Positions 1-64,000 are shown, counted from the stretch's first letter. The stretch: 64,000 bases of DNA from Antedon mediterranea (GCF_964355755.1 NC_092670.1:24352795-24416794); one strand, 5' to 3'. Numbers and translations are program-made. The notes: generated by a model not told the origin, from the letters alone.

Positions 1-3000
1 ATATATGTTTATACATACATTATAAATGAAATATATTAACTACTATTTTAGTAATGCATACACAAGTACAGAATATCAGAAATCAATGAATCATGTGTCT
101 AAATGTGGCATTATTAGGCTAATTTGCTTTGAGAAAAACATTGATGCCATTGGCCTATACAAAAAATCAAGGCAATTAGACAAAATATTTACATAAACAA
201 TTAATACTAATATTGGTAGGCATAAAATAATAGTGTATATAAACTTTCCTTAAATAGTAACAGTATAGGGCCTTACCAATTTACTTAATACATAATATAT
301 GAACTATATTACACAAAAGAAATATAAATGAATTTATAAGGACATGATGATTATCAAAAATAGTCAATATAATTAAATTTTAAACTCATTACCGGCATTA
401 TAAATAATAATTTAAAAAGATGAGAATGCAAGTAAATATCAGATTCATAGTCCTCATTATACACAATGATTTTCTACTATCACATATTAAAATATAAAAC
501 AATCATGTAGCCTTTAATGAGTTTACATGGAGGTCTATTCAAATAAATTTAAATAAAAGGGTTCGTGGAAATTGAAGTTAGGATTCCATCATTTCAACAA
601 CAAAAAATATTCAAAATATCCTGCCAGTCTGCGTTCAAAAACCTGCTTAGTTTTTAATACGAGTACTGCTTTCTATACACATAAATTTGATTTCTGCAAA
701 AAAAAAAAAAACTCTGTAATAATGTACTTTAATTACTGTAATAATCTAGGTATAGATTATGTTGACCGGGCCAGTGAGAGGGCGATCGACTGTACTACCA
801 TAAGTCCTCTAGTGTATACAACTTATTTCTTGTCTACAAAGTGTATAGTAGTATGCAAATAGTACTATTATTAGATTAGGTAGTTGGGAGTACTTTGGAG
901 AGATACATTTATTTATAAAAGAGTACTGTATATATGGAACTATCTGTGTTAGCCGCCTTTGTATTTTTAGATATAATACCAATAGGTACTATGTATTGGG
1001 AAACAATTCAACAGTTATGAATAAAAAAAGTCCTATTTACTCTGTATGTTGGAGGAAATAAGCATAAGAGCAAAGAAAGCCTTGACCACATGGTGTAAGT
1101 CACTATTTTGAATCAGTAGTATGACTTCTTAAGAAGTAATTTAAAAATTATCATTGTATGATCAAAAAGAAATATTATAATATCTAACTTTCTCCATTAT
1201 ATAAATATATTATTTTATCCAAGGGGTTGCAAACACAACTGTTCACATGTCTTGTTAAGTATTGCACCTTTGTCCTGTCTTTATGTTGTCTGTAATGTCA
1301 CTGCACTAACGGGTGACTGGTAAACGAGCTTCGCTCTTACGGTTATCCATCCATATAAGTTGTTCATCTCTTATGTTCAGAAATTGAAATGGTAAATAAA
1401 CTGAAACTGAAACTGTGCTAATGTGGTACAGGTTGACGAGCCAGGAATGATGGTAGTGCCAGTATACCGTGTAATTTAGCCTCAAGGCAATACCATGTAG
1501 CTGGAGTAGCTTGGACAAATACAGTAGAGATTTATGAGACTTGGTGTGTGATGATTCAGTATGATAAATTTGTGCTGTGAAAGACAAAATTGTAGAATTA
1601 GGAAGAAAATATTGTAAAATATAACAAGGAAATTATACTATAGTATAATTAAGGGGTAACCGTATAATACATAATTAATAGTAATAAAGGCAATGGCAAT
1701 TACTTATATTATGTATACATTACAATATTACAAATAAATTCATATATTATTTTATTATAAGGAAATCTGTTTTAGAATGAGAAAAAGCCGTCCCAACCCA
1801 GATTTGAACCCAGCTATCAATAAAGCTATAAAACAAAATAGACCATATTGTAGCCGGACTGGGTAGCGTAGACTTACTTGAGGCCTAGGCATAGTACGAT
1901 TAGCTAGAAGGATACAGGTTAACCCGTACCCATGCATGCCATGCCAACACGCTCGTACCCAAATTTTGGTTTACATATATCCAAAATTTTGGCTTACTTG
2001 TACCCATCATGGGCTGCCTAGTAGTAGTAGTAGTAGTAGCCTAGCCTAAGGCAGCAGGCCCGGCCCTAGCCTACTACAACTTAAGTCTAGGCCTAGCCTA
2101 GTACTAGTAGGCCTCTAGTTAGGCCTAGCCCTAGGCCCTACCTAGTAGTTAAAGATGTATTGTCCCCCTGAACAAAATTTTTTTTTTTTTTAAAGGCCAT
2201 TTTAATGATACATAAAAGTTATTCACTTTGAAAAAAAATTGGATCCAAAAAAAAATTATTTACCTTAGAAAATCGTAATTTAAAGTAAAAAATAGTCAAC
2301 CGGAAGTCGGTTGGCTGGCAGCCAGCTGGCTTCCGGTTTAATTTAACCCTTGACCTGAATTAGCTTATGAATTATGCATATTGTATGATTCTTGTGCGTG
2401 TATGTGACCTCTAGGTCATCAGAAAAAAAATACGACGTGATATGGCGAGACGACGATGTGGGAAAGTTCTGTAGTTTAACAACAACAAAAACAACTCCTA
2501 CTTGAAGAAAAGACTATGGCTAGGCCCTAGCAGATTGGTAAGTAAGAACTGTAGTTTCTATGGTGCAGCTTTGTTAGTTAGTATAGGAAGCCTAGCTAGC
2601 CCATTACAGCTGTACTGGCTATCTAGTGTACTATCCCCTATCTATTGGCTAGGCCTAGAGTAGTAGCTAGTCTAGTAGTAGTAGTAGTACTAGGCCTAGT
2701 TGTAGGCCTGAGTGAGGGTTCACCCTGAGTGAGTAGCAGGCCTAGCTAATACTAATAGATACAACTTGTAAGCCTTATTAATAGTTATTGCCAACCTAGC
2801 TTTAAATAGGATTAGGCCTATAACATTCATCTGTGAGCATGGAGTAAGGAATAAGGTTTTAGCATGGAGGTATAAAAATAAAATATTTTATACCTCCATG
2901 GTTTTATTGTGACTTGTGTGAATTTCGACACCACCAACTCGTCTTATTTTTAGTATAATACTATAATATTAATAATAGTAATTAATAGTCTTTAATTTAT

Positions 3001-3194
3001 CATTATTCATATCACTTTTCATTCATTTTAAAACATTTAATTTTCTTTTCTATGTAGAGTTTGTGATTAAAAAAAATTATACATAAGAGCAGCGAAACTA
3101 AAAAAGCGAAAACTTGTGAATGGCTGCCAAAAATAGAAAATAAGGTCACCACCAGGGCCAGGAGAGATTATGGTGCTTGGTTTTTCCTTCATGA

Positions 3195-4304
3195 TTAATT
3201 AGATTTTAATGCTAATATAAATTTGTGAAAATTGTAACTAGGCCTATACTGTACATCCAATAATGTAATGTTAGGAGTGTAGGTTGGTTTAGGCGGAGTA
3301 GAAGTAGTATCACTTTGAGAACTAGCATTAGGCTGGACTTTGTTTCCAGAAGACATGACTGACTGTGACTGGGGCTTTTGAATGAATGCTTGTTTATGCG
3401 TTAAGGCATAGTCATCAGCCAGTCGAGCAGCTTGACTTAAGGTCTCAGCTTTTTGCTCATCTAGATAAGTCCTCACATCAGGAGTAATACATGATTTAAA
3501 CTCTTCTATCAAAATTAGTTGTCTAAGCCTATCATAATCTTTATTTGTTTGCTTAGATGCACACCAACGATCAAATAACCGTTCTTTGGTTTGTGCTAAT
3601 TCAAGGTGTGTTTGGTTAGTTTGCCGTTGTTTATTTCGGAATTGTTGCCTATAGGCCTCTGGGACTAATTCATACCCCTTTAAGATGAGTTCTTTAACTA
3701 CATCATATGATGAACTTTGCTCAATTGATAAATCAGTATAAATTTCTCTAGCTTTACCAGTTAGTACACTTTGTAAAAGCAAGGTCCAGTGTTCTTTAGG
3801 CCATTTAAGATTTTCGGCAATTTTCTCGAAATGTAAAAAGAATTTATCTACTTCCTTCTCCTGAAAAGGTGGCACTAGTCTAATATGTTTAGTTACATCA
3901 AATTTTGGATTGGAAATAGGTTGACTAATCCCACTAGCTAGCTCTAATTCGCGTAATTTTAATTTAAAATCTCTTTCCTCTCTTTCGAATTCCAATTCCA
4001 TTCTTCGAATTTCAATTTCTTTCATATTTTGTAATTCAATTTCTCTTAATTTAGCATCAATGCTTGAATCAACTTGGGAAGACATAACACTACTATCAAA
4101 AATGTCTTCCTCAACCAAATAAGTTAATAAACGACTCTTAATATCATTCTTTCGCATAGAGGATTCAACGTCCTTTAGACCTAGATGCGTAGCTAGTTTA
4201 AGCAAATCATCTTTTTTCAAACTATTAAATACCTCTTGGGTAGGGTCGGCAAAAAATGTTTCTGGTTCAAAGACCATTGTAACAGTTACTAATTTCACAA
4301 ACAA
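3195..4304 (-). CDS. gag: Gag (capsid/SCAN-like) of the truncated element; lacks the zinc knuckle and reads through into flanking DNA
   Basis: 369-aa ORF almost identical to 15095-16285 up to ...PTYTPN, then an unrelated tail (ITLLDVQ...KSN) encoded by host flank. Confidence 0.88.
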   Translation of the reverse strand: MFVKLVTVTMVFEPETFFADPTQEVFNSLKKDDLLKLATHLGLKDVESSMRKNDIKSRLLTYLVEEDIFDSSVMSSQVDSSIDAKLREIELQNMKEIEIRRMELEFEREERDFKLKLRELELASGISQPISNPKFDVTKHIRLVPPFQEKEVDKFFLHFEKIAENLKWPKEHWTLLLQSVLTGKAREIYTDLSIEQSSSYDVVKELILKGYELVPEAYRQQFRNKQRQTNQTHLELAQTKERLFDRWCASKQTNKDYDRLRQLILIEEFKSCITPDVRTYLDEQKAETLSQAARLADDYALTHKQAFIQKPQSQSVMSSGNKVQPNASSQSDTTSTPPKPTYTPNITLLDVQYRPSYNFHKFILALKSN

Positions 4305-5086
4305 ATGTTTGAAAATAAAACAAATTTAACTAGGTATAAAACTATAAACCTATCGATTTAAGTTAAAGTTAAATTTAAAGTTCTTCCCGGATGACCCCCC
4401 ACTTTCTGTTACATGCAAGGCACAAACAGAAGATAGGCAATACAATGGATAAGTTTTATACTCTAATCTACGTTTTATTCTTCAAACAGAAAAGCAAAAG
4501 ATAACAAAATCAATTAAAATGATTATAAAGATAAAGATTAATTAATAATATAAAATAATTATCAAAGTATAAGATGGTGGTAACACACAATCAAAATACA
4601 TAAAGAAATTCAAGACTTACAAATATAGCTGAGCCCAAGGCTAATATAAAGCTTTACTTCAGTTGTTCAAAACAGTCAAACAGACTTCTAGATACTTCAA
4701 TAGACTTTAACAGCATTTAGTTTAGCTATGTCAGTATTCGTATTAGGACTGATTAAATATGGTTAATGTACCACTATTTATATTCTTATGCAGGATATGT
4801 GGGGTGATCATTATGATCTCATCAAATAACTTAAAGATGATGAAATTGGTTTTAAGATGAAATTCAAATGACATCATCATCTTAGTATGAAGTTGTTGTA
4901 ACAATTTCCTTATATGGAATATCAAGCAAGTGTCTCTGACAACTTGAGTTATGAGCAGTCTCATAGGTACAATTACTAACAACCTGGTTACTGAACTTTG
5001 GTCTAGTCTACAACCAATATAATATATACAGTACAATACTATGGTAAAGTGATAATAATATAATAGTATAAATGTATCTCCTAACA
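3269..5086 (-). mobile_element. One-LTR + gag derivative of the Gmr1-like retrotransposon, with 9-bp terminal inverted repeats and a 4-bp TSD
   Basis: Near-identical reverse complement of 14311-16130. Begins TGTTAGGAG (3269) and ends CTCCTAACA (5086). GTAA flanks both sides (3265-3268, 5087-5090). Confidence 0.92.
4407..5086 (-). repeat. LTR (680 bp) of the truncated element
   Basis: Reverse complement of 14311-14990 with about 6 substitutions seen by eye. PBS at 4385-4401. Confidence 0.93.
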
Positions 5087-7514
5087 GTAATTATTTTAGA
5101 GAAAATGACCAAATAATCTAAGTTAAATATTTTTTGGAATGTGTACTTTACAGTACTTAGTACCGTTATGTTGAAAATTCTTCCAAAGCAATAACGTTCA
5201 AACCAACATTCACACAATTAAACTTTTTATGTACATATTTTAATAAATAATGTCTTTCTTTTAATAGGTATTAACACACTTGAATGAACAATATGAGCAA
5301 GTAGTGGAAAATGGTGAAGAAATCAACACAAAATGTGGTAGCAACATTCACAATATTTATTTGAACGTTTCTTACTATGACACTTTAAAATGGATGAACA
5401 ATCACAGAAGACAAGCTATTGCTGTAATGCCACAATCAACACATCAATTAATAGTTGAAAATAAATTGTCAACAATAATGCAGAAATTCAATGAAATATA
5501 CCAGTAATTAACTCATTTTTTACTGTACTGTACTGTAAATCTTCACACATTAAAATTATGGTGATTTTATCTCATGTACTGTAGTAGTATTTTTTATTTA
5601 TTTAATGCTGTATACAAATGTTATTGCTCGAATTATGAAAACTATACAACATTTTAAAAGCTGGAAAACAACCAACACATTTGCCTAATGCTTTATGATA
5701 GTCATCCAATATTTATCTTGTGTTCCACTACCAAGTCTACTGCCAGTTGCCTTTAAAATGCTGTATGGGTGTAACTTCTGTTCCAGTCTTCATTAGCTTA
5801 AGTCTATAAATTGAAAAACAATGATGTATAAATACAAAAGTCAAATAGAAAAGTTAAATATTTCACAATTTATTGCATACATATAATTATTATTTCTGTA
5901 CATGAATCTGAAGTTTTCAATTTGGGGTACTAATGTACAGTAAGGAATCCCTGAAAAGTGCATCTCCTCCTTAAAAAAGGCCTAGTCTAATTACTAGTGT
6001 TTTCGTTTTGGTTGCTATCAACAACAACAATCTATTCTACCGTCAACTTCTTTGGTACTGTATGCTGATCATTTTCCAAATGTTCGTTTTTTGTCATCAG
6101 TTCGGTGAGTACGATATATAGGACCTAGCTAGGCCTCAAAGTGGGTTCCCGTCTACTTTTCTGACCCGATTATCTGCCTGCCTACAGCTGCTGCTACACT
6201 ACACTACACAGTAGTAAACTACAGTACTAACTAGGCCTAGGCCCTACTAGATAGATTAGTAGAAGTAGGCTTATATTATAGCCCTAGCCTAGATAGCTAA
6301 GCCTATAACTATACGCCAAAAACTATTATAGGAGGATGTGTCATTCATCTAAAATAGAATTCTACTTACCAGCAAATTAACGGCAGAGCTTTTTACATCA
6401 TACGATCAGGGAAACCCCAGCACTTTCTTCTGTTCTTCGCACATGTTTGTTTACGTGGTGAACAGATCGGATCTCCCCTGTTTGGATACTCATTAACATA
6501 TCATGCATATTTATGAGCTGTTAGCTAACCATCGTTATTTTGGAATTTCTGAACTTATGAGTTCGAAAAAATGGTAAACTTATTTTGATTTTTTATAAGC
6601 GAAATCAATATTTTTTCCGGATTTTTTTTCAGCGAAAGTGAATAACTTTATTATAACTACAAAATGGTCTATTCAAAATTTGATTTTTTTCATCTTTATT
6701 TTTCATGTTTTGGGGGACAATACAACTTTAACATCATACATACGCCCTAGAGCCTAGTAGTAGCTACCTACTACTCACTAGCTAGGCCTAGGTAGTAGCA
6801 GTAGTAGTTATTGTAGTAGTATTATTGTATTGTAGTATTAGTTGTAGCTGTCCAGTGATCCTTGGTCACTTGTCTAGATCCCCTAGTAGGCCTAGGCTAG
6901 GCCTAGGCCTAGTACGTAGTTATTCTTCAACAGTCACACAATTCAGATTCTGCCGGCCGCTGATTGCTAGTGAACAGGGGGAGGGAGAGAAAGAGTTAGA
7001 AGAACTGAAATAAGCCGTGACGTATAATAAACATCATACAACATAATAATATAACTAACGAATCCGTATAATATAATAATGTTGTATGTTATAAAGTAAA
7101 GTAAATGCGTTTAATATAATACAATTATATTATAATATAATGTATTTTATTAATAATATAATATTAAATGTTCATAATATAATGCTAAAACCAAATAATA
7201 TAATACAAAAAGTCAATAATTTGTTACATTTTTCACATAATATATTAGAAATAGATATAATATAATGCTAAAACCAAGTAATATAATGCAAAACGTATAA
7301 TTCATTACAATACAATATATAATACAATAAAAAAATGATATAATAATATAATATTTTGAATACTTCAGACAGCTGAGGCTTGCCATAATCTTACTTTAAG
7401 TCTGATTATATTAATCTTCATTTTCCATGTTTTAGGGCACATCTTTAAATTATTTTTAAAACAGCATTATGTTATACAGAATGAATGAATAAATGTTCAT
7501 AACGGTTGATATGT

Positions 7515-8150
7515 AAGAAAGTTCTTGGCATACCTTATAAATCTAATAACGACAGATCACAAGGGCTGAACTTGGGCGTTTTCCATTAGGGATTGATGTA
7601 TACAAGAAATTGTTAGCTTTTTTGCTAAAGGTAATCGGAATGGCTCCAAATCGACTTCCTTATAAATGTTATGCGCTTTTGAAGCGATTTCAGGAAAACG
7701 AAGGTAAACCAAATTGGGTATCAAATATCAAATCAATCCTCAAGCGATACCGGTATGGCTTCGGCTATGCATGGCTTAACCAGGGTGTTGGAAATAAACG
7801 TTTATTTCTTATGTAATTTAAAAAAACGATGTATTCACAGGAGTGGCGGTCACAATCTGACTCACGCAGCAGACTTTTTTATCTCAATATTAAACAGTCA
7901 ATTAAGTTAGAAAAAAACATACAAAAAGTAAAAGTATTTAGGCATAGAAGATTCATTTTGTTGATAAGGACCTCATCACACAACTTAAATGTAAATATTA
8001 GAGTAAATGATAATTTCTTAAATCTATGTCAGATTTAAATGCTTATGTTAATCTGTAAAAGTATTTATTTGTATCGTTAAAAAGGAGAGAGTCAACCTTA
8101 CAGTAATATATTGTGAATCTATGAGCCCGTGGCCTAAAGATAAAATAAAG
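7515..8150 (+). mobile_element. Degenerate 3' fragment of a non-LTR retrotransposon ORF2 (RTEX-like); second copy at about 54978-55620
   Basis: Fragments ELGRFPLGIDVYKKLLAFLLKV...NWVSNIKSILKRY..GFGYAWLNQGV are typical of post-RT LINE C-termini; stops and frameshifts present. Confidence 0.6.
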
Positions 8151-8449
8151 GCAGGCACCATTGCCTGGAATTTAAAAAAAAACCTAGGCCTAACATCTCA
8201 ATAAATGATATAGAATTTATCTTTGTTCTAAATTTACGAAACAATCCATTTTATTAATAAATTCCACTTTGTTCTTTTGCCCATTTATTACAAAATCCTG
8301 CTACATAGTACAGATCTGAAACGTGAAATATATTCGTCTATTTCTTTTTCAGGCTTGGGGAAACCGCAATGGTATCGTTATTGGAATAAATAAAGGAACT
8401 CATAGGTAATAGTATACCTAAAATTAGCTAACAAAGACGAGGATTAGGC

Positions 8450-11059
8450 ACAGAAAACTACAAATACATAAATCATAACATACATTTATTCATCTCATAA
8501 ACAAACAAACCAAGCAAAGAATAAAAAATATTTTTAATGATGAAAGGAACCTCCAACAAGAAACCTCAGCCAGAACAACACAGAAAGAAGCAGAAAGGTT
8601 AAATGAACCCATTATAGGCCAACATACTGTACATTACATTATACATAATCATGGCATAATTATTACATTAGCTTAGTAAAAATTATTATAAATCAATAAA
8701 AGAAAGTTTATATTTCATCTTAAAAATAGCCAACGATGAAGCTGTCAATGCTGTTCCATATTTCAAGAGCAACACAGCATTAAGACTAGTACATTTAAAT
8801 TTTCTTTTCCTTGACTTAAGTCTAGTTTTACCTCTAGTGTTATAATTGTGCTTGTTCGATTCTTTTCCAAAGATAGACACCAACCTAGTAGTTAGATCAT
8901 GAGTGACAGAGTACATTACAGTACCAATTTGATAAGAAATAAAGTCTTGCATTTTAATAAGTCCATGTCTACGGAAGACGGACGATACACTGTCTCTGAA
9001 CTTTGTGAAGGTGATAACACGTTGGAGACGCTTGATTTCATACAAATACGATTCGTACGTGCAACCCCATACAACAATGCCATTCTTGAATATTGGTTCT
9101 ATAAGGGATTTATATATCGAAAGTAAGGCTTTAAGTGGTAGAAAGTGTTTTACTCTATAGTATGCCAATATACTTAGATACTTTTTTTGATACGACGTCA
9201 ATGTGTTCTTTGAAATTAACATGATCGTCTAAATAAACCCCACGAAATTTAGTTTTATTTGCTCTTTTGTAATTCTGTAAATAAAACTTTAACTTGATCT
9301 ATGTCAACTTTTCTTTTTATACTTCAAAATATCATAAAATTGGTTTTATTTACATTTAATGACAGTTTGCTACATTAAAACCATTCATTAATTTTATCAA
9401 TTTCGGTAGCGACCAGAGTATTTAAGTTTTTGTGAGATAAGAAAATATTAGTATCATCAACAAATAAAATAAGGGATAACAGTTTAGAGCAACTAAAGAT
9501 ATCATTGATGTAAAGTATGAATATGAGGGGTCCAAGTATAGACCCTTGGGGCACACCATATTCAATATTAGGAATTGTAGATTTAACATTTAATTATCAA
9601 AGACTGTATATTGGCGTCTTCGGGAGACATAGCTCTTAAACCAATTTAAAGCTGTACCCCTGATACGGTACTAATCAAGTTTCTTTTTGTAAAATGATGT
9701 GATCAATCGTATCGAATGCTTTGCTAATTTCCACAAATATACCGATACCATACTCTCCCTTATCAATGGCATCGAATACCTTATCGATACGTTTGAGAAT
9801 AGCCATGTGAAGCTTTGTTTTTGAAGACCGAATTGAGAAAGGCGAATAATTTTAGTTTTCTGTACATAGTTATATAGCCTATTGTATACAATACGCTCTA
9901 GAATTTTAGATAGCGTGGGAAGCACGGATTTAGGTCTGTAGTTTGAAAATAAATTTTCTCTCTTAATCACCGGCTTTATTTATTGGAACAACCCTCTGGC
10001 TATCTTTGTCATATCAGGTACAATACCCTTTTCTAGCGAAATGTTAAACATGTAACATAACGGAATTGAAAGAGGGTAAATAATATGCTTAATGATCCTG
10101 CTATTTATACCATCCACATCTGCATGCCTCTAACAATTAGGATAATAAAAAGATAGTTTATGTTGCTATTCTGGATATTATTAGCCAGGTTTGCCCCAAT
10201 ATTTGTAAAATAATCAATGAAACCATTAGCAGTGGATTTAGCGTCATCGGTGTCAGCTTTCTTCCTTTTCCCCTGTTAAGAACCTCACCAAGAATATTCC
10301 AAGTCTGCTTAACGTTATTTTTAGCCGCAACGAGAGCACGGGAGTAATATTGGCGTTTACTAATTCTAATTAAATGAGTGAGTTTGTTTTTGTATTTAGT
10401 ATATTTGTGTCTATTGTTATCACATTTTGATAAATTTTGTATATAGACAATTATTAATTATTAATGGACTTATGATCCCATTAGTAATCCAAGGTTTCCG
10501 ATTAACTTGTCGTTTTGAAATAAATTTTGTAGGAATATTATCATCAATAAGTGAAATAAGTTTGGTAATAAGCAAGCTGTAGCCTTCATTGGGATCATTT
10601 TAAGTAAATATATCATTACAACTCTCTAAATTTACCTAGGAAAGAAGATTATTAAGTGTTGTGTCGTTTAAAACTTTTGTCGTTTGTTGAACATTATGTT
10701 TGGTTCGTCTATTTTAATAATGTGTAAAATTGAAAATAGGAAAATGATCAGTGATGTCCGAAATGATTATTCCACTTTTAATAGAATTTGAAGTATCATT
10801 TGTAATAATGTTGTCAAATATGGGTTCTATCTTCGGGCACATAGTTATTACTCGACTTTTTCCCCTTCAGTTTCCGCTTAGCCCTGTAGACTTCGTTGCG
10901 CTTTTTGTAACTACAGAAGTTGACGATGATTCCCCTGGGTTTACTATAGCCAAGCCTCTTTGGTGGACCGAGCCTATGGCTCCGGTCGATATCCTTGGAG
11001 TCTATCTGTACATTTAGGTCAGTGGTGAATATTTTTCTTACCAGTGTGTCCGTGGTTTC
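8450..11059 (-). mobile_element. Decayed CR1-group (Crack/Daphne-like) LINE: RT and part of ORF1; second copy at about 55900-58536
   Basis: NYRP.SVLPTLSKILERIVYNRL, SQFG, GVPQGSILGP (9530-9560) and LFVDDTN motifs. ORF1-like DIDRSHRLG...KPRGIIVNF at about 10860-11050. Multiple frameshifts. Confidence 0.82.
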
Positions 11060-11517
11060 CAGAGGCGGATTTAGGGTGGGGGGCCCTTTTTGTAATATAT
11101 ATATACATATATATTATGTACCCATTTACATACGATTTTATCAAGGATTTTACAGGAAAAGGGGGTACAAATCTACATTAGAAATCGTTAAAATCTTTTT
11201 TTTTTTTAAAGTTGAACAGAGTTCAACTTCAACGTTACGATCGGTAAAACTGACTGACCAATCAAATAGTTCATAAATTACGTCATCATTGTTTGTGACA
11301 ATTCTTATTTTTTACAACGCGACGATGTTTTTTGTGCTCTTTTAAAGTCTGACATACAAAATAACAAGTGTAAGTAAAACTAAATTTTAATATAAAAACA
11401 ATTTAATTTAATGTTGTCTTTATAGTGTAAAGACTAGATTAAGATATCAGCGAAAACTTGTCCTAGGCCGGCTGGGTTGAAGCATCAGAACCCATAACTT
11501 TTTCAATTTTCACACGG
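11060..11517. mobile_element. Left part of a CAGGGGCGGAT-terminated DNA element (hAT-like MITE) inserted in LINE ORF1
   Basis: Left end CAGAGGCGGATTTAGG (11060) and CAGGGGCGGATTTAGGA (58537). Matching right end TCCTAGATCCGCCCCTG ends at 32540. Body shared with 31229-32205 and 59185-59517. Confidence 0.65.
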
Positions 11518-11519
11518 TA

Positions 11520-11590
11520 TAAAAGCATACCAGAAACATTGCAGCAGATAACAAGCGGTACAGTCAAGATTATGCCGATTGTGATTTTGA
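11520..11590 (-). pseudogene. Orphan remnant of the receptor signal-peptide exon (third, deleted paralog)
   Basis: Matches 53128-53195 and 29856-29918 (IILTVPLVICCNVS plus GT donor). ATG lost by a deletion that joins it to sequence matching 54460 onward. Confidence 0.75.
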
Positions 11591-13540
11591 GTTTGCAGGG
11601 TTTTAACTTTATAATTTTTAATTAGTTCCCTTTTGGCCTATGTATTACATTAAACCATTCCGCATCTATCAAATATTACTGATTTGGTTGTACAGAAAAA
11701 TAAATATAATATTGTCTCCCAGCCCATGGAAAAAATATATTTAAATTGTTTGAATAATTATTCTATTTTAATGCGACATACTACACAATTGTTATTCATG
11801 TTGACCAAAATTGAATCAAAAACAAAAATATTTACCTGAACAACCTGTAATTTAAAGCACAAAAATAGCCTTAAGTGTCTTTCAGATAATGATTTTTATT
11901 TAAATGTATATTTTGTCTATTTAAGTGAAATCACAATTTAATAAACTTGATTAAAACTACAAAATGGCCTACGCAAAGTCTGATTTTATTAATCTTCATT
12001 TTCCATGTTTTGGGGACAACACATCTTTAAATTTTAAAACAACATTATATTACTCAGAATGAATGAATAAATATTCATAACGGTTAATAGGCCTAACAAT
12101 CTCAATAAATGAAATTTATGAAACAACCGATATTTATTAATAAATTCCACTTTGTACTTTTGCCCATTTTCGACAAGATCCTACTACATAGTATTTAAAA
12201 ACAGATCTGAAACGCGAAATGTATTCATCTATTTCTCTATTTATTCTATTATTTTGTGGAAACCGCAATGGTATCGTTATTGGAATAAAATGAAGGAAAC
12301 TCACTAAGATAGGTAATAGTACACCGTTGGCTAAAAAAATATGAAAATGGATGAGGCAAACTTTCAATAAGAAAGAACTCACCTGAAACCTTCAGCAGGA
12401 CGAAGAAAATAGGTCGACCATGGACATATACATTTATAGGTCCTTGGGTCGATCACGAAATAGCCGGGAGATAACGTCAACCAAGATGACACGAAAAAGA
12501 CTAGATACAGCAGAGAGAACTGAAAGTAAAATCCGGATCAGAACATTCTGGAAACCGGTCTATACCCCAGGAGGGGAGATTATCATTAGTATAGATTTCT
12601 GTACACGTCATAGCAACGTCATAAATCGTCTCTGTCACATAATCACATATAGGCCTATTTCATGTTTGAATTGAATATTGTAAGTTCCCAGTCCCCCATT
12701 CATTGATCTTAGCTCATAGCCAATTTCAAACAATTTTACATTGATTACGGAGAAAACCTTGTATTACTCATTACTTGACCAGTCAACATATCAACGAATC
12801 TGTGATAACTAATCTCATCATACCATTTGATAAAAGTAGAGTAAATGCCAATACTTCGTTACATTATTATAGTAACTACAAAATAGGCTACCAAGCTTCA
12901 TTTATTCATTCAAGAACATTTAATCATTTCGATACATGGCAAATAACAATACATATGATTAAAACATTTTAAAAACTTACTAATATCGGGTATTTCAAGA
13001 AAAACAACATGCAAAATGCCATAAAATACATCAAAAATATTTCAGAAAAAAATTTCTTAAACCCGAATTATAAAATACAAATGTTATCAATAACTTTAAC
13101 TTTACAGTGTTACAAAAGATAAATACGGATTTAGAATTTTGAAGATCGTAATTTTATTCCATATCTGTAACCGTACAACTTACTGCGTTGATGTATTGAT
13201 TCAATAGATTTTATGTAATTCTTTACATCAAACGATAATAAATTGAAGAAAGTGCCTTAATAGTAAATAGTAAACGTTACGTTATTAATAAGAAAAATAA
13301 AGTTAACTAAAGTATAGATTTACCTATACAAAACATGATACATCAATTGTTTTCCTGAATAAACAATTTTTATTTGATTACATGTCATTATTTTGATAAA
13401 TATTAAATCTAACATTGGGATATTGAGAGGTAACTTCTTAGTTTCACTTACACATACAATTTTAACTTGCACGCAATTTACATGTAGACATACACACTGT
13501 GTAAATAAAATGTCTAGTCAATTTACATAACATATACATA

Positions 13541-14310
13541 TCAAATGTCAACTTTTGTCATCTTAATTTCTTGTTGAAAGTTTGGTTTGCGGGAATTGCA
13601 AGTAAACATATGTACGATAGTGTATAGATACGGATTAATGCACGAGTTGATAGGAATTATGAATGATGCCGCCCAAACATATATTTCATCTGGAATGTCC
13701 CACCTTTTCGTCTCTGAACAAATCCCCATCAGTATGACAGGGAACCAGCAACAGAAATCGGTGAAAACTATTATACCTAGTTTCCAAGCCCTTCTTGTTA
13801 GATCCTTTCGTCTTTTTATTTTGTTGAAAGTAGCTCCTGTTCTCTTAACAGAGACGAAAATTGCGACATAACTCGTTGCGATCACGATAAAACCTAATCC
13901 ATTGAATCCAATAAAAATGGCAATAGCATACTCCCAGCCTGGCCATCTACTTCTTGTTAGCGGTAGTGCAAGACAAACACTCTCTTTGCCATAGTAGTTT
14001 TCTCCAAAATACGATAAATTAATAAAGTCTAATCTGTTTACAAGTGGAAGAAAACTGAGAACAACCCAAACTAACCAACTAATACCGATAATAATTTTAC
14101 ATTTTGTACTGTTTAGCCGTTTTGTAGTGAAAGGGTTCACGATGTTAACTGCACGGTTAATGCTCAATATCATCAATGTAGTTATAGAACATTGACCGGA
14201 GAGAGTAGAAATAGCACCGGCAAAGCTACAAAGGAAACTGCTTTTCCAATCCCTTGCAACCTTCCCGTAGCGTCCTCTGTAGGATATATCTGTACTCGCT
14301 ATGATGATCA
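13541..14310 (-). CDS. 3' part of the 7TM exon of LGR copy A (end of TM2 to C-terminus)
   Basis: CSFAGAIS, SINRA (DRY-equivalent), VCLALP, FTDFCCWFP, PINSCINPYLY; highly similar to 38920-39690. Confidence 0.9.
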
Positions 14311-14990
14311 TGTTAGGAGATACATTTATACTATTATATTATTATTACTTTACCATAGTATTGTACTGTATATATTATATTGGTTGTAGACTAGACCAAA
14401 GTTCAGTAACCAGGTTGTTAGTAATTGTACCTATGAGATTGCTCATAACTCAAGTTGTCAGAGACACTTGTTTGATATTCCATATAAGGAAATTGTTACA
14501 ACAACTTCATACTAAGATGATGATGTCATTTGAATTTCATCTTAAAACCAATTTCATCATCTTTAAGTTATTTGATGAGATCATTATGATCACCCCACAT
14601 ATCCTGCATAAGAATACAAATAGTGGTACATTAACCATATTTAATCAGTCCTAATACGAATACTGACATAGCTAAACTAAATGCTGTTAAAGTCTATTGA
14701 AGTATCTAGAAGTCTGTTTGACTGTTTTGAACAACTGAAGTAAAGCTTTATATTAGCCTTGGGCTCAGCTATATTTGTAAGTCTTGAATTTCTTTATGTA
14801 TTTTGATTGTGTGTTACCACCATCTTATACTTTGATAATTATTTTATATTGTTAATTAATCTTTATCTTTATAATCATTTTAATTGATTTTGTTATCTTT
14901 TGCTTTTCTGTTTGAAGAATAAAACGTAGATTAGAGTATATAACTTATCCATTGTATTGCCTATCTTCTGTTTGTGCCTTGCATGTAACA
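14311..14990 (+). repeat. 5' LTR (680 bp)
   Basis: TGTTAGGAGA...GCATGTAACA; differs from the 3' LTR at one position seen by eye (CTTATAC vs CTTACAC). Confidence 0.95.
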
Positions 14991-14995
14991 GAAAG

Positions 14996-15012
14996 TGGGG
15001 GGTCATCCGGGA
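14996..15012 (+). promoter_or_regulatory. Primer-binding site, tRNA-Pro-like
   Basis: TGGGGGGTCATCCGGGA vs canonical tRNA-Pro PBS TGGGGGCTCGTCCGGGA (2 mismatches), 5 nt after the LTR. Confidence 0.75.
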
Positions 15013-15094
15013 AGAACTTTAAATTTAACTTTAACTTAAAAATCGATAGGTTTATAGTTTTATACCTAGTTAAATTTGTTTTATTTTCAAACAT

Positions 15095-16285
15095 TTGTTT
15101 GTGAAATTTGTAACTGTTACAATGGTCTTTGAACCAGAAACATTTTTTGCCGACCCTACCCAAGAGGTATTTAATAGTTTGAAAAAAGATGATTTGCTTA
15201 AACTAGCTACGCACCTAGGTCTAAAGGACGTTGAATCCTCTATGCGAAAGAATGATATTAAGAGTCGTTTATTAACTTATTTGGTTGAGGAAGACATTTT
15301 TGATAGTAGTGTTATGTCTTCCCAAGTTGATTCAAGCATTGATGCTAAATTAAGAGAAATTGAATTACAAAATATGAAAGAAATTGAAATTCGAAGAATG
15401 GAATTGGAATTTGAAAGAGAGGAAAGAGATTTTAAATTAAAATTACGCGAATTAGAGCTAGCTAGTGGAATTAGTCAACCTACTTCCAATCCAAAATTTG
15501 ATGTAACTAAACATATTAGACTAGTGCCACCTTTTCAGGAGAAGGAAGTAGATAAATTCTTTTTACATTTCGAGAAAATTGCCGAAAATCTTAAATGGCC
15601 TAAAGAACACTGGACCTTGCTTTTACAAAGTGTACTAACTGGTAAAGCTAGAGAAATTTATACTGATTTATCAATTGAGCAAAGTTCATCATATGATGTA
15701 GTTAAAGAACTCATCTTAAAGGGGTATGAATTAGTCCCAGAGGCCTATAGGCAACAATTCCGAAATAAACAACGGCAAACTAACCAAACACACCTTGAAT
15801 TAGCACAAACCAAAGAACGGTTATTTGATCGTTGGTGTGCATCTAAGCAAACAAATAAAGATTATGATAGGCTTAGACAACTAATTTTGATAGAAGAGTT
15901 TAAATCATGTATTACTCCTGATGTGAGGACTTATCTAGATGAGCAAAAAGCTGAGACCTTAAGTCAAGCTGCTCGACTGGCTGATGACTATGCCTTAACG
16001 CATAAACAAGCATTCATTCAAAAGCCCCAGTCACAGTCAGTCATGTCTTCTGGAAACAAAGTCCAGCCTAATGCTAGTTCTCAAAGTGATACTACTTCTA
16101 CTCCGCCTAAACTAACCTACACTCCTAACAAATCTGACCAACAATTTCCATCTCCAAGTACTACTTGCAATTATTGCAAAAAGCCAGGGCACATTATGTC
16201 CGAATGTTTTGCCTTAAAACGGAAGGAAGGAAAAAGTAAACCTTCTGGGTTGGTCTTGGTTAAGAAACAGAAAAATGAAATTTAA
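15095..16285 (+). CDS. gag: Gag polyprotein (SCAN-like capsid + CCHC zinc knuckle); likely ATG at 15122
   Basis: LVPPFQEKEVDKFFLHFEK..WP..W, YELVPEAYRQQFR, LRQLILIEEF, AARLADDY; CNYCKKPGHIMSEC. Confidence 0.92.
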   Translation: MFVKFVTVTMVFEPETFFADPTQEVFNSLKKDDLLKLATHLGLKDVESSMRKNDIKSRLLTYLVEEDIFDSSVMSSQVDSSIDAKLREIELQNMKEIEIRRMELEFEREERDFKLKLRELELASGISQPTSNPKFDVTKHIRLVPPFQEKEVDKFFLHFEKIAENLKWPKEHWTLLLQSVLTGKAREIYTDLSIEQSSSYDVVKELILKGYELVPEAYRQQFRNKQRQTNQTHLELAQTKERLFDRWCASKQTNKDYDRLRQLILIEEFKSCITPDVRTYLDEQKAETLSQAARLADDYALTHKQAFIQKPQSQSVMSSGNKVQPNASSQSDTTSTPPKLTYTPNKSDQQFPSPSTTCNYCKKPGHIMSECFALKRKEGKSKPSGLVLVKKQKNEI

Positions 16286-16290
16286 AAAAT

Positions 16291-18507
16291 TTGGTATCGG
16301 ACTCTGTTCTTGATGGGTACTCTCCTTTCATGTCCGATGGTTTTGTGTCCTTAATTGGAGATGATCTAAACCTCAAGCCAGTTAGGATCCTTAGGGATAC
16401 AGGTGCTTCTCAATCCTTGCTTTTAGAAGGTATTTTGCATTTATCTGATAGATCCTCTACTTGGGAAGATGTCTTGTTGCAAGGGATTGAATTAGGGTAT
16501 TTTAACGTACCATTGCACAATATTGTTATTAAGTCCGATTTTATAAACGGACCTGTAGTAGTTGGGGTTCTAAAGGAACTTCCATTTATGGGCGTCACCT
16601 TTGTTTTAGGGAATGATTTAGCTGGGGCTATGGTTAAAGTGGACGAAACCACCCCAGATCCTAGTATGTTCCCTGTGTGTGCTATTACGCATTCTATTAG
16701 CCAGCAAATTGATGAGGTTATTTTAGGGGATACATTCCTTGCCTCTGAGTTTAATTCTCCCTCTGACGATACTTTGTTTACTGGCATTATGCCTCGTGTA
16801 TCTTTGACTAAGGAGAAATTGATTGCTGAGCAGGTTGACGACTCTAATATTTATAAAAATGTCATATCAGAAGATAACTTGACTTCTGCTATATGCACTA
16901 TTTCTGAAGATAACTTGACTTCTGTTTTATGCGCAAATTCTGAAGATAACTTGACTTCTGTTCTAAGCGCTACTGAACTAATTTCTATCACCCCTGCCAC
17001 TAAGGTAGAGAGTGACTTAAACTTAAATGTCCAAAATAATAATGGTGGTAACTATGATCTTAATGCTGAGAGTTGTTTGAGACTTCAACATTCTGAGGTC
17101 CTTGCTAATTTGGATGCTAAGTTTGTTTATTTAACAGAGGATGCTGAAAGGACAGAACTAACCAAATTGGTGCTGGAACATAACCAGTTGTTTCCTGATG
17201 TACCTGGACAAATTGATGCCGTCTACCATGATGTAGATGTTGGAGACGCTAAACCGATTAAACAACATCCATATCGACTAAATCCTTTAAAGGCGAACTA
17301 TCTAAAACAAGAGATTGACTATATGCTACAAAATGATATTATTGAACCAAGTTCTAGTCAGTGGAGTTCACCATGTGTGCTGGTTCCAAAGCCTGATGGT
17401 TCTTACCGATTATGTACAGACTTTCGGAAGGTGAATGCAGTTACAAAGGCAGATTCATACCCATTGCCACGTATTGATGATTGTCTTGACAAATTAGGCA
17501 AAGCTCAATATGTAAGCAAATTTGATCTACTCAAAGGATATTGGCAAGTTCCTCTCACCGAACGTGCAAAAGAGATATCAGCCTTTGTCACCAATGACGG
17601 ACTCTACCAATACAAGCGAATGCCGTTTGGAATGCGAAATGCACCAGCCACATTTCAACGACTCCTGAATAGTGTGATTTCAGACATCGATGGCTGTGAA
17701 GGCTACATAGATGATGTTATTGTCTACAGTGATACTTGGCAAGATCATGTTCAAACAATTAAAACATTTTTCAAGAAACTTTCTGAGATGAAACTAACCG
17801 TTAATTTGGTGAAATGTGAATTCTCCCAAGGAACTGTGGATTTTCTTGGCTATAATGTTGGTCAAGGTCAAGTAAAACCCCTGCAAGCCAAAGCAGAAGT
17901 TATATCACAGTATCCTACTCCAACAACTAAAAAGGAGCTGATGCGCTTTCTTGGAATGGCCGGCTACTATCGACGGTTTTGCAAGAACTTTTCCTTGATT
18001 ACCCAACCGCTTACAGCTTTGTTAAAAAAGAATTCTAAATTTGTGTGGACTGAGGCCTGCAAGCATGCGTTTGATCGAATTAAGGCAATACTCAATTGTT
18101 CCCCGGTTCTTATCGCTCCTGATTTTGAAAATCAATTTCACTTATATGTAGATGCGAGTGATATTGGGGCAGGGGCAGTTTTAATGCAAACTGGTCCGGA
18201 TGGGGTAGATCATCCACTTTGCTATTTCTCTAAAAAATTTGACAAACATCAGTTAAATTATGCAACCATTGAAAAAGAATGTTTGGCATTAATATTGGCA
18301 TTAAATCATTTCAATGTGTATTTATGCGTTACTCGACACCCCATAATTGTACATACAGATAATAACCCATTGGTCTTCATTAATAGAATGAAGAATAAGA
18401 ACCAGCGAGTTCTCCGTTGGAGTCTTGTGCTGCAAGAATATGATCTAATCATTAAGCATATTCGGGGTAAAGAAAATATTCTTGCAGATGCTTTGTCAAG
18501 AATATAA
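16291..18507 (+). CDS. pol: Pol: aspartic protease, reverse transcriptase and RNase H, with no integrase
   Basis: ILRDTGAS protease motif; RLCTDFRKVN, FDLLKGYWQ, MPFGMRNAPATFQR, YIDD; YVDASD, EKECLA, TDNNPL, ADALSR*. No HHCC or DDE region. Confidence 0.92.
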   Translation: MVSDSVLDGYSPFMSDGFVSLIGDDLNLKPVRILRDTGASQSLLLEGILHLSDRSSTWEDVLLQGIELGYFNVPLHNIVIKSDFINGPVVVGVLKELPFMGVTFVLGNDLAGAMVKVDETTPDPSMFPVCAITHSISQQIDEVILGDTFLASEFNSPSDDTLFTGIMPRVSLTKEKLIAEQVDDSNIYKNVISEDNLTSAICTISEDNLTSVLCANSEDNLTSVLSATELISITPATKVESDLNLNVQNNNGGNYDLNAESCLRLQHSEVLANLDAKFVYLTEDAERTELTKLVLEHNQLFPDVPGQIDAVYHDVDVGDAKPIKQHPYRLNPLKANYLKQEIDYMLQNDIIEPSSSQWSSPCVLVPKPDGSYRLCTDFRKVNAVTKADSYPLPRIDDCLDKLGKAQYVSKFDLLKGYWQVPLTERAKEISAFVTNDGLYQYKRMPFGMRNAPATFQRLLNSVISDIDGCEGYIDDVIVYSDTWQDHVQTIKTFFKKLSEMKLTVNLVKCEFSQGTVDFLGYNVGQGQVKPLQAKAEVISQYPTPTTKKELMRFLGMAGYYRRFCKNFSLITQPLTALLKKNSKFVWTEACKHAFDRIKAILNCSPVLIAPDFENQFHLYVDASDIGAGAVLMQTGPDGVDHPLCYFSKKFDKHQLNYATIEKECLALILALNHFNVYLCVTRHPIIVHTDNNPLVFINRMKNKNQRVLRWSLVLQEYDLIIKHIRGKENILADALSRI
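16867..16974 (+). repeat. Three in-frame 36-bp tandem repeats (SEDNLTSxxxxx) at the expected integrase position
   Basis: TCAGAAGATAACTTGACTTCTG / TCTGAAGATAACTTGACTTCTG x2, period 36. Confidence 0.9.
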
Positions 18508-18566
18508 ATACAATGTTTACATATTACTGTAATGTATTAAAAAGTTTGTATCCAAACTTTTTCTTT

Positions 18567-18577
18567 AAGGAGGGGTG
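18567..18577 (+). promoter_or_regulatory. Polypurine tract
   Basis: AAGGAGGGGTG immediately before the 3' LTR. Confidence 0.75.
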
Positions 18578-19257
18578 TGTTAGGAGATACATTTATACTA
18601 TTATATTATTATTACTTTACCATAGTATTGTACTGTATATATTATATTGGTTGTAGACTAGACCAAAGTTCAGTAACCAGGTTGTTAGTAATTGTACCTA
18701 TGAGATTGCTCATAACTCAAGTTGTCAGAGACACTTGTTTGATATTCCATATAAGGAAATTGTTACAACAACTTCATACTAAGATGATGATGTCATTTGA
18801 ATTTCATCTTAAAACCAATTTCATCATCTTTAAGTTATTTGATGAGATCATTATGATCACCCCACATATCCTGCATAAGAATACAAATAGTGGTACATTA
18901 ACCATATTTAATCAGTCCTAATACGAATACTGACATAGCTAAACTAAATGCTGTTAAAGTCTATTGAAGTATCTAGAAGTCTGTTTGACTGTTTTGAACA
19001 ACTGAAGTAAAGCTTTATATTAGCCTTGGGCTCAGCTATATTTGTAAGTCTTGAATTTCTTTATGTATTTTGATTGTGTGTTACCACCATCTTACACTTT
19101 GATAATTATTTTATATTGTTAATTAATCTTTATCTTTATAATCATTTTAATTGATTTTGTTATCTTTTGCTTTTCTGTTTGAAGAATAAAACGTAGATTA
19201 GAGTATATAACTTATCCATTGTATTGCCTATCTTCTGTTTGTGCCTTGCATGTAACA
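18578..19257 (+). repeat. 3' LTR (680 bp)
   Basis: Direct repeat of 14311-14990. Confidence 0.95.
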
Positions 19258-19533
19258 ATCAGATAAACTGCCATCAGCAAGTCAGACACAGCCAGATGAG
19301 TAATAAGCATGGTTTGCACCTTATTAAAATCATTTTTATTGTTGTCCTTGTTATTAAACCTCCGTGATAAAATAACAATTCCATTACCAATGGCAGATGA
19401 AACACCAATAACCAACATCAATACTCTTAACCCTTCTCGTTTTAGTAAGTCTGCACAGGAAGAAAAAGCATCTGTTGGTTCGCAGACATCAATGTCACCC
19501 ACGAGACAACACAGCTTAAACAAATCTGAATAT
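19258..19533 (-). CDS. 5' part of the 7TM exon of LGR copy A (hinge, TM1-TM2)
   Basis: AG acceptor at 19534-19535; YSDLFKLCCL..CEPTDAFSSCADLL...GNGIVI...HLAVSDLLMAVYL. Confidence 0.9.
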
Positions 19534-19681
19534 CTAAGAGAATGAACAAACAAATAACCATAGTTGTAAAGAAATGTTATTTTGTACATCTGACCTGCCT
19601 CATATATTTTTCAGTTGCATAACAGTTGCATTTAACTACTTTTGTACGGATTGAAATCAGCGTAGAAGATGGCATCGAATA

Positions 19682-20235
19682 GCAAAAGGCTGGTTTCCAT
19701 AAAATTGCTACACCGTGTCGCCGACAGAGCGTAGCAATTTTATGAAACCAGACTTTAGTCAAACAAGGCCATATAGATGGCTGCAGTCGCGTGCTCATTA
19801 GTGTTTACCGACCGACCAACCTACCAACTGACCGAAATTACTGAACGTTTAAAAATGTTGAAATGTTTAAAAACATTTATATTTTTTAAATTTACACGTG
19901 CGTAGCCTGTCACTTTTGACGTGCTCGCATCACGTGATTTCGAGTTGAAAAGTAAGTCAAGAAAACATAAATCGGGCAAATAGAGTGCGCAATAAAATTT
20001 AACGCGCAGTGCGCGCGCAACAATCTGCGCACTCATTTGTAATCATATCTTCACAACCATGAATCACAATTAAATAAAATTTGGTACTCATAAATTTCAG
20101 GGCATAAATCATCATATGGCAATACAATTACATGCGTAGCGCATGTAACGCATGCGTACGCGCGCTTAAAATTTTCAAATTTTATTTTCGATGAAATAAG
20201 AGTACGTTTCACGCAATTTTGTAAACGCTTAATAC
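19682..20235. mobile_element. Helentron-associated (DINE/HINE-like) non-autonomous repeat fragments
   Basis: Long hairpin CTGGTTTCCATAAAATTGCTA..TAGCAATTTTATGAAACCAG and (ACCG)n tract. Segments shared in both orientations with 25113-25445 and the 59732-64000 array. Confidence 0.5.
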
Positions 20236-20959
20236 ATATGTATATTATACATATGTATTATAACCAGTTTATTAAAGTTCAATTTGGTCTTTTAATATAT
20301 TTGTATGGTTATAGGTATTGTATGGTGTTATTCAGTCGCCTTATAAAACAAATACTTTGCACTTAAAGGTCAAATGTCAATATTAACCAATCACACAATT
20401 TGCATTTAAAACCAAATAAAAACTAACATTTAAGAAAAAATGTTATGTTTTATCATTCTGTTAAGACATCTATCAATCATACACAATCAAAAGAGCACAT
20501 TTATCATTACACAAGTTGACATGGGTCAAAGGTCAACATTTGAACAAATGATATACTAAATAATGCAAAGTTATTCAAACTATGAGATCGATGTTCATAA
20601 ATGTAATCACGTTATTTGATCAGTGAAGTTATGGTATTTTTATATTTTTTCTAGTGCGCATTATTTTAAATGTATTAATATAATACTGTAAAATAAATAA
20701 TAAAATTAATATTATGACGATTAAAATATTATGATGTTAAAATGTTGCGCTGACCTTCAATGATTTGCCACTATACAGTTGCATTTATTAGGGCTACAAT
20801 ATTCGTCTTTGGAAAATAAACTACTATTCATCAGAACCAGAGAATACAAATTCGTACCGGATAGGGCATAGGCAGATCCAGGTGGCCAAACTCAATCCAC
20901 AACTCACTACACAGACAGACCACAATTTTTATATAGTTTGGCCCATACAGGAAAGAGTT

Positions 20960-22020
20960 TCCTGTATACAAAGGATTCTAAAATAACCCATGTGGATTTG
21001 CCCGAATGAACCCTCTAAGGACCCTTTTGGGATCTATATGTGGTGTGCTACATAAGGCCCTGTATTAGAAATTAGTATGGGGTAAATAGTTCATAGATGA
21101 ACTATGGAATAAAACTAAATGTGCACCTTCAATCTTTAAATAACATTTATGGCTTTGCTCAAATGAACCCAAGGGTGGGGCTACAAGAGACCCTATATTG
21201 GAAATAATGTATGTGGGGTGAAAATGTGGGTTCATAGAGATATAATAAATATCCCTGTGCACCCTCGATCATCCATAAGGAATATTTTATGGATTTGCCC
21301 AAATTAACCCAAGGGCCGGTCGTTCTCCATGGATGGACATTAAGCCCCATAATGGAAATATAAGGGGTGACACTGTGAGTTCATATAGACAGGCGTGGCC
21401 CATGAATTAAGCTGCCTGTGCACTCTCGATCCTTAAGAAAAATTTATGGATTTGCCTAAATTAACCAAAGGGCCGGTCCTCCATGGACATTAAGCCCCAT
21501 AATGGAAATATAATGGATGACACTGTGGGTTTATATAGACAGGCACAACCATGGAATAAAGCTGCCTGTGCACTCTCGATCCTTAAGGAACACTTATGGA
21601 TTTGCCCAAATTAACCCAAGGGCCGGTCATCCATGGACATTAAGCCTCATAATGGAAATTTAAGGGGTGACAATGTGGGTTTATATAGACAGGCACATGG
21701 AATAAAGCTGCCTGTGCACTCTCGATCCTTAAGGAACCGATTTGGATTTTGCCTAAAATGAAACAACAGCAGGTCATCTATTTAAACCCTTCTGTGGTTC
21801 TCTACTGTATGTTCAGTTCTACATTTGGCTCCTGTATCGGATCAATGCATTTGGCTACATAAGTTACTGTGTTAGAAATATATCGGGTAACTAAAACTGT
21901 AGGTTCCAATATTAAGCCATGGGAAAAGCCTGTCTGTGCACTCTCAATCCTTTTAAAAGGAGCCCATATGGATTTGCCAAAATGAACCAAGTGTAACTTC
22001 TGAATTCTCTATGAGCCGTA
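20960..22020. repeat. Diverged minisatellite, unit about 120-160 bp
   Basis: Recurrent GGATTTGCCCAAATTAACCCAAGGGCCGG...GTGCACTCTCGATCCTTAAG at about 21290, 21448, 21598, 21745, 21970. Confidence 0.8.
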
Positions 22021-23100
22021 CATTCCGTTTATTTGAGATTCGTGGATACCTGATTGAAATTGCTCAAATATTTCTGAAAGACATTGTACTGTATAGTAAT
22101 AGTATTATTCCCCTTCCACACCTCTTTGAATTAAATCCGCCCTGATAGGCTCTTAGGTACAGGATTTAAAGGCAATAATCACACTTGTATTTTTCAAACA
22201 GTATAATCTATTAGATTGAATAAAACTATCTATTATAAACAATTTGCCGTTAGAAATCTCTGTGCCATGTCGTTATTTAGATGAGAAAAACAGGTCAAAG
22301 GTTAACATTACAGAAAAATAGGTGTTTCAGTCACTTTTTGAAAAAAATGTTTCATTATGGCAAGTATAAACATATATATTGTGAACAATTTGACACCACA
22401 ATTGGCTCCTTACGACAAATATTTATTAATTTATGTTTTTATAACCTTATTCAATTATGTCAAAGGTTAATAACCACACTTCCGGTCATTTTCAAGCAAT
22501 ATCATCTGTTATACTGAATATAAAGGTATATCTTGGGAACAATTTGCTCCTATTTTTAATTCTCTCCGACCTGCCGTTACTTAGATATAGCAAAAAAGAG
22601 GTCAAAGGTCAAAATTGCTAACAATGGGGTTTCCGGTCAATTTTTCAAAGAAATTTCTGTTAGAGCTAATATAAACATATACATTGTGAACAATTTGACA
22701 CCAAAATTATCTCACTACGCCCAAAATTTCCAGAGATACAGCATGTTTTTATATTGGTCAATTTTGAAATTTGACCCCTTATATCTCGAAAACGCTTCCT
22801 ATCCTGATCGATTACCCTCCATATTCGTAATCTACGGAAAATTCTGGTCTAGAAAAGTTGGATAGCAATTTGTCCCCTTTCGGGTGGTGATGGTAAAAAT
22901 GAATTTGGAACTGTTTGGACTTCAAGAGTTTTTGGTTTTCAAAGAGTGCCGAATTGAGAGGGTTGACTATTCTTTAATTAAAGGTCATGAAATATGAATG
23001 CGTGTACAGTTTCAAAAACCATTATTAAATAGTAGGTGCTTGAACAGCAATAAACCAGTATTTGTAAGCATATGGGTATTAATGTCCTTTCAATACTTAC

Positions 23101-23172
23101 AGTTCTTTTAATTCCTTCAGTTGTTCAAAAGTTCTATCTCTGTATTTCTGTAAGTTGTTGTCCCTTAAGTCT
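23101..23172 (-). CDS. LRR exon, copy A (DLRDNNLQKYRDRTFEQLKELKEL)
   Basis: 72 bp, AG/GT, phase 2-2; paralog of 40425-40496. Confidence 0.85.
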
Positions 23173-24971
23173 CTATTAATAATATAAACAACCCGTTAAA
23201 AGCACAATGATGTTAACAAGTGAGTCGGCGAGAGATTGCGCAATGAATAATAGTTATATTGTTGGTTGGTAAGTTAATTTTTGCCTAGTACGTTTAGTCG
23301 TTGGTACCATGCACACACATGCGCATAGACGAACGTATCGGTTACAAAGTCAATACATTTATCTTATTTTATTCAAACAAGATCGCTTTCGCCAACAAAT
23401 GTACCAATATCCGGTATTTTTTTAATGTACAATATTTGTATTTCAGTTAAGTTTTAAATGAGTTAAATAATTATTTAATCTATTCCTTTTGTGAATCATT
23501 TTGATAGTTTTGATTTTGCATTATATTTCTTTGAAGAACACAATTATATTTTGAACGCGTTTTCGTTATAAAATAAATAAAAAAAATAATAAAGGTATAA
23601 CAGTTAATTAAATATTTATACTCATGTTTACAAAAACAACTTAATGTTTATTAATTAATATTATTAATTATATGATTGTTATGCAAACTAGTTCTGCCTT
23701 TGATTAAAATACTTCTTAGAAGCTGTACTTTGAAGCAAATTAACTTTGATTCATCTCAAATTGTTTTACCATGGTAAAACGTTTAAAACTTACAAATACA
23801 AAAGGGATGAAGTAGAATAGCAAAATGCACCATATTTTATGGTAGTTATGCTGTTTTTATTTAATAACCTGTTGAAATAAAAACAATGATTTTAAATGAC
23901 AATGTTATAATGGCAATGATATAGTGGAATTAAGATGATGCAATTTTCAAAATGTATCAATGTTACTGGTACATAATAAATAATTTAATTGTACTTATTA
24001 GGATTTTTTTAAAGCATGTTAATATACAAGTTTCTATGCCATGAAACCACAACTTAAATTGTCTTAATATGTATGTGTTTTAACAGTTAGTGTGTCTATT
24101 AAAAGTAAAACAGAAAACTTGTTATTATTAAATGATGCCATGCATTAATTATAAATGATTATGAAATATGTTAATTGGACGTCGAAACAACCAAACATGA
24201 AGTCCTAATAAGGCCAACAAATGGGTAGGTCGGTAGGAAAAGGTGTTTTTTTTTTTTTTTTTTTAGACCAAAAAATGTGTTGCCGGCAAAAAAATAAACA
24301 ATTTACACATGATAAAAAAAATACTTTTAAAAACACTATTTCCGTGTTATATGCTACATTACGCGAGTTAAAATTATTCCAGATGAAAAATATTGAGTTT
24401 CATATTGTTTTATCCATACGTAATTACACTGGCATTATAGATATAACATTAAAATGCAGGCCGTTATGAGCCATATTTCGCCGATTTCTTATCGCGGGGA
24501 AATTTCCCACCATGGAGAGACATCGATTGATCGCAAGGCGCATGCTGGAACGGGTGGATTATCGCTATATAGATAAACAAGTTTCAACAAAAGAGCTTAC
24601 GAAAATCTTAGGTAAATTTTTATTAAATGTATAGGCCTACTTGCTTGGCGATTCCATGCATTTTAAATCATTAAACAAGTTCATAATCATCGTAGTACTC
24701 TGTACAGTAAAAGTATGAGGGTGTTAAAAAATGTGATAACTAATAAAAACGTGTCACAACCACTGTGTAATCAAAGCGTTTATTTAGTTAAAACTTCGAA
24801 CCCCCTAAAATTGATAATCGCGTATTCCGGTTATCACATGATTGAGTCACGGTTGGTTGCACACTTCTTTTTTACACGGCGGAAGTGAAATAAATTCGCC
24901 AATTTGGCAAATAAGACAATATATTTATGTATTTCACCTTATATAAAAGTAATTACGAAAAAGGTACCTAC

Positions 24972-25043
24972 AGTATTTGTAATGACGTCAAATCATCAAA
25001 CGTCTTGGCCGTCAATGTACGTATTTGGTTATTGTTCAAATAC
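24972..25043 (-). CDS. LRR exon, copy A (YLNNNQIRTLTAKTFDDLTSLQIL)
   Basis: 72 bp, AG/GT, phase 2-2. Confidence 0.85.
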
Positions 25044-25112
25044 CTTCAAAAAAATTAATTGTTTAAAAAAACATAATGGAAATTTAATCATCGGCATATT
25101 ATGGCTTTAGGA

Positions 25113-25735
25113 TTTTTAGTTGCGTGGACGCGACTCTATAGTTCACTATGTTGGTCGGTCGGTCTGTCGGTCTGTCGGTATGTCTGTCGGTCCGGTATCA
25201 CTATGCGTTTTATTGCTTTCTGACCTTATCTTGATATCAGTTTAATCTAGCTAAGTCAATTTTTCACAGTATATTCCTTATGGCCAGGAATCGATGTGGT
25301 TATGTTTTCACGGTGCGCAATAAAAAATTACGCGGTCTACGCACGATTTAACGAAATCACGTTTGTAATCATATCTTCACAACCATGAATCACAATTAAA
25401 TCAAATTTGGTACTCATAAATTTCAGGGCATAAATCATCATATGACTGCTCGCCGGCTTTTAAAAATTGTCTCCTATCTTTTAACACTAGCCGGTCTGAA
25501 AATAATATTATTTTTGTTATTTTGTGATGTTATTAATAAACCAATTTTGATGATTTTCAATAGGCATGGTCTGAAAGTACTATCTACACCCAAAAATTCA
25601 GAACGATAACTTGAAAACAGTAGACGCTATCGTGCTAACAAACAAAAATACATACACACATACAAACAAAGTGAATACTATACTATAACAAACACACGCG
25701 ATCGATTACATATACCTCCTTGGCGGAGGTAAAAA
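25113..25735. mobile_element. Helentron/DINE-like intronic repeats
   Basis: TTTTTAGTTGCGTGGACGCGACTCTATA start, (GTCG/GTCT)n microsatellite, terminal hairpin ACCTCCTTGGCGGAGGT at about 25714-25730. Confidence 0.55.
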
Positions 25736-25743
25736 ATACTCAC

Positions 25744-25815
25744 AGTTCATTCAAAGATGTCAAACCAGAAAAAACACAGGCTGGTAATGAACTAATTTGG
25801 TTGTGATTCAAACCC
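25744..25815 (-). CDS. LRR exon, copy A (GLNHNQISSLPACVFSGLTSLNEL)
   Basis: 72 bp, AG/GT, phase 2-2. Confidence 0.85.
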
Positions 25816-26701
25816 CTTCAAAAATAAATTTAATACACGGTAATATAACAATTGAAATTAAATAAATAGATATTCAATATTTGTATTAAAAGAAATGGCC
25901 CATGTTTAAATACGATAAACAAACGTACAATCCTTTCAATGCTCTCAAATCATCATTGCTATTAATATAGGAAAATAAATGAAAACATCGTCTGGTAATA
26001 TACTAATCTAGGTTAGTTTGAGTACAGATACCGTATTTATATGAATAGATTTCCCGCTGTGTTTTGTTTCGCCCCATAGGACATCATTTGGTTAAACTCC
26101 CTTCGAATAAACGCTAAAAACCCCGGGTGTTTTTATTTCCTCTTCCACCCCTGAAAAAACTTTTCCGAAAAAATATTCGAATAAATACGGTACCTCCGAA
26201 GTAAAGACAAAAATCGAAACGCTGAATGGTGAATAACAACATAAAAACAGACAATAGAAACTTGAGGCAAGTATGAATTTTAAAAAAAATAAGAAAAACC
26301 ATTGGCTGGTAATGTACTAATTTCGTTTAAGCCAAATATCTCCAAAGTAAACAGAATACGCAATACACATGTGGAATTGTCTATGTTGACCACTTTTCAA
26401 TTAGCATTATAACAACAAAGTAAATGCAATTACCGTATATAAAAAATAAACAAATTTCTTCTAGAGATATCAGCCCAGAGAAAATAGTGGCTGGTAATTT
26501 ACTAATTTCGTAGGAAGACAAATTCCTTCAAAGTAAACACAATGCACATGTGGAATTGTCTATGTTGACCACTTTTCAATTAGCATTATAACAACAAATT
26601 AAATGCAATTATATAAAAAAAACACGTTTCTTCTAGAGATATCAGCCCAGAAAATTAACAACAAAAAAACGTAATTAAGACAATTAATACTTAACACTTA
26701 C

Positions 26702-26773
26702 AGTTTTTCCAGAGATGTCAAACCAGAAAACAATTTGGCTGGTAATGCGCTAATATTGTTCAAGGACAAATTC
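26702..26773 (-). CDS. LRR exon, copy A (NLSLNNISALPAKLFSGLTSLEKL)
   Basis: 72 bp, AG/GT, phase 2-2. Confidence 0.85.
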
Positions 26774-27178
26774 CTTCAAAGTTAACACAATGCACAGTAA
26801 ACATGTGAAATTGAATATGTTGGGTACTTTTCAGTCAATTTAACAACAATTTTAGGCCTACTCTGATCTTTGTCAAATATGTCAAACCAGAAACAAAAAC
26901 CTGCTTACATAATTTCGCGGTTTTATAATATTTATGATAACTTTGGTACTTTATTTTCAGGAAAGGTAAATAAATTTATAAATTGTCCTATTTAAGATGA
27001 TGACTTTTTTTAATGCTTTAAAAAAAAAAATCTGTTTTCCAATATGTCGCTGTACATTGATATCAATATCCTAACATTTGTGTCAGTTTTTAAATGTGAA
27101 TACTGTAAGTCAAAGACTGGTGGACAACAACTTAAAACAGGCAATAGAGATTTGAGACAAGTATAGAAATAAAAATAC

Positions 27179-27250
27179 AGTTTTTTCAGAGATATTAAAT
27201 CAGAAAAAGCATAGACTGGTAATGTACTAATTTGGTTAGATGACAAATCC
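27179..27250 (-). CDS. LRR exon, copy A (DLSSNQISTLPVYAFSDLISLKKL)
   Basis: 72 bp, AG and weak GTATTT donor. Confidence 0.75.
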
Positions 27251-28509
27251 CTTCAAAGTAAACACAATGCAACAAAAATGTGAATCCACAGAAACAAAAT
27301 TGTCTGGTAACATAATTTTTGCGGGTCATGATAATATGCTTAATATGCTAACTTTAGTATTTATGATTTTATTTTTAGGAAAGGAAGGTTACGTTAGTTA
27401 GGAAATGATAATTGTTATTGCTGGTTATAGGCATACAGTTCTTTCAGAGATATCAACCTGAACAAATATTAAATGTGCATATTTTGATTATTTTTATATA
27501 AAAAAATGTATATTTGGTAGCAGAATTGTTATGTTTATTTATATAATATTAAATAATTTAAGTGTTTGGACAAATTATTTGGTATCAAATGAACGCCCAT
27601 AAAATATTATATCCATTGCTACCCAACATGTATTAAAAATCTGTAATTATGATGCTAATTTTGTTAAAATTGTACATATTTTATAATTTTTTTACAAAAA
27701 TGAGTATATTAAATAGTGTAAATTTATTTTGGTTTATTTTGTATAATAAATCAATATTTGTTTAGCTTTAATGAACTATGTCACACATTAAATGAAAGCC
27801 AATCAAATATGCTATCCAATTGAATTGTAAAGTTAAAATTATAAAGCTAATAATTAGCTTTATAATTTTAACTTTACAAGTATAGTGTAAATATATTTTG
27901 GGTTATTATACATTTAATTCTAGTGTTTTAAATAACTATTTGGTATCAAATTAAACCCCATAAAACATGCTACCTAGTACATACAGATTATCCAATATGT
28001 ATTGAAATATCTTTTTTTTTTTGGAAAATATAGAATTATATAATATTATAAATCAACCAAAATAAATTTACCCTATAACTTACTGTATTCTCATGTTTGT
28101 CAAAAAAAAAAGAAGCATATTTTCAAAAAAGTCATAATTAAAGATTTTCAATACAAGTTGGGTACCAATGGATATTATATTGTATAGGGTTTTATTTTTT
28201 ATACCAAATTTAACGCTAAAATTATTTAAACCAAAATAAATTTACACTAATTTATACTCATTTTTGTCTAAAATTATTAAAATATGGAATTTTTAGTTTT
28301 GGTCATTTTTGGATCAAATGTCAGTAAAAGCATTTCCGGTCATTTTTCCGCTAAAAGTTGTGTTAGACCGATTATAAATATGTATATTCTGAACAATTTG
28401 ACACCGAAAGCAAATCTGTACGACAAGTGGTTGTCGAGATATAAGAGCCACACATTATTAACCTTAATGCATACAAATCTGACCCAGGTCATAGACTATT
28501 AACACTTAC

Positions 28510-28581
28510 AGTTTTTCCAGAGATGTCAAACCAGAAAACAATTTGGCTGGGACTGCACTAATTTCGTTCAAAGACAAATTC
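28510..28581 (-). CDS. LRR exon, copy A (NLSLNEISAVPAKLFSGLTSLEKL)
   Basis: 72 bp, AG/GT, phase 2-2. Confidence 0.85.
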
Positions 28582-29057
28582 CTTCAAAGTAAACACAATA
28601 CCCAGTAAAAATCTGGTAACATAATTTTGCGGTTTCATGATAATATGCTAACTTTAGTATTTATAATTTTATTTTCAGGAAAGAAAGGTTACGTTAGTTA
28701 GGAATGATAATTGTTATTGGTTGTTATAGGCATACAGTTCTTTCAGAGATATCAACCTGAACAAATATTAGGTGGTAAAATTCTAATTTCTATCCAAAAA
28801 CACTCATTTAAAGTATAGACAATACATGGTAGAAAAGGAAAGTGGGGCTATCACCATTACAGGCCCACTTTAATAATAGTTTACGCATAACAATGTGTTG
28901 AAATAATTGACAATGTCAATGTTGTGACTTTTTTAGTTTTACCACTATCACCGTTTAGAAATTAAAAATCGACCATTTTGTTTTCCCCAAAATTGTTTCG
29001 TCTCTGTCATCAAATTCTTTTAGATATAATAATGATAAGTTCAGTAAAGATACCTAC

Positions 29058-29187
29058 AATGATTTGATTGGACAATGCTGGTTGTAATTATAAATTTCTG
29101 TCCAGTTATAGCTTATTGGATTGTTACAATAATATTCGCATGTCACTGATGAGAACTGACAAGACAAATTCACTGGGCAAACCACTT
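29058..29187 (-). CDS. Cys-rich LRR N-cap exon, copy A
   Basis: 130 bp, phase 1-2; EVVCPVNLSCQFSSVTCEYYCNNP...HCPIKSL; paralog 52353-52482. Confidence 0.8.
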
Positions 29188-29860
29188 CTATAAAAACAGA
29201 ATAAGAAATAAATAAATACAAAACAATAACCGATAAAAGATAGTTAGCAGACACTTCTCATGTAACGTTGTTACACGTTACGATTGTTCATTCTGTACGA
29301 CGAAGGAGAATCATTTACTCTAAGCCTGCGCGGTCACCTTTTTGTAAGACTCTAGACCTATTTTATGAGTCATAATAAGTTAATAATCCTGATCCCTTGC
29401 CGTTTTCATTGTGATATGGATGAGTTTGCTCGCTGACCTCATCGTGTTATTTTTATTATCAAAGACGTTTTGTCTCCAAAACAAAAACAAAAATAAAAAT
29501 GAAGATTAATTAAGCTTTAAAAAAAACTTCATTGATGTCAAGACAATCGCTTGGTTGACTTTTGTATTTCTTTAAATTCAAGTTTTATCTAAATCATAAA
29601 GCTTTGTTTGATCCAATATTTGGAAATATAAATTGTTTAACAAAAATGAGAGACAACCAATATTGCAGAAAATCGATTATTTGAAATTTACTCAGTAAGT
29701 TTGATAATGATCAGATCAAGAGACTACAATAGCAAACATATTATACATGTATAATGACAATATTAAAAGCATACCAGAATAATTGCAGCAGATAACAAGC
29801 GGTACAGTCAAGATAAAAAATATTAGACATGTATAATGACAATAATAAAAGCAATCATAC

Positions 29861-29936
29861 CAGAAACATTGCAGCAGATAACAAGCGGTACAGCCAAGAT
29901 TATGACGATTATTATTTTAAAGACGACAGCCATCAT
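29861..29936 (-). CDS. Signal-peptide exon, copy A (MMAVVFKIIIVIILAVPLVICCNVS)
   Basis: ATG, Lys, hydrophobic core, GTATG donor; phase 1 matches the next exon. Confidence 0.75.
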
Positions 29937-30565
29937 TCTTCTTTACTCAACTCAACTAAAAATAAACGTTTACTCCGTGAACTTGTTCGTTATGTTATAA
30001 ACGTATCGTGCTAACTACTCATATATAATTGAATAATTCTGTTGCGTTGATGTTAATGTGTATTAAACATTTAGACAAATTACTTCACCAGATATTCCTA
30101 GTATAAACGTCTTAAATAACCAATATCGTAAAGTACAACATTAAAAGTGAAGTAGTCGTGTGGTCCTCTTAGCCTACTGTTGCAAAATATTTTTTAACAG
30201 TGACTAACCCAGAGTTTGAAGCGAAAGTTCGCTAGTTCAGGACTTAACCCCCTGTCATTATAATAATAAATATATATTGTGTTAATAATTTCAGTGCTTT
30301 TATGCTTACAAAATTGATTTCAATTGATGTGTCTTATAGAAATGGTGCTGTTTGTAATGTTAAGTGTGGCACATGCAAGCGAAATCGGATATATATATAT
30401 ATATAAACACATCAGGCAATGAACATTAATTCTAAACCGCCCGGGGATATACTGAAATTTAATTAATTAATTTGAAACGATAAAGATGAGGAAATCTGTG
30501 AGAATGAGAAAAAGTCGCCCCAACCGAGACTCGAACTCGGACCGCCTGCTTGATATGCAGATGTC

Positions 30566-30568
<3 letters not shown>

Positions 30569-30658
<90 letters not shown>
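30569..30658. repeat. (TA)n microsatellite
   Basis: About 45 perfect TA units. Confidence 0.97.
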
Positions 30659-30661
<3 letters not shown>

Positions 30662-30769
30662 CATACTGTAAATTATAGAAACAGTGCTCATATTCGGAAC
30701 ATGATCTCATAATCGCGTCGAGCATAGCTCATTGGCAAAAGTTCCATATTTTTTAGTTGTATGAAAAAA

Positions 30770-30841
30770 TGTCTCTGGCGGGATTTGAACCTGCAACCTC
30801 TCGCTTACAGGGCGAGTATCATACCACTAGACCACAGAGCC
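30770..30841 (-). tRNA. tRNA-like sequence (tRNA-Pro-like body, TGT at anticodon position); probably repeat-borne or pseudo
   Basis: GGCTCTG TGGTCTAGTGGTATGATA CTCGC-CCTGTAA-GCGAG AGGTT GCAGG-TTCAAAT-CCCGC CAGAGAC A, then T6. One mismatch each in acceptor and T stems; C at position 33. Confidence 0.5.
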
Positions 30842-31136
30842 ATGTATGGTATTATCACAGATTTTCACCCACCAGATACATTCTCTCATACAACAAACGC
30901 CCTCACAATCAGTGGAGGCTTAACAAGTCAGAATAAATTCCAACTTTAATTCGCAACGGTTTTTTAAATAATATTTTGTATATGTAAATCAATGATGTTG
31001 CGTAGCACTGTGTAAATTATATATAAATCATACTGTAAATTATAGAAACAGTGCTCATATTCGGAACATGATCTCATAATCGCGTCGAGCATAGCTCATT
31101 GGCAAAAGTTCCATATTTTTTAGTTGTATGAAAAAA

Positions 31137-31208
31137 TGTCTCTGGCGGGATTTGAACCTGCAACCTCTCGCTTACAGGGCGAGTATCATACCACTAGACC
31201 ACAGAGCC
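31137..31208 (-). tRNA. Identical second copy of the tRNA-like sequence (367-bp tandem unit)
   Basis: About 30655-30861 repeated at about 31022-31228. Confidence 0.5.
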
Positions 31209-31311
31209 ATGTATGGTATTATCACAGATATTATGTACCCATTTACATACGATTTTACAGGAAAAGGGGTACAAATCTACATTAGAAATCGTTAAAATCT
31301 TCAATTTTTTT

Positions 31312-31834
31312 CACGCTGCTGCTCTAGCCCGCTACGTCACACGAGATGACTCATTAATTAGATGAAATCAAGCAGCAGTTATAGTACTACACTTTGACAT
31401 TTTTGTTAAAATGGAAACTCCACTATAATGTATAGGTAGCAGCTACATTTCTGGTATTTATGAGTCCCATGATAATACTGTATTTCGCTGTCAGATAATC
31501 ATTGAATTATTATCAAAACAGTCCATGAAAGTTTTTGTTTGTAATATGATACTTCACACTTAAGGCGTGATGAAGTGACCCCCAGACTTGACCTTAGCAA
31601 TAAAATAAAATAAATTGAGTCTGTTTCATATCAAAGTTATTCACTTCTGTAACAAAATTCACATTATAGAAAGAGAAAAGAAACGTTTAATTATAACTCA
31701 AAAACCACATTGTCTGACAGATTTTTGCTTTTAATTACATTTTTTAAGGTAAAATAACTATTATATGACAATAAAATGACACATTCAAAAACAAATTTGA
31801 AATAAAAAATATTTTTCAGAGGGACAATATATCT
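31312..31834. mobile_element. Right-end fragment of a Kolobok-like element
   Basis: Ends GGGACAATATATCT|TTAA; absent from paralogous sites at about 11200 and 59270. Confidence 0.55.
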
Positions 31835-32540
31835 TTAAAACTGTTAAGTCAATAAGCGAGCAGCGTTTTTTGTAAGAAATATTTCTTGTTTAAAGTTGAA
31901 CAGAGTTCAACTTCAACGTTACGATCGGTAAAACTGACTGACCAATCAAATAGTTCATAAATTACGTCATCATTGTTTGTGACAATTCTTATTTTTTACA
32001 ACGCGACGATGTTTTTTGTGCTCTTTTAAAGTCTGACATTTCAAAATAACATTTGTAAGTAAAACTAAGTTTTAATATAAAAACAATTTAATTTAATGTT
32101 GTCTTTTAAATTAGTGTAAAGACTAGATTAAGATATCAGCGAAAACATGTCCTAGGCCGGCTGGGTTGAAGCATCAAAACCCCTAACTTTTTCAATTTTG
32201 ACACGGGCCCGGCTGCGCGTGACCGGCCTTGGCTTTTCAAAACTTCACGTCCATGTGTCCCAGCAACGTCGAAAGAACCAAGAAACCAACGATCACGTAA
32301 AAATTCGCGACGGAAAAAGAGGCTTTAGGCGCAAAAAAACAGTTCCGTATATTAAATATGGTCTATACAAAACCCACTATATTCAAATAATTATATGACA
32401 AGAATCTACTGGCCTCAGATGCTATTTCCGGGCGTGTAGAAAAAAATTCCCGGGGGGCATGCCCCCGGACCCCCCTCCCCCTAGACGATTATTTTTCCCA
32501 TATCGTCCTCCTCTTTTTCAAAATCCTAGATCCGCCCCTG

Positions 32541-32616
32541 CTTTCTCTCTGCTTCTCTTCCACGCCCCTTATGACCAGGCAATTTCTTCTGCTGTATTGT
32601 TCAGCTTCGTTCTAAT
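32541..32616 (-). mobile_element. 5' piece of the CR1-group LINE ORF1 (NEAEQYSRRNCLVIRGVEEKQRES)
   Basis: Joins in frame to TDTLVRKIF... ending at 11054/58531 once the CAGGGGCGGAT element is removed. Confidence 0.75.
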
Positions 32617-32646
32617 AGATCTGTACAGTTACATAGTCACACAAAT

Positions 32647-35600
32647 TAGTCCGGTCCCTAAGGGGAAATGAGGTTACCATAGTGGATACAAGTGTGCCCT
32701 TTTGCATGTTGATAGAACATGATATGGAGATACCAAAACAAAGTTACTGGAAATCTGATTTGACCTCTGTGACCTCTGACCTCAATTTTTATATTTCTAT
32801 CTTAAACAGCCATATCTCCGCAACGGGTTTGACAATTGAAATGATATTGGTGTCAAATAGATCAGAGGGTACATATTTATATTCGCTCTAATAGAACTTT
32901 TTTTTTAAAAACGACCGGAAATGTAATTTCTCAACGTTTTGACCTTTGACCTCGGCTTACTATATCTCAATAACTACTGGTCAAAATTTCTTGAAATTTG
33001 TTTCAAATTGTTAAGAGCATACATATTTATATATACTCTAATTAAACATGTTCTTCCTAATTCACAGGAAATGTCATTTACTGACCTTTGACCTTTAATG
33101 TTTAAATATGTCTATCTCTGTAACCAAATTTCATAAAAAGTTCAATTTGGTGTCAAATTGTTCAGAATGTAAACATTTATATTAGCTCTAATAGAAGATG
33201 TTATCATATTTTAACGGGAAATGCCAGTTTGAGTTATGATCAGAATATACTGTTAAGCGTGCATGTGTCATACTTATAATAATATACCTAAAATATAGAT
33301 TTAATGGACCAGACTACATTCAATATCCTATTTAATTTACCTTTTACAATTTTCTTAAAACTTAATGTTTAATTTAATTTCAATATATAATTCCATTGCA
33401 TGGTAGGCCTACACCGTAAGAGCAACACTTAATATCAACATAAAATTAGATAAACTTAAAGTTGAATAACATTTTTTTTTTAAATAAAGAGAAAAGAAGA
33501 ATTAACCAATGCGATTTGATACTCATAAAACACATAACCTAATTATCAATTCATTGCTTGAAGTATGCTGAACAAATGAAATGTTGAAAACAGTGAGGAA
33601 AAAGCGAAGAAAAGAGTGAAAAATAAAAACATATGTTTGAAATATTAGAAATCTGAAAAGGATCAAAGACAAATTAATTACAAAGCTGATTTCTTTTCAA
33701 GAACATAGTGTAGTGGAATATAAAGGGAAAACGAACCAGTGAGCAGTCAAAAAAATTACCATCTATTCTTGTAGAGAAAATGAAAGAGGCTTTAAGGCAA
33801 ATGCAAGAAAACAAAGCTCCAACACTGATGATGAAGCTTGATGAGGCAATAACACATCCAGCTCATAACACTATACAACAACATCTTTGAAACCACAAGA
33901 AATGAAGAGATTAAGCAATGATGTACTTTTAACCACAAAAACATGACAAAACTGACATCAACCATTACCGACCAAACGAACATTATCACATGTACACAAA
34001 TAATCAAAAAACAAAATCAGAGACCGACTAGAAGTACATAAACTAATATATATGGCTTCATACAGTAGGACCATCTTATACAGTTTGTCAATCAACTAAA
34101 ATAAAAAGGAAATGAATATCACCAAATCTTTGATTTAGAGATTATCAGAAAGCATTTGACTTAATAAAACAGGCATTACCATATTAGAGGGAAATATTAT
34201 ACCTCAACAAATATTGATTACGATCGTTAAAAGAGTAGTTAAGGAAGATTAGTAAGACAAGGCGACACTTAAGATCTTCACTGCATTTGAAGAGGTGTTT
34301 AATCAAAGGGCTAATCTAAAAAATAGAGTAAATATCACTTTAAAGACAAAATAAACAGTTAATTTAACCAAAACCACATTGACTTCCAGCCTATTTTTTG
34401 CTTTGAATTACAGTTTTTTTTGGGTATGCACTATATAATTTTTTTTCAATCCAATTGTTGGTGAAATAGTAAATAACTATTATGTGTGACATTAAAATTG
34501 CATATTCAACAAAAATATTTGTCAAAATTACTTTGTCAGGGGAAAATAAGTATATCTGTAATAGCATGTGATATTATTAGCAAATATTTCAAATGTAGTT
34601 TTGAAACTTTCCCATTACAAACAATTGCCATAATTTTGATAACATTACAATACACCCATCCTCTGGGACTTATTTTCAAATGTAGCTAAAAAATTTCCAG
34701 TACAATTCCGGCCATTTTGATGTGTATAGATGCATGCAGTAGCATTGGAAATGCGAGAGAGGGGGAGGTGGTTGGGGTGATGGAGAGGTGGTTGGGGTGA
34801 TGGAGAGGTGGTTGGGGTGATGGAGAGACACATATTTTTTTACATATTTGTCTACACTATAAACTAGTTTAACAAAAAAGGTGTGATGTGTCCAAATATG
34901 GTAGTGATATCATGTCATCGTGTCCATATATGGGCACATCACACTTTTTTGTCGCATAAAGTTTTATAGTGTAGACAGAGTTTAACATTTGTGTAACATG
35001 TAAAAAAATGTCTCTCCATCCACCCCAACCCCCTTCCCTCTTTTTTTATAGATTATTAATTGCTAAATATATGCAAAACGATGTGTCATAGCTCAAATTG
35101 ACATTTCCAAAGGAATACTGACAAAATATTTTGTTAGAGCAAGTATAAATGTGTATATTTTGAACAATTTGACACCAAACTGAACTTTTTAGGACAAATA
35201 GTTACCGAGATATCGACATATTCAAACATTAGAGGTCAAGGGTCAAAAAAGCTTAATTTATGGTAATTTTTTGAAAAAAGTTTCTATTAGACTAAATATT
35301 AGATTTATTTTCTTAACATTTTGAGCACATTCTCAAATCTCTGACATTGCGTGTTATTGAGATATTAGGCAATCAAGGTCAAAGGTCAAACTGAAAAATA
35401 AAGCCTTTGCGGCCATTTTTAAATATTTTTTTTCATTATAGCGAATATAAATATATATCTTCCAAGCATTTTGACAAAAAAATTAATGTAAAATGTCCAT
35501 GCGTTGTCAAGATATGGCGATTTTTAGTTATATAATAGAAAAATATACAAATTGAGGTCAGAGGTCACAGAGGTCAAATCAGATTTCCAGTAACTTTGTT

Positions 35601-35701
35601 TTGGCATCTCCACACTATACTCTACCAAACTGCTATACTGAAAAATTTGTATCCAGTCTGGTAACATCCCACCCCTTTTTCTCCCCTTAGGGACTGGACT
35701 A
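32647..35701. mobile_element. About 3-kb non-autonomous DNA transposon with long imperfect inverted arms
   Basis: TAGTCCGGTCCCTAAGGGGA ... TCCCCTTAGGGACTGGACTA; arms about 32720-33200 vs 35140-35610 inverted. Empty site at about 12648. Contains RT remnant (DYQKAFDL at about 34140). Confidence 0.75.
34848..34979. mobile_element. Short palindromic MITE
   Basis: TGTCTACACTATAAA...TTTATAGTGTAGACA with inner inverted GTGTGATGTG/CACATCACAC. Confidence 0.75.
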
Positions 35702-36718
35702 AATAGGCCCATGTCATGTTTGAATTGAATATTGTAAGTTTCCAGTTCTTAGCTCGTAGCCGGTCAAACAATGTTAACTTTATCATGGGGAAACCCCTTA
35801 TTTCTCCATGACTTTACCAAGTCACCAACGAATCTGTGATAACGAATCTCATCATACCATTTTGATAAAGAAGAAAAAAAATGCCAATAGGCCTACTTTA
35901 CAAATCGTTACATTATATCGCAACTACAAAACAGGCTATCAAGCTTAATTCATTCATTCAAGAATATTTAATAATTTCGATAATGGTAAATAACAATACA
36001 TATGATTAAAACAGTTTAAAGAAAGAAAGAAAAACAAATTGTTTGTAACATGCAAGATCCCATAAAAAGATAACAAGTACATCAAAAACATTTCAGAAAA
36101 AATTACTTGCACCATAATTGTAAAATATAAATGTTATCAATAATTTGAAATTAAAACTTTTAAATACGGATTTAGCGTTTAAAAATTTTTCAGGCTATTC
36201 CATATCTGTAAACTTACTGCAATAATGATGAATGGATTAAATGGATTTTATGTAATTCTTTACATTAAACAATAATACATTGAAGAAAGTGCATAAATAG
36301 TAAATCTATAAAATGCTTTACGTAATTAATATAACAAAATTAAAATTTAGTGTCGATTTACACAAAACATGATACATCTTCAATTGCTTTTCTCAATATT
36401 TGATTACACGTCATCATTTTAAATATGAAATCTTCTCACAGTGGGTTAATGAGAGTGCTGGATTTACGTACTAGCATCTATATATAAATTTACGTAAGGG
36501 CAAAATTCGGTAAATCGCAATTTATTTCTAGAATTTTTAATCGATGGTATATAAAGTTGGTTCGTACTTTCGGTACTGATTTTAACCACTAATTGATGTA
36601 ACCCTGTTTACTAATTAAATTGAGTTAGATAATTAGTTATTGACAATTAAAACGAATTTAGGTTCAACGATTTGCCCCAAATAGGGGTGTCTTCCGATCG
36701 TGGTATACACTGTCATAA

Positions 36719-37116
36719 AGCCCATTTACACTTGGACGATAACGATGGACGATAAATATATAAACATGCATTTTTTTTACATAAAACAAAATAAATTAGA
36801 AAGGTTTTCGTTCTAGAACTATAGGATAATCATTTATGCTGTCTTTGATAAAAATAATATTTTAAAAATTCCAATCAAATGACGTCATGATAAATAAAAA
36901 CAATAAAATCATTGTATTGTCACGATATTATTGCTCTTACTAATCGTGATGTCATTTGATTGGACGTGTGAAAATATCATTTTCAGCAAAGGAAGCATAG
37001 AAGGTTATTCTATGGTTCTAGAATGAAAAGTTTTTTATATTTCTTTTGTTTTATGTATGAAAAATGCACATTTGTCTATTTATCGTCGATCGTTATCGTC
37101 CTAGTGTAAATGGGCC
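36719..37116. mobile_element. Harbinger-like MITE with long TIRs
   Basis: GCCCATTTACACTTGGACGATAACGAT ... ATCGTTATCGTCCTAGTGTAAATGGGC; TAA/TTA flanks. Confidence 0.75.
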
Positions 37117-37364
37117 TTAATGCATGTCCATCTTGAAAAATACCCGCATACAATAACACGAGGATGCTTCGCCTTTTCCTATCTCCTCCTACGATAATTG
37201 TATTTAATGGCTGAAAACCGGTTGAACAGCTCAAGTACAGCATCATAATGTTGAAGACAGGTGTATCGTTACATGTATTTTTTCGACTATTCATTCAATC
37301 TTTTATTTCGGAATCTCTGGTCCATAGAAAGTAAAAAGTACATATAAATGAAATGAAATAAACA

Positions 37365-38015
37365 AGACTACTACTACTCATCCTAGGATGGCATTCCACC
37401 TGGAGAGCATCTTCGACTTAACTAAGACATTGCTTATAATCGTTGAGACTAAAACATTTTCGCTTGCATTTAGTCTACCCATCAGGCCATATATTGATTT
37501 TCTTAACAATTCATAGAAAGAAGGAATTCTACATTCCGTAAACATAATAAGGATGGCATTGCAATGTCGAGGCCTTTGTAGCAACATTCTTAAACCATTA
37601 TTATTGTAACATACTTGGAGAGATCGCAAGGTACCCTGATTATAATTGCACCATAATGTAGCACAATACATATTTACACAATATGTTCTAAATAAAACAC
37701 ATTTTACATTGATAGAACACATACTAAATTTACTGACCAAGGAGTTGGCTCGGATACACAAAGATCTGTATTGCCGCTTTATATCGAAATCACATAAATC
37801 CAAGGAGATAACATGACCAAGTCAACATATTCTAAGGTTTTACCATTAATGGTAATAATAGGTTTCAATTGAATCCACCATGACTTAGGACTGATTATCA
37901 TACAAGATGATTTCTTAGAATTGTAAACAATATCATTTTTGGCCGCAAAGCATTCAGACATTTTAATTAAATGTTGCAAACCTGATGCAGAAGGTGATAA
38001 AAGCATCATCTGTAT
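37365..38015 (-). mobile_element. 5'-truncated LINE 3' end (RTEX-like) with (GTA)n tail
   Basis: LLSPSASGLQHLIKMSECFA..DIVYNSKKSSCM and KCVLFRTYCVNMYCATLW; short (CTA)n tail at 37368-37378. Confidence 0.7.
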
Positions 38016-38919
38016 ACGATAGGTTGTTAAATTTATTTCAATAAACACTGTGACAGTGACAGTTTTAACGAAGTATTAAATCGCAATTGTTTTACTCTAT
38101 TTAGTGGTATATTAATTATAGGTCTTTAAAAAAATTGTCTTTACTGAGTGGATAATAAAGAACTATAAAGTAAAGAATAATTTAATATAAAGAATATATG
38201 AAAAAATTGTTCCTCTTTGTACGTATCCTCATCCTCATCCCCAACCCTTAACCCTAATGTTAGATACAAAACACAAATTGGGTTTGTTTAAATGAGTCCA
38301 AATCAAAAAATGTGGACTCATTTTGTTTCTCTTTCGGAAGTAATTCCCAGGGTGCTAATTTTGGTGTACTACATAAATCATTGTGTCTATTTATTTGTTT
38401 CTGTAAACGACAAAGTTTTATAGTCCTACATTTGAAATCGCCAGTTTTTTTTACGCTAGAAATTACTATGTATTCAAAAACCATCTAGTGATTCATAATT
38501 TTTCAAAAAAAAATAAAAAAATCTAATCATCAACAATGTTTATAAACCAGTAGTTTATATTAGTATGAAGCAGTTTTTATTATTATATCTATTATTACAC
38601 AAATAGATTGAAATGATGATTAAAAAAAAAGAATGATATATAATATTAAATGATCTAAATAAATTATAAAATCTGTGCATAAGAGTATTGTATACAATAT
38701 ATTTACAGGTAGGCGCTAATTAGGAAAGGAACAACTACAGTAAAACAAGCACATTTACTGGGAAAGTACTGTGTGATGGATATTTACAACATAAATAAAA
38801 CAATATAAAATATATCAACATTGAATATTACACAAAATTCAATGTTGCGTAATTACATGTAAACATAATTTATATACAATTGTGTACACATATCTGTAAA
38901 TTTACATAACATATACATA

Positions 38920-39955
38920 TCAAATGTCAACTTTTGTCATGTTAATTTCTTGTTGAAAGTTTGGTTTGCGGGAATTGCAAGTAAACATATGCACGATAGT
39001 GTACAGATACGGATTAATGCACGAGTTGATAGGAATTATGAATGTTGCCGCCCAAACATATATTTCATCTGGAATGTCCCACCTTTCCGTCTCTGAACAA
39101 ATCCCCATCAGTATGACAGGGAACCAGCAACTGAAATCGGTGAAAACTATTAATCCTAGTTTTCTAGCCATTTTAACCTGTTCCTTTCTCCTCAGTCGTC
39201 TGTTAACCGTTGCACCTGAACGTTGAACAGAGAAGAAAATTGCAACATAACTCGTTGCGATCACGATAAAACCTAAACCATTGAATCCAATAAAAATGAC
39301 AATAGCATACTCCCAGCCTGGCCATCGACTTTTTGTTAGCGGTAGTGCAAGGCAAACACTCTGTTTCCCATAGTAGTTTTCGCCAAAATACGATAAATTA
39401 ATAAAGTCTAATCTGTTTACAAGTGGAAGAAAACTGAGAACAATCCAAACTAACCAACTAATACCGATAATATTTTTACACTTTGTACTGTTCAGCCGTT
39501 TTGTAGTGAAAGGGTTCACGATGTTAACTGCACGGTCAATGCTCAATATCATCAATGTAGTTACAGAACATTGACCGGAGAGAGTAGAAATAGCACCCGC
39601 AAAGCTACAAAGAAAACTGCTTTTCCAATATATCGCAACTATCGCATACCGTCCTCTGTAGTGTATATCTGCACTCGCTATGATGATCAGATAAACTGCC
39701 ATCAGCAAATCAGACACAGCCAGATTAGTGATGAGCATGGTTTGCACCTTATTAACATTACTATCATTATTCTTGTTAAACCGTCGTGATACGATTACAA
39801 CTACATTACCAATGACAGATAAAACACCAATAACCAACATCAATACTCTTAACACTTCTCGTTTTAGTAAGTCTGCACAAGAAGCAAAGGCATCTGTTGG
39901 TTCGCAGACATCAATGTGACCCACGAGACAACACAGACTAAACAAATCTGAATAT
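38920..39955 (-). CDS. Hinge + 7TM terminal exon of LGR copy B
   Basis: YSDLFSLCCL..CEPTDAFASCADLL, GNVVVI, NLAVSDLLMAVYL, SIDRA, FTDFSCWFP, PINSCINPYLY; uninterrupted 1036 bp. Confidence 0.93.
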
Positions 39956-42900
39956 CTGAAATAATTAACACAAAAAAACCATAGTTGTAAAGTAATGTCA
40001 TTTTGTACATCTAACCTGCCTCATATATTTTTCAGTTGCAGAACAGTTATATTTAGCAACTACTTTTGTACGGATTGAAATCAGCGTAGAAGATGGCATC
40101 GAATATCTTAGCATTAAAGAGAATAATACAGTTTTGCAAAAATTATTGGTATGTCAACTCTCCCAATACTGAACTGGTTTCCCAGAAAGTATGGTATTCG
40201 GAATGTGTTTTTAATGGTAAAAATGAATTTTAGAATATTTGAATTTCAAGAGTTTCTGGTTTTCAGAGAGTGCCGTATTGAGACAGTTGACTGTATTCTT
40301 TTAATTAAAGGTCATAAAATGTGAATGCGTGTACAGTTTCAAAAAACTAAATGTAGTAGGTGCTTGAACAGAAATAAAACAATATTTGTAAATGTATGGG
40401 TATTCAGGTCCTTTCAATACTCACAGTTCTGTTAAGGTCTTTAGTTCTTCAAAGGTTCTATCTCTGTAATTCTGTAATTTGTTGTCCGTCAAGTTTCTGA
40501 AAAATATTAATATAAACAACCCGTTAAAAGCACAATGATGTTAACAAATGATTCGGCCAGAGATTGCGCAATGAATAATAGTTATATTGTTGGTTGGTAG
40601 GTTAATTTTTGCTTGATACGTTTAGTCGTTGGTCCCATGCACACAGATGCGCATATTGTCTCTTTCGGTTACAAAGTCCTATTTCATTGATACAAGATCG
40701 GATTCGCCATAAAACGTTCCAGTATCCGTTTTTTGTTTGTTTAATGTACAATATTTGTATTTAAATTAAGTTTTTAATGAGTTGGTTAGTTATTTAATCT
40801 ATTCCTTTTGTGAATCATTTTGATAGTTGTGATTTTGTATTATATTTCCTGGAAAAACACAATCATAATTGTGAACGCGTTTCCGTTATAAAATGAAAAT
40901 ACTAATAATAAAGGTATAACAATTAATTAAATATTAACGCCTGTATTCTTAAACCGGACTTTAGTCGTAGTTCGAAGTTCGACTTGAAAAAGTCGTAGTT
41001 CGAGCTATTACTTCAAATTCGATTAAAAAACGAAGTAGTCGAAGTTTGCAGTTCGACTTAATGAAGTCGAGCTTTAGGTCGAGTTGCACACGTCTGGGTA
41101 ACAAAGGCTATACATTGGCCAATGACAAGAGAGTATTTGAGGAGCAGACGAAATTTTGCGCATTGATATCACTTTCCATTTTCTTACAACACTTTTTACG
41201 CATCAGGACTATATACATGAAAAATAATTTTAATCGTTAATTATTAGAACAAGATCAGTATTAATTTAACAGTGAAGTATATTTGATTAACAACAAACAA
41301 AATCTTCAAACTATATTTAGGAACCATGGCGGTACGGTAACTTTTATATTTTCTAGGCCCCCAAAAAAGTATGATCGCGACGAACCACGCACTTCATAGC
41401 GTGACAAGAAAGTGCTAGGCCCCCTAAACATTCCATCGCGTCGTGAATTTCCGCATCTGCCATTGTCGCTAATGGCGTAACGTAGTTCAAGTCGGACTTG
41501 CGCGAAGAAAATTTGTAATTTGTATACGGTTGTAAATAAAGATGATTTTCATTATTATAACTTATACCAATGTATATTTAATTAAGCTAATATAAAAATA
41601 GATACTTTATTCTTCAATATCTGACCAATATAACAACTAAATTACTGTTACGTTTTTCATAAACATCGTTTAAAAACCATTTAGTCGACCATTTAGCCTG
41701 CCCCCTCCAAGACTAATAAAATCGATCAAAATCCGTCTCGATTTAGTCGAGGTTGGCCTGAATTAGTCGGCGATTTAGTTGAAGTTCGGTTTATGAATTA
41801 AAATGACGTCATTTTTTTAGTTTTAGCTTGAACTACGACTAAAGTCCGGTTTAAGAATACGGGCGTAACGCCATGTTTACAAAAACAACTTAATGTTTAA
41901 ATAAATGATATGATTGTTAGGCAAACTAGTTCTTCCTTTGATTAAAATACTTCTTAGAAGCAGTACTTTAAAGCAAACTTTGATTCATCTTAAATTGTTT
42001 ATATTTGAAATACGTATAATTGTTAAAACGTAAAATGTTCAAAACTTACAAAATTAAAATCGATGAAGCAAAACAAGCAAATGCACCATAATCTATAGTA
42101 GTTATGTTGTTTTTATGTAAATAACTGTTGAAATAAAAAGAATGATTTTAAATGGCAATTTCATAATGTCAATGATAGGCCTATAGTGGAATTAAGATGA
42201 TTCAATTAAAAAAATTCATCAATGTTACATAACAAAATAATACTTGAATCATAGATATTCTATATTTTTTAAAGGATGCACAAAAACGCTTTTAATACGA
42301 GTTTCTATGTTATCAAATTACAAATGCATTAGGGCTACTTAAATTGATTCAATATTTATGTGTATTAACTATTAATGTGTGTATTTCATTTATATATTTT
42401 GAAAAATGCATAATGATAGATTATTATAAAATATTTTAATTAGACGTCGAAACAAAACATGAAGTCCTATTAATTCTAAAACATTCTATAAAAAATTGTA
42501 TATTATAGTAATTATAAAAAGTACCTACAGTTTTTCCAATGCCGACAAATCATTAAACGTCTTGGCTGACAGTGTACGTATTTGATTATCGTTCAAATGC
42601 CTTCAAAGAAATAAATTGTAAACAAAATAAAATGATGGCAATTGTATTCTTAGGCATAATATGGCTTTTTTGTCTCTATGAAACCATATTTATATTATTT
42701 ATATAATTACTGATTTAACTTTGTTTCAGTGTTATACCTATTTTACACAAAATAAATTATTCTTGATTTTACATGAAGGAAACAAATCAGTATTACAATA
42801 TTTACTTAAATAAACGTCTAATTATAATATTTAACATGACAACTTTATTATTCTTTAAATGACTTTAAGTTAACATCTTTTTTTATTTCAAACACATTTA

Positions 42901-45900
42901 TACACTGGATAAAATATCCTAATTCAAAAATAAGTTTTCAACATGGTCCTGTTTAAAACTATAAAACCTTAACTAAACTACAGAACAATGACAAAATATA
43001 TATAAAAAAAAGAATATGAAAATTATTTTTATAATAAAATTTACACATTTGAATGGAAGCACATTTTTGAATTATTACAAGTATTTTATTCCAGGCATTT
43101 GCATTTACAATACTTAGGCCTAGAGCGCGAACTATTGAAAGTAATGCAGATATTTTGATTATTCAAATAATATAATATAGTTGGGTGTTGAATAGATGTC
43201 TGTCATAAAGCATTTCAATATTTACACAAGCCAGGAGGTGCAATACCATTTATGCATTTATACATTAAACACGTTAGGGCATAATAGTCATTAAACTAGT
43301 TATAATGTTAGTCAATTAGCATTATAAAAGCAATTTAACGTAGTTATAAAAATAGAACACTTACAGTTCTTTCAGAGATGTCAAATCAGAAAAAACATCG
43401 TCTGGTAATGTACTAATTTGGTTTGAGTACAAATACCTTCAAAGTAAACATAATACACAGTAAACATGCTATTTACTCTATTGAAAACTTTTTAATTTGC
43501 ATTATACACTAATAAAAAATTTACCGTATAATACTGATTTAACTTTATTCAGTATTATACCTATTTTACACAAAATACATTATTCTTGATTTTACATGAA
43601 AGGAAACAAATCAGTATTACAATATTTATTTAAATAAACGTCTAATTATAATAATTAACATGACAAATGTATTACTCTTTAAATGACTTTAAGTGTTTAT
43701 TCTTTCTGTCTTTCTGTTCCCTCTATTGTCACGCCATTGATCTTTTTTTAATTTCAAACATATTTATACACTGGATAAAATAACCTAATTCAGAAATAAG
43801 TTTTCAACATGGTCCTGTTTAAAACTATAAAACCTTAATACACAGTAAACATGCTATTTATTGAAAACTTTTTAATTAGCATAATACACTAATAAAGAAG
43901 TTAACGTAAATATATAGGAAAGACATTAGTCTTAGTTCTAGACGCTATTTCAACTTAATATTGATAAAAATATAAATATTTTAGCACACATGGCGTTTCA
44001 TACGTGTACTGAAACACCTATTTTATTTTTTTATTTTTTTATCTTATTCAATAGAAACCAATAGCGATAATTTCCGCCACTAACAGGTTTGATACAAACA
44101 AAGCCAGGACTGGAGCAACTTGATTGGTCCTAACATTGATCTAGGGCTTCTCTCGTCCAGTGCCGACCTTGACCAGAGGAAACTAGAGGATACTAGATGC
44201 AGGGGCTGCCATAAGAGTCAGCAATGCTGATTTCAAATGCCTAACGGGACCCCAGCTCCATACAGCACCCGACATTCCCAGATGGTCTCCCATCCAAGCT
44301 CTAACTAGGCCCGACGTTGCTTAACTTCGGTGATCTGACGAGAACCGGTGTTTCAACGTGGTAAAGCCGTATAAACGCCGACTGAAAAGATTGAAAAGAG
44401 CCTGGATGGCTGTTCTACAAGAAGGATGCTGCGAACAGTTTTCAACATACATTGGAGTGAGCACAAAACCAACAAGGAGCTCTACGGTGATCAAAATCAC
44501 CAAATCTCTCTCAACAAATCAGAGAGAGAAGGAACCGATTTGCTGGCCACTGCTTCAGAAGTAAGCAAGAGCCTGTGTCAGAACTAGTAGTCTGGAAACC
44601 AAGACATGGGAAAAGAAAACCAGGCAGACAACCTCTTTCGTATACAGACGTTCTAAGGATGGATACTGGCTTGGAGGGAGCAGAAGTGGAAACAGCTATG
44701 ACAGACAAGAAACTTTGGAGCGCCATGGTGGTTCGAGGACTCCACTCGCCATAATTCAAGTCAGTCAAGTCAAGTCAAACGCCGACTGGTGGACAAATAC
44801 ATAAAAAAAGACAAAACTAGACTTCGGACAAGTTATTATAAAAAAAGTACCTACAATTTTTGTAATGATGTCAAATCATCAAACGTCTTGGCTGTCAATG
44901 TACTTATTTGGTTATTGTACAATTTCCTTCAAAGAAATAAATTGTTAAAAAAATAATATGAGGACAATTGTATTATTAGGCATATTATGGCTTTAGGGTT
45001 TGTCCGTACTTGGTTAGTGAACAAACGTCTTCAATGAAATAAATTGTAAAACAAATGTGCTATTAAATGTCAATTGTATTATTAGACCTATATGGCTTTA
45101 AGTTGAGTTTGTTATAAAACTCTAATTATATTATTCAAAATATTACTAACTGATTTAAATACCTTCAACATGTGAAATTGTCTACCAACAATTAGAAGTA
45201 GATATAGGAAATAAATTACTCTAGGTTCTAGACGGCATTGCGACTTAATACTGGTAAAAAGATAGACATAGCGTTCCATACGTATAATATGAGAGCTGAA
45301 ATAGTTTAGGTCTACAAACAAAACTAGAGACTTAAGGCAACTATAGAATAAAAATACTCATAAAATTAGTCTACGTTAGCGTCTGTTTTTAAATGTAAAT
45401 ACTATAAGTCAAAACGACTGGTGGACAACAACATAAAACAGACAATAGAGACTTGAGGCAGGTATAGAAATAAAAATACTCACAGTTCTTTCAGAGATGT
45501 CAAACCAGAAAAAACATTTGCTGGTAATGTACTAATTTGGTTATCAAACAAATTCCTTCAAAGTAAGCATAAAACACAGTAAACATGCTAAATTTACTAT
45601 ATTGAACAATTTTCAAAATAAAGGTATAAATTGTTCTATTTAGGATGATGATTGTTTTAATGATTTGTATTTCGTTGTACATCGATAACATTAGTCTACG
45701 TTGGCGTCTGTTTTTAAATATAAATACTGTAAGTCAAAGGCTGACTGGTGGACAACAACATAGAACAAACAATAGAGACTTGAGGCAAGTATATAAATAA
45801 AAATACTTACAGTATTTTCAGAGATGTTAAACCAGAAAAAACATTTGCTGGTAATGTACTAATTTGGTTATCAAACAAATTCCTTCAAAGTAAGCATAAT

Positions 45901-48900
45901 ACACAGTAAACATGCTAAATTCAATATAATTATTGAACACTTTTCAAAATAAAAGTATAAATTGTTCTATTTAGGATGATGATTGTTTTAATGATTTGTA
46001 TGTCGTTGTACATCGATAACATTAGTCTACGTTGGCGTCTGTTTTTAAATGTGAATACTGTAAGTCAAAGGCTGACTGGTGGACCACAACATAGAACAAA
46101 CAATAGAGACTTGAGGCAAGTATAGAAATAAAAATACTTACAGTATTTTCAGAGATGTCAAACCAGAAAAAACATTTGCTGGTAATGTACTAATTTGGTT
46201 ATCAAACAAATTCCTTCAAAGTAAGCATAATACACAATAAACATGCTAAATTCAATATAATTATTGAACACTTTTCAAAATAAAAGTATAAATTGTTCTA
46301 TTTAGGTTGATGATTGTTTTAATGATTTGTATGTCGCTGTACATCGATAGCAATAATCTAACGTTTGATTCTGTTTTAAATGTTAATACTACTTATTTGG
46401 TTATCAAACAGATTCCTTCAAAGTAAACACGGTTAACATGTAAAATTGTATAAATTGAACATTTTTCATTTAGCATTATAACCAAAATTAAACGTAATTA
46501 AGAAAATAGAAACACTTACAGTTCTTCCAGAGATGTCAAATCAGAAAAAATATTGTATGGTAATGCACTAATTTCGTTCTTATACAAATCCCTCTTATAA
46601 CAACAATTTAAACTTAATCAAGAAATGTACTCACATTTCTTCAATGATGTCAAACCAGAAACAAAATTGGTAAAAAAAAATCGCGGTTTTACTATATTGA
46701 ACACTTTTCAAAATAAAAATATAAATTGTTCTATTAATGATGATGACTTCATTATTATTTTTAATGATTTGTATGTCGCTGTAAATCGATAACATTAGTC
46801 TACGTTAGCGTCTGTTTTTAAATGTAAATACTGTAAGTCAAAACGACTGGTGGACAACAACATAAAACAGACAATAGAGACTTGAGGCAAGTATAGAAAT
46901 AAAAATACTCACAGTACTTTCAGAGATGTCAAACCAGAAAAAACATTTGCTGGCAATGCACTAATTTCGTTCTCAGACAAATCCCTTCAAAGTATAAACA
47001 CAATACCCAGTAAGCATGCTAAATTGACTGGGCCTATATTCAACACTTTGACACTAAGTCAATGTAACAAATATTTAACTTAATCAAGAACATAAATATA
47101 CTCACATTTTTTCAAAGCTGTCAAAAACCAGAAACAAAATTGGTCAAAAAAGGCGCGGTTTCATATAATATAATATGCTAACTTTAGTATACTTATGATT
47201 TTATTTATAGGAAAGGTAAGTTAGTTAGGAAACATTGAACATTTCTATTTATTGCTAGGCCTGCAGTTCTTTCAGAGATATCAAATATTAGGTGGACTTG
47301 TTGAACCCACAAATGTGAAAACAACCACGAATGTGAAAACGCATCACCCACAAACGTGAAAACAACCACAAATGTTAAAATGTATCACCCTCAAATGTGA
47401 AAACAACCACAAATGTAAAAACGCATCACCCACAAATGTGAAAACAGCGCCCACAAATGTGAAAACGATCAATTCAAATGAAATTTATTGCTAGACCCAA
47501 ACAAATTTTATCGAATTAATGTTAATGTATTTATATACATTGTATTGAGTTTTTTCAATAATTTTGTATTCACGACCAACTTTCTAAAACGACCACACAT
47601 TGTAAGCTACCATCTCTGTTAAGGAACCGCTTCTCATAATCGACCACCTCTCGAAAAGGATCACCTCCTCTCATAAGGGACCACTTCTCATAATCAACCA
47701 CCTCTCGTAAGCGACCACCTCTCTTAACGACCTCACCTCTCGTAAAGTGACCACCTCTTTTAAGGGACCACGACCTATTTCTCTCTATTAAAGGCCCGCT
47801 TCTCAGAATCGTCAGTGAGGACTCTTTTTTCAATCAATCAATCAATCAATCTCATAATCGACCACCTCTCGTAAGGGATCACCTCCTCTCATAAGGGACC
47901 ACTTCTCATAATCAACCACCTCTCGTAAGCGACCACCTCTCTTAACGACCACACCTCTCGTAAAGTGACCACCTCTTTTAAGGGACCACGACCTATTTCT
48001 CTCTATTAAAGGCCCGCTTCTCAGAATCGTCAGTGAGGACTCTTTTTTCAATCAATCAATCAATAATAATTTATTTCTCAAATAAAAACAAAATACAGTT
48101 AACATTTTCTAAAATAATAAATAAAAAATGAGAAAATGGGTACCCCACTGGAAGCTAAGCTTTAAAATGTGGGGTCCGGGCAACATATTTAAGTAAGGTA
48201 AGGTAAGAAACATGATCATGAACAAAAAAGGCATTTAACTTAAACGAATGCAGTTGTAATTTAACTTAAGACAGATATATTATTAACTTAAACAATAATA
48301 GTAGAAACAAGGTATTCATGTAATTTGGACTTAAAACAAGATATAAAATTAATAATTTTGAGTTCTTCTGGTAAAGTATTCCATATTTTGGGTCCTTTAA
48401 ATGTATTTATCGATTTTAGTATTTACCACCTCTATGGAACGACCACCGTCTCTCATAAGCGACCGATTCTCATAACCGACCACCTCTCCTAACGACCACT
48501 ATCTCTCGGAAGCGACCACCTCCTTTAAGGGACCACTGCCTCTCGTTTCGTTTCGTTTCTTAATTACCACTCGCAAGGGCCATAAACTGACAGTGTGTCT
48601 CTGTGTGTTTTCAGAATTCGTTTGCCATTTTGATTTTTTTTTATTTCATTTCAATTAATAAAAAAAATCAAAAGTGTGCAATTATAGGTGACTTGAAAGG
48701 CCAATATAAAATTGAATTGCACTGTTATAAAATTCACCTTTAAACCAACTTGACCAATATAGGCTAGAGTTACACTTACCCTAAAAAATATTCATTGTAG
48801 AATATTAGAACCAATTAATTCCCCAAAAGAACAAAGTGTATTTAACCCCTGTACCCTTTTCATCATAAAACAATTAATCAATGACAGTCATCTAAGATAT

Positions 48901-51900
48901 ACTTAAGAAGTAGGCCTACTTGCTGGAAAAATAGGACTTATAGTTAAGCTCACAATTAGGGAGGGTGGTAATTTAAAAGAGTGGTCACTTACGGGAGGTG
49001 TTGTCGTTAAGAGAGATAGTCGCTTACAAGAGGAGGTCGATTATGAAAAGCAGTCCCTTATGAGGGGAGGTGATCACTTCCGAGAGGTGGTCGATTACGA
49101 TAAATGGTCCCTTAAAAGAGACGGTGGTCGTTCAATAGAGGTGGTCACTTACCAGAGGTCGTTGTGACGGGAGATAGTCGATTATGAGAAGCGGTTCTTT
49201 AATAGAGAGAAAGAGGTCGTGGTCTCTTAAAAGAGGTGATCACTTACGAGAGGTGGTCGATTATAAGAAGTGGCCCCTTAACAGAAACGGTGGACGTTTA
49301 ATAGAGGTGATCACTTACCAGAGGTTGTTGTGACGGGAGATAGTAGATTATGAGAAACGGTTCTTAATAGCGAGAAAGAGGTCGTGGTTCCTTAAAAGAG
49401 GTGGTCACTTACGAGAGGTGGGGTCGTTAAGAGAGGTAGTCGCTAACGAAGAGGTGGTCGATTATGAAAAGCGGTTCCTTATGAGAGTTGGTGATCACTT
49501 ACGAGAGGTGGTCGATTATAAGAAGTGGTCCCTTAACAGAAACGGTGGACGTTCAATAGAGGTGGCCACTTACCAGAGGTCGTTGTGACGGGAGATAGTC
49601 GATTATGAGAAGCGGTCCTTTAATAGAGAGAAAGAGGTCGTGGTCCCTTAAAAGGGGTGGTCATTTACGAGAGGTGTGGTCGTTGAGAAGTGGTCGCATA
49701 CGAGAGGTGGTCGATTATGGGAAGCGGTTCCTTATGAGAGGAGGTGATCCCTTACGAGAGGTGGTCGATTATGAGAAGCGGTCTCTTAACAGAGATGGCA
49801 GCTTACAATGTGTGGTCGTTTTAGAATGTTGGTTGCTTACAAGAGGTGGAAAGACTGATAGCTAAGTAAGGATCGATGCATTTGCACATGATTTAGACAT
49901 TATTTGTAAAATATAACATTTTCTACATTAGCTGGCGATAGTAACCACATTAGCTGTTGACCGTTTCTACATTAGCTAGTGTTGATTTTTATTTACTACA
50001 TAAGCTGTTGGTGTTTCTACATAAGCTGGAGGTTTACTACATAAGCGGTGGATTGTTCTACATTAACGGTTGTTTCGACATTAGCTGGCGTTTTCTACAT
50101 TAACGGTTGTAACACGCGTACATATGGCGGGCCAAACATTTAATCATTATCAAGATATCTTTAGTTTTAAATAGAGCTTTCTTTTTTATCAATACAGTTT
50201 TAAAATTGTTAAAAAGTTAATTTATGTTATCAAACACCATAATTTTACAGAAGTTTAGGTGTAGGTTTAAACGCTCGACTTTTTTGACGTAACAGTTTTA
50301 ATTATCAACTGGAAAATTATTACTTTTATGTTGAACCAAAAAAATACATACACAATTGGTATAAATACCTTTAGTTTGTGTATGTATTTTTTGGTTAACA
50401 AAAAGTAATAATTTTCCAGTTAATTATATTCGGAACCAGGTGAATTTATATAATAGTTTTTTTGTTTTTCTTTCGTCATTAAATGGTGTTTTTTTAATTA
50501 GCTTATCAATCAATTAATTGAATCAAACAATCTACTTTTACTTCAGAACAAAGTCCATGGCTTACTGATGTATAGAACAAAAGTATAATTTAATAATAAA
50601 AACTAAACTATAGTACTTTGCATATTCAGATGTAGGGGCGTAACAGTAAGCCAACGAAATAACAACCAAACACTTCAAGTAGCAACGGTATATAGCCTTC
50701 ACCTTGTAGTATCGTGTGCGCGCGCAGAAAACATCGAACATCGACTTAGAACTATACGTACATAACAGTAAGCCAACGAGTTAACAACCAAACACTACAA
50801 GTAGCAATGGTATATATGACTTTGACCTTGTAGTATCGTGTGCGCGCGCAAAAAAACATTGAACATTGACTTGGAACTGTACGTAGGCCTACATAAATAG
50901 TAAGCCAACGAGTTAACAACCAAACACTATATTCAAGTAGCAATAGAATATTATGACCTTGACCTTGTAGTATCGTGCGCAAAAAACATCGAATCGAACA
51001 TCGACTTGGAACTATACGTACATAACAGTAAGCCAACGAGTTAACAACCTAACACTACAAGTAGCAATGATATAATATGGTCTTGAAGTATCGTGCAGGC
51101 GCGCAGCAAAAACAAATATCGTCAAACTAACGAGTTAACAATGTTAACAATGCAAATATCGCGCGCACGAGCAGAAAAATATTAATAATCCAACGCGTTA
51201 ACGACGACCCTAACAGACGTATCGTGAACACGCAAGTATTGAAACAACTCAATATAATCATGATATATTAACTCGAAAAAAAATTGTTGAGTCTAGCACT
51301 AAATTTGATTTGATTTTTTTTTTTTACATTTGTGGGCGTTATCACATTTGTGGGAGATGGTTGTTTTCACATTTGTGGGCGCTGTTTGTTACATGTGTGG
51401 GTGATGCATTTTTACATTTGTGGTTGTTTTCACATTTGTGGGCGTTTTCACATTTGTGGGTTCAACAGGTCTTCTATTTAAGAAAATTCCTTCAAAGTAA
51501 ACACAATACACGTTAGAAAAAAGGAAAGTGGGCCTGTTGGCCTATCACCAAATAACAGGTTCACTTTAGTAATCAACAAATATGTTGATAATAATTGAAT
51601 TTATGGTTTTCAATATTGATCAATATTGAACAAATGTATAAATGTTAACGCGAGAAAAGATAATAGCCTATATTGCAAAACCACAGGCTACTTTGCAATG
51701 ATTGTATACAGTTAAACTAAATGTTCAATCATTAGATTTATTGTTATAAATTCATAATTCGTATGAATACTTTAAAAAAAGTTAATTAAACTCAATTAAT
51801 TTTCAATTCTTAAATTTTCCAAAATGAATTGTTATTTGATGGGATTATGTTTTAGATATTAAAGATATGTTTTGTTTAACAAAAATGTTTTAAAAAACAT

Positions 51901-53211
51901 TAATCCCATCTCCAAAACAGGCGTCATAAAATAAATTTAAAAAAATAAAACAAACAATGGCCTAAACTGTTTATAATGTAATATAGAAACTCTATGGCGT
52001 TAAAATAACATTAAATTTGTACAATATTAATTTCCCAGACACACTTCGAAATAATTGTCAACATCATTTATAAATTTCGGTTATACATTATTATTATTTC
52101 TGCTTCATTCTCTATTTTATTATTTCTTTATTATGTGTCGTATTGTACCTTAATCTAATATTGTTATCCTTTTGTTACACTTTGGTGACTTTTTTAGTTT
52201 AACCACTCTCACAAGATATTCACCGTTTACAAATTGTTAAGAAATTAGACCGATTAAAGAACATTTGTTAGGCCTATGTTTTTCCCCAACTTGTTTCGTT
52301 GTCGTCAAATTCTTTTAGATATAACAATGATTAGTTCAGTAAAGATACCTACAATTTTTTGATTGGACAATGCTGGTTGTAATTATAAATGTCTGTCCAG
52401 TTATAGCTTATTGGATTGTTACAATTATACTCGCATGTCACTGATGAGAACTGACAAGAGAAATTCACTGGGCAAACCGCTTCTATAAAAAAACAGAATA
52501 AGAAATAAATAAATACAAAACAATAACCGATAAAATATAGTTACCAGACACTCATCAGGTAACGTTGTTACACATTATGATCGGGGGCTCCATTCTGTAC
52601 GACGGAGGAGAATGATTTACTCTAAGCCTGCGCGGTCACCTTCACCACTGAGTGTATTTTGGTAAGACTCTAGGCCTACGTTATTATTTTATGTAGTCAT
52701 AATAAGTTAGTAATCCTGATTCCTTGCCGTTGTTCATTGTGATATGGATAAGTTTGCTCGGTGACCTCCTCGTGTTATTTTACTATCAAAGATGTATTGT
52801 CCCCAAAACAATACAAATGAAGATTAATACAACTTCAAACTTTTCCCCCGAAAATAAAAAAAATCAATTCAAACAAACCAAGACAATCGCTGGATTGACT
52901 TTTGTTTTTCTTTAAATTCCAGTTTTATCTAAATCATTGTTTTGTTTGATTTAATTTTTGGAGATATGAATTGTTTAACAAAAATGGGAAACAAGCAATA
53001 CTGCAGAAAATCGATTATTGGAAGTTTACTCAATTTTATAAGTCTGATAATCAAGATCAAGCGACTACAATAGCAAACATATACATTACACTTTAAAAAT
53101 ATTATACATGTATAATGACAATAATAAAAGCATACCAGAAATATTGCAGCAGATAACAAGCGGTACAGTCAAGATTATGACGATTATGATTTTAAAGATG
53201 ACAGCCATCAT
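38920..53211 (-). CDS. LRR-containing GPCR (LGR type C, RXFP/GRL101-like), copy B, apparently intact spliced gene
   Basis: Exons 53136-53211, 52353-52482, LRR 46913-46984, 46520-46591, 46142-46213, 45811-45882, 45484-45555, 44855-44926, 43365-43436, 42529-42600, 40425-40496 and 7TM 38920-39955 join in frame (about 629 aa). Confidence 0.82.
40425..40496 (-). CDS. LRR exon, copy B (NLTDNKLQNYRDRTFEELKTLTEL)
   Basis: 72 bp, AG/GT. Confidence 0.85.
40938..41865. mobile_element. PIF/Harbinger-like non-autonomous element (928 bp, TAA TSD)
   Basis: TAA|CGCCTGTATTCTTAAACCGGACTTTAGTCGTAGTTC ... GAACTACGACTAAAGTCCGGTTTAAGAATACGGGCG|TAA; absent at paralogous site about 23618. Confidence 0.85.
42529..42600 (-). 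CDS. LRR exon, copy B (HLNDNQIRTLSAKTFNDLSALEKL)
   Basis: 72 bp, AG/GT. Confidence 0.85.
43365..43436 (-). CDS. LRR exon, copy B (YLYSNQISTLPDDVFSDLTSLKEL)
   Basis: 72 bp, AG/GT. Confidence 0.85.
44021..44376 (-). mobile_element. 5S rRNA-derived SINE (SINE3-like): 5S head about 44258-44376, about 215-bp body, A-rich tail
   Basis: Minus strand reads ACCACGTTGAAACACCGGTTCTCGTCAGATCACCGAAGTTAAGCAACGTCGGGCC...GGATGGGAGACC..GGGAA..GGTGCTGTA. No T-run terminator after the head; poly-A-like tail at 44021-44040. Confidence 0.78.
44385..44776 (+). mobile_element. 5'-truncated RTE-clade LINE with (CAAGT)n tail and 12-bp TSD
   Basis: RMLRTVFNIHW..H.TNKELYG / RRNRFAGHCFR..EPVSELVVW.P.HGKRKPGR; TSD AAACGCCGACTG at 44373-44384 and 44777-44788. 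Confidence 0.85.
44855..44926 (-). CDS. LRR exon, copy B (KLYNNQISTLTAKTFDDLTSLQKL)
   Basis: 72 bp, AG/GT. Confidence 0.85.
45365..46380 (-). repeat. About 330-bp exon+intron tandem repeat carrying three near-identical LRR exons (45484-45555, 45811-45882, 46142-46213; NLFDNQISTLPANVFSGLTSLK[E/I]L)
   Basis: Periods 327 and 331 bp; introns nearly identical; related unit at about 46690-46990. Confidence 0.9.
46520..46591 (-). CDS. LRR exon, copy B (DLYKNEISALPYNIFSDLTSLEEL)
   Basis: 72 bp, GTAAGT donor, atypical acceptor (TTATAAGAG). Confidence 0.65.
46913..46984 (-). CDS. LRR exon, copy B (DLSENEISALPANVFSGLTSLKVL)
   Basis: 72 bp, AG/GT. Confidence 0.85.
47570..49850. repeat. Nested foldback: inverted arms of GACCACCTCTC / GAGAGGTGGTC minisatellite
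   Basis: 47570-47820 is the reverse complement of about 49600-49835; 218-bp tandem duplication 47633-48062; LINE 3' piece with (CAAT)n at about 48050-48420. Confidence 0.8.
50640..51100. repeat. About 125-bp tandem repeat, about 4 copies
   Basis: TAACAGTAAGCCAACGAGTTAACAACCAAACAC at about 50641, 50763, 50895, 51023. Confidence 0.85.
52353..52482 (-). CDS. Cys-rich LRR N-cap exon, copy B
   Basis: EAVCPVNFSCQFSSVTCEYNCNNPISYNWTDIYNYNQHCPIKKL; AG/GT. Confidence 0.8.
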
Positions 53212-54908
53212 TCTTCTTTACTCAACTCAACTAAAAATAAACGTTTACTCCATGAACTTGTTCGTTATGTTATAAACGTCTCGTGCTAACTTCTCATATA
53301 TAATTGAATAATTCTGTTGCGTTGATTTTAGTGCGTATTAAACATTTAGACAAATTACTTCACCAGATATTACTAGTATAAACGTCTTAAATAACCAATA
53401 TCGTAAAGTACAACATTAAAAGTGAAGTAGTCGAGTAGTCCTCTTAGCCTACTGTTGCAAAATATTTTTTAACAGTGACTAACCCAGAGTTTGAGTCGAA
53501 AGTTCGCTAGTTCAGGACTTAACCCCCTGTCATTATAATAATATATATATATTGTGTTAATAATTTCAGTGCTATTATGCCTACAAAATTGTTTTCAATT
53601 GATGTGTCTTATAGAAATGGTGCTGTTTGTAATGTTAATTGTGGCACATGCAAGCGAAATCGGACATACGTCGCATTTGTAGATTTGTAGAAACAGCCAA
53701 AAACATTAAAAGGCTGAAAAATTACATTTTTTATATTTACAGAAAATGATATTTATATTATATTAATATTTATTTACATTACCCTGGTGTTTTTCTATTT
53801 TGAGACAAATAAATAGATACATTTTAACATTTTGTTTAGTATGTTGGTTAAAAAGAATGATTTTCATAAAACCTATCATGTTTTATGCTTAAATTGAAAG
53901 TGTTCCATTGGGTTGATTTTAATGAAATTCATCATTTCTGTCCTTAACCTGAACAAAAATAATGCAGCCTGGTGTCTAGTCATATGTTGTATGCTCCTAC
54001 GTTTATTTTTATTTGTGAAAGTTATCTCCTTTTTAGTTATTACCGAGTAAATCCTGTAATGTTTTAATTGTTGCTATATTTTGTTATATTCTTAAATCTG
54101 GCTTTTGTATAATTGTTTCTTTATGTTAATTCTCGTCAAAGTATACCTACACTATGAGAAAAGCACAGGTTGAATACGTAACTAGATTCTTCTTAACTTT
54201 GATTTAACACGTGTCTTGGAGTATCTGCTTTGTTATTATTAATTATAATTGATAAGGTTCGTCGTCGTATTTGATATTAATTTATTGATTTAGGTCTTTA
54301 GTTAAATTTAACATCGCTTTCATGTTGTCTATACGCATTTATATTTCACAAATAATAATTCCTTCCTATGAGTTGTTTTTCTCTTGTAATGTAGAATTAA
54401 GTCTACCGTATTGTGTATGTTATTACACATTCAAATATTATTGTTTAATATTGATTTGGAGTTTGCAGGGTTTTAACTTTATAACTTTAACCATGGAGAA
54501 TTCTTTAACTAAATCATAAACTGACTGTATTACAACATTAGTTTCCTTATGGCCTATTTATTACATTAAACCATTGCGCATATATCAAAATATACCGATT
54601 TAATTGTACAGAAAAAGAAATATAATATTGTCTTCCAGCCCTCCTAAAAAAATATTTTTAAATTGTTTGATTATTTATGCCGTTTTAATACGAAACACAA
54701 TTGTTATTCATGTTTACCAAAATTGGATCGAAACACAAATATTTAGCTGAACACCCTGTAATTTAAAGCAGTCTTAAGTCTCTTATAGATAATGATTTTT
54801 TTTATTTAATTTGGTTGTCTATTTAAGTGAAATCATAATTTAATAAACTTGATAAAAACTAAAAAGTGATTTTATTAATCTTCATTTTCCATGTTTTAGG
54901 GCACATCT
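52790..54908. mobile_element. Old Kolobok-like TIR pair enclosing the signal-peptide exon
   Basis: TCAA|AGATGTATTGTCCCCAAAAC..AATGAAGATTAAT ... ATTAATCTTCATTTTCCATGTTTTAGGGCACATCT|TTAA; better-preserved right end GGGGACAACACATCT|TTAA at 12012-12030. Confidence 0.55.
53136..53211 (-). CDS. Signal-peptide exon, copy B (MMAVIFKIIIVIILTVPLVICCNIS)
   Basis: 76 bp from ATG to GTATG donor; TTTATTTTTAG acceptor about 20 nt upstream of the ATG. Confidence 0.75.
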
Positions 54909-57900
54909 TTAAATTATTTTTAAAACAGCATTATGTTATACAGAATGAATGAATAAATATTCATAACGGTTGATATGTAAGAAAGTTCTTGGCATACCTT
55001 ATAAATCTAATAACGACAGATCACAAGGGCTGAACTTGGGCGTTTTCCATTCAAGAAATTGTTAGCTTTTTTGCTAAAGGTAATCGGAATGGCTCCAAAT
55101 CGACTTCCTTATAAATGTTATGCGCTTTTGAAGCGATTTCAGGAAAACGAAGGTAAACCAAATTGGGTATCAAATATCAAATCAATCCTCAAGCGATACC
55201 GGTATGGCTTCGGCTATGCATGGCTTAACCAGGGTGTTGGAAATAAACGTTTATTTCTTATGTAATTTAAAAAAACGATGTATTCACAGGAGTGGCGGTC
55301 ACAATCTGACTCACGCAGCAGACTTTTTTATCTCAATATTAAACAGTCAATTAAGTTAGAAAAAAAAACAAACAACAAGTAAAAGTATTTAGGCATAGAA
55401 GATACATTTTGTTGATAAGGACCTCATCACACAACTTAAATGTAAATATTAGAGTAAATGATAATTTCTTAAATCTATGTCAGATTTAAATGCTTATGTT
55501 AATCTGTCAAAGTATTTATTTGTATCGTTAAAAAGGAGAGAGTCAACCTTACAGTAATATATTGTGAATCTATGTGCCCGTGGCCTAAAGATAAAATAAA
55601 GGCAGGCACCATTGCCTGGAATTAAAAAAAAACCTAGGCCTAACATCTCAATAAATGATATAGCATTTATCTTTGTTCTAAATTTACGAAAAAATCCATT
55701 TTATTAATAAATTCCACTTTGTTCTTTTGCCCATTTATTACAAAATCCTGCTACATAGTACAGATCTGAAACGCGAAATATATTCGTCTATTTCTTTTTC
55801 AGGCTTGGGGAAACCGCAATGGTATCGTTATTGGAATAAATAAAGGAACTCATAGGTAATAGTATACCTAAAATTAGCTAACAAAGACGAGGATTAGGCA
55901 CAGAAAACCACAAATACATAAATCATAACATACATTTATTCATCTCATAAACAAACAAACCAAGCAAAGAATAAAAAATATTTTTAATGATGAAAGGGAC
56001 CTCCAACAAGAAACCCCAGCCAGAACAACACAAAAAGAAGCAGAAAGGTTAAATGAACCCATTATAGGCCAACATACTGTACATTACATTATACATAATC
56101 ATGGCATAATTATTACATTAGCTTAGTAAAAATTATTATAAATCAATAAAAGAAAGTTTATATTTCATCTTCAAAATAGCCAACGATGAAGCTGTCAATG
56201 CTGTTCCATATTTCAAGAGCAACACAGCATTAAGACTAGTACATTTACATTTTCTTTTCTTTGACTTAAGTCTAGTTTTACCTCTAGTGTTATAATTGTG
56301 CTTGTTCGATTCTTTTCCAAAGATAGACACCAACCTAGTATTTAGATCATGAGTGACAGAGTACATTACAGTACCAATTTGATAATAAAGTCTTGCATTT
56401 TAAGAAGTCCATGTCTACGGAAGACGGACGATACACTGTCTCTGAACTTTGTGAAGGTGATAACACGTAGTGTTTTCTTTGGAGACGCTTGATTTCATAC
56501 AAATACGATTCGTACGTGTAACCCCATACAACAATGCCATACTTGAATATTGGTTCTATAAGGGATTTATATATCGAAAGTAAGGCTTTAAGTGGTAGAA
56601 AGTGTTTTACTCTATAGTATGCCAATATACTTAGATACTTTTTTTGATACGACGTCAATGTGTTCTTTGAAATTAACATGATCGTCTAAATAAACACCAC
56701 GAAATTTAGTTTTATTTGCTCTTTTGTAATTCTGTAAATAAAACTTTAACTTGATCTATGTCAACTTTTCTTTTTATACTTCGAAATATCATAAAATTGG
56801 TTTTATTTACATTTAATGACAGTTTGTTACATTAAAACCATTCATTAATTTTATCAATTTCGGTAGCGACCAGAGTACTTAAGTTTTTGTGAGATAAGAA
56901 TATATTAGTATCATCAACAAATAAAATAAGGGATAACAGTTTAGAGCAACTAAAAATATCATTGATGTAAAGTATGAATATGAGGGGTCCAAGTATAGAC
57001 CCTTGGGGCACACCATATTCAATATTACGAATTGTAGATTTAACATTATCAAAGACTGTATATTGGCGCCTTCGGGAGACATAGCTCTTAAACCAATTTA
57101 AAGCTGTACCCCTGATACGGTACTAGTCAAGTTTGTTTTTGTAAAATGATGTGATCAATCGTATCGAATGCTTTGCTAATTTCCACAAATATACCGATAC
57201 CATACTCTCCCTTATCAATGGCATCGAATACCTTATATCGATACGTTTGAGAATAGCCATATATGTGGAGCTTTGTTTTTGAAGACCGAATTGAGAAAGG
57301 TGAATAATTTTAGTTTTCTGTACATGGTTATATAGCCTATTGTATACAATACGCTCTAGAATTTTAGATAGGGTGGGAAGCACGGATTTAGGTCTGTAGT
57401 TTGAAAATAAATTTTCTCTCTTAATCACCGGATTTATTTATTGGAACAATCCTGGCTATCCTTGTCATATCAGGTACAATACCCTTTTCTAGCGAAAGGT
57501 TAAAAATGTAACATAACGGAATTTAAAGAGGGTAAATAATATGCTTAATGATCCTGCCATTTATACCATCCACACCTGCATGCCTCTAACAAGTTGTATA
57601 ATTTCTTCTGGGCTGGTAGGGTAAAAAAAAGATAGTTTATGTTGCTATTCTGGATATTGTTAGCCAGGTTTGCCCCAATATTTGTAAAATAATCAATGAA
57701 ACCATTAGCAGTGGATTTAGCGTCATCGGTGTCAGCTTTCTTCCTTTTCCCTGTTGAGAACCTCACCAAGAATATTCCAAGTCTGCTTAACGTTATTTTT
57801 AGCCGCAACGAGAGCACTGGAATAATATTGGCGTTTACTAATTCTAATTAAATGAATGAGTTTGTTTTTATATTTAGTATATTTGTGTCTATTGTTATCA

Positions 57901-58589
57901 CATTTTGATCAATTTTGTATATAGACAATTATTAATTATTAATGGACTTCATGATCCCATTAGTAATCCAAGGTTTCCGGTTAACTTGTCGTTTTGAAAT
58001 AATTTTTGTAGGAATATTATCATCAATAAGTAAAATAAGTTTGTTAATAAGCAAGCTGTAGCCTTCATTGGGATCATTTTAAGTAAATATAGCATTACAA
58101 CTCTCTAAATTTACCTAGGAAAGAAGATTATTAAGTGTTGTGTCGTTTAAAACTTTTGTCGTTTGTTGAACATTATGTTTGGTTCGTCTATTTTAATAAT
58201 GAGTAAAATTGAAAATAGGAAAATGATCAGTGATGTCCGAAATGATTATTCCACTTTTAATAGAATTTGAAGTATCATTTGTAATAATGTTGTCAAATAT
58301 GGGGTCTATCTTCGGGTACATAGTTATTACTCAACTTTTTCCCCTTCAGTTTCCGCTTAGCCCTGTAGACTTCGTTGCGCTTTTTGTAACTACAGAAGTT
58401 GACGATGATTCCCCTGGGTTTACTAGCCAAGCCTCTTTTGTGGACCGAGCCTATGGCTCCGGTCGATATCCTTGGAGTCTATCTGTACATTTAGGTCAGT
58501 GGTGAATATTTTTCTTACCAGTGTGTCCGTGGTTTCCAGGGGCGGATTTAGGAGCGGGGGGGCCTTTTTGTAATATATATATATATATA

Positions 58590-59184
58590 TAAATAAAATA
58601 ACAGCAGAAAACTTGGTTACTTCATTGTTTTAATCACTACAAATTTGTTTCGTACGACCAGCATGTAGCTGGCCGCACTCTTCATGTGAAATATAAAACA
58701 TAAGTGACACAGTTGTCTCATAGTGCTTAATAGAAGTGAGTCATCAGGAAGTCGTATACAATAGCCTATAGTTTTAGATAAACTATTTGGATCTGCAATT
58801 TAGTAAGAATTTTTTCCTATGTCTACAAGTAGAGACTAACTCATTCTTACGGTTCAGTGAGCATAGCTCTGGTTGACATATAATAATATACTTTTCATAT
58901 ATACATAAATTACATCTTTTGTTAATATTTGAGTAAGGTTTGCATTTCTTTATAATTTTCCATTTAATTGAGTAGTTTGTTTTAGAGTCTTTAAGTGTCC
59001 ATATATATTTACTGAGTTCCGTTGCGTTTCTTAGTTTTTCGTTCCGGAATGAAGACGTATGGTTCTGTATCTGGTTTTAAACTGGTTTTCAGTTAGTCCG
59101 ACATATGTTTCTTCTTTTGATGAATCTTCTCTCTTTACTGTAGCTTGGTAAACTACGCCTTTTGTTAGGCAGTTACCTGGGAGC
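58590..59184 (-). mobile_element. Penelope-like element 3' fragment (GIY-YIG endonuclease) abutting a (TA)n tract
   Basis: GNCLTKGVVYQATV...TYVGLTENQFKTRY/NHTSSF..ATELSKYIW...RCNLCIYEK..LNRKNELVSTCRH, stop at 58783; one frameshift. Confidence 0.85.
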
Positions 59185-59731
59185 CATTTACATACGATTT
59201 TATCAACGATTTTACAGGAAAAGGGGGTACAAATCTACATTAGAAATCGTTAAAATCTTCAATTTTTTTTAAAAGTTGAACAGAGTTCAACTTCAACGTT
59301 ACGATCGGTAAAACTGACTGACCAATCAAATAGTTCATAAATTACGTCATCATTGTCTGTGACAATTCTTATTTTTTACAACGCGACGATGTTTTTTGTG
59401 CTCTTTTAAAGTCTGACATACAAATAACAAGTGTAAGTAAAACTAAATTTTAATATAAAAACAATTTAATTTAATGTTGTCTTTATAGTTTAAAGAGTAG
59501 ATTAAGATATCAGCGAAAGCTGGAAGCTTTGGCTCTCAGAGCAATTTCGGTTGTTTTAATAAGCTTACAGAGACATTTTTTACCTACTAAAATCTGAGTT
59601 ATGCAGAGAAATTATATAGTACAGTATTATGGAAGTTAGTAGTACTGATCATGAAATACAGCTTTATTGTTGCAAAAAAGTATATTATATTAGGCCCTTA
59701 AATAATTTCTTATCCTATAAACATAAAAAAC

Positions 59732-62700
59732 AACTAGATTTAATTCGTCACTATGACGAATTATAGGTTATATGCATTGATTTAAATAAAGATAATTGAT
59801 TTTTAAAAGATATATTGATTGATTGATTTTCTCAGAATCTTTAATTATTTATAATAATTATATGATAGGACCTTGCTAACCGGTATCACAATCCGATCAA
59901 AGATCCATATGCGTATAATGTCATAAACCACATTTGTTGTTACATAATATAAAGACATAAGTTAATTTTTATCTAGATTTCATTATAAATCATGTGTATA
60001 ATCTATACACTAAGAAATAAATTTGAACAAACAATACGGATAATAAAAAAAAAATCTTATTTCGTTTCCCAAGGTGAGACTTGATCTCGGTACCTTGAAT
60101 GCCATAGACACGAGCACAGACCATCGAGCCATACACAACTGGCTAAAAGTTGTAGAAAAATTCCTCCGTGTATTTACTATGCAGTAACCACTTTGGTGCA
60201 AATAGATTATTACATACCGAAATGAATTATAATTTTTTACTATGATGACATCTTTAAAATGTAAACAAATGATGCACTGTCAAACTACATACTTTTAACT
60301 TGAATATATGAACTTTTGAAGGAAGAAAGTTAATGTTAAGTTTGTTATTTTGGCCTAAGAAAATGTCATAATTTGTTTTATTGTCGAAATTAATTTTTTT
60401 AAATTTAATATGCAATTAATGATGACTTAATCAACTTTTGTTCTTCTAATTTCATAATAAATCATACATTTGATACATACACTTCAAGAAAATGAAATAA
60501 AAAATAGGTGTTCCCCTGCATTCTGACGATATATATTAATTAAAAAATTTAGCATATTTTCACCATTTTGTTAACTTATACGTGCGTAGCCAGTCACTTT
60601 TGAAGTGCTCGTATAACGCAATTTCGAGTTGAAACCTGAATCAAATATGAGGATATTATTAAAGAAAGATTGTAAAACAGAAATCGGGCAAAAAGAGTGC
60701 GCATTAACGTTTAACGCGCAGTGCGCGTGCAAAAATCTGCGCACTCATGGCAATTTTGTAAACGCTTAAAATTGCCTGAAACGTACTCTAATTTCATCGA
60801 AAATAAATTTTGACAATTTTGAACATTTTAAGCGCGCGTACGCAAGCGTTATATGCGCTACGCACGTAATTGTATTGCCATATGATGAAATATGACCTGA
60901 AATTTATGAGTACCAAATTTTGTTTAATTGTGATTCATGCTTGTGAAGATATGATTACATACGTGGTTTCGTAAAATCGCGCGTAGACCGCGTAATTTTT
61001 GATTGCGCATCGTGAAAATATAACCACATCGATTCCTGGCCATAAGGAATATACTCTGAAAAATTGACTTAGATAGATGAAACTGATGCCAAGATAATTC
61101 ACGAACAAAATAGTGCTAAGGAAAGAATAAATAAACTAGATTTAATTCGTCACTATGACGAATTATAGGTTATATGCATTGATAATTAAAATAAAGATAA
61201 TTTATTTTTAAAAGATATTTTGATTCATTGATTTTCTCAGATTCTTTAAATAATATATAATATATGATAGGACCTTGCTAACGCGAATACAATAGCCGGT
61301 ATCACAATCCGATCAAAGATCCCTCTGCGTATAATGTCATAAACCACATTTGCTGTTACATAATAATAAAGACATAAGTTATTTTTTATCTAGATTTCAT
61401 TATAAATCATGTGTATAATATATACACTAAGAAATAAATTTGAACAAACAATACGGATAATAAAAAAAAATTTATTTCGTTTCCCAAGGTGAGACTCGAT
61501 CTCGGTACCTTGAGTGCCATAGACACGAGCACACACCACCGAGCCATACACAACTGACTAAAAATTGTAGAAAAATTCCTCCGTGTATTTACTATGCAGT
61601 AACCACTTTGGTGCAGATAGATTATTACATACCGCAATGAATTATAATTTTTTACTATGATGACATCTCTAAAAATGTACAAAAATGATGCACTGTCAAA
61701 CTATATACTTTTAACTTTAATATATGAACTTTTGAAGGAAGAAAGTTAATGTTAAGTTTGTTATTTTGGCCTAAGAAAATGTCATAATTTGTTTGATTGT
61801 CGAAATGAATTTTTTTTAATTTAATATGCAATTAATTATGGCTTAATCAACTTTTGTTCTCTTAGTTTAATAATAAATCATACATAAGATACATACACTT
61901 CAAGAAAATGAAATAAAAAATATGTGTTCCCGAGCATTCTGACGATCTATATTAATTTTAAAATTTAGCATATTTTCACCATTTTGTTAACTTACACGTG
62001 CGTAGCCTGTCACTTTTGACGTGCTCGTATAAGGCAATTACGCGTTGAAAAGTGAATAAAATATGATGATATTATTAAAGAAAGGTTGTACAACCGAAAT
62101 CGGACAAAAAGAGTGCGCATTAACGTATAACGCGCAGTGCGCGTGCAAAAATCTGCGCACTCATGGCAATTTTTTAAACGCTTAAAATTGCCTGAAACGT
62201 ACTCTAATTTCATCGAAAATAAATTTTGACAATTTTGAACATTTTAAGCGCGCGTACGCAAGCGTTATATGCGCTACGCACGTAATTGTATTGCCATATG
62301 ATGAAATATGACCTGAAATTTATGAGTACCAAATTTTGTTTAATTGTGATTCATGCTTGTGAAGATATGATTACAAACGTGATTTCGTAAAATCGCGCGT
62401 AGACCGCGTAATTTTTGATTACGCATCGTGAAAATATAACCACATCGATTCCTGGCCATAAGGAATATACTCTGAAAAATTGACTTAGATAGATGAAACT
62501 GATATCAAGATAATTCACGGACAAAATAGTGCTAAGGAAAGAATAAATAAATAAAGATTTTGACAGAATCAAGAGGTTATATGCATGATAATGCATATAA
62601 CCTAACTAGATTTAATTCGTCACTATGACGAATTATAGGTTATATGCATTGATTTAAATAAAGATAATTGATTTTTAAAAGATATATTGATTGATTGATT

Positions 62701-64000
62701 TTCTCAGAATCTTTAATTATTTATAATATATGATAGGACCTTGCTAACGCGAACACCATAGCCGGTATCACAATCCGATCAAAGATCCTTCTGCGTATAA
62801 TGTCATAAACCGCATTTGTTGTTACATAATAATAAAGACATAAAGTAACTTTTTATCTAGATTTCATTATAAATCATGTGTATAATCTATACACTAAGAA
62901 ATAAATTTGAACAATACGGATAATAAAAAAAAAATCTTATTTCGTTTTCCAAGGTGAGACTCGAACTCGGTACCTTGAATGCCATTGACACGAGCACAGA
63001 CCATCGAGCCATACACAACTGACTAAAAGTTGGAGAAAAATTCCTCCGTGTATTTACTATGCAGTAACCACTTTGGTGCAGATAGATTATTACATACCGC
63101 AATGAATTAAAATGTTTTACTATGATGACATCTTTAAAAATTTAAAAAAATGATGCACTGTCAAGCTATATACTTTTAACTTTAATATATGAACTTCTTA
63201 AGGAAGAAAGTTAACGTTAAGTTTGTTATTTTGGCCTAAGAAAATGTTATAATTTGTTTGATTGTCGAAATTAATTTTGTTAAATTTAATATGCCATTAA
63301 TGATGACTTAATCAACTTTTGTTCTTCTAATTTCATAATAAATCATACATATGATACATACACTTCAAGAAAATTAAATAAAAAATAGGTGTTCCCGAGC
63401 ATTCTAACGATATATATTAATTTTAAAATTTAGCATATTTTCACCATTTTGTTAACTTACACGTGCGTAGCCCGTCACTTTTGACGTGCTCGTATAACGC
63501 TGTTTCGCGTTGAAAAGTGAATAAAATATGATGATGTTATTAAAGAAAGGTTATACAACAGTAATCGGACACAAACAGTACGCATTAACGTTTGACGCGC
63601 AGTGCGCGTGCAAAAATCTGCGCAGTCACGGCAATTTTTTAAACGCTTAAAATTGCCTGAAACGTACTCTAATTTCATCGAAAATAAATTCTGTCAATTT
63701 TCAACATTTTAAGCGCGCGTACGCATGCGTTATATGCGCTACGCACGTAATTGTATTGCCATATGATGAAATATGACCTGAAATTTATGAGTACCAAATT
63801 TTGTTTAAAAGTGATTCATGTTTGTGAAGATATGATTACAAACGTGATTTCGTTAAATCGCGCGTAGACCGCGTAATTTTTGAATGCGCATCGTGAAAAC
63901 ATAACCACATCGATTCCTGGCCATAAGGAATATACTCTGAAAAATTGACTTAGATAGATGAAACTGATGCCAAGATAATTCACGGACAAATAGTGCTAAG
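59732..64000. repeat. Tandem array of 1.40-1.47-kb Helentron/Helitron-like non-autonomous units (3 units, continuing past the window)
   Basis: Units start AACTAGATTTAATTCGTCACTATGACGAATT at 59732, 61134, 62604; hairpin next to CTAG; subterminal AGGTTATATGCAT. Confidence 0.8.

Follow-up and report, generated by a model that had tools for sequence, protein, structure and literature searches.

The window analysed here is a 64-kb stretch (64,000 nucleotides) of the Antedon mediterranea genome (GCF_964355755.1 NC_092670.1:24352795-24416794), and it carries two copies of one LTR retrotransposon family, with no third (Table 1). Copy A lies inside a Kolobok-like DNA transposon and is the only copy of the one-LTR type within the 64 kb, and copy B, which has two LTRs, breaks up an exon of a GPCR gene.

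Table 1. Features of the two retrotransposon copies and of the host element (positions are those of the window).
Feature	Position	Strand	Remarks
Host Kolobok-like element	2153-6727	+	TTAA at 2149-2152 and 6728-6731; AG...CT ends
Copy A, one-LTR piece of a putative Gmr1-type LTR retrotransposon	3269-5086	-	1818 bp; 5' LTR, primer-binding site and gag up to an internal CA
Lone LTR of copy A	4407-5086	-	680 bp, TG...CA; 7 differences from the 5' LTR of copy B
Primer-binding-site-like sequence of copy A	4384-4401	-	starts 5 bases past the LTR end
Open frame in copy A	3195-4277	-	336 gag residues, then 24 residues from host DNA up to the stop
LTR-end look-alike forming the new end of copy A, CTCCTAACA	3269-3277	-	inverse of the first 9 LTR bases
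Target-site duplication GTAA, left	3265-3268	+	empty site carries one GTAA
Target-site duplication GTAA, right	5087-5090	+	empty site carries one GTAA
Copy B, two-LTR element of putative Gmr1 type	14311-19257	+	gag, protease, RT and RNase H; without integrase
Identical look-alike in copy B gag	16122-16130	+	codons 334-337; variable linker ahead of the zinc knuckle

Over its full length, copy A aligns at 99.2% identity to 14311-16130, the initial 1820 bases of copy B; the two differ by 13 substitutions and a single 2-bp gap. The alignment bears out the first-pass annotation, which had described an 1818-bp piece halting at a 9-base site in gag. The primer-binding-site-like sequence, which we take to be of the tRNA-Pro type, is similar to the site of the relatives L002 and L004. 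The gag part keeps its SCAN/capsid domain (PF02023, E 1.6e-13 in Pfam) and has lost the zinc knuckle, as seen from the open frame and Pfam. Copy A is devoid of a 3' LTR and of a polypurine tract, and no transposase or integrase was found inside it with Pfam.

Judged by sequence, copies A and B are Gmr1-like Ty3/Gypsy LTR retrotransposons. In bioRxiv 10.1101/2025.03.03.638093, Gmr1-like elements are described as having a SCAN-type capsid and the order protease-integrase-RT-RNase H; all three close whole relatives that were scanned carry SCAN, integrase, RT and RNase H in that order, and RT identity with relatives is 61-71% for most of the matches listed. Marine invertebrates are among the sources of the named pol relatives. 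As in Gmr1-like elements, SCAN lies in gag, the LTRs are of the TG..CA form, a primer site is present, the duplication is 4 bp long and, in copy B, there is a polypurine tract. Unlike these elements, copy A carries a single LTR and breaks off within gag, ahead of the position of the integrase.

Copy B has TG..CA LTRs, a primer site, a polypurine tract and a short duplication, and the first-pass annotation had called it the full element. It is not full: Pfam found RT and RNase H in it but no integrase, and the alignment of its pol with a whole relative covers both sides of the missing domain, at residues 442-663 and 1104-1581, whereas the integrase domains of that relative (713-1063) have no counterpart. 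Nor was an integrase of this family found elsewhere within the 64-kb window. Moreover, gag and pol of copy B are in different frames, compared with a single polyprotein in the three relatives scanned, and positions 16870-16970 hold a 36-bp tandem repeat. Only one base in 680 separates its two LTRs, so copy B most likely inserted recently with an integrase from elsewhere. The insertion made a 4-bp duplication, ATCA, of which a single ATCA is present in an uninterrupted paralogous GPCR exon. Non-autonomous elements of the TRIM/LARD type keep two LTRs, a primer site and a polypurine tract for copying in trans; copy B has all of these, in contrast to copy A with neither 3' LTR nor polypurine tract.

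To examine the surroundings of copy A, contigs of four public runs (X1, X5, X6 and X7) were mapped onto positions 1500-7500 of the window. X1 may be the sample from which the window itself derives, X6 and X7 come from a single study of a second organism (organism B), and X5 is guessed to be RNA. The contig evidence comprises the 32 of 12,299 pieces, 15 of 198 joints and 24 of 1,998 loose ends that were listed, and contigs lose rare variants. The host element proved to be multi-copy: in each of the four runs, numerous distinct flanks precede 2149 and follow 6731. Its inverted ends are 16 bp long and match at 15 of 16 positions; with its TTAA duplication and RR..YY termini, it shows the features by which the Kolobok superfamily is recognised in PMC9587614. 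The TTAA duplication and AG..CT ends thus uphold its earlier description as Kolobok-like. No match to a DDE transposase above the Pfam cut-off was obtained in the two short host frames scanned, and the element may be non-autonomous. It also appears to be spliced: X5 contains GT..AG joints at 2536-5267 and 3171-5267, and the site of copy A is therefore likely intronic in the host, with copy A in antisense orientation.

The same contigs reveal the empty site. In three of the four runs, contigs connect 3264 directly to 5087 and omit 1822 bases, that is, the element and one GTAA; the shorter side of this joint is 195 letters long in X1, 118 in X6 and only 28 in X7, and the joint was not seen in X5. 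As a single GTAA is found at the empty site, GTAA is a genuine 4-bp duplication. The first-pass annotation had proposed this duplication with the empty site as its check, and had pointed out that its length equals that of the copy B duplication; both points stand, ATCA being confirmed by the paralogous GPCR exon.

The insertion is also young. Contigs of X1 show 0 differences from copy A over 707 and 352 bases, and a contig of X5, 2 differences over 1028 bases. One X5 contig terminates precisely at 5086. In the contig variant table, the alternative letter is that of copy B at 6 of the 17 in-element positions checked; at 3916, 3930 and 3987, copy B has the letter of organism B, and copy A that of X1 and X5. 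This pattern indicates that much of the difference between A and B is a difference between subfamilies, and that copy A was not derived from copy B.

We then turn to the end that is specific to copy A. On the plus strand of the window, the truncated end reads TGTTAGGAG, i.e. CTCCTAACA of gag, and it is an inverse match to the LTR start at 9 of 9 bases. Between the true 3' LTR end (..GCATGTAACA) and the LTR start, the match extends over 5 bases only; hence the look-alike does fit better than the natural end, as had been noted at first sight. Among the 271 CA sites scored on the sense strand of the element, 16130 alone matches the left end over 9 bases. The five bases TAACA are common to 16126-16130 and the true 3' LTR tip (19253-19257), and the look-alike agrees at bases 6-9 with the left end, not with the 3' LTR end. 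The internal region of copy B has only two TAACA sites, 16130 and 17136. In simulations, a match of at least 9 bases to one end or the other occurred in 50 of 2000 internal regions (2.5%), and an extension to 9 bases in 51 of 11,036 TAACA sites (0.46%). The new end terminates in CA and fits the TGTNR terminal pattern of Gypsy elements given in PMC2836005. The break in copy A is tied to the look-alike in gag.

The look-alike itself is probably a chance sequence, because it falls where gag is least conserved. Among the 120 relatives returned of 2017 matches, mean identity over gag residues 321-340 is 0.21, and only 3 of the 120 have [TSPA]PN at any position of the linker. Conservation of the look-alike across the family was followed up on proteins, in which the linker is not conserved. 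In a metagenome scan, 39 distant loci were obtained, most of them at 30-40% identity, and of the 14 loci of at least 2500 bases none had an LTR pair usable for testing the mimic. The relative L004 is a circular assembly whose ends are TGTTA and TAACA-like. In organism B, a branch is seen at 3276, where gag contigs of X6 and X7 begin; this point lies 7 bases inward from the new end of copy A.

We consider it likely that a short DNA was formed before insertion and that integrase took the gag look-alike as its second end. That integrase used an internal att-like site, as suggested in the first-pass annotation, is the best explanation in view of the real duplication, the 9-base match, the youth of the copy and the precedent of HTLV-1. 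A possible course of events can be drawn from the standard model of LTR replication. After the second strand transfer, the left DNA end would be a finished duplex, with the right LTR still not double-stranded. A stall in plus-strand synthesis, or a DNA break, at the gag CA would then leave as sole second end one that resembles the left LTR tip. Integrase from an integrase-bearing family member elsewhere in the genome might join both ends, 4 bp apart, into the Kolobok-like element. A template jump of the reverse transcriptase at the common TAACA could lead to the same end by another route.

Alternatively, a full-length element might have inserted at GTAA, after which a deletion from the TAACA in gag to the TAACA at the 3' LTR tip, across a 5-bp microhomology, would have removed pol and the 3' LTR and kept both GTAA. 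This we regard as unlikely. The deletion would profit from the 5-base identity between the two sites, the look-alike being one of only two internal TAACA sites in copy B, and would explain the duplication without unusual behaviour of integrase; internal losses do occur in the family, as copy B shows. The earlier argument that random truncation would not restore a target-site duplication overlooks precisely this case, in which the duplication is preserved. Nevertheless, the deletion leaves unexplained the four extra bases that match the left end, which only 0.46% of simulated TAACA sites possess, and it would require that several kilobases, up to precisely the LTR tip, were lost from an insertion of very recent date (0 differences in X1). 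Moreover, no joint from 3268 to the LTR end is present among the 15 of 198 joints listed, which is a weak negative.

An origin before insertion is favored because bases 6-9 match the left end, which a microhomology deletion does not explain, because the duplication is as long as the ATCA of copy B, for which a paralog provides confirmation, and because the youth of copy A leaves little time for a later multi-kb deletion. Several points weigh against it. The true 3' LTR end also carries TAACA, so that a later deletion would give an identical sequence. The look-alike is a 2.5% event that was noticed after the fact. The natural ends of the family agree over 5 bases only, and bases 6-9 may therefore not matter to integrase. 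There is one instance only, and the HTLV-1 cases lost the opposite side (the 5' LTR). Finally, truncated new EVD insertions in Arabidopsis kept two LTRs in every case, according to PMC10462705.

It is very improbable that copy A reflects an assembly artefact, or a one-ended insertion repaired by host enzymes with a chance 4-bp repeat. Among the 32 of 12,299 pieces listed, no contig spans either filled junction by 31 letters, so that the filled allele rests solely on the window assembly, and the empty-site contig of X1 runs unbroken across the site. However, the 4-bp duplication is exact relative to independent empty sites, and both ends fall at TG/CA. Two random 4-mers of host composition would agree by chance with p ~0.006. 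Copy A differs from copy B by 13 substitutions, hence it is not a collapsed copy B. Rare variants are moreover dropped from contigs, and this is one copy among many of the host element.

Copy A might also be a non-autonomous unit that propagates itself, its 9-bp inverted ends serving for renewed movement by integrase or by a Ginger-like transposase. Like Ginger1 and Ginger2, it has TGTNR termini (TGTTA at both ends), inverted ends, in its case perfect over 9 bp, and a 4-bp duplication. In PMC2836005, the inverted repeats measure 40-270 bp in Ginger1 and 45-297 bp in Ginger2, i.e. about 40-300 bp compared with 9 bp here, and excision by integrase is described as only theoretical. Ginger elements encode an integrase-like transposase and form families, whereas copy A contains neither transposase nor integrase, and is the one known copy, with no other of its kind in the 64 kb. 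The look-alike lies in the least conserved stretch of gag (0.21; 3 of the 120 returned relatives). In X1, depth is about 120-190 over the LTR and about 70 over gag, which fits mostly two-LTR copies, although depth is not copy number. Self-propagation is thus hardly credible. The TIR-transposon architecture attributed to copy A is superficial: its 9 bp compare with 40-270 bp in Ginger (PMC2836005), and transposase, 3' LTR and polypurine tract are all missing.

Extremely improbable as well is a derived element with a 1.8-kb "LTR" (LTR plus gag), formed by a minus-strand start or jump at the gag site, of which copy A would be the solo LTR: it would give this exact anatomy with the duplication kept, and TAACA is shared with the U5 end beside the primer site, but it needs two rare steps, no primer-site-like TGG occurs within 10 bases past the gag CA, and no long-LTR element is present within the window.

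Integration of a short DNA through the gag look-alike has a parallel in HTLV-1. In some leukaemias, 6-bp repeats are joined to internal sequence on one side and to a single remaining LTR on the other, and the authors' reading is that integrase recognises an internal sequence (PMC6950816, a review citing Miyazaki et al. 2007). Like copy A, these defective proviruses, which arose before integration, have one LTR, an internal end and repeats of integrase length on both sides. Copy A differs in being a germline retrotransposon that lost its 3' part, whereas the proviruses described there lost the 5' LTR. In copy A, moreover, the internal end reproduces the tip of the opposite LTR perfectly over 9 bases; for HTLV-1, the comparison draws on the description in that review. 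One-LTR proviruses with an internal joint and an integrase-length repeat having already been reported (PMC6950816), copy A cannot be termed undescribed in kind, as had been suggested for the case that it recurs in the genome. The literature searched, most subscription journals lying outside its coverage, contained no report of a retrotransposon copy that has one LTR and ends at an internal mimic of the LTR end. A precedent in HERV-K was not borne out by the available parts of PMC12057132 and PMC4422153. The parts available of PMC2857682, PMC11042837 and bioRxiv 2025.01.02.631056 held nothing specific to a case like that of copy A. The truncated EVD insertions (PMC10462705) are short derivatives with duplications, like copy A, but both LTRs are kept, and copy B is of their kind.

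The product is probably a one-off dead end rather than a new kind of element, because its 3' LTR and polypurine tract are missing. An RNA without these two parts is not copied into new integrable DNA. Further copies would therefore arise only through fresh errors of the parent family or through carriage in the host DNA transposon. It is rather doubtful that the gag look-alike serves as a standing second end, by which integrase would repeatedly insert a 1.8-kb one-LTR unit with inverted TGTTAGGAG ends and different duplications. If true, it would be a living example of an LTR retrotransposon gaining inverted ends in one step, and an alternative to the route by two opposed LTRs proposed for Ginger1. 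Integrase precedes RT in Gmr1, so a false end of this kind farther downstream would produce an inverted-end unit that bears integrase and lacks RT. A single insertion is a curiosity, and its value would grow only with recurrence.

To conclude, copy A is a clean natural record, with its empty site, of a second end that mimics the opposite LTR tip from within the element. It hints at how short a terminal sequence may suffice for a Gypsy-type integrase, and cautions that a target duplication need not imply a full-length or two-LTR parent. Copy A also offers a testable route to elements with inverted ends, a step called unclear in PMC2836005.

The entire integrase domain is missing from the two-LTR Gmr1-type element (copy B), whose gag and pol are in different frames; a tandem repeat of 36 bp occupies 16870-16970. 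Copy B was most likely mobilised in trans. It lies within a 7-transmembrane exon, splitting one member of a tandem pair of GPCR paralogues; the other carries no such interruption. Leucine-rich-repeat-like peptides are encoded by short repeated exons nearby (at ~24956-28641 and ~42513-47044), which suggests LRR-GPCR genes.

Features discussed and their positions in the window
Feature	Position	Remark
Tandem paralogous GPCR loci (two)	13517-19681; 38896-40105	
Gmr1-type two-LTR element (copy B)	14311-19257	Young; LTR pair differing at 1/680 bases
Kolobok-like element	2153-6727	Multi-copy

The Kolobok-like element, host of the truncated one-LTR relative (copy A), is itself nested in another repeat (joint 2118-6728, sequencing run X1) and contains joints resembling splicing (run X5); no transposase was recognisable in the two frames scanned. 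Elsewhere, two 3.7-kb copies of 96% identity (7403-11113 and 54867-58591) belong to a non-LTR-type element that is degraded and retains a fragment of RT, and 59732-64000 is a tandem array of a ~1.4-kb unit (identity 91-94%).

In both runs from organism B, gag contigs start at 3276, 7 bases inside the new end of copy A, hinting that the look-alike of the LTR start found there varies in sequence in this organism. The spacer between the LTR CA and the primer site is 5 bases in the window's Gmr1-type copies (14991-14995 in copy B, 4402-4406 in copy A), in contrast to 2 bases in L002 and L004, two metagenomic relatives. A right end with a longer overhang might be a poorer integrase substrate.
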